Positions 1 through 64,000 of a stretch of 64,000 bases of DNA are shown one piece after another. The notes beneath the pieces are model-generated. The model was given only the letters and a program-made list of their open reading frames with translations. It made no database searches and was not told the DNA's origin. The position numbers and the translations under genes are program-made. The number at the start of each line of letters is the position of its first letter. Positions within the stretch are counted from its first letter, which is position 1. The DNA is from Solirubrobacterales bacterium (GTDB taxonomy: Bacteria > Actinomycetota > Thermoleophilia > Solirubrobacterales > 70-9), in the NCBI GenBank assembly GCA_035762685.1, contig DASTNW010000063.1, forward strand, positions 1,732-65,731. Reading direction: 5' to 3'.

Positions 1-2
1 CC

Positions 3-278
3 CTTCTCGATGTCTCCGAGGTCGAGCAGCTCGCAGCATTGGTCGAGCAGGGTCATGGCCTGGTTGATCTATTGGCGAGAAAGGCAAACGGTCCTTATGC
101 CGAGCTGGACTTCAATCGCTTTGTCTTCGAGACTCCTTCCCTCTCTCATGAAGTGCGTTCGTCTCTCCTCGATCGGCGCTGGATGGCGGAGGTTGACCGT
201 GCGGCAGAAGCCTTCGGATTCGACCCCAACAGCACCGAGGCGCTGGAAGCAAAGAGGCGAGCCGGCCGCGCCGAGTAG
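3..278 (+). CDS. hypothetical protein, C-terminal fragment (5' end outside window)
   Basis: Frame 3 is open from the window edge to TAG at 276-278 (LLDVSEVEQLAALVEQGHG...EALEAKRRAGRAE). Third-position GC is moderate. No domain recognised. Confidence 0.35.
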   Translation, partial: LLDVSEVEQLAALVEQGHGLVDLLARKANGPYAELDFNRFVFETPSLSHEVRSSLLDRRWMAEVDRAAEAFGFDPNSTEALEAKRRAGRAE

Positions 279-306
279 CGATCGCGACCGACCCTCGGAA
301 CGGTGG

Positions 307-693
307 CTACTCGTTCAATCGGCGATGCGCCAATCTGTAGACAGTCTCGCCCCGCGCCCCGGCTGGCATGTGGCGCACGCCGAAAGCGAGATGGCCGAGA
401 TAAAGCCGTCCGTCCTTGCTCTTGGCGATCCGGAATACGAGCCCTAGCGGTCCACCAGGCGGAGGCAGGTAGACCTTCACGCAGCCGGGAAGACTCGTCC
501 CGTCCCGAGCTTCCTCGTCGCAGGCGAACAGGCGTGAGGGATTGCTGTTGCTGTTGTGCTGCCTTTTGTGAGGTTGGCTATCTGCTCCACGTTTGGGCCT
601 TGGTGCCCTGGAGCGCTTGGGGGTGACTCTGCTGGCGCTTGGATGGAGGACTGGTCTTTGTGAATCTTTTTGCTCGCTGCTGACATAGACCAA
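307..693 (-). CDS. possible RelE/ParE-fold toxin-like protein or remnant (start uncertain)
   Basis: The C-terminal ~60 aa (CVKVYLPPPGGPLGLVFRIAKSKDGRLYLGHLAFGVRH...ETVYRLAHRRL) resembles the beta-sheet core of RelE/ParE toxins and of the toxin at 3232-3624. Hand-checked GC3 is high only in the 3' half. The N-terminal part is low-complexity. Confidence 0.3.
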   Translation of the reverse strand: MVYVSSEQKDSQRPVLHPSASRVTPKRSRAPRPKRGADSQPHKRQHNSNSNPSRLFACDEEARDGTSLPGCVKVYLPPPGGPLGLVFRIAKSKDGRLYLGHLAFGVRHMPAGARGETVYRLAHRRLNE

Positions 694-776
694 CGCTCTG
701 CCCGTGGCGCTTTCGCCCAGGCGCCACGGCGCACAGCTATAGATGTCGCGAGCCCAAATACGACCTCCGACGGTTA

Positions 777-1343
777 TTAGCGGTCGAACACCCTTACGAG
801 TTCACGGCAACGTTCAATGAATTCGGCGTTGAGCTGGCCCGACCGCCCTAGGTGGCCCTCGACTATCTGTGACGTCTCCTCAGTCCAGTTCTCCGGCAAC
901 ACGTCGACGGCTTGGATGAGGGTCACTAATCCGTCCCTATTTGCCATGTAGGACTGGGGCACCGGATGGTCGGCCCCGAATCGCAGGCGCAGACGCCCGT
1001 GCTCCGGCGCAACCGCGAAAGTCTTGTCGTGGGCATCCTCCGCAGCTTCCCGACGTATCCGCACCGCTTCTTCGTCGGCCAAGAAGCCCTCGATGGTTTC
1101 CCCCTTCTCTTGTTCGTAGCCGATGACCGGAGTGCGGCTGCGCAAATGGAGGATCGCGCTGATGGATTCCGTGACAGCACCGTTTGCCTCGTCGATCACC
1201 CCGCGCATCTCGTCGAGGTCGCGCATCTTCCGGTCGTGAGTGAGCTGCTTGTCGATGCGCCGGTTCGCGGTCCACGCCGCGAGTCCCGCTGCGATCACGG
1301 CCGCGGTCGCGAGCAACACCGCATCCCAGGTCGGACAGTCCAC
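777..1343 (-). CDS. hypothetical protein with N-terminal transmembrane anchor
   Basis: 188-aa ORF. The N-terminus (AVLLATAAVIAAGLAAW) is a hydrophobic helix and the rest is helical and charged. It lies 12 nt downstream of the 1356-1667 ORF on the same strand. No family recognised. Confidence 0.5.
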   Translation of the reverse strand: MDCPTWDAVLLATAAVIAAGLAAWTANRRIDKQLTHDRKMRDLDEMRGVIDEANGAVTESISAILHLRSRTPVIGYEQEKGETIEGFLADEEAVRIRREAAEDAHDKTFAVAPEHGRLRLRFGADHPVPQSYMANRDGLVTLIQAVDVLPENWTEETSQIVEGHLGRSGQLNAEFIERCRELVRVFDR

Positions 1344-1355
1344 GGTGGGAAGGCG

Positions 1356-1667
1356 TCAGTCGGCCTGACGGGCTTCGAGCTGGGTGACTCGCTCGGCGAG
1401 TGCATCGATCTTCGACGCCAACTCCTCCTTCGAGGGTCCGTCGTCGACATAGACGGCCGCAGGGACCACCGTCTGGCCGCTCTCGGCAAGCGCAGCGAGT
1501 TCCATCGGGTCGATTCCGACCTTCTTCAGCCGTTCCAGCATGTCGCTGACCTGCGCGGCCGCAGCACTCACTTCGGCGATCCTCTCAGCCGTGAATCCCT
1601 TCTCCTCTAGGAGGTCCATCCGTTCGTGAGCCTCGCGAGCGAGGGCGGCTGCGTCTGCCGGGTCCAT
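1356..1667 (-). CDS. hypothetical acidic helical protein
   Basis: 103-aa ORF immediately upstream of, and co-oriented with, 777-1343. Alanine/glutamate-rich helices. No family recognised. Confidence 0.5.
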   Translation of the reverse strand: MDPADAAALAREAHERMDLLEEKGFTAERIAEVSAAAAQVSDMLERLKKVGIDPMELAALAESGQTVVPAAVYVDDGPSKEELASKIDALAERVTQLEARQAD

Positions 1668-1821
1668 AAATGGAGCCTAGACGTGCCAGGCATGGGGCGT
1701 CAATCAGATCGCACCTGTTGCGCGCGAGCCCGGTGCTCAGAAAAAGCGCAGCGTGGCCACGCTCTCTTGCTCGCCTCTGGAGTCCTAGTTGACGATGCAC
1801 TGAGCTTGATCAGCCACACCC

Positions 1822-2037
1822 ATGTGCATGGCGAACGAAAACGACCTAGATCCGACGCTTGCGGAGTGGGCAGACGAGGTCCGGGGACTCGGCAATGTTG
1901 GCGGCCACTTCGACCCACTAGAGGAAGTCAGCCTGGAGCAGGCCGCCGACCTCTCCCACCTCGTCCGACAGATCCTGCGCTACAAGTACGAGGAGCCAGC
2001 CCGGCGTCAGCGGCTCCGCGAATCGCGCAACCCATAA
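1822..2037 (+). CDS. DUF4145-like (HEPN-superfamily) fragment
   Basis: The 71-aa ORF contains EVRGLGNVGGHF...SLEQAADLSHLVRQIL. This matches the R-x-x-GN-x-x-x-H core and following helix typical of DUF4145 domains. An in-frame TGA lies directly upstream (1801-1803), so it looks like a truncated C-terminal half. Confidence 0.35.
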   Translation: MCMANENDLDPTLAEWADEVRGLGNVGGHFDPLEEVSLEQAADLSHLVRQILRYKYEEPARRQRLRESRNP

Positions 2038-2287
2038 GTCACGAGGCAGCGGTTAGGCCGGATGGCGTGCGACCATTGCGTTGAAGGCAGGCATCCATGC
2101 GCTGCCGCCTAGCAACGAAAATGGTCACAACCCATACGTAAAAGGTTTCTGTCTGCACGGCTCAAATGCTGATCCGTGCGATCAGACCCGGCCAACCTCA
2201 AGGCGCTTGTCGTAAACGACGCCACGGGCAAAGGAGAGGCATCAGAGCGGTAGACGCCTGAGATCTGCCGCCGACCCAGCCCCGATC

Positions 2288-3046
2288 ATGGAAGGCGTGC
2301 TCGATGTTGCCTTCAACAGCCGTGAGACGGCCTTTCTGATTTGGGCCGGGGTCTTTCTATTCGTCGTCTTTATCACGAGCCTGGGGGAACTTAAGAGCCT
2401 CGGCAGAACCCTAGTTTCGATCCTAAGGGTCGGCTTGGCTTGGATTTTCCTCGGCTTCATCCCATACATAGCAGGGGTGCTCTACCTACTGGATCGGATC
2501 GGCTTCTGGCATCCGGGCCTTGCATTCGCTGCCCTGTTCTGGACCGTGACGGCGGGCTGGTGGCTGATCGCGGTTTGCATCAAACGAGAGGGAGCACGGC
2601 TTGCCTCGGCTGTACTTGGGGTGATTTCCGTGACGGTCTTTGTGGAGGTCTTGGTCAACCTCAAGACTTTTAGTCTCCCGATCGAGCTAGTCCTGCTCCC
2701 CGTCCTCGCCCTCTTCTTGATCGCTCAGACTGTCGGCGAAAAGAGCAAGCGCGACGACCTAGACCCCCTGCGTCAAGGTGGCGAAAGGGGCTTGATGGTG
2801 GTCGGGGCCGTCATGTTTCTCTACGTGTTACTCAGCATCGTTACGACCTGGAGCCAATTTGACAAAGACGAAGCCCTGAGGTCGCTCGCGTTGCCTCTAA
2901 TCCTTACCGTGGCCGCCGCTCCCTACGTCGCTGCGATTTGGGGTCTATCGGTCAGAGACACGCGCCGAGTAGAACGTCGAAAGGTCGCACAGGCGCATGA
3001 AATTGAAAAAACCTTTGAATTTAGCTCTATGAAGAAAGCTGCTTGA
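2288..3046 (+). CDS. polytopic membrane protein, unknown function
   Basis: 252-aa ORF with at least six hydrophobic helices (e.g. FLIWAGVFLFVVFI, AWIFLGFIPYIAGVLYLL, LVLLPVLALFLIA). No family recognised. Confidence 0.55.
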   Translation: MEGVLDVAFNSRETAFLIWAGVFLFVVFITSLGELKSLGRTLVSILRVGLAWIFLGFIPYIAGVLYLLDRIGFWHPGLAFAALFWTVTAGWWLIAVCIKREGARLASAVLGVISVTVFVEVLVNLKTFSLPIELVLLPVLALFLIAQTVGEKSKRDDLDPLRQGGERGLMVVGAVMFLYVLLSIVTTWSQFDKDEALRSLALPLILTVAAAPYVAAIWGLSVRDTRRVERRKVAQAHEIEKTFEFSSMKKAA

Positions 3047-3225
3047 TTGGAGATACCCATCCGTCCCCAAAACTCCGTGGAGCCTCGCCTTATCGACTGG
3101 CGCCTAACCTCGCCGTCGGCGGGCTTGACAGCCCCGAACATCGCCACAAGCTCCGCGAGCGTCGCGGGCTCGTGATCTAAGCGCTTCATGATGGCCTGAG
3201 CAGAGGTATCCGAAGACACAGGCAC
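2923..3225 (-). CDS. small ORF downstream of the toxin gene (possible third gene of the TA operon)
   Basis: Hand-counted third-position GC is about 78 percent over 3061-3180 in this frame, which supports coding for MKRLDHEPATLAELVAMFGAVKPADGEV.... The last ~40 codons overlap the 3' end of the convergent membrane gene and look non-protein-like. Confidence 0.3.
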   Translation of the reverse strand: MPVSSDTSAQAIMKRLDHEPATLAELVAMFGAVKPADGEVRRQSIRRGSTEFWGRMGISNQAAFFIELNSKVFSISCACATFRRSTRRVSLTDRPQIAAT

Positions 3226-3231
3226 ACCATC

Positions 3232-3624
3232 CTAGTCCCGCCCCAGACGCTGCCTCGCCTTGCGGTGCGCACGGAGACCGGCTCGCGGGGCAACCGTAAG
3301 CCAGCGGCACTCCGCAGGAGCCCCATCGGTGGGCTCGTTGCGGTAGATCAGGCGGAAGCGAGGCTTCCCGGAGTACGAGGGGATGTCGAAGCGGACGCGG
3401 CGGCAGTTGGCAAGCTCAGGATGAAGCCCTGGTCCCATTGGCTCACCAAGGAACGGGTTGCCCTTGCACTCCACCAACAACTCAGCGACGCGCTGTTTCA
3501 GCGCCTCCGCTTCGACCACCTGCTCGTGATCGTCCTCCGAGGAGATCGCCGTGAGTTCACGCACGTCATCAAGAACACCCTCGGCGAAGGCGACGGGAAC
3601 CCCAGCGGCTGCGTCGGCCGTCAT
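3232..3624 (-). CDS. type II toxin, RelE/ParE superfamily
   Basis: The pattern GNPFLGEPMG...CRRVRFD...RFRLIYR...WLTVAPRAG...ARQRL fits the RelE/ParE layout. Its start has a 4-nt ATGA overlap with the upstream small ORF. Confidence 0.6.
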   Translation of the reverse strand: MTADAAAGVPVAFAEGVLDDVRELTAISSEDDHEQVVEAEALKQRVAELLVECKGNPFLGEPMGPGLHPELANCRRVRFDIPSYSGKPRFRLIYRNEPTDGAPAECRWLTVAPRAGLRAHRKARQRLGRD

Positions 3625-3887
3625 TCCTTGGGCAGGTTGATGCCCAGACTGGCCAGCGCCTGGGCGCCGTCTTCCGTCCGATCGGCGGCGCCGCTGCGAA
3701 TCCGCTCCGCAGCTATAGCGGCAGCCTCGTCGTCAGCACGGCGCGACTCGAAGGTCTCTGCCATCGCGTCGATCTTCGAGTTCATCGCCCGCATCTGCTC
3801 TTCGAGCCGACGCACGCGTCCAGATCTGATCCGCGAAATCAAAGGCATCTCGACGAGGATAGCTGCGCCGTCCGATCTATCCATCAC
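3621..3887 (-). CDS. putative cognate antitoxin
   Basis: 88-aa helical ORF translationally coupled to the toxin (stop overlaps the toxin start at 3621-3624). Assigned by position only. GTG start at 3887. Confidence 0.5.
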   Translation of the reverse strand: MMDRSDGAAILVEMPLISRIRSGRVRRLEEQMRAMNSKIDAMAETFESRRADDEAAAIAAERIRSGAADRTEDGAQALASLGINLPKE

Positions 3888-3934
3888 GTTCCATCGCCAC
3901 GCGGATAGGCGTCCACGTGCTTGCGGACCCAGAA

Positions 3935-3968
3935 GCGCCCCTCCTCCCCGGGAAGGGCGCTTTCTGTT
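3935..3968. terminator. GC-rich hairpin with T-tract
   Basis: GCGCCCCTCC (3935-3944) pairs with GGAAGGGCGC (3951-3960) with one mismatch and a 6-nt loop. TTTCTGTT follows on the plus strand. It lies between the TA operon start and the stop of the 4002-4439 ORF. Confidence 0.3.
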
Positions 3969-4001
3969 GGAGGCCGCGGCCTTAGAGCCAAATACGGGTC
4001 G

Positions 4002-4439
4002 CTAGCAGCCGTGCGGAAGGTGCTGGAAGAGCACTGCGATCTGGAGCGATGCTGGGCAGTAATGGCTGACCGTGGGTTCGCAGGTAGTCACAGCGGTCGA
4101 GATGGATATGGACTTGGTGCAGCGGGTTTCCGGTTGGACTCGGATCGACCCGTGCAGCGTGACGTGCCCGTCCGATCGAAACCAGCAACCGATGGCTTCC
4201 CGCCCCCAGCCACAGTGGCCGTGGGAGTTAAGTGCCCCTGGGCCACTGATCGTCGGATGTCGGTCGAAACCGCTGATGCCAGGGTGGCGAGCTTCGCCGT
4301 CCGAGTTCAACCGAGTGATGGCAAAACCAAGTTCACCGCCTCGGCGGGGAGCCCAGCAATCAACGCGAAAGTCGATCCGAGACTGTTGCCAAAGAACGGC
4401 AGCCAGCATCGCTCGAGCTTGACGATCCTTCTTGAACAT
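4002..4439 (-). CDS. hypothetical Cys/His-rich protein (weak call)
   Basis: 145-aa ORF with protein-like composition (GHCGWGREAIGCWFRSDGHVTLHG) and a hairpin about 40 nt past its stop. Hand-checked GC3 is only about 50 percent, and two plus-strand ORFs overlap it. Confidence 0.25.
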   Translation of the reverse strand: MFKKDRQARAMLAAVLWQQSRIDFRVDCWAPRRGGELGFAITRLNSDGEARHPGISGFDRHPTISGPGALNSHGHCGWGREAIGCWFRSDGHVTLHGSIRVQPETRCTKSISISTAVTTCEPTVSHYCPASLQIAVLFQHLPHGC

Positions 4440-4461
4440 GAGGTGAGCGCTGAGCGGATGG

Positions 4462-4830
4462 CTAGACGCACGTATTCCCGCTGTTCAAATACTCGGCTAC
4501 CTCCGATATCCGGCCCTCCGGGTCGAGGGTCAGGAAGAGGGCGCCTCTGAGTTCGATGTTCGTGCCTCGCTCGATGTTCTCGGCCGCCATGGACTGGGAC
4601 TCCGGGTCGACGAACAGCCGCAGGCATTCCATCGTCAGGTCCGGGTGGTCGCGCAGCTCGGCTTCGTAGCGGTCGCGGAGCGCGTCGAGGCCGTGCAGTA
4701 CGGCGGAGCCGTCGCGGAACACCAAGTCCGGAGCGTAGAGCGAGTAGTAGCTCTCCAGGTCGCGCCTGTTCCAGCGATCGATGTAGTCGGCGTAGAAGGT
4801 CGCCAGCTCGGCGGCGTTGAGCCCTACCAT
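4462..4830 (-). CDS. SnoaL/NTF2-like domain protein
   Basis: FYADYIDRWNRRDLESYYSLYAPDLVF...GALFLTLDPEGRISEVAEY is the SnoaL-like pattern. The start is placed at the internal ATG (4830) rather than the track start (4872). Confidence 0.6.
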   Translation of the reverse strand: MVGLNAAELATFYADYIDRWNRRDLESYYSLYAPDLVFRDGSAVLHGLDALRDRYEAELRDHPDLTMECLRLFVDPESQSMAAENIERGTNIELRGALFLTLDPEGRISEVAEYLNSGNTCV

Positions 4831-4922
4831 CGGCCGCGAGCCTAGTGGACGAAGACTGGCCAACCACCCCATTGGCCAAGGTTCCTTGCACCGGGGGCAG
4901 CTTTTAGGTCGATCTCTCCCGA

Positions 4923-7493
4923 GTGCTTAGGATGTGCCGTCTTTTGCCCCGCCGTTCCGATTTCCCATATGAAAAAGCAGCGAGCATTCAGCTTGCCGAG
5001 CGGGACTTTCAGCTTGGCCTGAATTGCGATCTGTGGCCGACCGAAGCGGGCACGCGCCCGCCGGGGTGGCGCGCTGGCAAGGACCAGCCCTGGCTCAGCC
5101 GCACGATCGACGATACATACGACGCAGACGGCGATGAGATCCCGGAGGACCGGCGCGAGCTCGCCTGCCCGCTGAAGGAGTCGATCCTCCGTTTCCCCTC
5201 GGCGCCGATCCACGGGCTCCACCGCCTGCACGAGTACCACGTCAACATCGGCGAGTCGGAGACCTTCCACACCTATCGCGTCCTCACCCACGCGAAAAGA
5301 AGGCGGAACAAGCCGGTAAGCCGCATCTTCCTCATGCACAACGGCCTCAACGAGGCGGAGTCGATGGGCCTCTACTACCGCCTCGCGTCGCGCCTGATTC
5401 AGCAAGACAAAAGCGGCGGCACCGCGTGCGTCCTGCGACCGTTTCCTGGCCACCTGACGCGCTCTCGGTTTTCGGGCTTCGCCGAGACCCCGCTCGACCA
5501 CTACCTCTGGGACGGCTCGCACCTCTTCCGCCAGTTTCTCCGTTACATGATCGAGACCCAGTGGTTCCTCAGCGTCATCGCCCGGCGCTCCTCTTATCGC
5601 TGCATCTCCGGGCTCAACCTCCTGGCGGAACACAGCAAACCGGCCCGCAGCCGCCTCGAAGACGACGTCCTCGCTGAACACATGCTGCGAGCGTGGAACG
5701 CGCTCTATGCCGTGTCACGACCCGCTGTGGGCGAACTGCACAGCGGTCACGACGACGCCACGCCGCTGGGACCTCGCGCATCGAAAAAAGCCATCCACCA
5801 GTCGATTGCCGCGATGCGCAGTCTGCTGAACCTGACCGAGAAGCTCGACGGCGACCCGAAGCCCACGGACGGGCCCGAGCCCGACGTCCACGTGATCGGC
5901 TACAGCCTCGGCGGCTTCGCGGCCCAGTCGATCTTCATGTCCTGGCCGTTCATGGTCGGATCGTGCTCGACCCTGCTCTCCGGCGGCGCGCTCCGGGAAT
6001 TGGCGCCGACGGCCTTTGCCGATCCGGAAGAGTGGCAGACGGTGCTGCACTCGCTTCGCTACGAGCTCGACGACGCGATGCTGAACGATCGCTACAAGTT
6101 CGTCAGCAAAGTCAAGGGGGGCATCGAGATGGGTCGCGTCTCGGGCATCGAATTCGACCTCTTCCTCTTCCTCAAGAGCACCTTCTACGAGGTCTTCCAG
6201 CAGGAGTACCGGGGCAGCTTCCAGACCCGCCTCGCCGCCTTCCGGCGCCGGATGCTCTTCATCGTCGGCGGCAACGACCCGATCGTGCGCCCGCAGAGCG
6301 TCCTCGACTCCGGTCCGCCCGACGGCATCAACATGCTCGCGGTCGGCGGCCTCGGCCACTTCCTCGGAAGCAAATCGCAGGACGACGAAGAGGAGCAGCA
6401 GCGACTCTTCTGGATACCGCGGATCGGCGAGCTGATCGACTCCCTCGCCGACGACGCGGCCAAGACGCTGGCGGACGAGCGCAGCGAGACCTGGCTCGGC
6501 CCCAAGATGGAGCTCCCGGCCAAGCCCGACCAGCCTGCGGGCGCCTCGGCGCTGGCCAAGACGTCCGGTCCGCTGAATGCGATGGAGCGCCTGGAGCTGG
6601 ACGGAGAAGGCTCCCTGCCCGGTCCGCTCTTCCAGCGCGTCCTCGACGACCTGCTCGCTCGCATCGACGCGCGCCGCGGCATCCTCTTCATCCTGCGCAA
6701 CGAGGTGCCAACCGCACTGCTGGAAGACGACGCCATCCAGCAGCTCGCCGCCGGCCTGCACCACAACGACATCGGGATCGTCAACTACATCGAAGGGCTG
6801 AAAGCACGTCGGGAACTGATCCTCGACAACCCCGAGCGCATCTCCCTGGTCCTCCCCTGGAACGCGCGCCTGATCACGGAAAAAATGGACGCCCACCCCG
6901 GCCACCCAAGCCAGTCGGAGGGGGCCGGCGGCCAGCTTCCGCGTCGCGTGGAGCCGAGGAAGATCTGGGAGAAGTTCAACGAGCGCTGCATCGAGGTGGT
7001 CGCCTCGGCACCCCACGCGATCCGCGTCTGCGACGGTCGCCTCGGCGTCCTCGACGAGAGCGGCCTGCCCGCGGTGGACACGGCCGCCCTTGCAAGCGCG
7101 GCCAAGGAGCGGCTTGGAATCGTCGACCGTACGCATCGCGTGACACCGTCGTTGCCGGACTGCTGGGTCTGGATGTCGCCGGAGTTCCTCGCGCTCGACG
7201 GCGATGAATCGCTTACGGTCGAGGCCGGCCGGTCTCGACTCTGCGAAGTGGTCCCCCGGGAGTACAAAGACGTCAACGTCCTCAACAACCGGTTGCGCCG
7301 GGACCACCTACGCATCGTCACCGTCTCCCGTTCGCGCTACAACCCGCGCTTCCGGGGACGGATCGTGGCCGACCCCCGCGCGGCCAGGAAACTCCTTCTC
7401 CACATCACGCTCTGCATCGCGGCCTCGGTCCCGTTCGAGGACTACGACCTCGACGCCCAGCCACCCCGGCTGCGCGAGCCGGAACCCGTCTGA
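4923..7493 (+). CDS. large serine alpha/beta-hydrolase with uncharacterised C-terminal half
   Basis: All catalytic elements are readable. Oxyanion-type strand: RIFLMHNGLNE. Nucleophile elbow: HVIGYSLGGFAAQ. Acid: LFIVGGNDPIV. His: VGGLGHFLG. About 350 C-terminal residues have no recognisable domain. Exact start uncertain. Confidence 0.7.
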   Translation: MLRMCRLLPRRSDFPYEKAASIQLAERDFQLGLNCDLWPTEAGTRPPGWRAGKDQPWLSRTIDDTYDADGDEIPEDRRELACPLKESILRFPSAPIHGLHRLHEYHVNIGESETFHTYRVLTHAKRRRNKPVSRIFLMHNGLNEAESMGLYYRLASRLIQQDKSGGTACVLRPFPGHLTRSRFSGFAETPLDHYLWDGSHLFRQFLRYMIETQWFLSVIARRSSYRCISGLNLLAEHSKPARSRLEDDVLAEHMLRAWNALYAVSRPAVGELHSGHDDATPLGPRASKKAIHQSIAAMRSLLNLTEKLDGDPKPTDGPEPDVHVIGYSLGGFAAQSIFMSWPFMVGSCSTLLSGGALRELAPTAFADPEEWQTVLHSLRYELDDAMLNDRYKFVSKVKGGIEMGRVSGIEFDLFLFLKSTFYEVFQQEYRGSFQTRLAAFRRRMLFIVGGNDPIVRPQSVLDSGPPDGINMLAVGGLGHFLGSKSQDDEEEQQRLFWIPRIGELIDSLADDAAKTLADERSETWLGPKMELPAKPDQPAGASALAKTSGPLNAMERLELDGEGSLPGPLFQRVLDDLLARIDARRGILFILRNEVPTALLEDDAIQQLAAGLHHNDIGIVNYIEGLKARRELILDNPERISLVLPWNARLITEKMDAHPGHPSQSEGAGGQLPRRVEPRKIWEKFNERCIEVVASAPHAIRVCDGRLGVLDESGLPAVDTAALASAAKERLGIVDRTHRVTPSLPDCWVWMSPEFLALDGDESLTVEAGRSRLCEVVPREYKDVNVLNNRLRRDHLRIVTVSRSRYNPRFRGRIVADPRAARKLLLHITLCIAASVPFEDYDLDAQPPRLREPEPV

Positions 7494-7511
7494 TCCGGAA
7501 GCGACCTGACC

Positions 7512-7748
7512 GTGGCTGAGCAGGTGCCCGCAGTCTCTGACGTGCTTGCCACGATCGAGCGCCACGACTGGCCCCGGCTGGAACGCCTGCTCGACCCAGA
7601 GGTCCATTGGACGACCGCCGTGGAGGAGCACCTGCACGGTCGCGAGGCGGTGATCGCTCGCCTCTCCGGCGACCCGCCGCCGGCCCCTCCGGCGTTCCAC
7701 GAGGTGCGCGGCGGGCGAATCGTGCGCTGGATCGACGTTCCGGGCTGA
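7512..7748 (+). CDS. small NTF2/SnoaL-like protein
   Basis: 78-aa ORF with a GTG start, 18 nt after the hydrolase stop. The motif LLDPEVHW...GREAV... is typical of SnoaL-like proteins. Confidence 0.45.
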   Translation: MAEQVPAVSDVLATIERHDWPRLERLLDPEVHWTTAVEEHLHGREAVIARLSGDPPPAPPAFHEVRGGRIVRWIDVPG

Positions 7749-7773
7749 GGCACTCCGCCGGGACCGATGCGGG

Positions 7774-8316
7774 ATGATGCGCGCCGTGACGCGCCGGCAG
7801 GGACTGATCGCAACGGGGATAGCGACGGTGGCCTTGCTCCTGGCGATGTCTCCCGCCGACCAGCGGATGCAGGACACCGGCGGCCCGGGGATCGTCCCCT
7901 TCGAGCTGACCGGCGGCCAGGACCGGGCCGACGAGATCCTCGCAGAATGGGGCGAGGAGGGACAGGACGCCGCGCGCGAGTCGCTCTGGATCGACTTCGC
8001 CTTCCTGCTCGCCTACGGCGCCTTCCTCACCCTGGCGCTCGCCGCGGTCCGCGACCTCGCCAGGGAGCGCGGCTGGCATCGGCTCGCGGCGATGGGCGCG
8101 GTGGTCGTCTCCTTCGGCGCCCTCGTGGCCGCGTTCGACGCCCTCGAGAACATCTGCCTGCTGCTGACCCTCGACGGTGCGGGGGCGGCGTTGCCCCTGC
8201 TGGCGACGATCTTCGCCGCCTGCAAGTTCATCCTCCTCGCCGCTGCGATCGCCTACCTGCTCGCCGGCCTCGGGATGCGCCTGCGCGATCGCGGCGCGGC
8301 CGCTCGGGTGTCGTGA
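7774..8316 (+). CDS. membrane protein, unknown function
   Basis: 180-aa ORF with an N-terminal signal/TM segment (GLIATGIATVALLLA) and three more hydrophobic helices. Confidence 0.6.
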   Translation: MMRAVTRRQGLIATGIATVALLLAMSPADQRMQDTGGPGIVPFELTGGQDRADEILAEWGEEGQDAARESLWIDFAFLLAYGAFLTLALAAVRDLARERGWHRLAAMGAVVVSFGALVAAFDALENICLLLTLDGAGAALPLLATIFAACKFILLAAAIAYLLAGLGMRLRDRGAAARVS

Positions 8317-8352
8317 CCCACCCGCCAGAGAGCCGCTGAGCCGATTCGCGCG

Positions 8353-8381
8353 GGAAGCGCCCGCCAGAGGCGGGCGCTTCC
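8353..8381. terminator. bidirectional terminator-like hairpin between convergent genes
   Basis: GGAAGCGCCCGCC (8353-8365), a 3-nt loop, then GGCGGGCGCTTCC (8369-8381): a perfect 13-bp stem. It sits between the stops at 8316 (+) and 8394 (-). Confidence 0.5.
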
Positions 8382-8393
8382 GCTACGAGTGCT

Positions 8394-8948
8394 TCAGCCG
8401 ATTCCGTATGTGCCGTTGGCGGCACCGTCGACCGTGAACGAGCCGACGATTTTGTAGCCGCTGATCGACCCCGAGAATTCCATTTCGGAGATCGCGGTCG
8501 GCGTGTTGAGCGTCACTGTGGTGTTGGTGACCGTTTTGTCGAGTTCGGTCGTCCCACAGCCAGCTTTGAAGGTCCGTTTGTTACGCCACCCTGTGATCGT
8601 CAGGTCGGTGGCGTTGACGTGGACCGTCCAGGGGAGGCCTTTCGCTTCGGAGCTGGCCAGTTCGCATTTGGCAAACGAGCCAAAGCCCGCCGGGCATTTT
8701 TTGGTTTCGAATTTGGTGATTTTCCCGGTGCTTCCGCCTTCGGTCGTGAGGGTCGCGTGTATTTCACAGGACATGCCGTTGCCTTCGGTCGTTTCGAACA
8801 CTTCGCCGCCCGTCAGGCCGATTTCGACGAATTTGGTGACGTTCACCCCTTTGTCTTTCCACACCGCCGCCAGGGCCAGCGCCGGGACCACGAGCACCAC
8901 GAGCGCCGCGATCCCGCCGGCGAGCAGCAGCCTCTTCTTGCCTTTCAT
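8394..8948 (-). CDS. secreted small beta-rich protein with four Cys
   Basis: Signal peptide MKGKKRLLLAGGIAALVVLVVPALALA. The mature part is Thr/Lys/Gly-rich with Cys at SCEIH, KKCPAG, AKCELA and AGCGTT. Visibly lower GC than its neighbours. Confidence 0.65.
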   Translation of the reverse strand: MKGKKRLLLAGGIAALVVLVVPALALAAVWKDKGVNVTKFVEIGLTGGEVFETTEGNGMSCEIHATLTTEGGSTGKITKFETKKCPAGFGSFAKCELASSEAKGLPWTVHVNATDLTITGWRNKRTFKAGCGTTELDKTVTNTTVTLNTPTAISEMEFSGSISGYKIVGSFTVDGAANGTYGIG

Positions 8949-9007
8949 CTCTCCCTTTCCATTGCATTGATGACCCGCAGGTCAAAATTTGGACAGGGAA
9001 GATAACG

Positions 9008-10048
9008 CTAGTCAAGCTTTTTAGACAAATGGGCCAGCCGGAGCGTGACCGGGAGCGACGCCGCTTCCGGAGAACCACCTGCAGGCACGTAAGTCACCGT
9101 CACCTTGACGCGGAGCTTGTGCTTCCGCCTCAGGACCGCGCGGGCGGCCTGAGTCGGCCTCAGGGTGATCGTCACCGTGCCCGCCTTGGGGGCTTTGACG
9201 TTCACCGGCTTGATCGCCTGCCAGGGCCCCTTGGCCTTGCTCGCACGGACCGCATTGGTCGGGGCGGCACTGCTGCCCTTTGCCGTCAGCGAGCCGGGGC
9301 CTGGGACGCGCACCTGCAGGGCCAGGGTGCCGTTGCTCCGGTTCGCTTTGGTCCGGCCGAGACTGAACTGCTTCGAGCGACCGGGCGGCGACTGCCCGGG
9401 CGGGACGGCGGAGATCGAGACCGCGTCGACGCCCGCGTTGAAGACCTCCTCGTGTGCCGCAGTGGCTATGCGCAGGCGCACCGTCTGACCGGCGAAGCCG
9501 CTGAGATCGGCCGTGATCCGGGTCGGCGGCATCGCCTTCGGACCGCCCGGCATGGTCCGGAAGAGCGTCAGGAGGACATCGGCTGGATCGACCGATTCGA
9601 GCGGGGCGGTCGGCCTGAGCACGTCGATCCGGTACTGCTGGTTGCGCTGTCCCCTCAGGACTTCGTCGTCGACCGCGAGGGTGTCCGGGGTCGGGACCGC
9701 AATCGGTTTGTCGGAGTTGTAGTAGGCGAGCAGGCTGAGCCAGTGGCTGCGGCCGGGCTCGAGGGCGATGTCCTGGTAGAGGACCAGCGTGTCGGGGTTG
9801 GCCTCGTCGGTGATCGCGGCATACGCGCCCTGGGGCGGGGCCTGGACAGGGTCGTCGCCCCTTTTGCTGCCGATCGGGGCATCGGTGCCTTTGTACGCGA
9901 ACCAGCTGCCCGCCTCGGTTGCCCGGCGCGCGTGCCACCCGCTCAGGGTCCCCGTCTCGAAATCGCCGTTGACCACGGTCGCCGCCGCGGCGCCGCCCGG
10001 CACCAGCAGCGCCAGAAGAGCGACGGCGATAAGGGCTATCCGGGTCAT
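9008..10048 (-). CDS. secreted protein with N-terminal NGDFE-type (carbohydrate-binding-module-like) domain
   Basis: Signal peptide MTRIALIAVALLALLVPGGAAAA, followed by VVNGDFETGTLSGWHA. The C-terminal part is an Ig-like segment. It lies 7 nt downstream of the beta-helix gene. Confidence 0.7.
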   Translation of the reverse strand: MTRIALIAVALLALLVPGGAAAATVVNGDFETGTLSGWHARRATEAGSWFAYKGTDAPIGSKRGDDPVQAPPQGAYAAITDEANPDTLVLYQDIALEPGRSHWLSLLAYYNSDKPIAVPTPDTLAVDDEVLRGQRNQQYRIDVLRPTAPLESVDPADVLLTLFRTMPGGPKAMPPTRITADLSGFAGQTVRLRIATAAHEEVFNAGVDAVSISAVPPGQSPPGRSKQFSLGRTKANRSNGTLALQVRVPGPGSLTAKGSSAAPTNAVRASKAKGPWQAIKPVNVKAPKAGTVTITLRPTQAARAVLRRKHKLRVKVTVTYVPAGGSPEAASLPVTLRLAHLSKKLD

Positions 10049-10055
10049 CCGCAGC

Positions 10056-12332
10056 TCAGCCCAGGACCGTGAACTTCCGTTTCGCCGGCGTCGCGTCGGC
10101 GTTGCCGGCCGGGTCGATCGCCCGCACCTCGAAGACGTGCTTGCCGAGCCCCAGGCCCTGATACCGCTTCGGTGAGGTACAGGCCCGGAACGGTCTGCCG
10201 TCGAGCCTGCACTGGAAGGTCGAGCTGGACTCGTCGGACTCGAACCGGAAGCGCGCGATGCGGCTCTTGGACTTCCGCTTCGGCGCCTTCACGATCTTCG
10301 TCTGCGGAGGGGCGGCGTCGGTAGCCACGCTCGCGCCGCCGAGGGGCCCGGCGCCGCCCGACTCGCCGGCGACCGTGGCGACGGCCAGCTCCGAGGTCCC
10401 ACCGGCTTCGCCCGTCTGCGTCGCCGCGACGATTCCCGCGACCGCCACGGCGGCGCCGTAGACCACTTTCCAGTTGCCTTCGGCGTCGGCGGTCGTTTCG
10501 CCTAGAAACGACTCCAGCTCGCCGGCCTCGGCGTTCTGCTTGCGGAAGACCCGTACCCTGGCGCCCGCCTCGGCGACACCGGTGGCACCGGTCTGGGTCG
10601 AGGTGGAGAACCCCGGGGGCTCGATCCCGTTGTTGGGGCCGTCCGGTTCGGTCGCCGGCGAGGCGGCGAGGAGGTCGATGAAGAGCCCGGCGTTGGCGGC
10701 CCCCCGGTTGCGAGCCACTTCGTTCACGGTCCCTTCGGTGTCGACGATCTCGATCGCGTCGCCGCCGCTGCCGACGATGACGTTTTCGTCCGCCGCAGCA
10801 TCGCCGCCGATCAGGTTTTCCGTCGAACCGAAGACGGTCGAGTTCTGGACCCGGATCCCGGCGCCGCCGGCTTCGGAGATCTCGTTGCCGAGGACTTCGT
10901 TGAGGTCGTTTTCGACCCGGACCCCGTTGATCCCGGGGCCCTCGAGGAGGTTGTCCTCGATCCGGTTGCCGTGCCCTCCGGTCAGGCCGGAGGTCGCGAT
11001 CCCGATTTCACCGCCGAAGATCTCGTTGTCGGCGATGGTCGCTCCGAAGCCCTGCTGGGAGATCGCGGCGCCGCCGTCCATCCTGATCTCGTTGTCGACG
11101 ATCGCCGCTTCGACGGCAGTGCTGGGAAGTTCGCCGGAGTCGACGGCGATTCCCTCGTCGGGCGGTGCCAGGGTCCCGGTCCCGGCGGCGTCGACGCCGA
11201 CCAGGTTGCCGCGAACGACGAGGTCGGGCGCGGCCGGGCCGGCGAGGATGCCGGCGCCGCCGCCGTTGATGCGGTTGGCATCGCTGGCTTTGGGGCCGCC
11301 GATCACGGTCTGCGCCGCCCCGCCGGCCCGGATCCCAGTCGCGACGTTCGGGACCGACGCGGTCCCGGTCGCGTTGAGGCCGATGTAGTTGCCGGCGATC
11401 GTCGTGGCGAGCGCCGGCGCCTCCTGCCCTCCCTCGCCTTCCAAGTCGACGCCGCTCGAGGTGGCGCCGGAGATCAGGTTGCAGCCACCGTCGCAGGCCG
11501 GGGTCGACACGGCTTTCGCGCTCACCCGGGTGCCGATCGAGTTGCCTACCGCCTCCAACGTTTCAAAGGAGGTGACCTCGACGTCCTCGCCGTTGGCGGC
11601 AAGGGTGGTCCCGTTCGGGCTGACTCCGAAGTAGTTGCCGAGGACTCGGACGTTGCTGACGCCGGAGAGGTCGAGTCCCTCGTCGGTGCTGTTGGCGAAG
11701 ACGTTCCCCGCTCCCTGCCCTTCGCCGCCGATGCGGCTGAAGTCCGAGCCCGGCGCCACGAAGGCCCCGGTCGTGTTGCCCCCCGCGACGCCGCTGAGCT
11801 TGACGCCGAACCAGCTACCGCGGACCCTGGCGAATTCGGAGCCTTTGATGCTGATGCCCACCTGGGCGCCGGTTACCGCCAGGCCTTCCACTTCGACGCC
11901 GTCGGCGTCTTCGATCGCCAGCGCCGGGCCCGTGCCGGGGCCGTCGACGCCTACGCAGGGGCCGGCGACCCCAGCGGCCGTGGGACATTCGCGGCCGTTG
12001 ATGCGAACGGGGTCGACCATCGTGGGCAGGCTGCTGCCGATGGTGATCGTGCTGGTGGCCCCTCCGTCGAAGGGGGGTTCTTCGAAGACGATTTCGTCGC
12101 TTTCGCCGACCGAACTGTTCGACTCTTCGATCGCCGCGCGAAGCGTGCATTTGGCGCCGGCCGTGAGGCATCCGTCGAGGCCAGGAGCGAGGTCGGTTTC
12201 GTCGGCGGCGCTGTCCACCGTGAAGACTTCGGCGCCGGCCGCTCCTGGCGCCAGGAGCGCGCAGACGAGCACGGCCAAGGCCACGGCAAGGGCCCGGCCC
12301 CGGCGTCTTTCCCCTGCCCGGTCGACCAGCAC
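10056..12332 (-). CDS. secreted right-handed parallel beta-helix repeat protein
   Basis: Signal-like N-terminus (ALAVALAVLVCALLAPGAAGA). Many periodic x-x-G-N/D-x-I/V-G turns (VLGNYFGV, IAGNYIGL, VRGNLVGV, IVDNEIRM, IADNEIFG, IEDNLLEG, VLGNEISE). C-terminal Ig-like domain (FQCRLDGRPFRACTSP...FEVRAIDPAGN). Confidence 0.75.
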   Translation of the reverse strand: MLVDRAGERRRGRALAVALAVLVCALLAPGAAGAEVFTVDSAADETDLAPGLDGCLTAGAKCTLRAAIEESNSSVGESDEIVFEEPPFDGGATSTITIGSSLPTMVDPVRINGRECPTAAGVAGPCVGVDGPGTGPALAIEDADGVEVEGLAVTGAQVGISIKGSEFARVRGSWFGVKLSGVAGGNTTGAFVAPGSDFSRIGGEGQGAGNVFANSTDEGLDLSGVSNVRVLGNYFGVSPNGTTLAANGEDVEVTSFETLEAVGNSIGTRVSAKAVSTPACDGGCNLISGATSSGVDLEGEGGQEAPALATTIAGNYIGLNATGTASVPNVATGIRAGGAAQTVIGGPKASDANRINGGGAGILAGPAAPDLVVRGNLVGVDAAGTGTLAPPDEGIAVDSGELPSTAVEAAIVDNEIRMDGGAAISQQGFGATIADNEIFGGEIGIATSGLTGGHGNRIEDNLLEGPGINGVRVENDLNEVLGNEISEAGGAGIRVQNSTVFGSTENLIGGDAAADENVIVGSGGDAIEIVDTEGTVNEVARNRGAANAGLFIDLLAASPATEPDGPNNGIEPPGFSTSTQTGATGVAEAGARVRVFRKQNAEAGELESFLGETTADAEGNWKVVYGAAVAVAGIVAATQTGEAGGTSELAVATVAGESGGAGPLGGASVATDAAPPQTKIVKAPKRKSKSRIARFRFESDESSSTFQCRLDGRPFRACTSPKRYQGLGLGKHVFEVRAIDPAGNADATPAKRKFTVLG

Positions 12333-12377
12333 GCGGCGACTCTAACCGCCGCCAGGTCGATGAGCAACTTTTTTCGT

Positions 12378-12782
12378 TCAGTCGGAGGTGCCCTGAATGG
12401 AGGGAGATTCCTCCGCCGGGTCCATCGGGTGCAGCTCGCCCTTCGTCAGGGCCTCGGTGCGGAGGTGCGCGATCGACTGGTACTCCGGAGAGGCGATCAT
12501 GTCGAGGAAGGCCTGACGGGTGGGGTATTCGACCAGGGCGACGAGGTCCCAGGAGCCGTCGCCGAGCAGCGCCTGGGCCGGAGACCCCGCCCAGACGATG
12601 CGGCCACCTGCCCGATCGAGCAGGGGAGCGACGGCGGCGCCGTATTCCATGTAGCGCTCCTGGCCACCGTCGGGCTTGAAAGCGAGGAGGTTCAGCATCA
12701 CCACCGGACCGGTCTCGCCGGTCCGCTCCGAGAATGCCGTGAATCCCCCCTGGTTCAGCCGCTCGGGCTGGGCCGCCTCCAC
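12378..12782 (-). CDS. DUF1330 domain protein
   Basis: VVMLNLLAFKPDGG...YGAAVAPLL...GSWDLVALVEYPTRQAFLDMIASPEYQ matches the DUF1330 pattern. GTG start overlaps the upstream stop by 1 nt. Confidence 0.7.
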   Translation of the reverse strand: MEAAQPERLNQGGFTAFSERTGETGPVVMLNLLAFKPDGGQERYMEYGAAVAPLLDRAGGRIVWAGSPAQALLGDGSWDLVALVEYPTRQAFLDMIASPEYQSIAHLRTEALTKGELHPMDPAEESPSIQGTSD

Positions 12783-13060
12783 TAGTTCTCTTCCCGGGCC
12801 GGGTCGTCGCCGGGCCAGGCCCCCGTCAGGGCGGCGAAGCCCTTGCGCGCGCCGCGATCGGTGAGGCCTTTGACGAGGCGGAAGATCGCCCCCTCGATCG
12901 CCAGCGCCGCCAGCAGCTTCGGGACCGGTGCCGCGCGGTCGCCCGGCTCGGGCGGCTCCTCGTCGTCGATCACCGCCCAGAGGCGCTCGAAGGCCTTCTG
13001 GGCGGCGAGACCGGCGATCAGCCCGGCCGCGATACCGATCGGCGCGAAGAGGAACTTCAT
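12782..13060 (-). CDS. DUF4235-like small membrane-associated protein
   Basis: MKFLFAPIGIAAGLIAGLAAQKAFERLW... followed by a second amphipathic helix, the typical DUF4235 layout. Confidence 0.55.
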   Translation of the reverse strand: MKFLFAPIGIAAGLIAGLAAQKAFERLWAVIDDEEPPEPGDRAAPVPKLLAALAIEGAIFRLVKGLTDRGARKGFAALTGAWPGDDPAREEN

Positions 13061-13112
13061 GGCGCCAGCCTACTCCTGCGAACTCGACGACAAACGACCG
13101 GCGCGCGAGGAA

Positions 13113-13916
13113 TCAGCCTCCGAGCCACTCCTTGACCCGACCGCCGCCGGAAAGGGGCGAGAAATCACCCTGGTCGCGCATCGCTTCGGCAGCCGAGGCC
13201 ACCGCCGCGAAGGCGGTCCAGGCGAGGCCGCTGCCGACGCTGACCCGCTGCGCCCCCGCCTCCACTATCTCCTTCATGTCCAGCCCCCGGAAGGCGAGCA
13301 CGTTGACGGGGAGGCTGGTTGCCTCGCAGACCGTGCGGACCTCCTCGCCGCTGCCCAGGCCCGGCGCGTAGAGCACGTCCGCGCCGACGGCCTCGTAGGC
13401 CTGCAGGCGGGCGACCGTGTCATCGAGGTCGGGGTTGCCGCGAATGTGGTTCTCGGCCCGAGCGGTGAAGGTGAACGGGAAATCGAGCCGCCGTGCGGCC
13501 TCTGCCGCAGCGGCGACGCGCTCGACGGCGTGCGTGAGCTCGTAGAGCCTCCCCTCGGGGTCGAAGTCCTCGATAGAGCCACCCACCGCGCCCGCCGCCG
13601 CCGCCCGCTCGATCGCCGCGGCGGCGTCCTCGGGCGCGGGCCCATAGCCGTTCTCGAGATCGACGGAGAGCGGCAGTTCGGTCGCCCGGTCGAGCGCGCG
13701 CACGTGGTCGACGACCTCGTCGAGGGTCGCTTCGCCGTCCGGCCTGCCAAGGGCGAATGCCAGGGCGGCGCTGCTGCTCGCCAGCGCCTGGAACCCGAGC
13801 GATTCGAGCAGCCTGGCCGAACCCACGTCCCAGGGATTCGGGATCAGGAACGGGTCGCCCTCGTGCAATGCCCGGAAACGGGCCCCCTTCTCGCTCTGAC
13901 TCGCCCCCACCGGCAC
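13113..13916 (-). CDS. isocitrate lyase/PEP mutase family enzyme (2-methylisocitrate-lyase-like)
   Basis: FRALHEGDPFLIPNPWDVGSARLLESLGFQAL...LSVDLENGYG. The track ORF extends to 14030. GTG at 13916 or 13910 gives the usual N-terminus. Start uncertain. Confidence 0.7.
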   Translation of the reverse strand: MPVGASQSEKGARFRALHEGDPFLIPNPWDVGSARLLESLGFQALASSSAALAFALGRPDGEATLDEVVDHVRALDRATELPLSVDLENGYGPAPEDAAAAIERAAAAGAVGGSIEDFDPEGRLYELTHAVERVAAAAEAARRLDFPFTFTARAENHIRGNPDLDDTVARLQAYEAVGADVLYAPGLGSGEEVRTVCEATSLPVNVLAFRGLDMKEIVEAGAQRVSVGSGLAWTAFAAVASAAEAMRDQGDFSPLSGGGRVKEWLGG

Positions 13917-14202
13917 AACATAAGCCCGGAAGCCATGCGGCGCTGGCGCGTTCCCGACATCACAACGCGAAACCGACCGCACTTGGCGGCCGGTCGCGAG
14001 TGGCCCGATTCCCCCGACGGGCCGACACACATAGAGATACGCATCCCTCCTCCCTGTGGTGATCCCCAGAAGCGAAGCCAGGTGGCTCTGCGACTTCTGC
14101 CATCACCGGAGAGACTCGCGGGCAATCTAGTCGATTGCGACGATTGGATCAATCCTTAAAATTGATTAGGCCGTTTGCGGAGCGGAAACGGCCCAAGCGG
14201 GC

Positions 14203-16284
14203 TCAGCCGAGGACCGGCTGGCCCGAGGGCAGCGCCGCCAGCACCCGCTCGGCCACCGACTCGCCGGTGAGCCCCGCCTCGGCCCGCAGCAGCGCCGGCT
14301 TGCCGTGGGTGACGTAGCGGTCGGGGAGGCCGACGCGGAGGACGCGTGCCCTCTCCCCCGGTCCGTCGGCGAACGCGTCCTCGAGGTGCTCCAGCACCGC
14401 GGCGCCGAAACCACCCGGCAGCACGTTCTCCTCGATCGTCACGACCAGGTCGTGCTCGCGCGCGAGCCGCTCGGCCAGCTCACCGTCGAGCGGCTTGGCG
14501 AAGCGGGCGTCGGCAACCGTCGCCTCCAGGCCGTGGCCGGCGAGGACCGCGGCGGCCTCGAGGGCCACGGCGACGCCGTATCCGTAGCCGAGCAGCGCCA
14601 CCCGCTCCCCCTCGGCCAAGACCTCGCCGCAGCCGAGCGGGACCGTCTCGGGCTTACCCGGCAGCTCCGTCCCCTCCCCGACGCCGCGCGGGTAGCGCAG
14701 CGCCACCGGGCCGTCGTGGGCGATGGCGGTGTGCAGCATGTGGACCAACATCGCCTCGTCGCGCGGCGCCATCACCACCACGTTGGGCAGCGGGCGGAAG
14801 TAGGAGACGTCGAAGGCCCCGTGATGGGTCGGGCCGTCATCGCCGACCAGGCCCGCGCGGTCCATCGCGAAGGTGACGTCCAGCTCCTGTAGGCAGACGT
14901 CGTGGACGATCTGGTCGTAGGCGCGCTGGAGGAAGGTCGAGTAGATCGCGCAGACGGGCTTGGCTCCCTGCAGGGCCAGGCCGGAGGCGAGCAGGACCGC
15001 GTTCTGCTCGGCGATGCCGACGTCGTAGTACTGCTCGGGCACCTCGTCGGCGAGCTTCTGCAGGCCGGTCCCCCCCGCCATCGCCGCGGTGATCCCGATC
15101 ACCCGCTCGTCGCGCTCGGCCTCGGCCACCATCGCGTCGGCGAAGACCTGCGTGTACTGCGGCGGTGCCCCGGCGGCCGGCGGCCGCTCCAGCATCTCCG
15201 GCGCGATCGCGTCCGGCGAGTCGGTTTCCGTCACCGGCACCGGCCGATGGGCCGATTTCCCACCCACTGCGTGGGTTTTAGGCCCGTCGGCCCCTGCGGG
15301 TTTGCCGTTGACGATCGAGTTGGGCTTGGCGGCGTGCCATTGCTCCATCGACTCCAGGCCGCCTTCTTCGGCGGGGGCGAAGCCCTTGCCCTTGACGGTG
15401 TGGATGTGGACGACGACCGGGCGGTCGGCGTCGAAGGCCTCGCGCAGCGCCCCGCGCAGCGCGTGCACGTCGTGGCCGTCGATCACCCCCATGTAGGCGA
15501 GGTCGAGCTCCTCGAAGAAGAGGCCCGGCGCCCAGTAGGCCTTGAGCGCCGACTTGATCTCCGGGCCGAGCCGCTCGATCCGCCGCCCCAGCCCCAGCGG
15601 CAGCTTGGTCAGCCGGTCCTCTACCCCCTCGCGCGCGTGGAAGAGGCGGGGGTTGAGACGGATCCGGTTGAAGTAGCGGGAGAGGGCACCGACGTTGGGG
15701 GAGATCGACATCCCGTTGTCGTTGAGGACGATCACGACCGGCGTCTGCAGGCCCCCGGCCGCGTGCAGCGCCTCGTAAGCGACGCCGCCGGTGAGGGCGC
15801 CGTCGCCGATCACCGCGGCGACGCGGCCGTCCTCGCCGATCCCCTTGCGCATCGCCTCCTTCAGCCCGACCGCGTACCCGATCGAGGTCGAGGCGTGGCC
15901 GGCGCCCATGATGTCGTGCTCGGACTCGGCGATCGAGCAGAACGGGGCCAGCCCCTCGTACTGGCGGATCGTCGGCAGCTCCTCGCGCCGGCCGGTCAGC
16001 ACCTTGTGCGGGTAGGCCTGGTGGCCGACGTCCCAGAGCACCTTGTCGCGCGGCGATTCGAGCAGGCTGTGCAGGGCGACCGCGAGCTCGCAGGTGCCGA
16101 GGTTGGCGCCGAAGTGGCCGCCGATCTCGCCGATCGTGTCGATGATGTATGTGCGCATCTCCTGCGCGACCTGCTGCAGTTGCTCGTCGTCGAGACCGTG
16201 CAGGTCGGCGGGCCTGTCGATCCCGGCCAGCAGCGCTTCGGTGTTGTCGTCTTCTCTGCCCTGGGTGGGGGGCTGTTCGCTCAT
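14203..16284 (-). CDS. dxs: 1-deoxy-D-xylulose-5-phosphate synthase
   Basis: GHFGANLGTCELAVALH, a TPP-binding GDGALTGG motif, and full-length transketolase-like architecture (693 aa). ATGA overlap with ispA. Confidence 0.95.
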   Translation of the reverse strand: MSEQPPTQGREDDNTEALLAGIDRPADLHGLDDEQLQQVAQEMRTYIIDTIGEIGGHFGANLGTCELAVALHSLLESPRDKVLWDVGHQAYPHKVLTGRREELPTIRQYEGLAPFCSIAESEHDIMGAGHASTSIGYAVGLKEAMRKGIGEDGRVAAVIGDGALTGGVAYEALHAAGGLQTPVVIVLNDNGMSISPNVGALSRYFNRIRLNPRLFHAREGVEDRLTKLPLGLGRRIERLGPEIKSALKAYWAPGLFFEELDLAYMGVIDGHDVHALRGALREAFDADRPVVVHIHTVKGKGFAPAEEGGLESMEQWHAAKPNSIVNGKPAGADGPKTHAVGGKSAHRPVPVTETDSPDAIAPEMLERPPAAGAPPQYTQVFADAMVAEAERDERVIGITAAMAGGTGLQKLADEVPEQYYDVGIAEQNAVLLASGLALQGAKPVCAIYSTFLQRAYDQIVHDVCLQELDVTFAMDRAGLVGDDGPTHHGAFDVSYFRPLPNVVVMAPRDEAMLVHMLHTAIAHDGPVALRYPRGVGEGTELPGKPETVPLGCGEVLAEGERVALLGYGYGVAVALEAAAVLAGHGLEATVADARFAKPLDGELAERLAREHDLVVTIEENVLPGGFGAAVLEHLEDAFADGPGERARVLRVGLPDRYVTHGKPALLRAEAGLTGESVAERVLAALPSGQPVLG

Positions 16285-17144
16285 TCGTTCCTCGTGAAGA
16301 TGTAGTCGGCCACGCGCTTCAGGTCGTCCGTCTGCCCCGTTGCCTCGGCCAGTGCCGCGCTCGCCTTGGCGTGGGACTCCGCCGCCAGCTCGCGGGCCCG
16401 GTCGAGCCCGAAGAGGCTGACGTAGGTGAGTTTGCCATGTCGCTCGTCGCTTCCATGTGGCTTGCCGAGCCGCTCGTCGCTCTCGGTCACGTCGAGGATG
16501 TCGTCGACGATCTGGAAGAGCACCCCAAGCTCGTCGGCAAAACGGCGATAGGGCATTGTCTCAGGTTCTCCGAGTCCCTCCAGCACCAGTACGACGCCGA
16601 CGCTGGCGGCGATCAGGCGACCGGTCTTGAGCGCGTGCAGGCCGCGCAGGCCGGCCGCATCGTCCTCACCGCCGACGACGTCGACGTACTGGCCGCCGAC
16701 CATGCCGTCGACGCCGGTGGCGCCGGCCAGCTCGCGCAGCGCCGCCAGCACCCGGGCCGGGTCGCCGGGCTGCTCGCAGAACAGCCGCACCGCCTCGGCG
16801 AAGAGGCCGTCCCCGGCGAGGATCGCGACGTCCTCGCCGTACCTGACGTGGGAGGTCGGCTGGCCGCGCCGCAGCTCGTCGTCGTCCATCGCCGGCAGGT
16901 CGTCGTGGATCAGCGAGTAGGTGTGGACCAGCTCGATCGCGCAGGCGACCGGCAGGAAGCGCTCGAGCTCGGCGCCGAGGGCGCGGGCCGTGGCCAGGGC
17001 GAGGACCGGGCGCACGCGCTTGCCGCCAGCCAGCAGCGAGTAGCGCATTGCCTCCTCCAACCCGCTCGTCGACTCGGCACTCGAGAAACGCAGGCGGTCG
17101 AGAGCGCCATCGACCATCGAGCGCAGGTCCTCCGGGTAGCTCAT
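16281..17144 (-). CDS. ispA: short-chain polyprenyl (farnesyl/geranylgeranyl) diphosphate synthase
   Basis: First Asp-rich motif LIHDDLPAMDDDELRRG and second motif FQIVDDILD. Sits directly upstream of dxs. Confidence 0.85.
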   Translation of the reverse strand: MSYPEDLRSMVDGALDRLRFSSAESTSGLEEAMRYSLLAGGKRVRPVLALATARALGAELERFLPVACAIELVHTYSLIHDDLPAMDDDELRRGQPTSHVRYGEDVAILAGDGLFAEAVRLFCEQPGDPARVLAALRELAGATGVDGMVGGQYVDVVGGEDDAAGLRGLHALKTGRLIAASVGVVLVLEGLGEPETMPYRRFADELGVLFQIVDDILDVTESDERLGKPHGSDERHGKLTYVSLFGLDRARELAAESHAKASAALAEATGQTDDLKRVADYIFTRNE

Positions 17145-17205
17145 GAAAGTCGCTGGGCCTTTTGTTCGCTATAGGGACAAAAGGACCAACAACTTCGGCC
17201 GGCGC

Positions 17206-17376
17206 TCACTCCTGGCTCGCCTCGCGGGCCTGCCGGTTCGCCTCCTCGACCGCCTCGGCGGAGAGGTCGGCGGCCTCGGTTGCCAGCGCGGCGGCGCGCT
17301 CGTCGCTCGCCTCGCCCTCCAGCTCGGCCGCGATCTGGCGCAGCCGCTCGGCGATCTCGCGCAGGCGAGAGCTCAT
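17206..17376 (-). CDS. 56-aa helical protein not in the ORF track (xseB-like position)
   Basis: Hand translation: MSSRLREIAERLRQIAAELEGEASDERAAALATEAADLSAEAVEEANRQAREASQE. 54 of 57 third positions are G/C. Its ATG overlaps the nusB stop (ATGA at 17373-17376). Confidence 0.45.
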   Translation of the reverse strand: MSSRLREIAERLRQIAAELEGEASDERAAALATEAADLSAEAVEEANRQAREASQE

Positions 17377-17750
17377 TTCGCCGGCTCCCGCTCGCGCACG
17401 ATCGCGCCGAGGATGCCGTTGATGAACCCGGGGGCGTCGGCGCCGCAGTACTCCTTGGCGATCTCGACCGCCTCGTCGATCGCGACCTCGTGCGGCACCT
17501 CGCCGTGCTCGATCTCGTACAGCGCCACCCGCATCACGTTGAGGTCGAGCGGGGCGATGCGGTCGACCGACCAGCCCTTGGCGTATTCGGAGATCGTCTC
17601 GTCCAGCTCTTCGCGCTCGGCGTCGACGCCCTCCGCCAGCGCCCGGGTCAGCGGCCGCGTGCCGGCGATCAGCTCCTCCAGCGGACGGCCGGTGACGTCC
17701 CGCTGGTAGCTGGCGAAGACGGCGTCGCGGCGTTGGTCGGACCTGCGCAT
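17373..17750 (-). CDS. nusB: transcription antitermination factor NusB
   Basis: LNVMRVALYEIEHGEVPHEVAIDEAVEIAKEY...FINGILG is the NusB signature. Sits downstream of efp, as in many bacteria. Confidence 0.9.
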   Translation of the reverse strand: MRRSDQRRDAVFASYQRDVTGRPLEELIAGTRPLTRALAEGVDAEREELDETISEYAKGWSVDRIAPLDLNVMRVALYEIEHGEVPHEVAIDEAVEIAKEYCGADAPGFINGILGAIVREREPAK

Positions 17751-17783
17751 CGGCCTATTCTCGCGCTTTCGGCGGGCGGCAAG

Positions 17784-18278
17784 TCACCGCAGGATCTCGA
17801 CCAGCAGGACCCAGGCGTTGGCGACCGCACCGGCGATCGCGAAGACGATGCCGGCCGCTACCCAGTACAGCCCGCCCCCAGTCTCGAGCAGGACGCCGGC
17901 GCCGCCGATCACGAACGGCAGGGTGCCGGCGATGCGCAGGCCCCAGCGCGCCCACACCCAGGCGCGCGGGGGCGCGAAGCTGGCCAGCCCGACGGTCGGC
18001 AGCCGGAGGACGACGAGGGCGATCGTGACGCTGACGAAGAGCAGCTCGGCGCCGAGCGCGCCGCTGCCCTGCCCCGGAACCAAGCCGACCACGGACACGA
18101 GCACGACCGTGAGCAGCAGCAGCACCGTCTCCAGGGCGCGGTCCGGCAGGCCGGCTTCGCCGAGGATGCGGTCGAGGTTGATCGAGACGGCGACGAAGAG
18201 CAGCCCCGCGAGCGCGGCTGAAGCGCCAGCGGTGGCGACGAAGAAGTCGCTCCACTGGGCCGAGTCGTAAGCGGTCAC
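17784..18278 (-). CDS. membrane protein, unknown function
   Basis: Only the C-terminal 164 codons of the 573-aa track ORF look real: four or five TM helices beginning VTAYDSAQWSDFFVATAGASAALAGLLFVAV. GTG start overlaps the efp stop (GTGA, 18275-18278). Confidence 0.6.
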   Translation of the reverse strand: MTAYDSAQWSDFFVATAGASAALAGLLFVAVSINLDRILGEAGLPDRALETVLLLLTVVLVSVVGLVPGQGSGALGAELLFVSVTIALVVLRLPTVGLASFAPPRAWVWARWGLRIAGTLPFVIGGAGVLLETGGGLYWVAAGIVFAIAGAVANAWVLLVEILR

Positions 18279-18835
18279 GCCCGCGAGACGTACTCGCCGC
18301 TGCGGGTGTCGACGCGAATCGTTTCGCCCTCCTCGATGAAGAGCGGCACCTGCACGACCACGCCGGACTCCAGCGTCGCCGGCTTGTTGCCGCCGCCGGA
18401 GGCGGTGTCGCCTTTGACCCCGGGGTCGGTCTGGGTCACCTTCATGTCGATCGCGCTCGGCACCTGGACGTCGCTGGGGCGCTCGTCGACGAAGAGGACC
18501 TCGACCTCGGCGTTCGGCAGCACCCATTTCATCGAGTCGCCGAGCGACTCGTTGGGGATCTCGATCTGCTCGTAGTCGCGGCTGTCCATGAAGACCGCCG
18601 CCTCGCCGGAGTCGTAGAGGTACTGCATCTTCTTCGCCTCGGTCCTGACCGGGCGGAACTTCTCCCCCGCGCGGAAGGTTTTGTCGATCACCGACCCGTC
18701 CTCGATCCGCCGCAGCTTGGTCCGCACGAAGGCGCCGCCCTTGCCCGGCTTGACGTGCTGGAACTCGATGATCTTCCAGATCTTCCCGTCGATCTCGATG
18801 TGGGCGCCGTTCTTGAACTGGTTGGTGCTGATCAC
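18275..18835 (-). CDS. efp: elongation factor P
   Basis: VISTNQFKNGAHIEIDGKIWKIIEFQHVKPGKGGAFVRTKLR is the canonical EF-P N-terminus. The start is moved to GTG at 18835 (track start 18880 adds 15 aa). Confidence 0.95.
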   Translation of the reverse strand: MISTNQFKNGAHIEIDGKIWKIIEFQHVKPGKGGAFVRTKLRRIEDGSVIDKTFRAGEKFRPVRTEAKKMQYLYDSGEAAVFMDSRDYEQIEIPNESLGDSMKWVLPNAEVEVLFVDERPSDVQVPSAIDMKVTQTDPGVKGDTASGGGNKPATLESGVVVQVPLFIEEGETIRVDTRSGEYVSRA

Positions 18836-18909
18836 GGCGGCGAATCCTAGAGAAGCGGCGCCGACGGGCGCGAACCTCACGTTTCGAGCCGGCCTGGCGT
18901 TGATAGGGC

Positions 18910-19770
18910 ATGAATCGCAAAGACCTCGAGTTCCGCTCGGGCGGAGACGCGTGCGCCGCCTGGCTGTACCCGGCGGCGGGGAGCGCGAGTGCCAGCCCGG
19001 TCGTGGTCATGGCGCACGGGCTGTCCGGCACCCGGCGCGACGGGCTCGGCCCGTTCGCCGAGCGATTCGCGGCGGCGGGGGTCGCGGCGCTGGTCTTCGA
19101 CCACCGCGGCTTCGGCGACAGCGGCGGCGAGCCGGACCTGTTCGACCCACGGCGCCAGCTCGACGATTGGCGAGCAGCGCTCGCCTTCGCGCGCACGCTC
19201 CCAGGCGCCGACCCGGCGCGCGTCGCCACCTTCGGCTCCTCGATGGGCGGCGGCAACGCGCTCGCCGCGGCGGCGGACGACGGGCGCGTCGCCGCGGCGA
19301 TCAGCCAGGTTCCCTTCCTGGACCTCTGGCGCCAGGCGCACCGCTCTTCGCCGCTGGTAGCGGCGCAGACGCTGGCCGCCGCCGTCCGCGGCAGGCACCT
19401 GCCGGCGGTCGGCCAGCCCGACGAGGCGTCCTTCATCAACGCCCCGGACGCCGAGGCTGGCTGGCGGCACGTGGTCGCGATCGGCGAGGACTCGCGCTGG
19501 CGCAACCGGGTCTCCTCGCGCTGGCTGCTCGGCCCGCCCTACCGGCCCGCCCGGTTGGCGGCAAAGCTCCACTGCCCCTGGCTGCTGTGCGTGGGCGAGG
19601 CGGACCGCGTCGCCAGGCCCGCCGCCGCGGTCGCCGCCGCTCGACGCGCTCCGCGCGCCGAGCTGCGCACCTACCCGGGGGTCGACCATTTCGACGTCTA
19701 CGACGGTCCAGAGTTCGAGGCGGTCGTGGCCGACGAGGTCGAGTTCCTGCAGCGCCACCTGCTTGGTTAG
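18910..19770 (+). CDS. alpha/beta hydrolase
   Basis: VVVMAHGLSGTR, DHRGFGDSGG, nucleophile elbow FGSSMGGG, and C-terminal GVDHFDVY. Confidence 0.8.
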   Translation: MNRKDLEFRSGGDACAAWLYPAAGSASASPVVVMAHGLSGTRRDGLGPFAERFAAAGVAALVFDHRGFGDSGGEPDLFDPRRQLDDWRAALAFARTLPGADPARVATFGSSMGGGNALAAAADDGRVAAAISQVPFLDLWRQAHRSSPLVAAQTLAAAVRGRHLPAVGQPDEASFINAPDAEAGWRHVVAIGEDSRWRNRVSSRWLLGPPYRPARLAAKLHCPWLLCVGEADRVARPAAAVAAARRAPRAELRTYPGVDHFDVYDGPEFEAVVADEVEFLQRHLLG

Positions 19771-19780
19771 GAAAGCGCTG

Positions 19781-21550
19781 CTACCCCTCCGAGACAGGGG
19801 CCGCGAGGCGCAGTACCGCCTGCTCGGGGTCGATGAAGACCTCGCCGCGGACGAAGCGGTCGCCGGAGACCTCCCAGATCCAGGCGATCGGCATGTCGCG
19901 TATGCCGAGCTCGCGGCTGCGGGCGTAGACACGGCCGCGGACCAGCAGGGAGCCGTTGCGGCGCTCGATCAGCTTCGGCGTGATCCGTAGGTCTTCCCAG
20001 ACCTGCTCGACGTCCCGGAGGTAGTCGTGCAGTCCCTGGGGGCCGACGTAGGGCGCGGTGCGGCCAACCGCTTCGGCCGTGCCGACGGGGAAGAACTCCA
20101 GCCCCTCGTCGCAGACGGCGACGATCTCCTCGACGTCGCGGCGGTTGAAGGCCTCGTAGAGCCGCTCGACCAGCACGCGGTCGCGCTCGGGCGCCGCCTC
20201 GGCCGCGGCCGAGGCGGGCGCGACGGCGATGATCGCGGCGTCGTCGTCGAGCCTGCCCTCGGTGAAGGCGTGCAGCGCCCCCTCCAGCTTCTGGATCGCG
20301 ATCGCCGGGCTGGCGACACCGGCCAGCTCGGTGTGGAGCCGCCGCTCGCCGAAGCGACCCTCGCCGCCGGCAGCGTCGGTGACGCCGTCGGTGACGACGA
20401 CGAGCTGCTGCCCCGGTCGCACCTCGGTGTGCTGGACCCCCCAGGCGACGTCGCGGAAGGCGCCGAGCACCGGCGCCGAGGCGGTCGCCTCGACCACCGA
20501 GTCGCCGTCGATCAGCAGCGGCGCCGGGTGGCCTGCGACGGCTATCCGCACCGGCTGCGTCGGGTCTTCCTCGATCGCCATCGCGGCGACGCTGCAGAGG
20601 GTCGCGCCGTGGCGGGCGAGCAGCTCGCGGTTGAGCGTTTCCAACGCCACCACCGGGTCGCCGGTCAGCGCCGCCGCGGTCCGCAACGTGTAGCGGGCGT
20701 GGGCGGTGACCGAGGCCGCCTGGGCGCCGCGGCCGGTGACGTCGCCGATCACCACCATCCAACCGCCAGCGATGCGGAAGGTGTCGTAGAAGTCGCCGCC
20801 GATCTCGTTTTCCGCCCCCGCCGGCCGGTACATCGCGGCGACGGCCCAGCCGGGGATGTGCGGCAGCGGCGGCGGCAACAGGCCGCGCTGCAGGGTCTCG
20901 GCGATCTCCGCCCGTTCGCGCTCGCTGCGCTCGAGGTCGGAGAAGAGGCCGGCGTTGTCGAGCGCCAGGGCCACCCGCCCGGCGAGGACGCTGGCGAAGT
21001 GGGCATCGTCCTGGTGGAAGTCCCGCCCCGAATTGCTGACGCCGACGGTGAGGATCCCGGTGGGACGCCCCCGCGCCCGCAGCTCGACAGCGATGTAAGA
21101 GCGAACGTCGAGTCCGAGTAGGAAGGCGAGGTCTTCGTCGTCGGTGGCGGCGTCGCGCAGGTCGGCCTCGGCGACGCGTTCGAAGAGGCGCGGCTCCAGG
21201 CGGGAGGTCGAAGCGTCGCTCGCCATCCGCTCCTGGAACGCCGGCTTGCGTTCGGCCAGGCCCTTCTCGGCCGCCTCGGCGCCGGGCCCGGCGACGCGCA
21301 CGGCGGCGCGGTGGATCCGCTCGCCCTCGATGACGTCGATCATGCAGAAGTCGCCGAGCTCGGGAACGAGGATCTCGGTGATCGCATCGAGGGTCTCCTC
21401 CAGCGAGCGGCCGCCGTCGGCAACCCGCGCGATGTCGTCGAGCAGCTGGAAGCGCCGGGCGGCCTTCGCCGCGCGAGAGCGGAAGACCCAGACCAGGGCG
21501 AGCAGCGCCACGAAGACGATCGCCACGATTCCTATCCCGATCCCGCTCAA
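19781..21550 (-). CDS. membrane-anchored GAF / PP2C (SpoIIE-type) phosphatase with C-terminal SnoaL-like domain
   Basis: N-terminal TM (IGIGIVAIVFVALLALVWVF). GAF-like region. GGDFYD and VVTDGVTDA motifs of the SpoIIE/RsbU PP2C family. C-terminal ERLYEAFNRRDVEEIVAVCDEGLEFFP (NTF2-like). Confidence 0.8.
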   Translation of the reverse strand: MSGIGIGIVAIVFVALLALVWVFRSRAAKAARRFQLLDDIARVADGGRSLEETLDAITEILVPELGDFCMIDVIEGERIHRAAVRVAGPGAEAAEKGLAERKPAFQERMASDASTSRLEPRLFERVAEADLRDAATDDEDLAFLLGLDVRSYIAVELRARGRPTGILTVGVSNSGRDFHQDDAHFASVLAGRVALALDNAGLFSDLERSERERAEIAETLQRGLLPPPLPHIPGWAVAAMYRPAGAENEIGGDFYDTFRIAGGWMVVIGDVTGRGAQAASVTAHARYTLRTAAALTGDPVVALETLNRELLARHGATLCSVAAMAIEEDPTQPVRIAVAGHPAPLLIDGDSVVEATASAPVLGAFRDVAWGVQHTEVRPGQQLVVVTDGVTDAAGGEGRFGERRLHTELAGVASPAIAIQKLEGALHAFTEGRLDDDAAIIAVAPASAAAEAAPERDRVLVERLYEAFNRRDVEEIVAVCDEGLEFFPVGTAEAVGRTAPYVGPQGLHDYLRDVEQVWEDLRITPKLIERRNGSLLVRGRVYARSRELGIRDMPIAWIWEVSGDRFVRGEVFIDPEQAVLRLAAPVSEG

Positions 21551-21572
21551 CGTCCTTCTTCTCCCGATTCCA

Positions 21573-23378
21573 CTACTTAAAAGAGCGTATCGCTCTTACG
21601 GGCATTGCAAAGAACGTGAAGTGCAGCCGGTTCCCCACACCCGTGATCGCGATCGTCCGCGCCTGCGGCACCTGGGCGAAGGCGCCGCCCCTGCCGCCGA
21701 TCCCGTTGCTGCTGCGCAGCATCAGCCCGTCGCCGGCGGTCCCGGGGATGAGGCGATAGCTGCGCTCGCCGTTGACGATCGCGTGGCGGGTGCGGGCATG
21801 GGCGAGGGTGGTCAGGAGGCGCTCCAGCCCACCGACTTCGGCCCCGTCGACCCGGGCCCAGACGACCTCGTGCGGCCCCGGGGCGGGCACCGCGACGACC
21901 TCGCCGGGACCGGCCTCGACCGAACCGAGCGGCCGCGAGGGCCCGCACCGGTCCGGCGTCCGCGCCAGCACCTGCCAGCGTTCGCTGGCCTGCACGACCG
22001 TGAAGTGGCAGAGCGCCGTCCGCGCCTGCAGCGGCGGGTCCCAGCCCGGGAAGCGGTCGTCGATGCCGCGGGTGGGGAACTCGGCGTAGACGACGCCGAC
22101 GTTCTCGCGCAGGAGGCGTTCGGGCCCGTCGGCGCTGGCGAGCGCTTCGGCATTGACCTCGTCGAGCCGGGTCGTGTAGGCGGAGTAGTTCTGGAAGACC
22201 GGCAGCGGCTCCCAATCGAGGCCGTAGGCCCAGGCGACGCCGATCTCCCACGGTTCGACCGCCACGGTGTGGCCACGCAGCGCCCTCAGCACCTCGGGTT
22301 CGAGCCGGTAGATCCCCTTCATCCCGCCCCGCCCCGCCTCGATCAGCTCCTCGCGCCGCGAGGCGCTGGCCAGGTTCCCCACCTGGTCCACGGCCAGCCT
22401 CACGTTGGCGACGACGTCGAGGCGGTTGGTCTGCCCGGTCGGGCGCACCGGCCACCCGATCGCGACGATCGCGACGACGCCGGCCAGCATCCAGTACCAG
22501 CGCGCCCGCCCCCAGGGGAGCGCGATCCAGAGGACGCAGGCGGTCGAGAAGAAGAGGCTGAGGTGGCCGGCGTCCGTCCTCACGACCCCCTCCTTGAAGA
22601 CCGTGAAGGCGGCCAGCGCCATCAGGCCGACGGCGCACCAACGGGCCCGCGCATCGCGATAGGTGCCGCGGCTGCTGGCAAAGACGATCCCGACCGCGAC
22701 CGCGGCGGCGGCGATCGTCGCCACCGTCACCTGCCAGGCCGGGACGTCGGTGGTCGTCACCATCGCGGCGCTGAAGCCGGAGATGATCTCGAAGGTGTTG
22801 CGGACAAACTCGGGAACCTCGGCCAGGCCCTGTCCGGTCAGCAGCCAGAGCAGCAGGACCTCGGCCCCGAGCAGCGCCAGGTAGAGGGCGAGCTGCCACC
22901 AGCGTGCCCGCAGGCCGATCAGCGCGATCAGGAAGAAGGCCGCGATCACCGGGCCGGCGGAGAACTTGATCAGCATCTCGACCGCGGCGAAGGTCGCGCC
23001 TCCGATCACGAGGGCGTTGACCAGGCGCTCCGAGCGCTCTGCTTCCAGCGCCCACATGCCGAGCAGCACCGCCAGCACGATCGCCTCCTCGATCAGCGGC
23101 AGCACGCCGATCAGGAGGAAGGCGACGATCATCGCCGGCAGGGCCCCGATCGACCGCCGCAGCGCCGCGACCAGGGCGATGCAGAAGGCCAGATGGAGGC
23201 TCGCGAGGTAGAGGAAGGCGAGCACGCCGAGGTCCGCGTACCAGAGCCCCTGTCCGTTCATGAACCCCAGCGGCCCGTAGGTGAAGACGATTTCGCTGCC
23301 CCACTGCATGCCGTCGTGGACGGCCATCGCCAGACCGCCGTTCCAGCTCGAATCGAGGCCGACCGAGGGCGGGTTCAT
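21573..23378 (-). CDS. large polytopic membrane protein with extracytoplasmic C-terminal domain (glycosyltransferase-C-like guess)
   Basis: About 10 TM helices followed by a ~270-aa soluble domain. The Arg/Ser-rich first ~100 codons of the track ORF overlap the SDR gene and are rejected. Start provisionally at ATG 23378; it could be slightly upstream. Confidence 0.55.
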   Translation of the reverse strand: MNPPSVGLDSSWNGGLAMAVHDGMQWGSEIVFTYGPLGFMNGQGLWYADLGVLAFLYLASLHLAFCIALVAALRRSIGALPAMIVAFLLIGVLPLIEEAIVLAVLLGMWALEAERSERLVNALVIGGATFAAVEMLIKFSAGPVIAAFFLIALIGLRARWWQLALYLALLGAEVLLLWLLTGQGLAEVPEFVRNTFEIISGFSAAMVTTTDVPAWQVTVATIAAAAVAVGIVFASSRGTYRDARARWCAVGLMALAAFTVFKEGVVRTDAGHLSLFFSTACVLWIALPWGRARWYWMLAGVVAIVAIGWPVRPTGQTNRLDVVANVRLAVDQVGNLASASRREELIEAGRGGMKGIYRLEPEVLRALRGHTVAVEPWEIGVAWAYGLDWEPLPVFQNYSAYTTRLDEVNAEALASADGPERLLRENVGVVYAEFPTRGIDDRFPGWDPPLQARTALCHFTVVQASERWQVLARTPDRCGPSRPLGSVEAGPGEVVAVPAPGPHEVVWARVDGAEVGGLERLLTTLAHARTRHAIVNGERSYRLIPGTAGDGLMLRSSNGIGGRGGAFAQVPQARTIAITGVGNRLHFTFFAMPVRAIRSFK

Positions 23379-23484
23379 ACCCACCTTCCAGCCCAGCAGG
23401 GCGACGATCGAGCCCAGCAGCCAGGTGGGGGGCCGGCGGGCTGGAAGCGACCTCGTCGCTCCCTCCAACCTGCGCCGGAGCGAA

Positions 23485-24294
23485 TCAGGCCGACTGGGAG
23501 TCAGAGTCCTTTTCGCCCGCCGTGCTGGTCGTGAGGTTTGCCGCGGCGCCGCCGCTGAGGACGCGGCGGACGAGGCGCGGAACGAGGACGCGGGAGATCG
23601 CCACGAGGGCGTAATACCGCGGGACGTAGCGCTCGGCCTTGCCGCCGGGCCCGGCTTCGTAGATCGCCTCGGCGACCTTCTCGGGCTTGGAGACCAGCCA
23701 CCGGGTGAGCGCTTTCTGCCGCAGCTCGGTGGCCGGGAAGCCCTCGGTCGCGACGAAGCCCGGCAGGACCGCACCGACGTGGACGCCGTGCGGCAGCTCC
23801 TCGGCGTAGAGCGAGTCGGTCCAGCCGATCAGGGCGGCCTTGCTGGCCGAGTAGGCGCCGGTGCGGGCGCGCGAGACGCGGCCGGCGGTGCTTGCGACGT
23901 TGACGATCGCGCTCGGGGCCGAGGCGCGCAGCAGTGGCAGCAGCGCCTCGGTGAGGCGGACGACGGCGTCGAAGTTGAGCTCCATGTTGCGCCGGACGTT
24001 GGCGTGGCCGCTCTCGGCGAAGCCGCCGCGCCAGGCGGCGCCGGCGTTGTTGACGAGGAGGTCGAGGCCGTCGTGGTGGGCTTCGAGATGGGCGCGCACG
24101 TGCTCCGGCGCGCTCTCGTCGGTGAGGTCGACGGCGAGGTGGGTCGCGCGGCAGGGCAGCGAGGCGGCGAGGTCGCGCAGCAACTCCTCCCGGCGCGCGA
24201 CCAGCACCAGCTCGGTGCCGGGCTCACGCGCAAGCCGGATCGCCGCCGCCCGGCCGATCCCCGTCGAAGCCCCCGTCACCACAGCCACGCTCAT
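23485..24294 (-). CDS. short-chain dehydrogenase/reductase
   Basis: MSVAVVTGASTGIGRA (Rossmann TGxxxGxG), NNAG, and catalytic YSASKAAL. Start at ATG 24294, not the track start 24555. Confidence 0.85.
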   Translation of the reverse strand: MSVAVVTGASTGIGRAAAIRLAREPGTELVLVARREELLRDLAASLPCRATHLAVDLTDESAPEHVRAHLEAHHDGLDLLVNNAGAAWRGGFAESGHANVRRNMELNFDAVVRLTEALLPLLRASAPSAIVNVASTAGRVSRARTGAYSASKAALIGWTDSLYAEELPHGVHVGAVLPGFVATEGFPATELRQKALTRWLVSKPEKVAEAIYEAGPGGKAERYVPRYYALVAISRVLVPRLVRRVLSGGAAANLTTSTAGEKDSDSQSA

Positions 24295-24325
24295 CGGCGC
24301 AACGGTATTGCAAGGATGGGGCGCG

Positions 24326-25510
24326 ATGCCGGGACTGCCGAGGAGCCGTGCGGCGCACTTCACGACGACCCGCCGCGAAGGTGAGCGGGTGACGCCGCTG
24401 GAGCTCTTCTTCGACCTCGTCTTCGTCCTCGCGATCACCCAGTGCACGGCGCTGATCGCCGACCGCCCGACCTGGGAGGGCATGGCCCAGGGCCTGCTGG
24501 TGCTGGGCGTGCTCTGGTGGGCCTGGGTCGGGTACGCCTGGCTGACCAGCGTCATCGACCCCGAGGAGGGCGCGGTGCGGCTGGTCTTCTTCGTCGCGAT
24601 GGCGGCGCTGCTGATCGTCTCCCTCTCCGTGCCCGAGGCCTTCGACGACCTGGGCCTGACCTTCGCCCTCGCCTACGGCGTCTTCCGCGTCGCCCACATC
24701 GCCCTCTTCATGCTCGCCAGCCCCGACGACGACGCCCTGCGCCACTCGGTGATCGGGCTCGCAGTCAGCACCGCGGTCGCGGTCGGGTTGCTCTGCACCG
24801 CCTCGCTGTTCGACGGCTGGGCGCAGGGAGCGCTGTGGGCGCTCGCCCTCTTCCTCGACATGGCAGGGCCCTACTTCTTCGGCTCGGAGGGCTGGACGCT
24901 GGTTCCTGGGCACTTCGCCGAGCGCCACGGGCTGATCGTGATCATCGCCCTCGGCGAGTCGATCGTCGCGCTTGGGATCGGTGCCGCCGGCGAGCTCAGC
25001 CTCGGGATCGGGACCGTCGCCGTACTCGGGGTGGCCCTGGCCGCCGCCCTCTGGTGGACCTACTTCGACGTCGTCGCCCTGGTCTCCGCCCGGCGCCTCG
25101 GCGAGGCGGAGCCGGGACGGGTGCAGAACGAGCTCGCCCGCGACTCCTACTCCTACCTCCACTTTCCGCTGGTTGCCGGCATCGTCCTCATCGCCTTCGG
25201 CCTCAAGGTCGCGATCGCCCACGACGGCGAACACCTGCACACCGAGCCGGCCTTCGCCCTGCTCGGCGGCACCGCGATCTACCTGCTGGGGCTGGTTGCC
25301 TTCCGCTACCGCCACGTCCGGACGGTCAACCGCCATCGCCTCGGCCTGGCGATCGTGCTGCTGATCGCGGTCCCGGTCGCGGCCGCGGTCCCCGCCTGGG
25401 TCAGTGTCGCCGTCGTCGACGCCCTCCTCTGGACGATGATCGCCTACGAGCACCGCCGCTACGGCGAGGGCCGCGAGCAGCTCCGCCACGAAGCCGCCGC
25501 GGCCACGTAG
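24326..25510 (+). CDS. low-temperature-requirement protein A (LtrA) family membrane protein
   Basis: VTPLELFFDLVFVLAITQ followed by about 10 TM helices, which is the LtrA family hallmark. Start at ATG 24326, inside the longer track ORF. Confidence 0.75.
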   Translation: MPGLPRSRAAHFTTTRREGERVTPLELFFDLVFVLAITQCTALIADRPTWEGMAQGLLVLGVLWWAWVGYAWLTSVIDPEEGAVRLVFFVAMAALLIVSLSVPEAFDDLGLTFALAYGVFRVAHIALFMLASPDDDALRHSVIGLAVSTAVAVGLLCTASLFDGWAQGALWALALFLDMAGPYFFGSEGWTLVPGHFAERHGLIVIIALGESIVALGIGAAGELSLGIGTVAVLGVALAAALWWTYFDVVALVSARRLGEAEPGRVQNELARDSYSYLHFPLVAGIVLIAFGLKVAIAHDGEHLHTEPAFALLGGTAIYLLGLVAFRYRHVRTVNRHRLGLAIVLLIAVPVAAAVPAWVSVAVVDALLWTMIAYEHRRYGEGREQLRHEAAAAT

Positions 25511-25743
25511 AGGTTCTCCAGCGTGCCTTCGCGGGGCCGCCTCTGCAGCCGCTCGATGCAGCCCGAATCGACGAGGACGGCCGTGTGGTAGGCCGCCTGC
25601 TCCAGCGTCAGGTCCATCTCGCGGGCGAGTTCGGCGGGGGTGGCGGCGCGGGACTGCAGCGTCTCGAAGATGCGCCGCCGCACGTCATGCCCCAGCGCCC
25701 GGGCCCGCGACGGGTCGGGGCACGCGGGCTTCTTCTCTGACAT
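25459..25743 (-). CDS. ArsR-type winged-helix transcriptional regulator
   Basis: LGHDVRRRIFETLQSRAATPAELAREMDLTLEQAAYHTAVLVDSGCIE is an ArsR/SmtB-like HTH. Its 3' end overlaps the convergent ltrA end by about 50 nt. Confidence 0.6.
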   Translation of the reverse strand: MSEKKPACPDPSRARALGHDVRRRIFETLQSRAATPAELAREMDLTLEQAAYHTAVLVDSGCIERLQRRPREGTLENLYVAAAASWRSCSRPSP

Positions 25744-25844
25744 CGCTGACTCCTCCAGGTTGCGCTGATCACCGGACCCCTAACCAATGTCCTCCTGACG
25801 AGCGCCCGATCCAACCTCACTTTTCGGAGTAGGAAGAGCAACCG

Positions 25845-26138
25845 ATGCGAAAAATTCAACCATCGGGCGCGGCCTGCCCGAGCGCCCCAGGTGGACGTCG
25901 GGCAGGCCGGCCCCTGCACGACTACCCGTTCTTGCTGATCGAGGCCGTCGGGAATGCGGTCGTCGCAATCGCGATCTTCATCGCCGTTCACCCCCTTCCC
26001 TGGAATCGCTTCAGTTCGGCCGCGCACTGGTCGCGACCCGGGGCCACTTCCGGACAGCGGCCCTCGGCAGCCCCGACACGCGAGACCGGGAGAAATGATG
26101 GAGGCGTTTCCACCGGTGAACGTAATCGCCTCAAATAG
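25845..26138 (+). CDS. possible small single-pass membrane protein
   Basis: ATG preceded by GGAGTAGGAAGAG. Central hydrophobic helix FLLIEAVGNAVVAIAIFIAV, where hand-counted GC3 is about 88 percent. Flanking parts are less convincing. Confidence 0.35.
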   Translation: MRKIQPSGAACPSAPGGRRAGRPLHDYPFLLIEAVGNAVVAIAIFIAVHPLPWNRFSSAAHWSRPGATSGQRPSAAPTRETGRNDGGVSTGERNRLK

Positions 26139-26208
26139 CGAACACACGGCGGTTTTCAGGGAATAGCATGAACGTTCTAAACCCCTCGACCACTGGAGGC
26201 ACTGGACT

Positions 26209-26790
26209 ATGGCCGCCGCCGAAAAGACCGAGACTCCACAGCTTCGATTCCTCAAAGCACTCGCTCACGAGACGCGGCTGAAGATCCTCGGCGTGCTCAG
26301 CTACAGGAACATCAGTCCGGCGGAATTCGCCCGGGAGAACCGGATGGAACTGTCGACCGTCGCGTACCACTTCCGCAAGCTGAAGGCGTGGGGCTTCGTC
26401 GAGGTGGCGGACACCAGGCCCGCCCGGGGCTCGACCGAGCATTTCCACCGCGGCACCCGCCAGGTCGTCTTCGACGACGACCTCTGGAAGACGATGCCGC
26501 CGATGCTGCACCAGGTGGTCAGCGGCACGATCCTGGAGGACCTGCTCGGCCGGATCAGCAAGGCGTTCACAGCCGGGACCTTCGACGCGCGGCTGGACCG
26601 GCACTTCACCTGGACGCCGCTGAAGCTGGACGAGCAGGGCTGGAGCGAGCTCACCGACCTGCTCAAAGGCACCTTCGAGCGGATCGGCGAGATCAACGGC
26701 GACGCCAGCGAGCGCCTGGCCGAGTCCGGCGAGCCGTCGATCGAGGCGACCGCGGCGCTGCTCGGTTTCGAATCGCCGAAGCAGGCATAG
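26209..26790 (+). CDS. ArsR-family winged-helix regulator with C-terminal extension
   Basis: FLKALAHETRLKILGVLSYRNISPAEFARENRMELSTVAYHFRKLKAWGFVE is the canonical ArsR HTH. Confidence 0.7.
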   Translation: MAAAEKTETPQLRFLKALAHETRLKILGVLSYRNISPAEFARENRMELSTVAYHFRKLKAWGFVEVADTRPARGSTEHFHRGTRQVVFDDDLWKTMPPMLHQVVSGTILEDLLGRISKAFTAGTFDARLDRHFTWTPLKLDEQGWSELTDLLKGTFERIGEINGDASERLAESGEPSIEATAALLGFESPKQA

Positions 26791-26866
26791 GCCGCCGCAG
26801 ACACCCGCGCGGAGCGCGCCCGGGCGAGGCGACGGACGTACGTTCGATTTCGACATACTGCGGCCC

Positions 26867-27916
26867 TTGACCGAGACGCCTCGACTGCTCGACGATCTTC
26901 TGCGCGCTGGCGCGCCCTCCGGATACGAGGGCCCGGCGGCGCAGATCTGGCGCGACGCCGCCTCCTTTGCCGCGCTCAGCAGCGACGGAATCGGCTCCTC
27001 GATCGCCCGGGTCGGCGAGACCGCGCCGCTGCTGGCGGTCGTCGGCCACATCGACGAGATCGGGCTGATCGTCACCCACATCGACGAGAAGGGCTTCCTC
27101 TGGTTCTCGCCGGTGGGTGGCTGGGACCCCCAGATCCTGGTCGGCCAGCGGGTCGAGGTCCGGGGCAAGGACGGTCCGGTCCTCGGCGTGGTCGGACGCA
27201 AGCCGATCCACCTGCTCGAGGCCGAGCAGCGCAAGAAGGTGGTCGAGCTGAAAGGGCTGCACATCGACGTCGGCGCCAGCGACCGCGACGAGGCGGCGGA
27301 CCTGATCCGGGTCGGCGACCCGGTCGTGATCGCGGCGGAGCCGATGCCGGTGGCCGGCGACCGCCTCGTCTCGCGGGCGATGGACAACCGCCTCGGCGCC
27401 TACGTGGCGCTGGAGAGCCTGCGCCGCTCCCGCGAGCGCGACGACCTCGGTGGCTCCTTCGCCGCGATCGCCGCGGTGCAGGAGGAGATCGGCCTCTTCG
27501 GCGCCCGCACCGCCGCCTTCGAGGTCCGCCCCGACCTCGCGATCGCCGTCGACGTCACCCACGCGACCGACGCGCCCGGGGTCGACGAGAAGGAGATCGG
27601 CAGCCACCCGCTCGGCTCAGGCCCGGCGATCGGCCGCGGCTCCACCCTCTCCCCCAAGGTCTTCGAGCTGCTGGTCGAGACCGCCGAGGCGGAAGGCATC
27701 GAGCACTCGATCAGCGCCAGTGGGCGCGGCACCAGTACCGACGCCGACGTGCTGCAGATCTCCCGCGCGGGCATTCCCACCGGCCTCGTCTCGATCCCGC
27801 TCCGCTACATGCACTCGCCGGTCGAGATGGTCGACCTGCGCGACGTCGAGGCGACGGTCGAACTGCTGGCGGCGTTTGCGGCGCGGCTGACGGCCGACAT
27901 CGACCTCAGCCGCTGA
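26867..27916 (+). CDS. M42 family aminopeptidase (FrvX/endoglucanase-like)
   Basis: APSGYE...VVGHIDEIGLIVTHIDEKGFLWFSPVGGW...RAMDNRLG...PLRYMHSP. TTG start. Confidence 0.85.
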   Translation: MTETPRLLDDLLRAGAPSGYEGPAAQIWRDAASFAALSSDGIGSSIARVGETAPLLAVVGHIDEIGLIVTHIDEKGFLWFSPVGGWDPQILVGQRVEVRGKDGPVLGVVGRKPIHLLEAEQRKKVVELKGLHIDVGASDRDEAADLIRVGDPVVIAAEPMPVAGDRLVSRAMDNRLGAYVALESLRRSRERDDLGGSFAAIAAVQEEIGLFGARTAAFEVRPDLAIAVDVTHATDAPGVDEKEIGSHPLGSGPAIGRGSTLSPKVFELLVETAEAEGIEHSISASGRGTSTDADVLQISRAGIPTGLVSIPLRYMHSPVEMVDLRDVEATVELLAAFAARLTADIDLSR

Positions 27917-27920
27917 GGGC

Positions 27921-28892
27921 TCAGGCGTCGACGAAGACCCGGTCGCGGCCGCCGGCCTTGGCGGCGTAGAGCGCGGCGTCGGCGCGGGCGACGAGGTCGT
28001 CGGTGTCGACCACGTCGGGCTCGGAGACGGCGACGCCGATGCTCACCGTGACCTGGACCCCGACCGGGCGGCGGTCGTGGACCGCCCGGCGCAGCCGCTC
28101 GGCGATCTCGATCGCGTCCTCGCGGTTGGCCCCGGGCAGGCAGACGAGGATCTCCTCGCCGCCGACCCGGTAGATCGAGTCGCCGGCCTGCAGCGCCGCC
28201 CGCATCGTGTAGGCGACGTCCTGCAGGACGGCGTCGCCGGCCGCGTGGCCGAGCCGGTCGTTGACCCGCTTGAAGTGGTCGAGGTCGCAGAGCAGCAACG
28301 CGTGCGAGAGGCCCTCTTCGGGGTTGCAGGGCTGGCCGTTCAGCTCCCCCAGGCGCTGCTCGAGGGCGTTGCGGTTGAAGAGGCCGGTCAGCGGATCGAG
28401 CGTCGAGCGGCGGCGGTGGGCGCGGTCCGACTCGACCAGGGCGCCGGAGAGGATCACGGTGCTGAGGATCAGCGCCAGGGCAGCGATCAGCGCCTGCCGG
28501 TGCTCGAGGGCGGCACCCGGGTCGGGGACGACGGTGCAGGCGGCGAACACGACCAGGATGTAGGCGGTCCCGACCACCATCCCGCGTGGCTCGAAGCGGA
28601 AGCCGAGGGTCACCGCGGGCAGGGCGAACCAGACCAGGACGGGACTGGCCGCCTGGCCGGTGAGCAGGACCGCGGCGGCAAGCAGGGCCGGCAGCGCGGC
28701 CCAGGCGCCGGCGACCCAGACGGCGGGGCGGCTGCTGGCGCGCATGAAACGGTCGGCGACGGCGAAGCCGGCGAGCCCGGCCGCCAGCGGTGCCACCCAC
28801 CACCAGCCGACGTCAGAGGAATCGCCGAGGGCGATCGAGAGGGCGAGGATCGCGAAGCAGGCGGTGCGGTAGCGGCGCACCCGCGTCTCCAT
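27921..28892 (-). CDS. membrane-anchored diguanylate cyclase (GGDEF domain, GGEEI variant)
   Basis: Five or six TM helices, then DPLTGLFNR...LLLCDLDHFKRVND...RVGGEEILVCL...SIGVA. The start is uncertain: ATG 28892 is chosen because the longer track ORF overlaps the pepP-like gene. Confidence 0.8.
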   Translation of the reverse strand: METRVRRYRTACFAILALSIALGDSSDVGWWWVAPLAAGLAGFAVADRFMRASSRPAVWVAGAWAALPALLAAAVLLTGQAASPVLVWFALPAVTLGFRFEPRGMVVGTAYILVVFAACTVVPDPGAALEHRQALIAALALILSTVILSGALVESDRAHRRRSTLDPLTGLFNRNALEQRLGELNGQPCNPEEGLSHALLLCDLDHFKRVNDRLGHAAGDAVLQDVAYTMRAALQAGDSIYRVGGEEILVCLPGANREDAIEIAERLRRAVHDRRPVGVQVTVSIGVAVSEPDVVDTDDLVARADAALYAAKAGGRDRVFVDA

Positions 28893-29073
28893 GTCGAGCA
28901 GGCGCTCGCGGCGCGCCTCCTCGTGGATCGAGACCAGGGTCTCGGGCGCGGGGCGCCGGCGCGAGCGCGCCGGCTTCGATCGCACGGGCAGGAATTGGGC
29001 AGTCACCTCCGCCCCATCGGCCCAGTGCGGGCCGACCCTTAGCCCTGAACCCCCACTGACGAGCCAGGCGTCG

Positions 29074-30132
29074 TCACTCGACCAACTGCAGCTCCTTCGG
29101 CAGACCGCTGAGATTGAGCAGGCCCTCGCTGCCGACGACCACCAGGTCCTCGGTCCTGACGCCGAGCTCCCCCGGCAGGTAGATCCCGGGCTCGACCGTG
29201 ACCACCTCGCCGGGCTCGAGGACGTCCTCGGAGCGCTGCGCGAGCCGCGGTCCCTCGTGGACCTCCAGGCCCACCCCGTGGCCGAGGGCGTGGCCGAAGC
29301 GCTCGCCGTAGCCGGCCTCGTCGATGACCCGGCGGGCGACCGCGTCGAGCGCCTCGCCGCTGGCCCCGGCGGCGATCTGCTCGAGCGCCGCGACCTGCGC
29401 CCGCAGCACGACCTCGTAGACCTCACGGGCGGCTTCCCCCGGCTCGCCGACGGCGTAGGTACGGGTGCCGTCGGAGCAGTAGCCGTCGACCTTCGCCCCC
29501 ATGTCGAAGACGACCAGCTCGCCGCGGCCGATCTGGCGCTCACCCGGCTCGGCGTGCGGCAGGGCGCCGTTGGGACCGGCGGCGACGATCGCCGGGAAGG
29601 AGGGCTCGGCGCCGAGCTCGCGGACCCGCGCTTCGGCGGCGCGGGCGACGTCGCGCTCGCTGCGCCCGCCGAGGCCGCGTTCGAGGCTCCAGCCCCAGAC
29701 CTCGTCGGCCAGCGCCGAGGCCGCGGCGATCGCCGCCTGCTCCTCCTCGTCCTTGACCTGGCGCAGGCGCTCGACCGTGCCGCCGGCCGCGACCGGCTCG
29801 ACCCCCCCGGCCAGCTTCTCTTCGAGTTTCCCCAGGTTGCGGACCGGCATCTTGTCGTCTTCGAAGCCGACCCTGCCGGAGAGATGCGCGGCGATGCCGC
29901 CGACCCAGTCGTCCCTGAGGGTGATCGTCTCCCAGTCGCTCACTTCGGTGGCGGCGCGCTCGGTGTAGCGAAAGTCGGTGAAGAAGAGGCGAGTCCCCGG
30001 CCCGCAGACGCAGGCCCCGTTGGAGCCGGTGAACCCGGTCAGGTAGCGGACGTTGGTCAGGTCCGTGACCAGCATCCGCTCCAGTTCGCGCTCGGCCAGC
30101 AGGCGCTCGAGCCGGTCGCCGCGCCCCCGCAT
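29074..30132 (-). CDS. Xaa-Pro aminopeptidase (M24B)
   Basis: Creatinase-like N-domain plus the metal ligands of M24 (VFDMGAKVDGYCSD, HALGHGVGLEVHE, VVTVEPGIY). ATG 30132 overlaps the aroQ stop (ATGA). Confidence 0.85.
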   Translation of the reverse strand: MRGRGDRLERLLAERELERMLVTDLTNVRYLTGFTGSNGACVCGPGTRLFFTDFRYTERAATEVSDWETITLRDDWVGGIAAHLSGRVGFEDDKMPVRNLGKLEEKLAGGVEPVAAGGTVERLRQVKDEEEQAAIAAASALADEVWGWSLERGLGGRSERDVARAAEARVRELGAEPSFPAIVAAGPNGALPHAEPGERQIGRGELVVFDMGAKVDGYCSDGTRTYAVGEPGEAAREVYEVVLRAQVAALEQIAAGASGEALDAVARRVIDEAGYGERFGHALGHGVGLEVHEGPRLAQRSEDVLEPGEVVTVEPGIYLPGELGVRTEDLVVVGSEGLLNLSGLPKELQLVE

Positions 30133-30587
30133 CAGGGGCCGACGCCGAGCTCGCCGGCGAGCAGCCGCAGCGCCTCGCGGTAGCCGTCCGGGCCCTTGCC
30201 GGAGATCTTCGCCAGCACCAGGCCGTCGAAGACGGACTCGCGGCGCCACTCGTCGCGGCCCTCGACGTCGGAGAGGTGGACCTCGACCGCCGGCAGCCGG
30301 GCGACGTCGAGCGCGTCGGCGATCGCACGGCTGTAGTGGGTCCAGGCGCCGGCGTTGACCAGGGCCGAGTCGGCGAGGTCGGGCAGGCGGTGCAGGTACT
30401 CGACGAACTCGCCCTCGTGGTTGGTCTGGAAGAAGATCGGTTCCAGGCCCAACTCGCGCGCCCACTCGGAGATCCGCTGCTCGAGCTGGGTCAGCGAAAG
30501 GCCGCCGTAGACCGACGCGTCACGGCACTCGAGGACGTCGAAGTTGACCCCGTGCAGGACGGCGACGCGGTTGCTGACGGCGCTCAC
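30132..30587 (-). CDS. aroQ: type II 3-dehydroquinate dehydratase
   Basis: VAVLHGVNFDVLE...IFFQTNHEGEFVEYLH...HLSDVEGRDEWRRESV. GTG 30587 overlaps the aroB stop (GTGA). The rest of the 492-aa track ORF is rejected. Confidence 0.9.
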   Translation of the reverse strand: MSAVSNRVAVLHGVNFDVLECRDASVYGGLSLTQLEQRISEWARELGLEPIFFQTNHEGEFVEYLHRLPDLADSALVNAGAWTHYSRAIADALDVARLPAVEVHLSDVEGRDEWRRESVFDGLVLAKISGKGPDGYREALRLLAGELGVGP

Positions 30588-32125
30588 GGGCACAACTCTT
30601 CCACGGCGGCGCGGACGGCGCCGGGATCGACCAGCTGCCCGGTCCGGGGCTGTCCGGGCTCGGAGAGCAGGACGAAGCCGACGCCGGCGGCGGTGCGCTT
30701 CTTGTCGCGCTGGAGCGCGTCGAGGACGGCGTCGACGTCGACGCCGGGGTCGAGGCGGACCGGCAGCCCGTGGCGGCGCAGAATCTCCTCGCTCTCCCCG
30801 CGCAGGTCGGGCGCGTCGGAGAGGCGCAGGGCCGCGAGCAGGCCGAGGGCGACGGCCTCGCCGTGGCGGTAGGTCTGATAGCCGGTCGCCGCCTCGATCG
30901 CGTGGCCGACGGTATGGCCGAGGTTGAGGACGTTGCGGAGGCCGCCGTCGCGCTCGTCGTCGGCGACGACCTCGCACTTGTAGCGGGCGCAGGCGAAGAC
31001 GACGTCGTCGAGGCCGGCGGGGTCGAGCGTCTCGATCCCCCGCACCCGCCCCCAGAGCGCGCCGCCGGCGAGCAGGCCGGTCTTCAGGGCCTCGACGAAG
31101 CCCGCCGCCAGCTCCGGCGGCGGCAGCGTGGCCAGCGTCCCGGTGTCGGCGAGGACCGCGGCCGGCAGGTGGTAGGCGCCGGCGTAGTTCTTGCCCTGCG
31201 GCAGGTCGACACCGGTCTTGCCGCCGTAGGCGGAGTCGACCTGGGCCACCAGCGTGGTCGGCACCTGCACCACCGGCACACCGCGCTGGTAGAGGTGGGC
31301 ACAGAGCCCGACGAGGTCGCCGACGACGCCGCCCCCGAGCGCGACCAGGTGGTCCTCGCGGGTCATGCCGGCTGCGGCGAGCGCTTCCAGCACCGTCGCC
31401 GCCTCGGCCATCGTCTTCGCGCCCTCGCCCGGAGGCACCCCGACCCGCCCCGCGAGCGGCTCCAGGCGGTCTGCGTAGAGCTCCATCGCCGTCTCGTCGG
31501 AGACGCAGAAGCGACGGCCCGTCAGCGGCCCCCACGGCTCGCCGGCGAGCGACTCGAGCAGGCCGGGGCCGACGTAGATCGGGTACTCGCCCGACTCGCT
31601 CGCCGCCCACAGCAGCTTCGTGCCGGCCGGGAGATCGGTCAGCGCCTGCAGCGCCGGCAGCGCCCGGTAGACCATCGCCCGCTCGCCCATCGGCACCACC
31701 GCGTCGGCCAGCTCCTCGTAGAGCGGTTCGCGTCCGGCGAGCAGGCGTTCGACGTCCTCGACGCCGGTTGCCAGCGGCCGGTCGCTGCCGGCGATCCGGC
31801 GCCAGGCCTCCCTCGCCTCGACCCGCAGCCAGACGACGACGTGGCGGCCGAGGGCGGCGCGGACCCGCTCGGAGAGGACGCTGCCGCCGCCGAGGGCGAT
31901 CGCGCCGCCATCGGCGCTCTCCAGCAACGAGCCGACGACCTCCGCCTCGCGGTCCCGGAAGCCCTCCTCGCCGTGCTGCTCGAAGGCCGCGCGGATCGGC
32001 ATCCCGAACTCGCGCTCCATCAGCTCGTCGATCTCGGTCGTCTCCAGGCCGGCCTCGCCCGCGGCGGCGAGCGCGGTGCTCTTGCCCGCCCCCATGAAGC
32101 CGATGAAGACCAGCGCCGGCCTCAT
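30584..32125 (-). CDS. aroK-aroB: bifunctional shikimate kinase / 3-dehydroquinate synthase
   Basis: N-terminal Walker A FIGFMGAGKST plus a shikimate kinase core (~165 aa), continuous with the AroB core (LGGGVVGDLVG, NLGHTVGHAIE). Confidence 0.9.
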   Translation of the reverse strand: MRPALVFIGFMGAGKSTALAAAGEAGLETTEIDELMEREFGMPIRAAFEQHGEEGFRDREAEVVGSLLESADGGAIALGGGSVLSERVRAALGRHVVVWLRVEAREAWRRIAGSDRPLATGVEDVERLLAGREPLYEELADAVVPMGERAMVYRALPALQALTDLPAGTKLLWAASESGEYPIYVGPGLLESLAGEPWGPLTGRRFCVSDETAMELYADRLEPLAGRVGVPPGEGAKTMAEAATVLEALAAAGMTREDHLVALGGGVVGDLVGLCAHLYQRGVPVVQVPTTLVAQVDSAYGGKTGVDLPQGKNYAGAYHLPAAVLADTGTLATLPPPELAAGFVEALKTGLLAGGALWGRVRGIETLDPAGLDDVVFACARYKCEVVADDERDGGLRNVLNLGHTVGHAIEAATGYQTYRHGEAVALGLLAALRLSDAPDLRGESEEILRRHGLPVRLDPGVDVDAVLDALQRDKKRTAAGVGFVLLSEPGQPRTGQLVDPGAVRAAVEELCP

Positions 32126-32129
32126 CGGC

Positions 32130-33299
32130 TCAGCCCCTGGAGTCGATGCGCCGGCGGTAGGCGTCGACGGCGGCGAGGACGTCGTCGATGTGGTCGCCGC
32201 CGAACTTCTCGCGGTAGCAGCGAGCGAGGGTAAGCGCCACCATCGCCTCGGCGACGACGGCAGCGGCGGGGACGACGGTCGAGTCGGTGCGCTCGCGCAG
32301 CGCCTGCGCCGGCTGCTTGGTCTCGGTGTCGACCGAGCGCAGCGGCTTGGTCAGGGTGGAGATTGGCTTGATCGCGGCCCGGACCGAGAGCGGCTGGCCG
32401 TTGGTCATCCCGCCCTCGAGCCCACCGGCGTGGTTGGTCTCGCGGAAGTAGCCGTCCTTCTCGGACCAGAAGATCTCGTCGTGGGCCTCCGAGCCGGGAC
32501 GGCCGGCGACGTCCCAGGCCTCGCCGATCGAGACGCCCTTGACCGACTGGATCGAGGCGACGGCGCCGGCGAGACGACCGTCGAGCCGGTCTTCCCAGGA
32601 GATGTGCGAGCCGAGGCCCGGGACGAGGCCGAAGACGCGCACCTCGAAGGTGCCGCCGAGGCTCTCGTTGGCCTTGCGCAGGCGGTTGATCTCCGCGACC
32701 ATCGCTTTGCTCGCCTCCGGGTCGAGGCAGCGGACGGGGTCGTCGTCGACAGCGGCGAAGTCGGCGGGCGCGAGGTCGTCGCGCTCGGCCGCCCTGACCG
32801 AGGCGATCTGGGTGACGTGACTGTAGATCTCGACCCCGAGCGCGGCGAGGAAGCCGCGGGCGATCGTGCCGGCGGCGACGCGGGCCGCGGTCTCGCGGGC
32901 GCTGGCTCGCTCGAGCACGTTGCGGATGTCGGTGTGGCCGTATTTCTGGGCGCCGACCAGGTCGGCGTGCCCCGGGCGCGGCAGGTGCACCTCGTCCGGC
33001 TCGAACCCCTCGACCGGCCAGGGGTTCATCCGCTCCTCCCAGTTGGCGTAGTCGCGGTTGGCGACGAGGATCGCGATCGGGCTACCGAGCGTGCGACCGT
33101 GGCGCACGCCGGAGCGGACCTCGGCGGTGTCGGTCTCGATCCGCATCCGGCCACCGCGACCGTGGCCGAGCTGGCGCCGCGCCATGTCGCGGTCGAGCGC
33201 CTCGCGGTGGAGCTCGAGCCCGGCCGGCACGCCCTCGACGATCGCCACGAGCCCCGGCCCGTGCGACTCCCCCGCGGTGGTGAAACGGAACGTCGTCAT
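32130..33299 (-). CDS. aroC: chorismate synthase
   Basis: FRFTTAGESHGPGLVAIVEGVPAG...GRGGRMRIE...ERASARETAARV are the canonical AroC motifs. Confidence 0.95.
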   Translation of the reverse strand: MTTFRFTTAGESHGPGLVAIVEGVPAGLELHREALDRDMARRQLGHGRGGRMRIETDTAEVRSGVRHGRTLGSPIAILVANRDYANWEERMNPWPVEGFEPDEVHLPRPGHADLVGAQKYGHTDIRNVLERASARETAARVAAGTIARGFLAALGVEIYSHVTQIASVRAAERDDLAPADFAAVDDDPVRCLDPEASKAMVAEINRLRKANESLGGTFEVRVFGLVPGLGSHISWEDRLDGRLAGAVASIQSVKGVSIGEAWDVAGRPGSEAHDEIFWSEKDGYFRETNHAGGLEGGMTNGQPLSVRAAIKPISTLTKPLRSVDTETKQPAQALRERTDSTVVPAAAVVAEAMVALTLARCYREKFGGDHIDDVLAAVDAYRRRIDSRG

Positions 33300-33374
33300 C
33301 GCGCCCCAAGGCTATAGGCGCGCCGATCGCTGAGTTGAGCACCCGGGAGCGTGTCCAACTCAGCGATCACGCCG

Positions 33375-34166
33375 TCAGGTACGGGCGGCGGCGCGCATCG
33401 CCGCGATCGGGGGCTCGCGGCCGGTCCAGATGCGCAAGGAGAGGGCGCCCTGTTGGACAAGGACCTCGATCCCGTCGACCGGCGTCGCGCCGGCGGCCTC
33501 GGCGGCGCGCAGCAGTGGGCTCGGCGCATCGCCGTAGACCATGTCGACCACGATCTGCCCGGCGCGGAAGTCGTCCGGGGGCAGTGGCAGGTCCGCGAAC
33601 GGGTCGCCGCCGCCGAGACCGGCGGCGCTGGTGTTGACGACCAACTCGTAGTCCCCTGCCTCCGGCTCGGCAACCGGGCTGCCCCCCAGCTCGGCGCAGA
33701 GCTCCTCGGCCCGTCGTCGCGTCCGATTCCAGACGTCGACCGTCGCCCCCTCTCGCCCCAGGGCCCAGAGCACGGCGCGAGCCGCGCCACCGGCCCCGAG
33801 CACCAGCGCCCGCTTGCCGCCCGCGGGCCCCGGCAGCGCCGCCAGGAAGCCGTCGGCGTCGGTGTTGTGGGCGCCGATGCCACCCGCCGCGAAGACGAGG
33901 GTGTTGGCTGCCCCGATCTCCCGCGCGACCTCGCTCGGGGCGTCGGCCAGCGCCAGCGCCGCCCGCTTGTGGGGGACGGTGACGTTGGCGCCGGCGAAGT
34001 CCGCGGCGGCCATCGTCCGCACCTGGGCCTCGAAGTCCTCGGGGGCGACGTCGATCGCCTCGTAGCTCCACTCCTCCCCCAGCCCGAGCTGCGCCAGCGC
34101 CGCGCTCTGCATCTGCGGCGAGCGCGAGTGGGCGACGGGGTGGCCGAGGACCGCCAGGCGCGCCAC
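33375..34166 (-). CDS. aroE: shikimate dehydrogenase
   Basis: LGHPVAHSRSPQMQ, GANVTVPHK, NTD..G, LVLGAGGAARA. Confidence 0.85.
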   Translation of the reverse strand: MARLAVLGHPVAHSRSPQMQSAALAQLGLGEEWSYEAIDVAPEDFEAQVRTMAAADFAGANVTVPHKRAALALADAPSEVAREIGAANTLVFAAGGIGAHNTDADGFLAALPGPAGGKRALVLGAGGAARAVLWALGREGATVDVWNRTRRRAEELCAELGGSPVAEPEAGDYELVVNTSAAGLGGGDPFADLPLPPDDFRAGQIVVDMVYGDAPSPLLRAAEAAGATPVDGIEVLVQQGALSLRIWTGREPPIAAMRAAART

Positions 34167-34169
34167 TCG

Positions 34170-35561
34170 CTATTCCCCGCAGGTGTCGGGCTCGTTGCCG
34201 CCAGCCGCTTCGCGGGCCGCGTTGTAGCGAGCGACGTCGGCTTCGAATTCGGCTTCGGTCGTGGAGAAGGCGAGCTTCCCGCACGTCCCCGGCTGGTTCA
34301 CGTAGAAGAGGTAGTCGCTTCTGGCCGGGTGGGCGGCGGCCTCGATCGCGTCGAGCCCGGGGCTGTTGATCGGGCCCGGCGGCAGGCCGGCGTTGAGGCG
34401 CGTGTTGTAGGGCGAGTCCACGGCCAGCTCCGATTCGGTCAGCGGCTCGGTGTAGTTGCCGGTGGCGAAGCGGATCGTCGCGTCGATTCCCAGCGGCATC
34501 CCTTCGTGCAATCGGTTGTAGACGACGGCGGCGACCTGCTTGCGCTGACCCGGGACGCCGGCCTCGTCCTCGACCAGCGAGGCGATGATCAGGACGTCGT
34601 AGGTCGTCAGGTTCTTCGAACGGGCGTATCCCATGTCGACCCCCTTGATCCGCCGCTTGAAGTCCTGAAGCTGCAACTGGACGAGGTCGGCCACCGGCGC
34701 CGCCGGCTTCATCTCGAAGGTATCGGGGAAGAGGAAGCCCTCGAGGTCCTTGGCGTCCTTGCCGCCGTATTTAGCGGGGTCGAGGTACGGCGAGCGCACG
34801 GTCTCCGCCGTGTAGTCCCCCTTCAGCCCCAGTTCCTCGACCAGTTGCGCCGCCTGCGCGCGGCTGTAGCCCTCGGGGACAGTGACCGTCGTCGTGCGCT
34901 TGACCGGTGGCTGGGAAAGCGCGTCGATGGCGGCGCCGTAGGACATCCCCTCGGCCAGCGTGTAGCGCCCGGGGTACAGCTCGGAGCGCTTGCCGGCGAT
35001 CGTGACGCGGAGCTGGAACATGGTCGAGCTGTCGATCACGCCCTTTTCGCCGAGCAGGTCGCCGACCTCGCTGACGCTGGCGCCTTTGGGGACGGCAACC
35101 ACGACCCGACCCGACCCGTCGCCGTGGAAGGGCTGGAAGAGGGCGAAGAGGAACCAGGCGAGGAAGAGGGCGGCGAGCGCAGCGAAGACGCGGAACGGGT
35201 GGCGGCGCAGAGCGCCGAGCGGGTGGCGGCGGCCGCCGGGCCCCGGCGGCCGCCCGTTGCCGCCGGCGGGCGCGTGGAACACCGGCTGCTGGGCTGATTT
35301 CGGGGCCGGCGGTGCCGATTCCGGCCCCTCGGCCACCGGGTCTTCGTCCCAGAACTCCTGCTCGGACGTGCGGGGCGGCGATGGTGGCGGCGGGGGACTC
35401 ACCTCGGGCGGGGAAGGCGTCGGAGTGGCAGCCTCTTCGCCCTGCTTCGCCTCGCGCTGGCGGCGGCGCTCTTCGCGCTCGCGGCGGCGCTGCTCGCGCT
35501 CGCGGGCGGCGGGGTCGTCGGCGTCGGCGAAGGGGTCGCCGCCCAGCCAGTCCTCACTCAT
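34170..35561 (-). CDS. mltG: endolytic murein transglycosylase MltG (YceG-like) with long low-complexity N-terminus
   Basis: TM helix FRVFAALAALFLAWFLFALF, the YceG core, and the hallmark LPPGPINSPG. N-terminal ~130 aa are Pro/Glu/Arg-rich. Confidence 0.8.
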   Translation of the reverse strand: MSEDWLGGDPFADADDPAAREREQRRREREERRRQREAKQGEEAATPTPSPPEVSPPPPPSPPRTSEQEFWDEDPVAEGPESAPPAPKSAQQPVFHAPAGGNGRPPGPGGRRHPLGALRRHPFRVFAALAALFLAWFLFALFQPFHGDGSGRVVVAVPKGASVSEVGDLLGEKGVIDSSTMFQLRVTIAGKRSELYPGRYTLAEGMSYGAAIDALSQPPVKRTTTVTVPEGYSRAQAAQLVEELGLKGDYTAETVRSPYLDPAKYGGKDAKDLEGFLFPDTFEMKPAAPVADLVQLQLQDFKRRIKGVDMGYARSKNLTTYDVLIIASLVEDEAGVPGQRKQVAAVVYNRLHEGMPLGIDATIRFATGNYTEPLTESELAVDSPYNTRLNAGLPPGPINSPGLDAIEAAAHPARSDYLFYVNQPGTCGKLAFSTTEAEFEADVARYNAAREAAGGNEPDTCGE

Positions 35562-35979
35562 CGCCCGGCTCCGCCGTCCTCGGGGTCGCTTCTTCGATCG
35601 CCGCCGCCCCGGCCAGGTAGGCCTCGAGCAGGTGCGCGGCGGCGAGCGAGTCGGGCGCCGCGGCGGCGCCCGCGCGGCGGCTGATCTCCGCCATCCGCGT
35701 CGTCAACCGCTCGTCGTAGGTCTCGACCGGGACCGGCAGCAGCGCCTCCAGCTCGGCGCAGAAGCCGCGCGCGAGGGCCGCCTGGCTCCCTTCCTCGCCG
35801 CTCAGGTGCAGGGGCAGGCCGACGACCACCCTCTCGACGCCGTGCTCGGCGACGATCTCGGCCACCAGCTTCGCCTCCGGCGGTTCGATCACCGGCAGCG
35901 GCGTCGCCAGGGTGCCGGTCGGGTCGGAGATCGCGCAACCGATGCGGGCCGTGCCGTGGTCGAGGGCGAGCACGCGCAC
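35554..35979 (-). CDS. ruvX: Holliday-junction-resolvase-like nuclease RuvX (YqgF)
   Basis: MRVLALDHGTARIGCAISDPTG...VVGLPLHLSGEEG...DERLTT. Confidence 0.85.
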   Translation of the reverse strand: MRVLALDHGTARIGCAISDPTGTLATPLPVIEPPEAKLVAEIVAEHGVERVVVGLPLHLSGEEGSQAALARGFCAELEALLPVPVETYDERLTTRMAEISRRAGAAAAPDSLAAAHLLEAYLAGAAAIEEATPRTAEPGDE

Positions 35980-35982
35980 GGC

Positions 35983-38625
35983 CTAGCCGAACCCCTGCTC
36001 GATCGAGCGCAGCGCCGCGTCCAGGGCCGCCTCGAGCTTGGCCGGCTCGCGCCCCCCGGCCTGAGCCATGTCGTCACGGCCGCCACCACCGCCGCCGATG
36101 ATCGGCGCCACCTCGCGGATCACGCTGGCGGCGGAGATACCGTGTGCGACCGCCTCCTTGGAGACGAGGACGACCAGGTTCGCCTTCTCGCCCGCCGCGG
36201 TGCCGAGCACCAGCACCGAGGGGCCGCCCAGCTTCGACTGGACGCGGTTGCCGAGGTCGAGCAACTGCTTGGAGTCGCCTTCGACCAGCTTCGCCTGTAC
36301 CGGGATGGCGGAGCCGTCGGGAGCGTGCAGGGTGAGGTCGGCGTCGGCGTCGGCGAGCCGCGCGGCTTCCTCGCCGATCGCCTCCGCCTGGGCCTTTTCT
36401 TCGCCGGCCCCGGCCTCGCGCAGGCGCTCCGCCGCGCGCCGGGCGCCGGCGACGGGGTCCTGCGGATTGCCGAGTAGCTCGCCCGCCTCGCGCAGCTCGC
36501 CCTCGCGCCGGCGAAACCAGTCGATCGCGGCGGGGCCGGTGATCGCCTCGATCCGCCGCACGTTGGCGGCGCTGGAGCCCTCGGACGCGATCTTGAAGAT
36601 GCCGACCTCGGCCGTGTTGGCGACGTGGGTGCCGCCGCAGAGCTCGCGGGAGACGCCGTCGACCTCGACCACCCGCACCCACTCGCCGTATTTCTCCCCG
36701 AACAGGGCCATCGCGCCGAGCCTCTCGGCCTCGGCCCGCTCCATGTTGAGCCAGCGCACCGGCCGGCTCGCCTTGACCCACTCGTTGACACGGTCCTCGA
36801 CCTCACGCAGCTCCTCCGGCCCAAGCGCCTGGCCGTGGGTGAAGTCGAAGCGCAGCTTGTCGGGACGGACGGCCGAGCCCGCCTGGCGCACATGGGTGCC
36901 GAGCCGCTCGCGCAGGGCCGCGTGCAGCAGGTGCGTCGCGGTGTGATTGCGCATCGTCGCGTGACGGGCCTCGTGGTCGACGACCGCCTCCACCGCCAGG
37001 CCCGGGTCGAGCCCGCCGCCGCTGGACTCGATCTCCAGCGCCTGGTCCTCGCCGACCCGGTAGACGTCGACGACCCGCGCCTCCTCCCCGCCCCAGCGCA
37101 GCACCCCGGCATCGGCGACCTGGCCACCGCCCTCGGCGTAGAACGGGCTCTCCTCGAGCTTGACCAAGGCGCGCCCGTCGTCGCCCTGGACAGCGGCGAG
37201 GCCGGTGGTCGCGCGCAGCGTCTCGTAGCCGACGAAGCGGGTCGGCGGCGCCTCCGCGGCGAAGGCGAGCACCTTCTCGTGGCGGTCCTCGGAGCCGTGC
37301 GCGGTGGCGGCGCCGGTGCGGGCGCGCTGGCGCTGCTCGTCCATCAGCTCCTGGAAGCCGGAATCGTCGACGGAGAGCCCCTGCTCGGCCAGCAGCTCCT
37401 TGGTCAGGTCGTAGGGGAAGCCGTAGGTGTCGTGCAGCTTGAAAGCGTCGGCGGCGTCGATCCAGGAGGTCTCCGCCTCCTTCGCCTCGGCCACCAGGCG
37501 CTCGAGCAGCTCGGTGCCGCGCTCGAGCGTGCGGCCGAAGCTCTCCTCCTCGTCGCCGACCCAGCGCGCGATCGTCTCCCGCTCGGCAACCAGCTCCGGG
37601 TAGGCGTCCCCCATCAGCTCGATCGTGCGCTCGGCGAAGCCGCCTAGCCAGGGCGCCTCCAGGCCCAGCGTGCGGCCCTGCTGGATCGCCCGCCGCATGA
37701 TCCGCCGCAGGATGTAGCCGCGGTCCTCGTTCGAGGGGACGACGCCGTCGGCGATCAGGAAGGCGGCGCCGCGAGAGTGGTCGGCGACGATCCGCATCGC
37801 CCGGGTCACGCCCGCGCCCTCCTCGTAGCCGTGGCCAGAGAGCTCCTCGGCGAGGTCGATCAGCGGCCGCACGTGGTCGGTCTCGAAGACCGAGGGGACG
37901 TCCTGGAGGATCGCGGCCATCCGGTCGAGGCCCATGCCGGTGTCGATGTTGCGCATCGGCAGCTCGGTCAGGGAGCCGTCCTCGGCCAGGTCGTAGCTCA
38001 TGAAGACGTGGTTCCAGAACTCGAGGAAGCGGTCGGTGTCGTCGCCGGGACGCTCGTCGGCGGCCCCGAACGCCTCGCCCCGGTCCAGGTAGAGCTCCGA
38101 ACAGGGGCCGCAGGGGCCGGTCGGGCCGGCCTGCCAGAAGTTGTCCTCGCGGCCGAGGCGGACGATCCGCTCGTCCGGGACGCCGACGCCGCGCCAGATC
38201 TCGATCGCCTCCTCGTCGGGTCCGAGCCCGAGCTCCTCGTCGCCGCCGAAGACGGTGGCCCAGATCCGCTCCGGGTCCATCCCGAAGCCCTGAGTGGAGA
38301 GCTCCCAGCCCCAGGGGATCGACTCCGCCTTGAAGTAGTCGCCGAAGCTCCAGTTGCCGAGCATCTCGAAGAAGGTCATGTGACGGGCGGTGTTGCCGAC
38401 CTCCTCGATGTCGGTCGTGCGGAAGCACTTCTGCACGTCGGCGAGGCGCGGCGCCGGCGGCCGCTCGCGGCCGAGGAAGTAGGGCTTGAAGGGCTGCATG
38501 CCGGCGGTGGTGAGCAGCACCGAGGGATCGTGCGCGGAGGGCACGAGCGAGGCCGAAGGGACGACCTTGTGTCCCCGCTCCTCGAAGAAGGAGAGGTAGG
38601 TGTCGCGGATCTCCTGGGCCTTCAT
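35983..38625 (-). CDS. alaS: alanine--tRNA ligase
   Basis: 880 aa. FKPYFLG, HMTFFEMLGNWSFGDYFK, the editing-domain HTATHLLH...CGGTH, and a C-terminal DHHA1 region. Confidence 0.97.
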   Translation of the reverse strand: MKAQEIRDTYLSFFEERGHKVVPSASLVPSAHDPSVLLTTAGMQPFKPYFLGRERPPAPRLADVQKCFRTTDIEEVGNTARHMTFFEMLGNWSFGDYFKAESIPWGWELSTQGFGMDPERIWATVFGGDEELGLGPDEEAIEIWRGVGVPDERIVRLGREDNFWQAGPTGPCGPCSELYLDRGEAFGAADERPGDDTDRFLEFWNHVFMSYDLAEDGSLTELPMRNIDTGMGLDRMAAILQDVPSVFETDHVRPLIDLAEELSGHGYEEGAGVTRAMRIVADHSRGAAFLIADGVVPSNEDRGYILRRIMRRAIQQGRTLGLEAPWLGGFAERTIELMGDAYPELVAERETIARWVGDEEESFGRTLERGTELLERLVAEAKEAETSWIDAADAFKLHDTYGFPYDLTKELLAEQGLSVDDSGFQELMDEQRQRARTGAATAHGSEDRHEKVLAFAAEAPPTRFVGYETLRATTGLAAVQGDDGRALVKLEESPFYAEGGGQVADAGVLRWGGEEARVVDVYRVGEDQALEIESSGGGLDPGLAVEAVVDHEARHATMRNHTATHLLHAALRERLGTHVRQAGSAVRPDKLRFDFTHGQALGPEELREVEDRVNEWVKASRPVRWLNMERAEAERLGAMALFGEKYGEWVRVVEVDGVSRELCGGTHVANTAEVGIFKIASEGSSAANVRRIEAITGPAAIDWFRRREGELREAGELLGNPQDPVAGARRAAERLREAGAGEEKAQAEAIGEEAARLADADADLTLHAPDGSAIPVQAKLVEGDSKQLLDLGNRVQSKLGGPSVLVLGTAAGEKANLVVLVSKEAVAHGISAASVIREVAPIIGGGGGGRDDMAQAGGREPAKLEAALDAALRSIEQGFG

Positions 38626-38668
38626 GGGGAAGAGAGCCTACGGTCTGGCGGCGGCGACGGGAGCGGGA

Positions 38669-40120
38669 TCAGGCCGGGGCGACGATCGTGCCGTGGCCGA
38701 CGACCGTCTCGCCCTCCAGCAGCACCGCCGTCTGCCCCGGGGAGGCGCCGACGAACTCCTCGCCGAGCTCGATCTCTAGCGCCTCGTGGCGGCCGGCGCC
38801 GGCGCTGCCGACGGAGGCCGGCAGGGCGGGCGAGTGGTAGCGGAGGCGGACCGCGTCGACGCGGGCGCCGTCGCGGTGCAGGACCGCGTCGCGGACGCGG
38901 ACGCGGCGGGTCTCGAGCTCGGCGAGCGTGCCGACCGTGACCGTGTTGGCGGCGGCGTCGGTGGCGACCACGTAGAGCGGCTCCGGGGCGGAGACGCCGA
39001 TCCCGCGCCGCTGGCCGACGGTGAAGTTGTGATGGCCGCGGTGGCGGCCGACGGTGCGGCCGGCGCGGTCGAGCACGGCGCCGTCACGGTCGTCCAAACC
39101 GCCATGGCGACGCAGGAAGCCGCGCTTGCCCTGGCCGGCAAGGAAGCAGAGGTCCTGGCTCTCCGCCTTGCGGGCGACCGGCAGGTCGTGGCGAGCGGCG
39201 ATCTCCCGGACCTCGGGCTTGGTCAGCTCCGTCAGCGGAAAGGCGAGCCGGCCAAGCAGGTGCGGCGGCAGCGCCGCCAGCATGTAGCTCTGGTCCTTCG
39301 CCGCGTCGGCGCCGGCGGCGAGCAGCGGACCGGTGCCGTCCTCGACGATGCGCGCGTAGTGACCGGTGACGAGGCGGTCGGCGCCGAGGCGGTCGGCGAG
39401 GTCGACCATCGCCGCGATCCGCACCTCGCCGTTGCAGAGCACGCAGGGGTTGGGAGTGCGGCCAGACGCGTAACCGTCGATGAAGCGAGCGACGACGCGG
39501 CGGCGGAATTCCTCCTCGAGGTCGAGCGTGAAGTGCGGGATGCCGAGCGAGTGCGCAAGCCCCCGGGCCCCGAGCACCGCCTCCGGCGAGCAACAGGCCT
39601 TGGCGCCGTCGGTCTCCGGGTCGGCCCAGAGCTTGACCGTGACCCCGACCACCTCCGCCCCGCGCTCGCGCTCCAGCAGCGCCGCGACGGCGCTGTCGAC
39701 GCCGCCCGACATGGCGACGGCGACGCGCCCCCTCCCGGAGGCGCTCGCGAGGGTGGCGCTCGAGCTCGCGGCGGCGGCGAGAGCGCGGTGCAGAGCGTCG
39801 GCCGCGAGCACGGCGGCGTGTCGCTTCGCGGGCGTCAGGCCGCCGATCGCCTCGTCGACGGTGTCGACGTCGATACGCGCCGCCTCCAGCACCGACTCAC
39901 CGTCGACCATCTCCGCCACCGCCGCCGTCGCCGCCTTCGTCGCCCCACACCCCTCGGCGTCGAAGCTGGCCGCAGCGATCCGCTCGCCCTCGATCGAGAT
40001 CGAGATCCGCGAGAGATCACCGCAGGCCGCCCCGCCGGCCGCCCCCGTGAAGGCGCCGTCCGGTGCGGGCCCGCGCCGGCTCTCGTCACCGAGGTAATGC
40101 TCAAGAAGCTCTCGGTCCAT
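38669..40120 (-). CDS. mnmA: IscU/NifU-like N-terminal domain fused to tRNA 2-thiouridylase MnmA
   Basis: Residues ~1-125: GAACGDLSRISI...DAEGCGATKAA...LTPAKRHAAVLAADAL (IscU-like). Then the PP-loop VAVAMSGGVDSAV and the full MnmA core to the end (483 aa). Confidence 0.85.
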   Translation of the reverse strand: MDRELLEHYLGDESRRGPAPDGAFTGAAGGAACGDLSRISISIEGERIAAASFDAEGCGATKAATAAVAEMVDGESVLEAARIDVDTVDEAIGGLTPAKRHAAVLAADALHRALAAAASSSATLASASGRGRVAVAMSGGVDSAVAALLERERGAEVVGVTVKLWADPETDGAKACCSPEAVLGARGLAHSLGIPHFTLDLEEEFRRRVVARFIDGYASGRTPNPCVLCNGEVRIAAMVDLADRLGADRLVTGHYARIVEDGTGPLLAAGADAAKDQSYMLAALPPHLLGRLAFPLTELTKPEVREIAARHDLPVARKAESQDLCFLAGQGKRGFLRRHGGLDDRDGAVLDRAGRTVGRHRGHHNFTVGQRRGIGVSAPEPLYVVATDAAANTVTVGTLAELETRRVRVRDAVLHRDGARVDAVRLRYHSPALPASVGSAGAGRHEALEIELGEEFVGASPGQTAVLLEGETVVGHGTIVAPA

Positions 40121-40143
40121 CCGTCAAAGGGTAGAGCGCGGTA

Positions 40144-40198
40144 GGTCAGCCGTCACCCCACACCCACACGGCAGGTAGGTGTGGGGTGACGGCTGACC
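40144..40198. repeat. perfect 21-bp inverted repeat (strong hairpin)
   Basis: GGTCAGCCGTCACCCCACACC (40144-40164) and its exact reverse complement (40178-40198), separated by 13 nt. It lies between the DUF559 pseudogene stop and the mnmA start. Confidence 0.6.
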
Positions 40199-40206
40199 GT
40201 CGCAGA

Positions 40207-41203
40207 TCACCCCATGGCCAAGAGCTCGCGCAGATCGGCCACGATTTCCTCCGGTTCATCCCGAAGCTGCCGCCAGGTGACTCGAGTCGAGCGCCAACCG
40301 TCCACGAGCAGGACTCGGTCCCGCTGCCGGTCGCCCTCGAAGGCCCGCTCCGTGCCGTGCACTGCCCGCCCGTCGAGCTCGACCAGCAGCCGCTCCCGCT
40401 CCCACATGCAGTCCGGCCGCAGCAGCCGCCCCCGAACCGGCAGCGTCGCGTTGAAGCGCGGCCGCGGCAGCCCGTGGGCATCGAGGAACTCGACGAACAG
40501 CTCCTCGAAGTCGTTTTGGGTGACGCCCACCGGCTCGCCGCCGCCGAGGACGCCCCGTAGGACCGCGGCCCCGCGTCTGCCCGGATAGCGGTCCAGCAAC
40601 TGCGGCAGTGAAACGCGGCCCGTCATCTGCCGCACTTCGGCCTGGTGGAACGCCCGCTCCACCTCCCGCTTCGAGCCCACCGCCGCCAAGTCGAAGATCG
40701 TCCGGAAGGGCGAAGTGACGGGGACGCGACGCATCTCAGTCACCTCATCCGGCGCAAGTGGGGAGCGATGGACGACGATGCCGACCCGGCCTTGTCACTT
40801 CAGGCAGCGAAGAAGAGAGTGGCAAGAGGCCCCACAGCCGGGCAGCCGAGCGGTAGCTCAGCACTGCGCCCTTTCCGCAGGCAAGGACGGCTGCCATCCA
40901 CCGGCTCTCGGTCGTCGAGGGGCGATGCCCCACCGCATAGACCCCCCGATGCAACGGGAGCAGTCTTCCGCGCTTGACCCGCCAATCGATTTCGTCTCGC
41001 GTCAATCCCAAGGCCGGTAGTTGCCACCGCCCGACTACGCCGTGCTGTCCCCCGGCCAGCTCCCCCAGCGCCAATTCGACTTGCGCCGACGCCCCAGCTT
41101 CAACTGCTGTCGCGGCACGAGGGATGCGTTTGCGGCCCATAGGGCTGTCGATGCATCCCTCGTTAGGCATGCCGCTGATGCTGGCGCGGCGGGCCGCGCC
41201 CAT
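40207..41203 (-). pseudogene. frameshifted DUF559 (Vsr-fold endonuclease-like) gene
   Basis: The N-terminal half (40745-41203: GVVGRWQLPALGLTRDEIDWRVKRGRLLPLHRGVYAVGH...AVLSYRSAARLWGL) and the C-terminal DUF559 half (40207-40743: LVELDGRAVHGTERAFEGDRQRDRVLLVDGWRSTRVTW) abut in different frames at 40743-40747. Confidence 0.6.
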
Positions 41204-41485
41204 GGCGCGCGTTTCGTGTCATTACGTCAGCCGAAGCGCGAAAAGAGGCCCCAGCCCGCCGTTGCCGCCTCTGGCTTTGATCCCTTCAAGTGAAGGTGGG
41301 TGCCCGCTCCCGGCCCCAAGGGGACGGAAGACTTCGGCTCCCGCGCCGTTTGTGTTGGGTCAAACGGTGAGACGGCTCTCGTACGGGCTCGAGCCTCGGC
41401 CCAACCGTACCACCGACGCCCCGTTACGCCGCCCGATTTGGGGCCTCGGTGCCATGCCCGCATCGCGCGTGGATCGGATTTCCGC

Positions 41486-41782
41486 TCAGCCTTCGTCCCA
41501 GTCGAGGTTGGAGAGGTGCAGCTCGGCCTCGCTCCAGCGGTCGGGGGGAACCCGCAGGGCGATATCGCCGAGGCCGAAGCGGTCCAGCGGCCAGTCGGCC
41601 GTCAGCACCGCCTCGATGTCGGCCTCGACCAACGCCTGATGCCAGGCCCGCGCCGTTCGCAGGTCGCCGAAGTCGCGCACGACCTCCCAACTGTCGAAGC
41701 TCGGGTCGTCGACGAAGACCGGCGTCTGCCCCGGTCCGGGAAGCGGGCGCCACCTGCGTGGAAGCCAGTCCCGGAGGCCCAT
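41486..41782 (-). CDS. small hypothetical protein (DUF2007-like guess)
   Basis: 98-aa ORF starting 2 nt after the aspS stop. DLRTARAWHQALVEADIEAVL...IALRVPPDRWSEAE resembles the DUF2007 pattern. The function call is weak. Confidence 0.5.
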   Translation of the reverse strand: MGLRDWLPRRWRPLPGPGQTPVFVDDPSFDSWEVVRDFGDLRTARAWHQALVEADIEAVLTADWPLDRFGLGDIALRVPPDRWSEAELHLSNLDWDEG

Positions 41783-41783
41783 C

Positions 41784-43573
<1,790 letters not shown>

Positions 43574-43577
<4 letters not shown>

Positions 43578-44818
43578 GATTCCCCTCCCGTCATCTCGTC
43601 GACCAGGTTGCCGGGATCGGCCTGCCGCTGCTCGCCGCTTGCCATGTCCCGCAACTGGGCGGAGCCGTCGGCTTCGAGGATGAGGACGCGCCGGGCGCCG
43701 ATCCGGTTGGCGTGTTTGAGCTGCCCCTTGAGCCCCCGGCCCGCCAGGTCGACCTCGGCCGAGAGCCCCGCGTGGCGCAACTCCACCGCCAGCGCCATCG
43801 CCCGCTGGCGCTGGCCCTCCTCGGCGATGGCGACGAAGGCATCGCGTCCCGGCCCCTCCTCCTCTTCGCCAAGCGCGAGGAGGATGCGCTCGATCCCGGC
43901 CGCCCACCCGACCGCCGGCGTCGCCGGCCCACCGAGCTGCTCGATCAAACCGTCGTAGCGGCCGCCGCCGCCGACCTCGGACTGCGCCCCGAGCTCGTCG
44001 CAGACGAAGGAGAAGATCGTGCGCGTGTAGTAGTCGAGGCCGCGGACCAGGGTCGAGTCGACCTCGTAGGCGATCCCGGCGGCGTCGAGCAGGGTCCGCA
44101 CCTCGGCGAAGTGCTCGGCGTCCTCCCCCTCCAGGGCGCCGACGATCGTCGGCGCGCTCGCCATCACCCCCTGCGTTCCCTCGTCGTCGGAATCGAAGGC
44201 GCGCAGTGGGTTGAGGTCGATCCGCTCGCGGACGTCCCGCGAGAGGTCTCCCTCGTGGGCGTGCAGATGTGCTTTCAGCTCCTCCAGGTAGGCCTGGCGG
44301 GCGTCGAGCGAGCCGAGGCTTCCCAGCCGCAGCTCCACGCCCGGCACGCCCAGCTCCCCCAGCAGGTCGGAGAGCAGCATGATCGCCTCGGCGTCGGCCA
44401 GGGGCGAATCGGTGCCGATGCACTCGGCGCCGAGCTGGTGGAACTGCCGGTAGCGCCCCGCCTGGGGGCGCTCGTGGCGGAAGAACGAGCCGAGATAGGA
44501 GAGCTTCACCGGCTGCGCCAGCTTGTGCATCCCGTGCTCGACATAGGCGCGGCAGATCGGCGCCGTGCCCTCCGGCCGCAGGGTGAGGCTGCGCCCGCCC
44601 TTGTCCTCGAAGGTGAACATCTCCTTGCGGACGATGTCGGTGGAACGGCCGACGCCGCGCTCGAACAGCTCGGTGTCCTCGAAGGCCGGCGTCGCGATCG
44701 GCTCGTAGCCGGAGCGGGCGAAGATCGCCGTCGCCACGCGCTCGATCCGCGCCCGCTGACGCGCCTGCTCGGGCAGCACGTCGAAGGTACCGCGGGGCGC
44801 CTGGTACTTGCTGGCCAT
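43574..44818 (-). CDS. hisS: histidine--tRNA ligase
   Basis: YQAPRGTFDVLPE, LRPEGTAPICRAY, FRHERPQAGRYRQFHQ, GGGRYD. Confidence 0.95.
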
Positions 44819-44853
44819 GATCGCGGCGACCTTATTCGACCGGCGCCGGTCGC

Positions 44854-45495
44854 CTACCGGACCAGCGAAGCCAGGAACGGGTTGCTGGCGCGCTCCGCCC
44901 CCAGCGTCGTCATCCCCATATGGCCCGGGTGAACGACGGTCTCGTCCGGGTGGGAATCGAGCAGGGCGCGGATCGACTCCATCAGGGTCGGCCCGTCGCC
45001 ACCGGGCAGATCGACCCGGCCGACCGAGCCCTGGAAGAGGACGTCGCCGGAGAAGATCGCGTCCTCGCCGCGGACGGAGTAGGTGACGTGGCCGGGACTA
45101 TGACCGGGGGTAAAGACGACGTCGAGTTCGAGGCCCGCCAGCCCCAGGGTCTCGCCGCCCTCGACCGTCTCGTCTGCGTCATAGCTCTCGTACGGACCGA
45201 AGCCCTCCCAGGGCACGAAGGCCATGATGTCGGCGAGGACCGGCACCTCGATCCGCGGGCAGTAGACCGGCGCCCCGGTCGCCGCAGCGACGGGGGCGAC
45301 GGCGCCGATGTGGTCGAAATGGCAGTGGGTGAGCAGGATCGCCTCGACCTTCCCCATCGCGCCGGCGGCGGCGAGGATCCGCTCGGCCTCCTCGCCCGGG
45401 TCGACGACGAGGACGCGGTCGGAGCCCTCCCGGCGCAGCAGGAAGCAGTTCTCGGCGATCGCGCCGACCGTGAGCATTTCGACGTCGAGGGCCAT
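44854..45495 (-). CDS. MBL-fold metallo-hydrolase (glyoxalase II-like)
   Basis: LTHCHFDHIG (HxHxDH), TPGHSPGH, GDVLF. Confidence 0.85.
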   Translation of the reverse strand: MALDVEMLTVGAIAENCFLLRREGSDRVLVVDPGEEAERILAAAGAMGKVEAILLTHCHFDHIGAVAPVAAATGAPVYCPRIEVPVLADIMAFVPWEGFGPYESYDADETVEGGETLGLAGLELDVVFTPGHSPGHVTYSVRGEDAIFSGDVLFQGSVGRVDLPGGDGPTLMESIRALLDSHPDETVVHPGHMGMTTLGAERASNPFLASLVR

Positions 45496-45507
45496 CGGGC
45501 CCGGCGC

Positions 45508-45870
45508 CTATTCCTCGCGGGCGCGCATCCGGGCCCGCTCGCGCCGGCGCCACATCGTCATGTCGATGAAGTAGCCGGCGGGGATGTAGAAGGCGAGCAT
45601 GAAGGCGCCGAGCGCGAGCGCGACGCCGACCGGGCGTTTGAAGATCAGCAGCAGCAGGACGGCGAAGATGACGGCGGCGATCAGCCCGCGGACGATCGAG
45701 CCGCGCCAGGTCGGCGGCGCGTCGCCGCGCGGGGCCGGCTTGCGTTTGGCGCCGGCGCGGGCTTTCGCCTCGGCGCGGTTGCGGGGGCGGCCGCGGCGCG
45801 GGTTGGCGTCGATCCGGCCACCCTGCGTGCCACGGCGCTTGCGGCGGCGCTTCTTCTTGGTCTGTGCCAT
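45508..45870 (-). CDS. small membrane protein with highly basic N-terminus
   Basis: MAQTKKKRRRKRRGTQGG... followed by two TM helices (GLIAAVIFAVLLLLIF, VALALGAFMLAFYIPAGYF). Confidence 0.55.
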   Translation of the reverse strand: MAQTKKKRRRKRRGTQGGRIDANPRRGRPRNRAEAKARAGAKRKPAPRGDAPPTWRGSIVRGLIAAVIFAVLLLLIFKRPVGVALALGAFMLAFYIPAGYFIDMTMWRRRERARMRAREE

Positions 45871-45879
45871 TGACTGAAT

Positions 45880-46770
45880 TTAGTCGGTCAGCGCCGCCAG
45901 GCGCCGCTCGATCAAATGCCGCTCCGGGTCGAAGCCGCGCATCGGCACGTCAGCTGGGTAGCCCGCCACGGCGCTGGTCGGGACGAGGCCGACCAGCTCA
46001 GCCTCGAGCGGCCTGGCGCCGAGCGGCGCCGCCAGCTCGCGCACCCGCTCGACCACGGCGCCGAGGGGGACCGCGAGCGGGTCGTGGACGTTGGTCGAGA
46101 CCTGGCCGCGGCCGCTGGCAAGGAGCAGCCCGATCGCCCGCACCCCCGGCAAGCCGCCGCCGGACTCGCGCAGCCCGGCCGCGACCGCGCGGGCGATCTC
46201 GACGTCGCCGCTGTCGAGCTCGACGTTGAAGGCGGCCAGCGGCGGGCGGGCGGTGACGAGGGTCGCACCGGCGCGCCGGTGCGGCAGGTCGGGGCCGAAA
46301 TCGGACCGCAGCTCCCCCGCCTCCATCCGCAGCCACAGCTCGGCCAGCCCGCCGTTGCGGAAGTAGGCGCGCTCGGCCCGGCCCGGGCCCCGCGCCAGCT
46401 CCCCGTAGAGGAAGACCGGCACCCCGAGGCCGCCGATCTGCTCGGCCAGGACCATCGCCTCGGTGCGCGCCGCCTCGCGATCGGCGGGGTCGAACCAGAC
46501 CAGCGGGCAGACGTCGAGGGCGCCGACCGCCGGGTGCGCCCCTCTGTAGGCCGCTATGTCGATCGTCTCCAGCGCCTCCTCGGCGCCGCCGACCAGCGCC
46601 TCGGTCAACGGCCCGACCTGGCCCGCGAGGGTGAAGACGGTGCGGTTGTGATCGGCGTCGGTATGGCGGTCGAGCAGGGAGACGCCGCGGCCGAAGGCGG
46701 CCTCCAGGCGCGCCAAGAGCTCAGCGTCGCGCCCCTCCGAGACATTGGGGACGGCGAGCAGGGGTGGCAT
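45880..46770 (-). CDS. glutamate formimidoyltransferase-like protein (FTCD N-domain)
   Basis: N-terminal LLAVPNVSEGRD matches the xVPNxSEGR signature. Length (296 aa) fits the two-subdomain formiminotransferase fold. Confidence 0.75.
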   Translation of the reverse strand: MPPLLAVPNVSEGRDAELLARLEAAFGRGVSLLDRHTDADHNRTVFTLAGQVGPLTEALVGGAEEALETIDIAAYRGAHPAVGALDVCPLVWFDPADREAARTEAMVLAEQIGGLGVPVFLYGELARGPGRAERAYFRNGGLAELWLRMEAGELRSDFGPDLPHRRAGATLVTARPPLAAFNVELDSGDVEIARAVAAGLRESGGGLPGVRAIGLLLASGRGQVSTNVHDPLAVPLGAVVERVRELAAPLGARPLEAELVGLVPTSAVAGYPADVPMRGFDPERHLIERRLAALTD

Positions 46771-46783
46771 CGCGGCGCCTGGC

Positions 46784-47740
46784 TCAGACCAGCAGGTCGC
46801 CGCCGCTGACGACCGTCTCGCCGTCGACTTCGACCGTCGGTTCGAGCAAGACGCAGTCGAGGTGGACGGGAACCTGGACGGTGCCGCCGATCGCGGCGGA
46901 GGCGCCGAAGGCGACGTGGCAGGTGCCGAGGATCTTCTCGTCCTCGAGGATGTTGCCGGTCAGCAGCGCCTCTTCGTTGGTCCCGATCCCGAGCTCGGCG
47001 ACGTTGGTGCCGTCGGCGCCGTGGACGCTCAGCAGGTCCATTAGCGCCGCCCCCTCGGTGCCGGTCGTCTCGGTGAGGTGGCCGCCGCGGACGGTCAACG
47101 AGACCGGCGTCTCCAGCAGCCCGACGCCGGCGATCGAGCCGTCGACGACCAGCGTGCCCTCCGCCGTCCCCTCGACCGGCGCGATGAAGGTCTCGCCGCA
47201 GGGGAGGTTGCCGAAGGCGCCGCGATTGCCGAGTTCGCCGGCGTCGACGATCGAGAGCCTCTCCTCGAGGCCGAGCCGGAGGTCGCTGCCGTGACGGCAG
47301 GTGATGCGCGCCTCCGAGGCGCCGTTGAGGACGCCGCTGAGCGCCCAGCCGCGGCGCCGCACCTCGGAGAGGTCGCTGACCATCAACCGCGTCAGCATGT
47401 CCTCGGTCACGCCCGGCAGGCTGCCGATCCGCACCCCCTCTTCGCTCGCTTTGCGACGGGCCGCGGTGTGGGAGATCGACTGGATCGTCGGCGCCAGCAC
47501 GACGTCGGCCTCGGCCATCGCGACGGCAACCACGTCCGGTGGCTCGGCGGCGGCCGATTCCCGCTCGGACATCACGGCCAGCGTCGCGCTGGCCCCGTCG
47601 CCCTGCGCCTCGATCCTCATCAGCGCCCCGATCTCTTCCGTCACCGGGTTGCAGACGATCAGCACCTCCTCGCCCGGGGAGATGCTCATGCACTCGCGGA
47701 CCACCGTCCGCACCGCCCTGTCCAGCTCCTCGGTGCTCAC
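46784..47740 (-). CDS. aminopeptidase, M29/AmpS-like family
   Basis: NLPCGETFIAPVEGTAEGTLVVDGS...HVAFGAS resembles the aminopeptidase T / PepS family. Assignment is by motif memory only. Confidence 0.65.
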   Translation of the reverse strand: MSTEELDRAVRTVVRECMSISPGEEVLIVCNPVTEEIGALMRIEAQGDGASATLAVMSERESAAAEPPDVVAVAMAEADVVLAPTIQSISHTAARRKASEEGVRIGSLPGVTEDMLTRLMVSDLSEVRRRGWALSGVLNGASEARITCRHGSDLRLGLEERLSIVDAGELGNRGAFGNLPCGETFIAPVEGTAEGTLVVDGSIAGVGLLETPVSLTVRGGHLTETTGTEGAALMDLLSVHGADGTNVAELGIGTNEEALLTGNILEDEKILGTCHVAFGASAAIGGTVQVPVHLDCVLLEPTVEVDGETVVSGGDLLV

Positions 47741-47803
47741 CTCCGCAACCCTAGCTTCCGCTCGCGCCGACGGTAAACCGCCACCGCTACCATCCCCGTC
47801 CCC

Positions 47804-47877
47804 GCCGGAGTAGCTCAGCTGGTTAGAGCAGCGGAATCATAATCCGCGTGTCGGGGGTTCGAGTCCCTCCTCCGGCA
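47804..47877 (+). tRNA. tRNA with CAU anticodon (elongator Met; Ile2/lysidine type not excluded)
   Basis: Folds by hand into a 74-nt cloverleaf. Acceptor GCCGGAG/CTCCGGC. D arm GCTC-AGCTGGTTA-GAGC. Anticodon arm GCGGA-ATCATAA-TCCGC. T arm GGGGG-TTCGAGT-CCCTC. Discriminator A. CCA not encoded. Confidence 0.9.
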
Positions 47878-47879
47878 TC
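47834..47879 (+). repeat. attL-like core (3' part of the functional tRNA)
   Basis: GAATCATAATCCGCGTGTCGGGGGTTCGAGTCCCTCCTCCGGCATC. Repeated at 53411-53456 with one mismatch. Confidence 0.75.
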
Positions 47880-48028
47880 CGGATTCCCCTTTGCAGAGCC
47901 AATTCTCGGGGCCATCCGCCCGCTCCGCAGGTTTATACGGAAAATCCGCAAGTCGCGTGTCCTAGCCAGGCCGAAATCCCCATCGCAGAGCCAAATGTTT
48001 GTGAAGCACGCCTCAGCATCTTATTTTC

Positions 48029-48058
48029 GGTGGACCGAACGGTGGACCGAGTTCGGCC
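48029..48058 (+). repeat. tandem GGTGGACCGA motif near the left island end
   Basis: GGTGGACCGAAC GGTGGACCGA GTTCGGCC, with 12-nt periodicity. A related copy lies at 53309-53346. Confidence 0.5.
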
Positions 48059-48299
48059 CGAATTGATCTGTCAGCAGCGTGCCTCGTCACCGGAGTTGAC
48101 CAGCGCTCCAGGGCAGGATCTGCGTCCAAACAACGGAACCGGCGACCTTCGGGGTATGAATTCCCTGGCGCGGGGTGAACAGGCCTGTTTTGGCTTGTCA
48201 AGCGGTCTGAGTTGGTCCGAGCTGGACCCCTTTTCGCTCAACTTAGTACCCACTTAGTACGCGCTCCCCGGCCGTCGAGGTTGGCGGGATCGGCCGCCG

Positions 48300-49427
48300 C
48301 TAGACGCGCCAGCGCTCCGCGATGGTCTCGTCGGCGACGAAGACCTGCCGAAACTCGGCGTCCTCGATCGCCCGGCGAACTGCGGCGCGGAGAACATCTT
48401 GAAGCAGGGCGACCTTGGCGAGGGCGTTCCGCTCATCGCTGCTCTGCGGACCTTCCTGCTCCTCCTCCGCTGAAGTGTCGGCGCCGGCGCCCTCACCGAC
48501 GAAAAGTTGCACGTGGGAACCGTGGACCCAATCGGAGCGACCATTGTAGAGCCGTTCGGCGAGGTCTTCGTCAAGGCCGTCGATCCCGATCTCGGCGGCT
48601 AGGGCTGGGACGCGCTTCTTGAACTGCTGGGTCAAGTCGCGGCGGCCGATCTTCAGCAGCGCCTCGATCCCGCCGACCAAGATCGGCAGCACCATGTCGG
48701 CCCAGCGGATACGAGGCGCATAGGCCATCCTCCACATTGCCCGCCTGACGCGGGGCGGCAGCTGCTCGCGGCACTCCCAATAGGCCCCCAGGAGAACGGC
48801 GAGTTCACGTCCCTCGGCGGCGTCGAGCCACTCGCGGTCGCGGTGCAGCCGCCAGATCGCCTTATCCTCGCGGTGGAGCACGTACACGATGCAGCGCTGG
48901 CCGTCCTCGTAGTCGAGCAGCCGCGCCGCGTACTCGGTCGAGTAGCCGTTATCGCGGACGAGGCGGCTGAGGGTGAGCGCATCGTCCAAGGTGCCGTCGG
49001 TGTCCCAGGCGTAATGATGCTCGTCCAGCTCGTCGAGCGGAACCTCCTTGACAAAGGAGTACCGCTGGCCGAACTGGCGCACCGGCAGGAAGTAGTGGCC
49101 GCGCGGCGTGCAGGCGTTCATCACGAGCTCGGCGGTGTCCCGGTCGAGTTCTTCGACCACAATGCCGCAGCCGAGATCGATCGCGTTGACGGTCTCACCG
49201 AAGCGCTCGTCGTCCACACCGGGGTGGCGATCCCATCCGATCGGTGGGTGAGCGTAGACCTCCTCGATCAGCACGTTGAGGGATGGGTCTCCGGCGCAGA
49301 GGATGAGGTCGCGCACCCTTACGATGGCGCCTGCGTTGAGCGGCCCGGCGCTGAACCGATCCTCTAACTCCGCGCTGAGCTGATCCGCCACGGAGGCATC
49401 CTCGCGCCCGGCGGAGACAGAAGGCAA
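48300..49427 (-). CDS. unknown protein with C-terminal HEPN-like core (ORF375)
   Basis: TTG start 5 nt after the ORF582 stop. Helix GGIEALL (E255), then LYNGRSDWVHG (R297/H302), then the amphipathic helix ALAKVALLQDVLRAAVRRAI. The N-terminal ~220 aa are unassignable. Confidence 0.6.
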   Translation of the reverse strand: MPSVSAGREDASVADQLSAELEDRFSAGPLNAGAIVRVRDLILCAGDPSLNVLIEEVYAHPPIGWDRHPGVDDERFGETVNAIDLGCGIVVEELDRDTAELVMNACTPRGHYFLPVRQFGQRYSFVKEVPLDELDEHHYAWDTDGTLDDALTLSRLVRDNGYSTEYAARLLDYEDGQRCIVYVLHREDKAIWRLHRDREWLDAAEGRELAVLLGAYWECREQLPPRVRRAMWRMAYAPRIRWADMVLPILVGGIEALLKIGRRDLTQQFKKRVPALAAEIGIDGLDEDLAERLYNGRSDWVHGSHVQLFVGEGAGADTSAEEEQEGPQSSDERNALAKVALLQDVLRAAVRRAIEDAEFRQVFVADETIAERWRV

Positions 49428-49432
49428 TGCGC

Positions 49433-51181
49433 TCAGTCCTGCGCCGCCGCAGGCTTCTCCTCGGCGTCAGGGCCAAGCTGCAGGGCTAAGGTGCGCAGGT
49501 CGATGTCGACGTCCTCTCCCGCTTGGACTCGGGCCTCCCAGGCAAGTAGCTCAGCGTTCCCGGGGAGCTCCTCGACGGCGTTCGCGGCGAGAAATTGAGC
49601 TTCCATGGCATCGCCGGTGGCCGCAAGCTGGACGGCGCCTGCTGCCTGCAGCGCCGCGTCGACGGAAGGGGGCATTCTCAGGTGGCGCTTTTTGGATCGT
49701 TCCTCTCGCCTCTCGGCGGCGAGGTCTGCCCACTGTTGGGACGTCCAGTCTGGCGCCTCGCCCAAGAGGATCGAGACGACGAACGACTGGATCGAGGGTT
49801 CTTCGAGCAGGCGGCCGTAATCCGAGATCAGCTGGATCGCCAATGGTCTAATCGCGTCGATGGGTCCGATCTGATTCCAGAGCGCGTAGATGGCGAGCAT
49901 CGAGCGCTTTGCCTCATCGTCAGAGGTGCCTGGAAGCAGCCGCTCAATCTCCTCCCGCACCTCTGCTAGATCGTTCACCCCGTCAGAGCGACCAGCCATG
50001 GCGTCGACCAGGCAATCGACACAGCCCGCGAAATATCTGCCTGCACTATTTGAGTTGAATCCACGAGCGTTCCAGATCCAATACTGGGGTGCCGCCTGCA
50101 TTTGGAGAACGCCTGGCAGGGCGGCGCGCCAATTGAAATCACCATCGACCCCGACCGGTGCACGGAAAACGTAGGCCTCCACGACGTGGCGGGCTAGGCG
50201 CGCAAGACCCTGCAGCGAGATCATCGTCCCGAACTCCAGGGATGCGACGGTGTCCGCCCTCTCCCCCAGCACCATGACCTCGGCAGGAAGCTCCTCGAGC
50301 GCGTGGACGCTCCCGGAGCGCACGTCGTAGGCGATCTTCAGTGCACGCTGTAGGTCGGGGCGCCGAAGCGGGAAGCGGCTGCCGCTCGCCTCCTCGCGAA
50401 AGTAAGAAGGACGCAGGTTGTCCTCCACGAAGGCGACGAAGCGGCGCTTCTTGCCAGCGCGCTCAGCCTCCAGAATGGCGTCTCTGATGCGTTTCGCCGC
50501 CTCGGCGTCCACAGCGTCAAGCGTGGGCTCCAGCAGCTTTCGCTTGCGCGAATCGAAATGCTCCCAAGGGATCGGGTCCGCGTCGGTGTCCTCGCTCAGG
50601 GACTCAAGTGCAGCCACGAGGTGGACGTAGGAAACGGTCTGGTCAGCCGTCGCCCACTGAGTCGCGCGGACGATGCGGCGGATTGCCCGCATCGCCGCTT
50701 CGAAATGACCGCGGCGCAGGGAGAGCAAGCGCTCGAAAAAGCGATCGAACTCCGCGATCTCCTCATCCCCGATGTAACGGGCAGGGTCGAAGGTGTTGAG
50801 AAAGATCTTCGAGGCAGCGGAGCGTGAGGAGTCCGAGATCGAGTTGGGGACCAGCCTGCGAACCGTGTCGGAGTCGCGGTGGAAGACGGAGTCAAGTGCG
50901 AACGAGAGGACATCGGCCAAGTCATCGATCAGGTCGACGCCGCCAGTGGCGACGTGGGTGGAGCGCTCACCATTTGGAAGCTCGGCCTCAAGGTGCTCGG
51001 TGACGGTTGCGGTCACAGTCGAGACAGGATCAATGCCGCTCGAGGGTGCCAGTTGTCCAATCGGCAGCTCCAGCGCCGCCTCCCGCAGAAAGTTGCGGTT
51101 CGTATAGAGGACGGTGCGGTGATCGGTTGAGAACAAAGGCACTCCCTCGCGGAAGTACATCTTGGTCACGATCTGCAGCAC
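49433..51181 (-). CDS. unknown protein with central HEPN-like core (ORF582)
   Basis: GTG start. Helices AAMRAIRRIVRA / YVHLVAALESLS (E193), a ~90-aa insert, then IAYDVRSGSVHALEE (R288/H293). Followed by a ~240-aa helical C-terminal extension. Confidence 0.6.
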   Translation of the reverse strand: MLQIVTKMYFREGVPLFSTDHRTVLYTNRNFLREAALELPIGQLAPSSGIDPVSTVTATVTEHLEAELPNGERSTHVATGGVDLIDDLADVLSFALDSVFHRDSDTVRRLVPNSISDSSRSAASKIFLNTFDPARYIGDEEIAEFDRFFERLLSLRRGHFEAAMRAIRRIVRATQWATADQTVSYVHLVAALESLSEDTDADPIPWEHFDSRKRKLLEPTLDAVDAEAAKRIRDAILEAERAGKKRRFVAFVEDNLRPSYFREEASGSRFPLRRPDLQRALKIAYDVRSGSVHALEELPAEVMVLGERADTVASLEFGTMISLQGLARLARHVVEAYVFRAPVGVDGDFNWRAALPGVLQMQAAPQYWIWNARGFNSNSAGRYFAGCVDCLVDAMAGRSDGVNDLAEVREEIERLLPGTSDDEAKRSMLAIYALWNQIGPIDAIRPLAIQLISDYGRLLEEPSIQSFVVSILLGEAPDWTSQQWADLAAERREERSKKRHLRMPPSVDAALQAAGAVQLAATGDAMEAQFLAANAVEELPGNAELLAWEARVQAGEDVDIDLRTLALQLGPDAEEKPAAAQD

Positions 51182-51243
51182 ACCCGTCCTCTCCAGTCCT
51201 TGAACTCCGTCGGGCTTAGCTTGGCAGGCCCGCGCGAGGTGTC

Positions 51244-51471
51244 CTAGTCGAGCAACTGCCGAAGCTCATCCGCGCTGAGATCAGCATCGCGCAAGATGCC
51301 GGCGAGGGTGCCACGACGGAGTTCTCGGTGCAGCGGGACGACGAGCGCGTGCCGGCGCCCGGCCTTCTTCAAGCGGACGTGGCTGCCACGTTGACGGACG
51401 ACTTCCCAGCCCTCCCTGCCAAGTGCCTTGATCAGGCGCTCGCCGGAGACGACCGGCTGGCGCGGGCTCAC
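51244..51471 (-). CDS. hicA: HicA mRNA-interferase toxin
   Basis: GERLIKALGREGWEVVRQRGSHVRLKK...VVPLHRELRRGTLAGILRDA is the HicA signature. 4-nt overlap with hicB. Confidence 0.85.
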   Translation of the reverse strand: MSPRQPVVSGERLIKALGREGWEVVRQRGSHVRLKKAGRRHALVVPLHRELRRGTLAGILRDADLSADELRQLLD

Positions 51472-51692
51472 GCCGGCAAGGGAATCGAGCGACGGATCAC
51501 GCCGCTGTCAAGCGATTCGCCGTCTTCGCGCAGGCCCTCGACATAGAGGGCGACCGCCTCGCTGGCGTTCGCCATCGCGTCGTCGATGTCGTCACCCTGG
51601 GTATGAAGACCGGGAAGGTCGGGCGCGTAGACGTGATAGCCACCCTCGTCCTGGGGCTCGAAGACCAACTCGATTTCTCGTGCATCTGCCAT
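51468..51692 (-). CDS. hicB: HicB antitoxin (minimal, no DNA-binding extension)
   Basis: IELVFEPQDEGGYHVYAPDLPGLHTQGDDIDDAMANASEAVALYVEGL is the HicB N-domain pattern. Only 74 aa. Confidence 0.8.
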   Translation of the reverse strand: MADAREIELVFEPQDEGGYHVYAPDLPGLHTQGDDIDDAMANASEAVALYVEGLREDGESLDSGVIRRSIPLPA

Positions 51693-51749
51693 AGCCGCTC
51701 CCTAGTGTACGCCGGCTCTCAAGCCGCTTGCCTATCTAGAGCATCAAGG
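51693..51749 (-). promoter_or_regulatory. hicB upstream element (copy A of a duplicated promoter/operator/RBS block)
   Basis: Minus-strand reading: CCTTGATG-CT-CTAGATAGGC-hairpin-GGCGTACACTAGGGAGCGGCT-ATG(hicB). The same block order recurs at 53205-53267. Confidence 0.4.
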
Positions 51750-51898
51750 TGACACTTGCAGAGCTGAATCAGCAGTCTAGAGCGGTTGACTCAGGGGTCG
51801 GAGACAAGGACATGTCGTCGCCCCTGTACATGTTGGAACCCGTCAGCCGACCTCGGCTCTGCGAAGCGATCCCCGCCCCGCCTTGGGCCTTCAAGCCG

Positions 51899-53137
51899 TC
51901 AGTCCCATGGGAACTCGATATTCAGCAGGGCATCCCTGTTCCGCTTGTCGGATGGATACGGCTCCACCTCTATCTGTTCGCCGAGCTCCCTCAGCTGCTC
52001 GTTCGCCATGAGGCTCGTCTTGAGATCGGCTATGAGCTCGCCTGCCTGCCCGAATGCTCGTTCCACCGCGTCATAGTCGAGAAGCTCTCCTTCGTGGACG
52101 GCTCGGTTGCGGAGCATGTAGCCATCGCCGAACCATGCGCCCCAGGGACCACCAAGATTCTTGATGTCGATTTCCCGCCCGAGCAGCTCCGGAAGATATT
52201 GCGTCACCTTCTTCTTCAGTGGCGCTTGATTCGCTTCCCATGCAGTCTTTTCGGGCACGCCGGTGATGGCCTGCCCGTAGTAGAGGACGAACCTGATCAA
52301 CAGCTCGACCGCAGTGTTCAGATCGACGAGGGCGCGAGTGTGATCGCCAACCAGCCGCTCGCCCTCCGCCGCGTGGATGAAGCGGAAGACCTCGAGAAAT
52401 GGTTGCCCACCTTCTTTCCCGCCCCCGTGATAGCCGATCGCCTCACGCGCAATGCTGCCGTCGTCATCTAGGTCACCCGCCAGTATCGGGTAGCCGTCGT
52501 GGATCTCGGTGGCGAAGGCGATCATCTCTCGCCGATCCCCCGCCAGCGTCACCGTGTTGTCGACCAGGACCGCGACTTCGGGCGGCACGTCGGCCAGAGT
52601 GAGCGCGCCGATCTCCCAGCGATCGGCGACGAACCCGAGCGGCTCCAACAGCGCGTTCAGGTGGACGAGACCGTCGAACATAATGCCCTGGAGGGCGCCG
52701 ACGGTCAGCTCTCGGCCCGGCGGATGCGCGCTCTGCGGCACGAATCGCGTCAGGGCCACTACTGACTTGACCACCTCGATCGTCGCCTGCCCAGGCTTTG
52801 GCGCGGCGCCCGGGCGGTTGGCCGATTCAGGCGGAATCAGGCCCTGCATCCCCCAATCGCCAAAGGTCGCTTCTATCCGGGACAGAGGCGCCGGCTCGGG
52901 CTCGGTCAGGTGGCGCGCGATCATGGATGTATGGGGCACCGAGTCCGTCGGGATCTCTCCAACCTTGATGCCACCGAGCAGCCCGGCTACATCGGCGTCG
53001 GTCCAGCCGCTCCATTCCTCGTCGCGATCGACGTAGGAGATGTGCATCGTTCCTGACTGCATCGGCAGCGCACGGGTAAGTTCAAGGAAGAAAGTGAAGA
53101 GGGTGACTGGCGCGCGGGGATCGGTGCCGTCAGTCAT
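51899..53137 (-). CDS. unknown protein with C-terminal HEPN-like core (ORF412)
   Basis: Helix LNTAVELLIRFVLYY (E278), then GYMLRNRAVHEGE (R343/H348, the classical R-N-x-x-x-H form), then helix AVERAFGQAGELIADLKTSL. The N-terminal ~260 aa are unassignable. Confidence 0.6.
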   Translation of the reverse strand: MTDGTDPRAPVTLFTFFLELTRALPMQSGTMHISYVDRDEEWSGWTDADVAGLLGGIKVGEIPTDSVPHTSMIARHLTEPEPAPLSRIEATFGDWGMQGLIPPESANRPGAAPKPGQATIEVVKSVVALTRFVPQSAHPPGRELTVGALQGIMFDGLVHLNALLEPLGFVADRWEIGALTLADVPPEVAVLVDNTVTLAGDRREMIAFATEIHDGYPILAGDLDDDGSIAREAIGYHGGGKEGGQPFLEVFRFIHAAEGERLVGDHTRALVDLNTAVELLIRFVLYYGQAITGVPEKTAWEANQAPLKKKVTQYLPELLGREIDIKNLGGPWGAWFGDGYMLRNRAVHEGELLDYDAVERAFGQAGELIADLKTSLMANEQLRELGEQIEVEPYPSDKRNRDALLNIEFPWD

Positions 53138-53204
53138 TGGCTGGCGATCGGTGCGGTTCTTGTCTTCAAGGAGAGCGACGGTCGGCGGATATAGCCCGGC
53201 ACAT

Positions 53205-53267
53205 AAGCGCTTCCCTCTAGCTTACGCCAGCCTTCGGGATGCTGGCCTATCTAGTAGGACATCAAGG
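53205..53267 (-). promoter_or_regulatory. copy B of the duplicated upstream block, ahead of ORF412
   Basis: Minus-strand reading: CCTTGATG-TCCTA-CTAGATAGGC-hairpin-GGCGTAAGCTAGAGGGAAGCGCTT-ATG. This ATG (53204) opens only a 12-codon ORF that ends 28 nt before the ORF412 start. Confidence 0.4.
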
Positions 53268-53308
53268 GCGATGTTCATCGGACTCTCCGGGCCTTCCGCT
53301 TCCGGCGT

Positions 53309-53346
53309 GGTGGACCCGACGGTGGACCGAACGGGGGAGTTCCGGC
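53309..53346 (+). repeat. tandem GGTGGACC(C)GA motif near the right island end
   Basis: GGTGGACCCGAC GGTGGACCGAAC GGGGGAGTTCCGGC, in the same orientation as the left copy. It ends 65 nt before the attR core. Confidence 0.5.
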
Positions 53347-53410
53347 AGAACGGAACGCATCCAGCAGAGCGGGCGAAGGCGGAGAAACCGCATCGCTGCT
53401 CGCTTGGCGC

Positions 53411-53456
53411 GAATCATCATCCGCGTGTCGGGGGTTCGAGTCCCTCCTCCGGCATC
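53411..53456 (+). repeat. attR-like core (displaced partial tRNA 3' end)
   Basis: GAATCATCATCCGCGTGTCGGGGGTTCGAGTCCCTCCTCCGGCATC. It has C instead of A at tRNA position 37 and lacks the tRNA 5' half. Confidence 0.75.
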
Positions 53457-53476
53457 AGGACTCGCGTGATCTGGCG

Positions 53477-54292
53477 TCAGCTGGCGAGAAGATCGCGGAC
53501 CAGGTCGGCCAGCGCCTGCGGCTCCTGGGCCATGAGGGCGTGGCCGCAGCCGGGGAAGGTCTCGACCGTCGCCCCAGGCCAGAGGGTGGCGAGGGCATCG
53601 GCGTTGGCTGGCGGGATCACCTGGTCGAGGTTGCCGTGGGCGATCAGGACGGGCGTGGCGTCGGCGGCGACGGGGCGGGGAGCCGATTCACGGTGCCAGG
53701 CGTCCATCGCCGCCTCCTGGGCACGCAGCGTCTGGGGGGACAGTTCGGACCTTGCCGCGGCGACGAGGTCGCCGAACTGTCGGTCGATGTCCGGCGCCAG
53801 GGCCGGCGGGAAGAGCAGGGAGATCAGCCGCGACGCCTGCTCGCGGTGGGTGCCGGAGTGGTCGGTCAGGCGGGACCAGACCTCCGGCTCGGCGGGAACC
53901 GAAGCGGGACCGCCGGGGTCGGTGGACAGCAGGGCCAGCGCCGCGACCCGAGCGGGCGCACGCGCCGCCAGTCGCTGCGCGACAAAGCCCCCCATCGACC
54001 AGCCGACCAGCGAGACCCGCTCGATCTCCAGGGCATCGAGCAGGGCCTCGAGGTCGGCGGCCATGCCCTCGATCGTCAGCTCCGCTTCGCCGAGCTCGGA
54101 GCCGCCGGTCCCGCGGTTGTCGGGACAGATCACCCGGAACGACCGTGCCAGCCCCTCGAGGAAGGCCGGGTCCCAATCCGCACCGGTCGCCGCGTACCCG
54201 TTCACCAGCAGCAACGGCGGTCCTGCGCCGAGCCGGCGCCAGGCGAGCCGGCGCCCCTCGACCTCGATCGTCTCCACCGGCACGGCTCCCAC
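53477..54292 (-). CDS. alpha/beta hydrolase
   Basis: LLLVNGYAATGADW, PDNRGTGGSE, nucleophile elbow LVGWSMGGFVAQ, and C-terminal GCGHALMAQEP. Confidence 0.85.
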   Translation of the reverse strand: MGAVPVETIEVEGRRLAWRRLGAGPPLLLVNGYAATGADWDPAFLEGLARSFRVICPDNRGTGGSELGEAELTIEGMAADLEALLDALEIERVSLVGWSMGGFVAQRLAARAPARVAALALLSTDPGGPASVPAEPEVWSRLTDHSGTHREQASRLISLLFPPALAPDIDRQFGDLVAAARSELSPQTLRAQEAAMDAWHRESAPRPVAADATPVLIAHGNLDQVIPPANADALATLWPGATVETFPGCGHALMAQEPQALADLVRDLLAS

Positions 54293-54304
54293 GGGCCGAA
54301 CCTA

Positions 54305-54733
54305 CTACGCCCCCGGGCCCACCTCGACCATCAACGTCACCGGACCGTCGTTGACCAAGGCCACGCCCATGCAAGCCCCGAAGACACCCTCCCTGGCCCC
54401 AAGCCGTTCACAGAAGCGGTCGTAGAGAGGCTCGGCGACCTCCGGCCGCGCCGCCTGCACGTAACTGGGCCGGTTGCCCCGGCGGGCGTCGCCGTAGAGC
54501 GTGAACTGGCTGACGCAGAGGATTTCGCGCTCGCCGAGCGGCTCGTTCATCCGCCCCTCGGCGTCGTCGAAGATGCGCAGGGCCCGGACCTTGGCGGCCA
54601 GCCGGTCCGCCTCCTCCTCCCCGTCGCCGACCCCGACCCCCAGCAGGACCAGCATCCCGGGGCCGATCTGGGCCACCCGCTCGCCCTCCACGTCCACCGC
54701 TGCCTGGCTGACCCGCTGGACGAGCGCCCTCAT
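54305..54733 (-). CDS. dtd: D-aminoacyl-tRNA deacylase
   Basis: MRALVQRVSQAAV...LVLLGV...VSQFTLYGD...GNRPSY...GVFGACMGVALVNDGPVT. Confidence 0.92.
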   Translation of the reverse strand: MRALVQRVSQAAVDVEGERVAQIGPGMLVLLGVGVGDGEEEADRLAAKVRALRIFDDAEGRMNEPLGEREILCVSQFTLYGDARRGNRPSYVQAARPEVAEPLYDRFCERLGAREGVFGACMGVALVNDGPVTLMVEVGPGA

Positions 54734-54771
54734 GCGGCGAACCTAACGCAGGGCTGCGTTAACTTGGCCGC

Positions 54772-55188
54772 ATGGCCGTACACACCGAGCAGTTCGCCGT
54801 CAGCACGGCGGGCGACACCGACGTCATCGACATCACCGCCAGCGTCCAGGGAGCGACCGAGGAGGCGGGGATCGAGCACGGGCAGGCGCTCGTTTTCGTC
54901 CGCGGCTCGACGGCGGCGATCGCGACCATGGAGTTCGAGCCCGGTGGCGTCCACGACCTGCGGCAGGCCCTGGAGCGCCTGGTCCCGACCAGCGGCGACT
55001 ACGAGCACAACCGCCTCAACCACGACACCAACTCCCACGCTCATCAGCGCGCCACGATCGTCGGCGCCTCCGAGGCCATCCCGGTACTGGCCGGGCGGCT
55101 GGCGCTCGGCACCTGGCAGCAAGTGGTCCTGCTCGACTTCGACGACCGCCCACGCGAGCGGACCGTGGTCGTCCAGCTCAGCGACTGA
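54772..55188 (+). CDS. yjbQ: YjbQ/UPF0047 family protein (secondary thiamine-phosphate synthase)
   Basis: VIDITASV...ALVFVRGSTAAIATMEFEPG...YEHN...NSHAHQRA...GTWQQVVLLDFD. Confidence 0.85.
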   Translation: MAVHTEQFAVSTAGDTDVIDITASVQGATEEAGIEHGQALVFVRGSTAAIATMEFEPGGVHDLRQALERLVPTSGDYEHNRLNHDTNSHAHQRATIVGASEAIPVLAGRLALGTWQQVVLLDFDDRPRERTVVVQLSD

Positions 55189-56344
55189 ATTTGTGCTGGC
55201 CGCCGTGATGGCGGTGTTTGCCGTGCCGTTTGTGCTTGCGCACGCAGCGCACCTTGCCCCTGACCTTCTTCTTGTGGAAGCCCTTGCGGCACTTCTTCGG
55301 CGGTGGAGGCCGCTGAATCAGCGACACCTGGATCGGCTCGGGTTTGGGCTTCGGGAACCTGGGGGCGAGCTGGCCGTTGATCCCGCTGCGCGTTTCCGGA
55401 GGTTTGATCGCGATCGGAGTGGCCTCGGCGGCGGTCGCCGCTCCCTCCCACCACTGCCCGGCGATGTGGCCGAACGGCATGTATTCGAGTTCGAACGCGA
55501 CCAGGTAGGTACCCGCGGGGATGCTGCGGATCGCGTAGTCCCCGGCGGCGTCGGTCCAGTCGCAGGCCTGATACCCGAACGGGTCCGGTTCCTCGGCGCA
55601 GACCATCACGTCCTCCCGCGGGGCCCCGCTGCCGACCTCGCTGACGTGGCCGAGGACCTGGGCGCCGGGGGCAAGCTCCGCGTCGATGCCAGAGACGGTC
55701 GTTCCCGGGGCGGTAACGACCACGTCCGTGGCCTCGGCCCAGGTCTCCGCGTCCTCGTAGAACTCGCGCAGGTAGTTGACGCGGTTGCCGCCTTCGTATT
55801 CGACGCTGTAGGTGCCGGTGGGAAGGCCGTTGAGCTGGTACTGCCCGGCGGCGCCGGTGTTCGCGCAGCGCATGGGGATGCCTTCGTGGTCGATCGCGCA
55901 GGCCCGGATGCCGGCGATCGGCAGCCCGGTCCCTTCCTCGGTCACGGTGCCGCCGACCGAGCCGCCCGCCGCAAGCTCCGCATCGAGCCCGCCGACGTTT
56001 TCTCCCGGACCCAGGTTGAAGAGATCGAGGTCGAAGTAGGAAACGGCGTCGTTGTAGTACTCGCTGACGTAATTGAGGTTCGCGGGTTCGGCATCGAAGC
56101 GAACGACGTATTTGGCCCCGGGCAGGTTTTCCGCTTTGTACTGGCCGCCCGAGCCGGTCTGGGCGCAGACCGTTTCGAACGCTTCCGGTTCCGGGCGAAA
56201 ACAGACCTCGACCCCTGGGATTCCCCCACCGCCCGCGGCGGTGACCGTCCCAGCGACCGATCCTGCCGTGGCGAGCGAGGGCGCCGCCAGCCCCAGCGCT
56301 CCGCACAGCGCCACCACGATCGTCGTCAAGCGCGCCCCTGCCAT
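55178..56344 (-). CDS. secreted protein with repeated carboxypeptidase-regulatory-like (Ig-like) domains and a very basic C-terminal tail
   Basis: Signal peptide MAGARLTTIVVALCGALGLAAPSLATA. Three repeats of G(S)V(A)GTVT...G.P..G..VC. Ends in PPPPKKCRKGFHKKKVRGKVRCVRKHKRHGKHRHHGG. Start at ATG 56344. Confidence 0.7.
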   Translation of the reverse strand: MAGARLTTIVVALCGALGLAAPSLATAGSVAGTVTAAGGGGIPGVEVCFRPEPEAFETVCAQTGSGGQYKAENLPGAKYVVRFDAEPANLNYVSEYYNDAVSYFDLDLFNLGPGENVGGLDAELAAGGSVGGTVTEEGTGLPIAGIRACAIDHEGIPMRCANTGAAGQYQLNGLPTGTYSVEYEGGNRVNYLREFYEDAETWAEATDVVVTAPGTTVSGIDAELAPGAQVLGHVSEVGSGAPREDVMVCAEEPDPFGYQACDWTDAAGDYAIRSIPAGTYLVAFELEYMPFGHIAGQWWEGAATAAEATPIAIKPPETRSGINGQLAPRFPKPKPEPIQVSLIQRPPPPKKCRKGFHKKKVRGKVRCVRKHKRHGKHRHHGGQHKFSR

Positions 56345-56394
56345 CCAGCGTCTCCCCTCGTTTGGACCGGTTTGGCGTTGCAACCGGTGAGGAG

Positions 56395-56928
56395 TCAAGC
56401 AGTTGCGGTCCCGGCCTCCAGCGCCTCGACCAGGGACGAGGCGTCGTAGGCGCCGTAGTGGCGGGCGCCGTTGACGAAGAAGGTCGGGGTGCCGGTGGCG
56501 CCGCTGCGCTCGGCCGAGTCGAGGTCCCGTTCGACGCGGGGGCGACCGGCCCCTGAGTCGAGCTCAGCGGCCATGCGGTCGGCGTCGAGGCCGAGGTCGC
56601 GGCCCACCTCGAGCATGGTCTCGGGTGAGAGCCGGGGCTGGGCCGCGAAGAGCGCGTCGTGGTACTCCCAGAACCTGCCCTGGGCCGCGGCCGCCTCGCT
56701 GGCCTCGGCGGCCAGCGGCGCCAGCGGGTGGCGCTCGGGGATCGGCAGGTGGCGGAAGGCGAAGACGAGGCGGTCGCCGAGCCGCTCGTGCACCCGCCGC
56801 AGCACCGACTGGGCGCCGAGGCAGAAGGGGCACTGGAAGTCACCGAACATGACCAGCTGCAGCGGCCTTCCCAGGTCGCCACGGAGGTGGTCGATCTCCT
56901 CTGGCGGGGGAGTCAGCGTCGCGTTCAT
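56395..56928 (-). CDS. DsbA-family thioredoxin-fold oxidoreductase
   Basis: FGDFQCPFC (CxxC active site), ...FWEYHDALF..., GTPTFFVNG. Confidence 0.8.
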   Translation of the reverse strand: MNATLTPPPEEIDHLRGDLGRPLQLVMFGDFQCPFCLGAQSVLRRVHERLGDRLVFAFRHLPIPERHPLAPLAAEASEAAAAQGRFWEYHDALFAAQPRLSPETMLEVGRDLGLDADRMAAELDSGAGRPRVERDLDSAERSGATGTPTFFVNGARHYGAYDASSLVEALEAGTATA

Positions 56929-56948
56929 TGACAGGATGCTATGCCCGA

Positions 56949-58487
56949 ATGAACAACATCGAGTCGATCCTCGTCCTGATGCTGGCGGCGACGCTGCTGG
57001 TCCGCCTGGCCGACTACGGCAAGGTGCCGGCGCCGATCGTGCTCGTGCTCGGTGGCCTGGCGATCGCCTTCCTGCCGGGCCTGCCCGAAGTCGAGCTCGA
57101 CCCCGACACGATCTTCCTCGTCTTCCTGCCGCCGCTGGTCTTCTCGGCCGGCTGGCGCAGCTCGCCGCGTGAGCTGCGCACGGTGATACGGCCGCTCGGC
57201 CTGCTCTCCGTCCTCCTCGTGTTCGTCACCGCGGCGGCGGTGGCGCTGGCCGCCCACGCCCTCGTCCCGGGCCTGGGCTGGGCCGAGGCGGCGGTCCTCG
57301 GCGCGGTCCTGGCGCCCACCGACGCCGTCGCCGCGATCGCCATCTTCCGCCGCATCGGCGGCCCCGATCGGGTGCGTCTGCTGGTCGAAGGGGAGTCGAT
57401 GATCAACGACGGCACCGCCCTGGTGCTCTACCGGATCGCGATCGGAGTCGCCACCGGCGGCGCCTTCGCCCTCGGCGACGCCGCGCTCGAATTCGTCGCC
57501 GTCTCCGCCGGCGGGATCCTCGTCGGCCTCCTCGTCGGCGCCCTCTCGATCGTCGTCATCCGCCGTCAGACCGACGCCAGCCTCGTCGTCGTCCTCACCG
57601 TGCTCACCGCCTACGGCGCCTACATCGGCGCCGAGGAGCTGGGCGTCTCCGGCATCCTCGCCGCCGTCGCAGCCGGGCTCTACGGCGGCTACCAGTCGCC
57701 GCGCGCGGTCGACGCCGCCACCCGGCTCAGCTCGGTCGCCTTCTGGAACGTCCTCATCTTCACGCTCGAGATGACGCTCTTCGTCCTGCTCGGGCTGCAG
57801 TTGCCCGGGGTCGTCGAGGAGATCGAGGCGAGCTCGTCGGGAATCGCCGAGCTGCTCGGCCCGATCGCGGCGATCGCCGCGGTCTCGATCGCCGTCCGCC
57901 TCGCCTTCGTCTTCGCCATGGGCCCGAGCGCCGGCGAGACCCTGGGCGAGCGCTTCGCCGTCGGCTGGAGCGGGATGCGCGGCGCCGTCTCCCTCGCCGC
58001 GGCGCTGGCGATTCCGCTCAGCGTCTCCGGCCGGCCCCAGATCATCTTCATCACCTTCGCGTTGATCCTGATCACCCTCGTCGGCCAGGGCCTCTCGCTG
58101 CCGTTCGTGATCCGCGAGCTGCGACTGGAGGAGCCTCGACGTTGGAGCGACGAAGAGGCGGTGGCGCGGATGGAGGCCGCGCAGGCGGCGCTCGACCTGA
58201 TCGACGAGATCGAGAACGAGGGGCGGGCCTCGGAGTCGCAGCTACAACGCCTGCGCGACCTCTACCGCGCTCGCTTCCGCATGTGCCAGCAGGTGCTCGG
58301 GGGCGAGGACCCGGACGTGATCGCCCGCGAGCAGCGGCTCGCCGACTACGGCGGCCTGCGCCGCGAGTTGATCGGCGTCGAGCGCGAGGTCCTGCTGCAG
58401 CTGCGCGGCCAGGAACGCCTGCGCAACCTGACGATGCGCCAGATCGAGCGCGACCTCGACCTCGAGGAGGCGCGGATCCGCGCCTGA
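56949..58487 (+). CDS. Na+/H+ antiporter, CPA1 (NhaP-type)
   Basis: About 12 TM helices with LVFLPPLVFSAG and EGESMINDGTALVLY motifs, plus a ~100-aa cytoplasmic C-terminal helical tail. ATG 56949 is preferred over TTG 56928. Confidence 0.85.
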   Translation: MNNIESILVLMLAATLLVRLADYGKVPAPIVLVLGGLAIAFLPGLPEVELDPDTIFLVFLPPLVFSAGWRSSPRELRTVIRPLGLLSVLLVFVTAAAVALAAHALVPGLGWAEAAVLGAVLAPTDAVAAIAIFRRIGGPDRVRLLVEGESMINDGTALVLYRIAIGVATGGAFALGDAALEFVAVSAGGILVGLLVGALSIVVIRRQTDASLVVVLTVLTAYGAYIGAEELGVSGILAAVAAGLYGGYQSPRAVDAATRLSSVAFWNVLIFTLEMTLFVLLGLQLPGVVEEIEASSSGIAELLGPIAAIAAVSIAVRLAFVFAMGPSAGETLGERFAVGWSGMRGAVSLAAALAIPLSVSGRPQIIFITFALILITLVGQGLSLPFVIRELRLEEPRRWSDEEAVARMEAAQAALDLIDEIENEGRASESQLQRLRDLYRARFRMCQQVLGGEDPDVIAREQRLADYGGLRRELIGVEREVLLQLRGQERLRNLTMRQIERDLDLEEARIRA

Positions 58488-58530
58488 GCCCGGGTGCGGT
58501 GGCTGACGCCGTCGACTAGGGGCAGCGCTT

Positions 58531-59829
58531 CTAGTGCAGCGCCGCGGCTGCGGCCTGGCGGAAGTCGGCGAGCATCGCGCCCATCGTCTCGACGTCGCAA
58601 GCGACCATTTCCGGCCACGGCTTGTCGGGGTGCTCCTGCAGGGTCTTGAGCCCGTTGCCGCTGATCACCGCGACCACGGTCTCCTCGGCCCCGAGCTTGC
58701 CCTCGGCCGCCAGCCGCGCGGTGGTGGCGATGGTGGTGCCGCCGGCGGGCTCGGTGAGGATTCCCTCGGTCGCCCCCAAGAGGTCGATCGCGCCGAAGAT
58801 CTCCTCGTCGCTGGGGGTCGCCGCCGAGCCGCCGCGGGTGCGCACCGCGTCGAGGACCAGTGCCCCGTCGCCGGGGGCGCCGATCGCCAGCGAGTGAGCG
58901 GCGGTGTGGGGGGCCTGGGGAACGATGTCCCCGCCCTCGAGGATCGCGGTCGCGATCGGCCCGCAGCCGCCGGCCTGGGCGATGTTGATCTTGGTCGCGG
59001 CGGTCTCCGCCAGGCCGACCTTCTCCAGCTCGTTCAGGCCCTTGTGGACGCGTGAGGAGAGCGTCCCTCCCGCGGCCGGGATCACGAAGTGGTCCGGCGC
59101 GGTCCAGCCGAGCTGCTCGACGACCTCGAAGGCCATCGTCTTCGCCCCCTCGGCGTAGAACGGGCGCAGGGTGATGTTGGCGAACTGGATGCCGCTAGCC
59201 AGGGAGAGCTCACGACAGGCGCGGTTGGCCTGGTCGTAGTTGCCGTCGAGCTGGCAGACCTGGGCGCCGAGCGCCCGGCAGGCCTTCGCCTTGCCCTTCT
59301 CCATGTTGCCCGGGTAGAAGATGTACGCGGTGGCCCCGGCCTTGGCGGCGAGCGCCGCCACCGCGGTGCCGACGTTGCCGGTCGAGACGCAGCCGACCTC
59401 GTCCTTGCCCAGCTCCAGCAGCCGGGCGATCGCCATACTGACCACGCGGTCCTTGTAGGAGAGGGTCGGGCGGTTGGTCGAGTCGTCCTTCAGGTAGAGG
59501 TTCTTGAGGCCGAGCTCGGCGCCAAGCCGGTCGGCGCGGATCAGCGGCGTCTGCCCGGCGAACTCTCCGACCCGGGCCTGCGCGCTCCGCGAGGCGATCG
59601 GCAGCAGCTCCTCGAAGCGCCAGATGTTCTGAGGGCGATCTCCGAGCCCGCGCTCGGCGATCAGCGCCTTGGCGCGCTCGTAGTCGTAGTCGATGTCGAG
59701 GCCCTCGCCGCAGGCCGGGCACTTGAACGCCGTGTCGAGGAGGGGCGTCCGGTAGCCGCAGTCGCGACAGACGAGTTCGGTGGCGCAGGAACTGGTTCGC
59801 AGCCCGTCGGAACCTGCCGACTCGGTCAT
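58531..59829 (-). CDS. thrC: threonine synthase (zinc-ribbon N-terminus type)
   Basis: CRDCGY...CPACG ribbon, a PLP lysine motif PTLSYKDRV, and STGNVGTAVAALAA. ATG 59829 is preceded by GGAGGAGG. Confidence 0.85.
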   Translation of the reverse strand: MTESAGSDGLRTSSCATELVCRDCGYRTPLLDTAFKCPACGEGLDIDYDYERAKALIAERGLGDRPQNIWRFEELLPIASRSAQARVGEFAGQTPLIRADRLGAELGLKNLYLKDDSTNRPTLSYKDRVVSMAIARLLELGKDEVGCVSTGNVGTAVAALAAKAGATAYIFYPGNMEKGKAKACRALGAQVCQLDGNYDQANRACRELSLASGIQFANITLRPFYAEGAKTMAFEVVEQLGWTAPDHFVIPAAGGTLSSRVHKGLNELEKVGLAETAATKINIAQAGGCGPIATAILEGGDIVPQAPHTAAHSLAIGAPGDGALVLDAVRTRGGSAATPSDEEIFGAIDLLGATEGILTEPAGGTTIATTARLAAEGKLGAEETVVAVISGNGLKTLQEHPDKPWPEMVACDVETMGAMLADFRQAAAAALH

Positions 59830-60018
59830 GCCTCCTCCTTTGCCATCGCACGGGTATAACACATGGTCAGTCAGCACTCAATGGTCTCTGCGTAATAATT
59901 AGGGCCTCGCCGCAGCGTCGCCTCGCCTGCAAGGTAGCGGAACTCTCCGCCGCACCGGGATGAGGAACCTTTCTGTCTGTAGAGTTGCTGTCGTCAGTCA
60001 CAAAGAATTCGCCCTTCC

Positions 60019-60285
60019 ATGCGCCCCCAAGAGCGTTTCGCCGCAAACCTTCGCCAGGCCCGCATCAAGGCCGCCATCTCTCAGGAAGAGCTCGGCTACC
60101 GCTGCGACCTGCACCGGACCGAGATCTCGCTGCTCGAGCGCGCCGGCCGCGAGCCGCGGCTGGGGACGATCGTCAAGCTCGCCGGTGCCCTCGGCACCAC
60201 GCCCGCCGAGCTCTGCGCCGGGATCGGCTGGCAGCAGTCGAAGCGGCGCTTCGATGTGAAGCGCCCGCCCCGAGCCGGCGACTGA
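60019..60285 (+). CDS. XRE-family helix-turn-helix regulator
   Basis: FAANLRQARIKAAISQEELGYRCDLHRTEISLLERAGREPRLGTIVKLAGALG is a Cro/C1-type HTH. Confidence 0.7.
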   Translation: MRPQERFAANLRQARIKAAISQEELGYRCDLHRTEISLLERAGREPRLGTIVKLAGALGTTPAELCAGIGWQQSKRRFDVKRPPRAGD

Positions 60286-60524
60286 GTCCGGGCGCGATAA
60301 CGATGAAGTGAGGCGGGGCCGCGCCGGCTATGCCGGCGTCACCAGGCGCCTTGACGGCCCTGGCTCACGACTGGTCCTCCTTTGCCACCCCAAGGCGGTT
60401 TCCCAGTGCGTCTGAGAGCCCCGCCCACTTCACCGGTTTGATCGCCCGGCGACAGCATTCATAACACACCCGCGTGTAACAATCAAGCCAGTTTGCTTAA
60501 TCGGCGGACTTACATCTGAGGCTC

Positions 60525-62771
60525 TCAGGGGGCTGGCGCCGGCGTCTCCGCGGCGACTGGAATCGCCGCCGAATCGGGCCAGGGAGCGGGCAGCCGGGCG
60601 CCGTCGAAACGACCGGAGGCCAGCAACAGCTCCTCCGCCGCGTGCGGGGCAAACGGCGACAGCGCGCGCACCAAGAGGAGCAGGGCGGCGATCTGCGCCT
60701 CGGCGTCGGCGCGGTCGAGCTGGCCGCGGCGTTTGACGACGCGCTTCTCGAAGTCCTGGATCCGCTCGAAGAGGCGGGTGATGTTGCGGACCGCCTTGTG
60801 CATCTGCAGCTGGGCGACGTCGTCGGTGATCCGAGCGAGGCCGTTCTCGCACCATTTGCGCAGACGGTCGCGCATGAACTCGGTGTCGGCGGCGGCCTCC
60901 TCGTCGTGAGGCACGCCCTCCAGCGCCGCGAAGCGGTCGTGTGAGTAGGTCCAGAGATTGCGCAGGAAGCGGCTGGCGAAGCGCAGCGCCCCGTCGCTCC
61001 AGTTGAGCGTCTTGGCCGGGCCCGCCGCATAGAGGACGGCGAGCCGGACCGTGTCGGCGCCGTACTTCTCGACCAGCTCATCCGGGTTGACCACGTTGCC
61101 GAGGTGCTTGCTCATCTTGCGCCCCTCGGCGATCACCATCTCGTGGAAGAGGCAGCCGGCGAACGGCTCGCCGTCCCCGAGGAAGGCGAAGGGGCCGATG
61201 TCGCGCAGCGCCTTGGTGACGACACGCTGGTCGAAGACGAAGCCGCCACTGTCGCCGCCGGCGACGAGGCGCTCGGCCGGCAGCCACTCCTTCAGGTCGG
61301 GATGCTCGAACATCAGCTCCGCCCGGTCCTCGGGCGGGACCGCGGCCGGCACCCAGAGCCAGAGGGCGTCGAAGTGGCAGTCGAGGGTGTCGGTCTCGCG
61401 CTTGGCGGCGCGACCGCAGGCAGGACACTCGGCGTCGACGAAGTCGGGACGCTCCGCCAGCGGATTGCCCTCGCCGGTGGGTCTGATGTCGCGCGGCAGC
61501 ACCACGGGCAGCTCCGCCTCGGGAACCGGCACCGGGCCGCACTCCTCGCAGTGAACGACCGGGATCGGCGTCCCCCAGGAGCGCTGACGCGAGATCGAGA
61601 AATCGTTGGCGCGATAGCGCTTGGCCTCCCGGGCGCCCTCGACCGCGGCGGCGGGGGTAGGCCCGTCTGGATCCTCCCCGTCCTCTCCGGCCCCCTCCCA
61701 GCTGGGGACACGCTCGACCCGCGCCGCGATGTCGCGGTCGGCCTCGTCGACGGCGGGGATCCCGAGCGCCGCGGTGGGGCCGAAGCGGGCGTCGACCAGG
61801 GGTGAGATCAGGACCGGCAATGCCTCCCCGTCCGGCCCCACCACCGAGGCGCCGGTGTCGAAGACGGGCACCGAGGCGGCGTCGCGGGAGCTGCGGTCCC
61901 AGCCGCCCGAGCGCATCAGCTCGAGCTGCTCCCGCACGGCGGCGTCGGCGACCCAAGCGTCCACCTCCGGGTGGCGGGGCGAGAGCAGCACGAAGCTGGC
62001 CAGCCCGAGGGCGGCCCGGTGCGGGCTGAAGACGGTCAACGGACCGCCGTCGCCCTCGAGGTCCAGCTCGACGCCATCGCTGCGGCCGAGGATGTAGCGC
62101 TGCGTCGCCAGCGCCAGGTCGTCCCAGTTCTCCAGCTTCTCGGTGTTGCGGTCGTTCTCCTCGAGGTAGGGCGTGATCCGCAGGAACCAGGTCGGGCGCC
62201 GGACCAGTCGCACCTCGTTGTGGCAGCGCCAGCAGCGACCGTCCTCGACCTGGATCGAGGCCAGCGTCGTCTGGCAGGTGTCGCACCAGTCGACCGTGGC
62301 GTCCTCGCGGTAGATCAGGCCCGCCTCCAGCAGGGTCAGGAACAGCCACTGGGACCAGCGGTACTGGCTCTCGTCGGAGCTGTAGAAGACGCGGTCGTAG
62401 TCGAAGGAGAACCCGAGCCGCTTCATCTGGCCGAGCATGCGCTCGCCGCACTGCGCGACCCAGTCCGCCGGTGGCTCCTGCCGCTCGATCGCCGCCAGCT
62501 CCGCCGGCAGGCCGAAGGCGTCGAAACCGAAGCCCAGCAGCACGGCGTCGCCGCGGGCACGGCGGAACCGGGCGTAGGCGTCGCCGATCGAGTAGTCACG
62601 AACGTGGCCCATATGCAGGTTCCCCGAGGTGAACGGGCTGGACGGCTTGACGTAGACGCGCTCCTGGCCGGGCTCCGGGCGCGGTGCCTCGTAGTCGCCC
62701 CGCTGCTCCCAAGCGTCCTGCCTGGCGGTCTCGATCCGCCCCGCGTCGTAACTGGGTCTCTGCCGAGTCAT
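60525..62771 (-). CDS. leuS: leucine--tRNA ligase
   Basis: HMGHVRDYSIGD (HIGH-type), a Zn-binding CDTC...CWRC segment, KMSKHLGN (KMSKS), and a bacterial LeuS N-terminus. 748 aa, somewhat short for the family. Confidence 0.93.
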   Translation of the reverse strand: MTRQRPSYDAGRIETARQDAWEQRGDYEAPRPEPGQERVYVKPSSPFTSGNLHMGHVRDYSIGDAYARFRRARGDAVLLGFGFDAFGLPAELAAIERQEPPADWVAQCGERMLGQMKRLGFSFDYDRVFYSSDESQYRWSQWLFLTLLEAGLIYREDATVDWCDTCQTTLASIQVEDGRCWRCHNEVRLVRRPTWFLRITPYLEENDRNTEKLENWDDLALATQRYILGRSDGVELDLEGDGGPLTVFSPHRAALGLASFVLLSPRHPEVDAWVADAAVREQLELMRSGGWDRSSRDAASVPVFDTGASVVGPDGEALPVLISPLVDARFGPTAALGIPAVDEADRDIAARVERVPSWEGAGEDGEDPDGPTPAAAVEGAREAKRYRANDFSISRQRSWGTPIPVVHCEECGPVPVPEAELPVVLPRDIRPTGEGNPLAERPDFVDAECPACGRAAKRETDTLDCHFDALWLWVPAAVPPEDRAELMFEHPDLKEWLPAERLVAGGDSGGFVFDQRVVTKALRDIGPFAFLGDGEPFAGCLFHEMVIAEGRKMSKHLGNVVNPDELVEKYGADTVRLAVLYAAGPAKTLNWSDGALRFASRFLRNLWTYSHDRFAALEGVPHDEEAAADTEFMRDRLRKWCENGLARITDDVAQLQMHKAVRNITRLFERIQDFEKRVVKRRGQLDRADAEAQIAALLLLVRALSPFAPHAAEELLLASGRFDGARLPAPWPDSAAIPVAAETPAPAP

Positions 62772-62955
62772 CTCGCCTCAAGGCTAAGCGATAGAGTCGC
62801 CGCTGCCCGTGACACAGTGGGCACCCAGTGGAGTACACGAGCGTACCCATGAGCGGGGGCGGTTCCGTACTCACCGGGTCCAAGCGTGCAAACGGCCCCG
62901 GCGGTGCTACCCACACCCCGGGGCCAGGCCGAGACCTTGAAAGGAGGTCCCAACG

Positions 62956-63324
62956 GTGGGAGAGAGTAGAGAAACCCTTCTAACCGTTTCAGATCCCTGC
63001 TACCCGGATGCGGTGGCGCGGGCCCTGGAGGCGGCGGAGCACTCCCCCGAACCGGTGCAGGCGGGGATCGAAGCCGTGATCGCGATGGCCGAGCTCGACC
63101 CGGAGGGGGCGCGGGCGGCGCTTTGGCGCCTGCAGACAGACTGGCCGACGCTGCAACGGCTCGAGGAGCACGTCGGCGGCGAGCCGACCCAAGCCGCACT
63201 GCGGGTCGGCGCCGCCATCCACCGCGCGCGGGCCGAGCTCGCCTCGCCGACGCCGCAGCTGCGGCGTCGCCTGCCCGAGCTGATGGAGTGGCTCGGCCGC
63301 GCGGACGGGGGCGCGGCGGACTAG
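62956..63324 (+). CDS. hypothetical helical protein
   Basis: 122-aa ORF with a GTG start preceded by GAAAGGAGG. Divergent from leuS. No family recognised. Confidence 0.45.
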   Translation: MGESRETLLTVSDPCYPDAVARALEAAEHSPEPVQAGIEAVIAMAELDPEGARAALWRLQTDWPTLQRLEEHVGGEPTQAALRVGAAIHRARAELASPTPQLRRRLPELMEWLGRADGGAAD

Positions 63325-63337
63325 CTTCGGCGGCCCC

Positions 63338-63832
63338 TCAGGGAGCCGACTGACCTCCGTCCTGGCTGGCACTGGCGCCGTTGACACGTTTGGTCAGCTT
63401 GGCGACACGCTGGTCCAGGCTGGCGATTTCGCCGTCGATCGTCTTCACCCGGCCCTGCAGCGAACTCACTTCCCGGCCCAGCTTCGCCGTCCGCTTCGCC
63501 GACGCGTTCAGCGCCGCGGTCTGGCGCTCGAGCCGGTCGAGCCGGTCGGCGAGATTGACGGCAGCGCTCTGGGACTCCTTCGCGGCCCGCTTGGCCCGGC
63601 CCTGCAGCTTCGACTCTTCTCCGCTCAGGCTCGCCTCGGCGATCCCGAGCTTGTCGACGAGGTTCGAGAGTTCGGAGGCGATCCGGTCCACCTCCTGCTG
63701 ACTGGCGGCATCGTCGCTCGCGCTCTTGGCGTCCATCGCGACTATCAGTCCCAGGCCGCCCAGCAGAAGGGCGGCGATCGCGATCCCGATCGGCAGCCAG
63801 GGCTGTCTGTCTCCGCTTCCCTGCACCCGCAC
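63338..63832 (-). CDS. membrane-anchored coiled-coil protein
   Basis: TM helix WLPIGIAIAALLLGGLGLIVA followed by heptad-like Ala/Leu/Lys/Glu repeats to the end. Confidence 0.55.
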   Translation of the reverse strand: MRVQGSGDRQPWLPIGIAIAALLLGGLGLIVAMDAKSASDDAASQQEVDRIASELSNLVDKLGIAEASLSGEESKLQGRAKRAAKESQSAAVNLADRLDRLERQTAALNASAKRTAKLGREVSSLQGRVKTIDGEIASLDQRVAKLTKRVNGASASQDGGQSAP

Positions 63833-63840
63833 CCTCCTTG

Positions 63841-64000
63841 CTAGGCGAACGTCCAGAGCTTGTTGCCGAGGAAGTTGAAGGGCATCGCGACCGCGACCGC
63901 GATCGCCTGCGCCGTCAGCTCACCGACTCCCCCACCGGCCACCAGCAACTCGAGCACGGCGAGGTTGAGGCCGAGCGAGGCAAGGCTGACGGCGAAGAAG
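63841..64000 (-). CDS. GtrA-family membrane protein, C-terminal fragment (5' end outside window)
   Basis: Hand translation ends ...LNLAVLELLVAGGGVGELTAQAIAVAVAMPFNFLGNKLWTFA-stop. NFLGNKxWTF is the GtrA C-terminal hallmark. Confidence 0.6.
   Translation of the reverse strand, partial: FFAVSLASLGLNLAVLELLVAGGGVGELTAQAIAVAVAMPFNFLGNKLWTFA

Follow-up and report, generated by a model that had tools for sequence, protein, structure and literature searches.

How did a 5.6-kb island come to lie in the 3' half of a tRNA-Met(CAU) gene with no integrase of its own? The locus was analysed within the window, the whole 64-kb stretch of DNA, in which the following features frame the island:

47804-47877, plus strand: tRNA-Met(CAU) gene, intact (ARAGORN and Rfam)
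47834-47879, plus strand: attL core, the proximal copy of a 46-nt repeat, tRNA positions 31-74 plus 2 nt
53411-53456, plus strand: attR core, the distal repeat copy and displaced 3' tRNA fragment, A-to-C at 53418
53477-54292, minus strand: alpha/beta hydrolase gene, native right flank, GC3 0.89

This tRNA, tRNA-Met(CAT) in the annotation, is the only one that ARAGORN and Rfam find in the window, and it is identical at 74/74 positions in nearly all related Solirubrobacterales loci compared. Its G1-C72 means that it is not an initiator; it is either a Met-elongator or an Ile2 tRNA. A repeat search of the window recovered a direct repeat of 53 nt (47834-47886 / 53411-53463, 94%), whose first 46 nt differ only at tRNA position 37 (A at 47841, C at 53418). 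This reproduces the 46-bp repeat described in an earlier sequence-only reading, which had taken the pair for the attL/attR footprint of site-specific integration into the tRNA and had reported that the distal copy lacks a tRNA 5' half. Both points hold: neither ARAGORN nor the Rfam covariance model finds a 5' half upstream of the distal copy, and in L003 and L036, where the site is empty, there is no second core.

The same reading had explained the C at position 37 as belonging to an element-derived imperfect core, with the crossover to its right. Here our data point elsewhere. Position 37 is A in every aligned sibling or related distal copy (L122 and about 20 others), and the single mismatch between L081 and the window's distal copy is consistent with A at this position in L081. 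Since these copies have A, the C at 53418 is a private point mutation of the window's attR, in its copy of the anticodon loop. Moreover, att sites centred on the anticodon loop (Islander class A; PMC4383910) are recognised by an identity block that begins at the anticodon stem. The island's block begins there, at tRNA position 31, and the crossover is therefore expected at its left end, where the mismatch lies.

The island DNA is foreign by composition. Its GC content is 0.640, compared with 0.717 +/- 0.011 in same-size background windows (z = -7.1), which puts figures on an AT-richness previously judged by eye, and its tetranucleotide distance is 0.322 against a background of 0.116 +/- 0.016 (maximum 0.157). 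All five credible ORFs lie on the minus strand, in keeping with the co-orientation noted before:

48300-49427, minus strand: p375, 375 aa, uncharacterised, invariant R297-S-x3-H302
49433-51181, minus strand: p582, 582 aa, uncharacterised, invariant R288-S-x3-H293
51244-51471, minus strand: hicA toxin (PF07927, E 2.8e-18), GSH motif
51468-51692, minus strand: hicB antitoxin (PF15919, E 4.4e-12)
51899-53137, minus strand: p412 coding sequence, 412 aa, HEPN-like C-terminal domain, invariant RNxAxHEG

None of the five matched a recombinase in Pfam, NCBIfam, PADLOC or PHROGs, nor did eight further ORFs searched with the same profile sets (six short ones from the non-coding ends, two longer ones from the plus strand). 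A tblastn comparison of the whole window with six hotspot-derived integrases gave no recombinase signal, Foldseek found no recombinase fold in AlphaFold models of the 412- and 582-aa proteins, and the island contains no recognised excisionase. Profiles, tblastn and Foldseek thus agree with the original claim that no recombinase is encoded.

Comparison with about 130 related loci shows that mobile elements integrate at tRNA-Met(CAU) throughout the order: it is a hotspot in many of these soil bacteria, the Solirubrobacterales, and serves several families of tyrosine integrases. A second 3' tRNA fragment lies 1-10 kb downstream in 20 of the 80 syntenic Solirubrobacterales loci; full tyrosine integrases (PF00589) are present in five of these 20, one with a Replic_Relax gene, and the rest hold integrase fragments or none. 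The core is shared, but each integrase family has its own tandem arm repeat beside it. The search for an empty site in relatives was positive: in L003 and L036 a single native high-GC gene and dtd come after the tRNA, and a second core is absent. The closest relative, L001 (M29, 93% aa), lacks the island, as does L003 (90%), and L002 (M29, 89% aa) carries a different element at the site. The core-to-hydrolase junction of the window is also found in L090. Relatives show integrase decay: integrase fragments occur in L049 and L119 as well as in L128/L129, where one of 152 aa lies beside p412, and L123 retains xis-int beyond hicB, plus a 90%-identical p375.

Sibling copies of the composite island are found in L081 and L122, the latter with p582 disrupted. 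Nucleotide identities of p412, hicBA and p375 reach 88-96% in loci whose flanking genes show 77-85%. We infer that island modules moved between lineages, although the higher identity could partly come from strong purifying selection rather than transfer. The p582 allele has only about 64% nucleotide identity to the sibling islands.

At base level, the junctions show the island to be fused from at least three units that were once bounded by att sites: (1) left arm-p375-p582-hicA-hicB, (2) the single gene p412 and (3) a hicB-start-arm-core stub. Two deletions would have taken out internal arm and core sequences. The corresponding segments are:

47880-47970, plus strand: ~92-nt remnant of a further (fourth) decayed unit, next to the tRNA
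47971-48050, plus strand: left arm of the GGTGGACC-type (F4) unit, with the second post-core motif and a tandem arm-type repeat
51702-51755: D4a, a 38-nt imperfect palindrome upstream of hicB, then ~12 nt of right arm, with junction J1 next
51756-53206, minus strand: p412 unit, its own left-arm start TTGCAGAGCTGAATC... kept
53207-53262: junction J2 and D4b, belonging to the third unit, whose hicBA coding DNA is gone
53263-53410, plus strand: right arm, with the tandem repeat TGGACCCGACGGTGGACCGAAC at 53311-53332

At J1, after 51755, the remainder of the right arm and the internal core are deleted; at J2, the p412 upstream region is joined at the CAT (start codon) of the third hicB-D4-arm-core unit. 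Both were checked against L109 (hicB-D4-arm) and L049 (arm-core-p412-core). Stand-alone counterparts exist: p412 forms a 1.45-kb module flanked by att cores in L049, L082, L095 and L119, and in L109 and L104, islands measuring 0.84-1.2 kb consist of hicBA alone. An alternative source of J1 and J2 could be one p412-module insertion duplicating about 55 bp, not two deletions in a three-unit array; D4a and D4b are only 74% alike. The remnant beside the tRNA contains the first post-core motif TTTGCAGAGCCAA at 47889-47902 and, at about 47936-47975, what is probably a degenerate copy of the core (z = 5.2 for the alignment relative to shuffles). L063, L108 and L109 have this segment conserved. The sequence-only reading had named the right options, a decayed or a trans-mobilised element, and had missed the fused array of at least three units, the arm repeats and the hotspot.

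Matching arm-type repeats are kept on both island arms. Exact GGTGGACCGA occurs three times in the 64 kb versus 0.19 expected (0/100 shuffles), on one strand and never more than about 170 bp from an end of the island. The left end, with the second post-core motif at 47971-47994 and the arm-type tandem repeat GGTGGACCGAACGGTGGACCGA at 48029-48050, matches L063, L108 and L109, and the repeat lies about +59/+71 from the degenerate core, in agreement with +61/+73 in other arm families. On the right, TGGACCCGACGGTGGACCGAAC ends 78 nt upstream of the attR core; this arm is conserved in 18 metagenomic loci with varied cargo, the repeat lying 77-80 nt from the core, and recurs at the same spacing in L027 and L049. 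Other integrases have other arm repeats, each of them about +61/+73 from the core: GGTGGCAAGG accompanies the int_L066 type, TGTGTCCCAAA int_L002/075 and GGGCAACG int_L076/078/048. In the viral-catalogue contig L130, an attP whose core is flanked by GTGCACCGA repeats on both sides lies beside an intact integrase. We therefore read the short tandem repeats as arm sites, each specific to an integrase family.

For the GGTGGACC arm family, no full-length integrase was found in the about 130 loci or the viral collection; L096 has a 71-aa C-terminal integrase fragment adjoining GGTGGACC repeats. Because no full-length integrase is tied to GGTGGACC, these arms, those of the window included, are at most putatively functional and could be slowly decaying relics. 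Many loci have the right arm upstream of hicB, so its conservation could also be partly due to hicBA regulation, not integrase binding; it is conserved in islands without hicBA too.

We consider it likely that the island is non-autonomous and arose by repeated site-specific integration at the hotspot followed by internal deletions, a CIME-like tandem accretion and decay. It would then be a real, fairly ordinary kind of decayed genomic island. The compared loci show that tyrosine integrases from several families act on the tRNA gene together with an attP containing tRNA positions ~31-74. Each integration restores the tRNA and displaces a 3' fragment. By analogy with the established CIME-ICE/IME accretion model, newcomers would insert at the intact tRNA and so move earlier units to a distal position. 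At least three units have fused, the two deletions stripping internal arms and cores so that only the outer attL and attR cores remain. The HicAB toxin-antitoxin pair plausibly aids persistence. Modules may spread through an integrase acting in trans, or in cis once an element that has an integrase has accreted; homologous recombination via the universally conserved tRNA and core sequences may offer another route. The window's copy is probably no longer excisable, since its private mismatch affects the stretch of attR that copies the anticodon loop, where strand exchange presumably takes place.

The overall organisation is reminiscent of streptococcal CIMEs (cis-mobilizable elements), as far as PMC5704250 describes them in its account of tandem accretion of ICESt1-related elements in Streptococcus (Pavlovic 2004, Bellanger 2011). 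There, too, the element sits at the 3' end of the target gene, the locus has tandem arrays from successive site-specific integrations and deletions, and integrase-intact relatives use the same site. However, the host here belongs to Thermoleophilia (Actinomycetota) rather than Firmicutes, and integration is into a tRNA instead of a protein gene such as fda. Compared with CIMEs as that account presents them, the island has no conjugation remnants, its units are tiny, at 0.8-1.6 kb with one or two genes each, several of them are fused through loss of internal att sites, and cis-mobilisation is putative. The island also resembles Islander tDNA islands (PMC4383910) in its intact tDNA and displaced 3' fragment in direct orientation, its identity block starting from the anticodon stem as in anticodon-centred (A) sites, an implied attP of about 250-350 bp with arms, and its foreign composition. 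Unlike those islands, it fails the integrase filter and would therefore be missed by that pipeline. Actinomycete tRNA-integrating ICE/IMEs and prophages, here L066 (integrase plus Replic_Relax), L002/L075, L076/L078, L130 and L134, share its core and likewise have family-specific tandem arm repeats about 60-110 nt from it. Whereas they carry their own integrase beside the att site, the island does not, and its GGTGGACC arms are seen only with integrase fragments (L096).

For the exchange of modules, homologous instead of site-specific recombination is possible though clearly less probable: the tRNA, the 46-nt cores and the arms would act as portable homology with which RecA, after uptake or conjugation, could exchange, remove or add the units in between. 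Across the order the tRNA matches at 74/74 positions, and a locus can contain up to four cores; left and right arms stem from different families in L089, L027 and L119; the p582 allele has been swapped within an otherwise conserved island; and the deletions end at or near repeated sequences (D4a/D4b). However, at 46 nt the cores are barely long enough for RecA to recombine efficiently, and the unit boundaries fall exactly at att cores with family-specific arms, which argues for an integrase origin of each unit. RecA exchange is compatible with accretion and decay and may act on top of it.

Less likely still is an active satellite that excises, transfers and reintegrates whole, its intact attL and attR arms used by a matching tyrosine integrase (and excisionase) from another part of the genome or from an incoming element. 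The island keeps its two cores and has exact arm-type repeats on each arm, the right arm has a fixed spacing in its 18 loci, and L130 exemplifies such an architecture working with an integrase in cis. The whole composite recurs in L122 and L081 with all modules but p582 more similar than the flanks, and its presence among close relatives is patchy. Yet a cognate full-length integrase was not found in the 64-kb window, the about 130 loci or the viral contigs, the internal junctions indicate decay rather than maintenance, and p582 is disrupted in L122. The private attR mismatch weighs against it as well, as heterology in the overlap region blocks strand exchange by lambda-type integrases.

It is very improbable that an unannotated protein such as p412 is a novel site-specific recombinase that makes the island autonomous. 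p412 has no annotated function and adjoins the distal core here and in L049, L082, L095 and L119, beside attR, the place that the integrase takes in L002 and L075. But neither it nor 56 family members match PF00589 or resolvases, its conserved RNxxxH motif comes without the R-K-H-R-H/W-Y catalytic set, and the C-terminal domain, which is confident in its AlphaFold model, is closer to HEPN proteins than to recombinases. In L083 and L124, p412 lies between rsmI-like and metG-like genes with no tRNA or att site nearby, and p582 and p375 occur in unrelated contexts. A duplicated second tRNA-Met gene as the source of the distal repeat is effectively refuted: the repeat is a 3' tRNA fragment oriented like the gene, but it has no 5' half, the sequence upstream is a conserved element arm, the identity block begins at tRNA position 31 in about 20 independent loci, and integrase genes adjoin equivalent fragments in L002, L075, L076, L078 and L134.

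The proteins carried by the island include three unannotated families, p375, p582 and p412, each with an invariant Rx4H (HEPN-like) motif. Their most likely role is that of defence modules of the HEPN RNase or abortive-infection type, with weak structural support for p412 only. Like HEPN RNases (Csm6, ApeA, AbiD/F-type), p412 has the invariant Rx4H with a polar residue after the R (RNxxxH), a helical C-terminal domain, a toxin-antitoxin association and neighbourhoods resembling defence islands. However, it has no match to HEPN or defence models in Pfam, PADLOC or NCBIfam (Pfam HEPN models: 0/56 family members), and the best local Foldseek matches of its C-terminal domain, HEPN 2q00, 2hsb and Csm6, are non-significant (E > 0.5). 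p582 and p375, which form a conserved two-gene module, share only the motif with HEPN RNases. The p582 family spans Actinomycetota in neighbourhoods rich in defence and mobile-element genes, and its AlphaFold model has beta structure in the N-terminal region, a core of helices and a C-terminus that is TPR-like.

In the HicAB pair, the RNase toxin is HicA; HicB is the antitoxin to it. As in HicAB modules on other integrated elements, the genes (PF07927/PF15919) overlap, here by 4 nt, and lie beside an att site, and a stabilising role is plausible; the island's HicB differs in being short (74 aa) and having no recognisable DNA-binding domain. The toxin-antitoxin-mediated maintenance of SGI1, as cited in PMC5704250, is an example of such a system on an integrated element. 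The p412 gene often precedes hicAB in the same orientation (L081, L083/L084, L122), which suggests that the three form one module.

The tRNA-Met(CAT) gene is the single tRNA that ARAGORN finds in the window; Rfam calls it as well, and no second tRNA-like sequence lies in 47000-54500. Its 3' part returns downstream as a direct repeat of 53 nt (47834-47886 and 53411-53463, 94%), in whose first 46 nt the sole difference is A (47841) versus C (53418) at tRNA position 37. ARAGORN, Rfam and repeat search together bear out in full the tRNA-bounded repeat with one mismatch that the sequence-only reading had described. The AT-richness of the island, previously judged by eye, is likewise real: its GC content is 0.640 compared with 0.717 ± 0.011 in same-size windows of the window's native part (z = -7.1), and its tetranucleotide distance is 0.322 against a background of 0.116 ± 0.016. 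The co-oriented ORFs noted between the repeat copies resolve, in a GC3-based gene call, into five genes that all lie on the minus strand.

Features of the island
47804-47877, plus strand: tRNA-Met(CAT)
47834-47879: attL core (46 nt)
48300-49427, minus strand: p375 (GC3-based gene call)
49433-51181, minus strand: p582 (GC3-based gene call)
51244-51471, minus strand: hicA (PF07927, 2.8e-18)
51468-51692, minus strand: hicB (PF15919, 4.4e-12)
51702-51739: D4, 38-nt imperfect palindrome, first copy
51899-53137, minus strand: p412 (GC3-based gene call)
53217-53254: D4, second copy
53411-53456: attR core (46 nt)

An intact tRNA and a displaced 3' fragment of the same orientation bound the island, as in a tDNA island defined by Islander. 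We can rule out that the distal copy is a second degraded tRNA gene, as it has neither a 5' half nor a cloverleaf (ARAGORN, Rfam); the DNA upstream of the distal core is a conserved element arm. Besides the tRNA, Rfam (E <= 1) gave no credible structured RNA in the island. The tRNA, labelled Met by ARAGORN, has a G1-C72 pair and is therefore not an initiator, but either an elongator tRNA-Met or a tRNA-Ile2 (lysidine).

Solirubrobacterales are soil bacteria that have received little study, and nearly all that is known of them comes from metagenome-assembled genomes. An M29 peptidase gene lies just upstream of the tRNA; with it as query we fetched 80 syntenic loci (best match 93% aa), all from Solirubrobacterales or Thermoleophilia MAGs, and nearly all of these share the tRNA at 74/74 identity. 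A second 3' tRNA fragment, starting at tRNA position ~28-44, is found 1-10 kb downstream in 20 of the 80 loci, and the intervening DNA has a foreign composition and highly varied cargo. One related locus, L049, has three or four core copies. A full tyrosine integrase adjoins the att end in five loci (L002, L075, L076, L078, L066), accompanied in L066 by a Replic_Relax gene reminiscent of actinomycete integrative plasmids. Integrase fragments occur in L031, L071, L049 and L056, and the remaining loci with a second fragment are without integrase. The core is also present in five IMG/VR contigs with further integrase types. The tRNA-Met site is an order-wide integration hotspot: the syntenic loci comprise at least four arm/integrase families, and viral contigs add further types.

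The empty site envisaged by the sequence-only reading exists in L003 (M29 90%) and L036, where the tRNA is followed by one native high-GC gene and dtd and no second core is present. The island is hence polymorphic in presence among relatives, as Islander asks of such islands. L001 (M29 93%) has other low-GC DNA at the site with no repeat, and L002 (M29 89%) a different, integrase-bearing element. DNA to the right of attR is variable between genomes, since L081 has a YjbQ-like gene at most ~365 bp after its distal core and lacks the window's intervening hydrolase and dtd genes. At L021, an unrelated HicA/HicB-like pair (8947-9390) directly adjoins the same tRNA-Met; toxin-antitoxin modules thus recur at the hotspot in different element families.

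In each hotspot family, a short tandem repeat follows the tRNA-proximal core on its inner side; its offset hardly varies (~+61/+73), and this arm repeat tracks the integrase type.

Arm repeats and integrases of the hotspot families
Arm repeat; loci; integrase
GGTGGCAAGGrAAGTGGCAAGG; 11 loci including L066; int_L066
TGTGTCCCAAAtrTGTCCCrAA; L002, L075; int_L002/075
GGGCAACG x2; L076, L078, L048; int_L076/078/048

In the viral-catalogue contig L130, the coding sequence of an intact integrase ends at 5932, ~65 bp before the core, and GTGCACCGA repeats flank the core on both sides in one orientation. This is how a classical lambda-type attP of ~250 bp is laid out (PMC4383910). The window island shares this layout, with a core and arm repeats on both arms. 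Across the 64 kb there are three exact copies of the 10-mer GGTGGACCGA (48029, 48041 and 53321), all on the plus strand and at most ~170 bp from the island ends, against an expectation of 0.19; three copies were reached in 0/100 shuffles. Only the exact motif is significant: allowing one mismatch gave no window-wide enrichment (13 versus 8.3 expected). A fourth copy, one base longer, lies at 53309. The right arm of ~130 nt runs from CTTCCGCTTCCGGCG via TGGACCnGnCGGTGGACCGAAC and GAGTTCCGGCAGAACGGAGAGCATC up to the core. It is kept in 18 metagenomic loci, with the repeat ending 77-80 nt before the core and a cargo of hicBA, p412 or unrelated genes, and two further metagenomic loci retain it with an internal deletion.

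The left end of the island is homologous to L063, L108 and L109, and its repeat pair sits at +152 rather than ~+65. A second copy of the post-core motif TTGCAGAGCCAA lies 92 nt downstream of the first, with a degenerate copy of the core ahead of it (alignment z = 5.2). Measured from this decayed core, the repeat pair therefore has the canonical spacing, and the leading 92 nt are what remains of one more unit. Hybrid islands in L089, L027 and L119 combine a left-arm repeat GGTGGCAAGG with a GGTGGACC right arm of a different family, which indicates either fusion of neighbouring units of different integrase families or recombination between them. As a practical rule from the comparison of loci, the short tandem repeat ~60-110 nt from the core marks an island's integrase family.

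The sequence-only reading had found no recombinase ORF in the island, and domain, tblastn and fold searches agree. Pfam, NCBIfam, PADLOC and PHROGs identified no recombinase or excisionase in the five island ORFs and eight further ORFs, and PF00589, and with it the integrase on which Islander insists, is absent from every island ORF. No tyrosine or serine recombinase catalytic domain was found in any island ORF, the Foldseek results for the p412 and p582 models contained nothing recombinase-like, and six hotspot integrases had no tblastn match in the whole window. An integrase elsewhere in the window was ruled out by gene calls across the 64 kb and Pfam searches of the low-GC ORFs at 1-9 kb; a remnant hidden in the 420-bp non-coding left end was ruled out by tblastn with the six hotspot integrases and Pfam searches of all small ORFs. 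No integrase remnant is present within the window itself.

Nor is a full-length integrase tied to GGTGGACC arms in related loci, metagenome loci or viral contigs. Both arm patterns have 0 matches in viral contigs. The arm motif was matched in 33 metagenome loci, ~11 of them by chance and without flanking homology, and none has a full integrase adjoining the arm. Integrase decay is visible in the window's relatives. In L096, a 71-aa C-terminal integrase fragment abuts GGTGGACC repeats, and this fragment is no closer to the L130 integrase (47%) than to int_L002 (51%). Integrase fragments are also found in L049, L119 and L128/129. Immediately past its hicB, L123 retains xis (HTH_17) and int, and it also has a 90%-identical p375; its contig stops short of any att site. 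Of the relatives, L123 may come closest to an integrase-bearing ancestor. This locus (JGI Ga0376037_0002005) is a rearranged relative in which p375 is fused to a hicA fragment, followed by a 6.3-kb insert (SMC-like ATPase and two unknown ORFs) and then hicB; at the contig end are a 394-aa tyrosine integrase and the HTH_17 excisionase-like gene.

Comparison with smaller islands reveals how the composite is built. In L049, L082, L095 and L119, a 1.6-kb island flanked by its own cores stands alone and matches the p412 module (51756-53206) at 87-89% identity. Islands made up solely of hicA-hicB-D4-arm-core occur in L109 (0.84 kb) and L104 (1.2 kb), and hicAB is joined directly to the arm in L068. 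Three-way alignments fixed two internal junctions. At J1, hicB-D4 and ~12 nt of arm are followed abruptly by the beginning of the p412 unit's left arm, and the arm and core missing here are still present in L049. At J2, the DNA upstream of p412 joins another hicB-D4-arm-core unit, with the fusion point precisely at that unit's CAT start codon. The island therefore arose from at least three att-bounded units via two deletions. Less likely is a single insertion with a ~55-bp duplication; the two D4 copies (D4a and D4b) share only 74% identity. The composite, including both junctions, is found in L122, colinear over 5.2 kb, and its right half in L081 (92.6%), so that it formed once and was later inherited or transferred as a unit. 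D4 itself has the form CTAG..GCCAGC-N9-GCTGGC..CTAG, with one copy immediately upstream of the hicB Shine-Dalgarno/start and the other upstream of p412; the copy upstream of hicB is conserved in at least 10 metagenomic loci, and D4 probably serves as the hicBA operator or as a 5'-UTR hairpin.

Segment-wise comparison with sibling loci shows that the accessory modules, even the non-coding arms, are more alike between genomes than the housekeeping flanks.

Nucleotide identity of sibling segments to the window
L122, M29 flank: 84.9%
L122, p375: 87.8%
L122, p582: 64.0%
L122, hicA / hicB: 89.9 / 91.4%
L122, p412: 93.7%
L122, right arm: 87.2%
L081, p412 versus YjbQ flank: 95.6 versus 80.2%
L049, p412 versus M29: 88.9 versus 80.0%
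L104, hicB versus M29: 89.1 versus 77.4%

Together with the absence of the modules from the closest relatives, the higher identity of modules than flanks points to horizontal movement after the lineages split. The p582 alleles of sibling islands (L122, L090) are only ~64% identical to the window's at the nucleotide level, with neighbours at 88-94%, and p582 in L122 appears disrupted (271-aa call). This looks like a swapped allele or a gene that is fast-evolving or under diversifying selection. Allele replacement and diversifying selection are often seen for defence genes.

The position-37 mismatch had been attributed to an element-derived imperfect core with crossover to its right. Neither part is supported. 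All related distal core copies that were aligned have A at this position, and in L081 the one mismatch to the distal copy of the window fits A as well; the C at 53418 is therefore a private substitution. With an identity block that starts at the anticodon stem, the site belongs to the anticodon-centred att class of Islander (PMC4383910). Crossover is then expected in the 7-nt anticodon loop, which is where the mismatch sits. Heterology in the overlap region blocks strand exchange by lambda-type integrases, and given the mismatch in the attR anticodon loop we infer that this copy of the island is poorly excisable or not excisable, even with a cognate integrase.

Cis-mobilisable elements of the CIME type are without integration and transfer genes, keep attL and attR, and accrete in tandem at the 3' end of the target gene (PMC5704250). 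Like these, the window island has kept both att sites, with 46-nt cores and arm-type repeats at both ends, and has lost integration and transfer genes. CIME is the closest described category, and the island displays all of its sequence-testable features. Derivation from an integrase-bearing ancestor appears supported through relatives only, and for this copy the A-to-C substitution private to its attR anticodon loop speaks against CIME-type excision or mobilisation. By Islander's definition, too, the island counts as a tDNA island, except that it does not pass the integrase filter. Because standard pipelines require an integrase (PMC4383910), such islands are under-reported and their cargo is under-counted in surveys. 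The mechanism is the established route of accretion and decay and does not overturn current understanding. What stands out are the order-wide hotspot, the very small, single-gene att-bounded units and three unannotated Rx4H protein families, along with a base-level view of how small att-bounded units accumulate and fuse at a tRNA hotspot.

Among the cargo, HicAB is the only known defence or phage family in the island (PADLOC, NCBIfam, PHROGs). The HicA_toxin protein adjoins a HicB antitoxin protein, their genes overlap by 4 nt, and PHROGs agrees with the assignment. With a GSH motif in HicA and a short HicB, this is a standard pair. No island component matches any defence-system model in PADLOC-DB v2.

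The p412 family comprises ~380 representative clusters without annotation. Near-invariant are E278, W335, Y340, R343, N344, H348 and G350, which form a GYxLRNRxVHEG block; R343, N344 and H348 are invariant in a 17-sequence alignment and at least 90% kept across 56 members, down to 18% identity. This block, in a C-terminal helix, has the textbook form of the HEPN signature Rx4H. In the AlphaFold model only the helical domain at the C-terminus is predicted with confidence (pLDDT 80-90); its best local Foldseek matches, all non-significant (E > 0.4), were the HEPN proteins 2q00 (prob 0.92, TMt 0.65), 2hsb (0.85, 0.61) and Csm6. Curated models gave no HEPN assignment (0 Pfam families in 56 members; PADLOC and NCBIfam negative), and Foldseek against PDB returned no significant match for p412 or p582. 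Profile searches against PDB sequences found nothing below E 0.05, and for p412 only ApeA (E 0.96). In the window, L081, L122 and L083/L084 (45% identity, away from any tRNA), p412 lies ahead of a co-oriented hicB-hicA. It is no obligate HicBA partner, as it occurs alone in L049, L082, L124 and L126. Away from the hotspot, p412 homologues are flanked by rsmI-like (TP_methylase) and metG-like genes, in L083/L084 with hicBA (p412 45% aa, hicBA 83% nt identical to the window) and in L124 without; this interval looks like a second recurrent insertion site, without an att core.

At least 189 clusters, reaching Pilimelia, make up the p582 family and at least 220 the p375 family. The two are an adjacent pair in the window and in L085 (58% and 77% aa), and their neighbourhoods contain TIR, CAP12-PCTIR, DUF4238, AAA/STAND, integrase and T4SS genes. 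Each has an invariant R-S-x3-H motif (R288/S289/H293 in 53 p582 sequences; R297/S298/H302 in 34 p375 sequences). Neither has an HMM match in Pfam or PADLOC, and the p582 model (pLDDT 84) has no PDB match, HEPN included. Paralogy of p375, p582 and p412 was ruled out, with BLASTP and hhalign negative; p582 and p375 have in common only a short Y-D-x-R-S-x-x-V-H block, which is not significant. All three families are linked with HicAB, TIR or other defence-type neighbours. Owing to this company and the invariant Rx4H motifs, they are reasonable candidates for new RNase-based defence or addiction modules, and we infer such a defensive or addiction RNase role for these three proteins.

It is conceivable, if rather unlikely, that the GGTGGACC-arm units constitute an integrase-less cassette family mobilised in trans, for which integrases of co-resident elements carry out the capture, stacking and shuffling at the tRNA. 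The proposed cassettes are hicBA alone (~0.84 kb), p412 alone (~1.6 kb) and composites as in the window. If true, this would be a tRNA-borne cassette array, integron-like in function but built on lambda-type att sites with arms, and a reservoir of novel HEPN-like, HicAB-linked defence modules, with p412-HicBA as a three-gene and p582-p375 as a two-gene system.

Elsewhere in the window, positions 1 to ~9000 form a second low-GC deviant stretch (GC 0.64; tetranucleotide distance 0.34 versus 0.12 in the background), which runs past the window edge. Its ORFs are mostly without Pfam match, except for SnoaL_2 (4462-4872) and a weak alpha/beta-hydrolase in an 856-aa ORF (4923-7493). No tRNA or integrase was seen in this stretch, which may be another island. 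Finally, a 178-aa ORF on the minus strand (40207-40743) carries a DUF559 / REase_MTES_1575-like endonuclease domain and lies in a local GC dip (~0.68).
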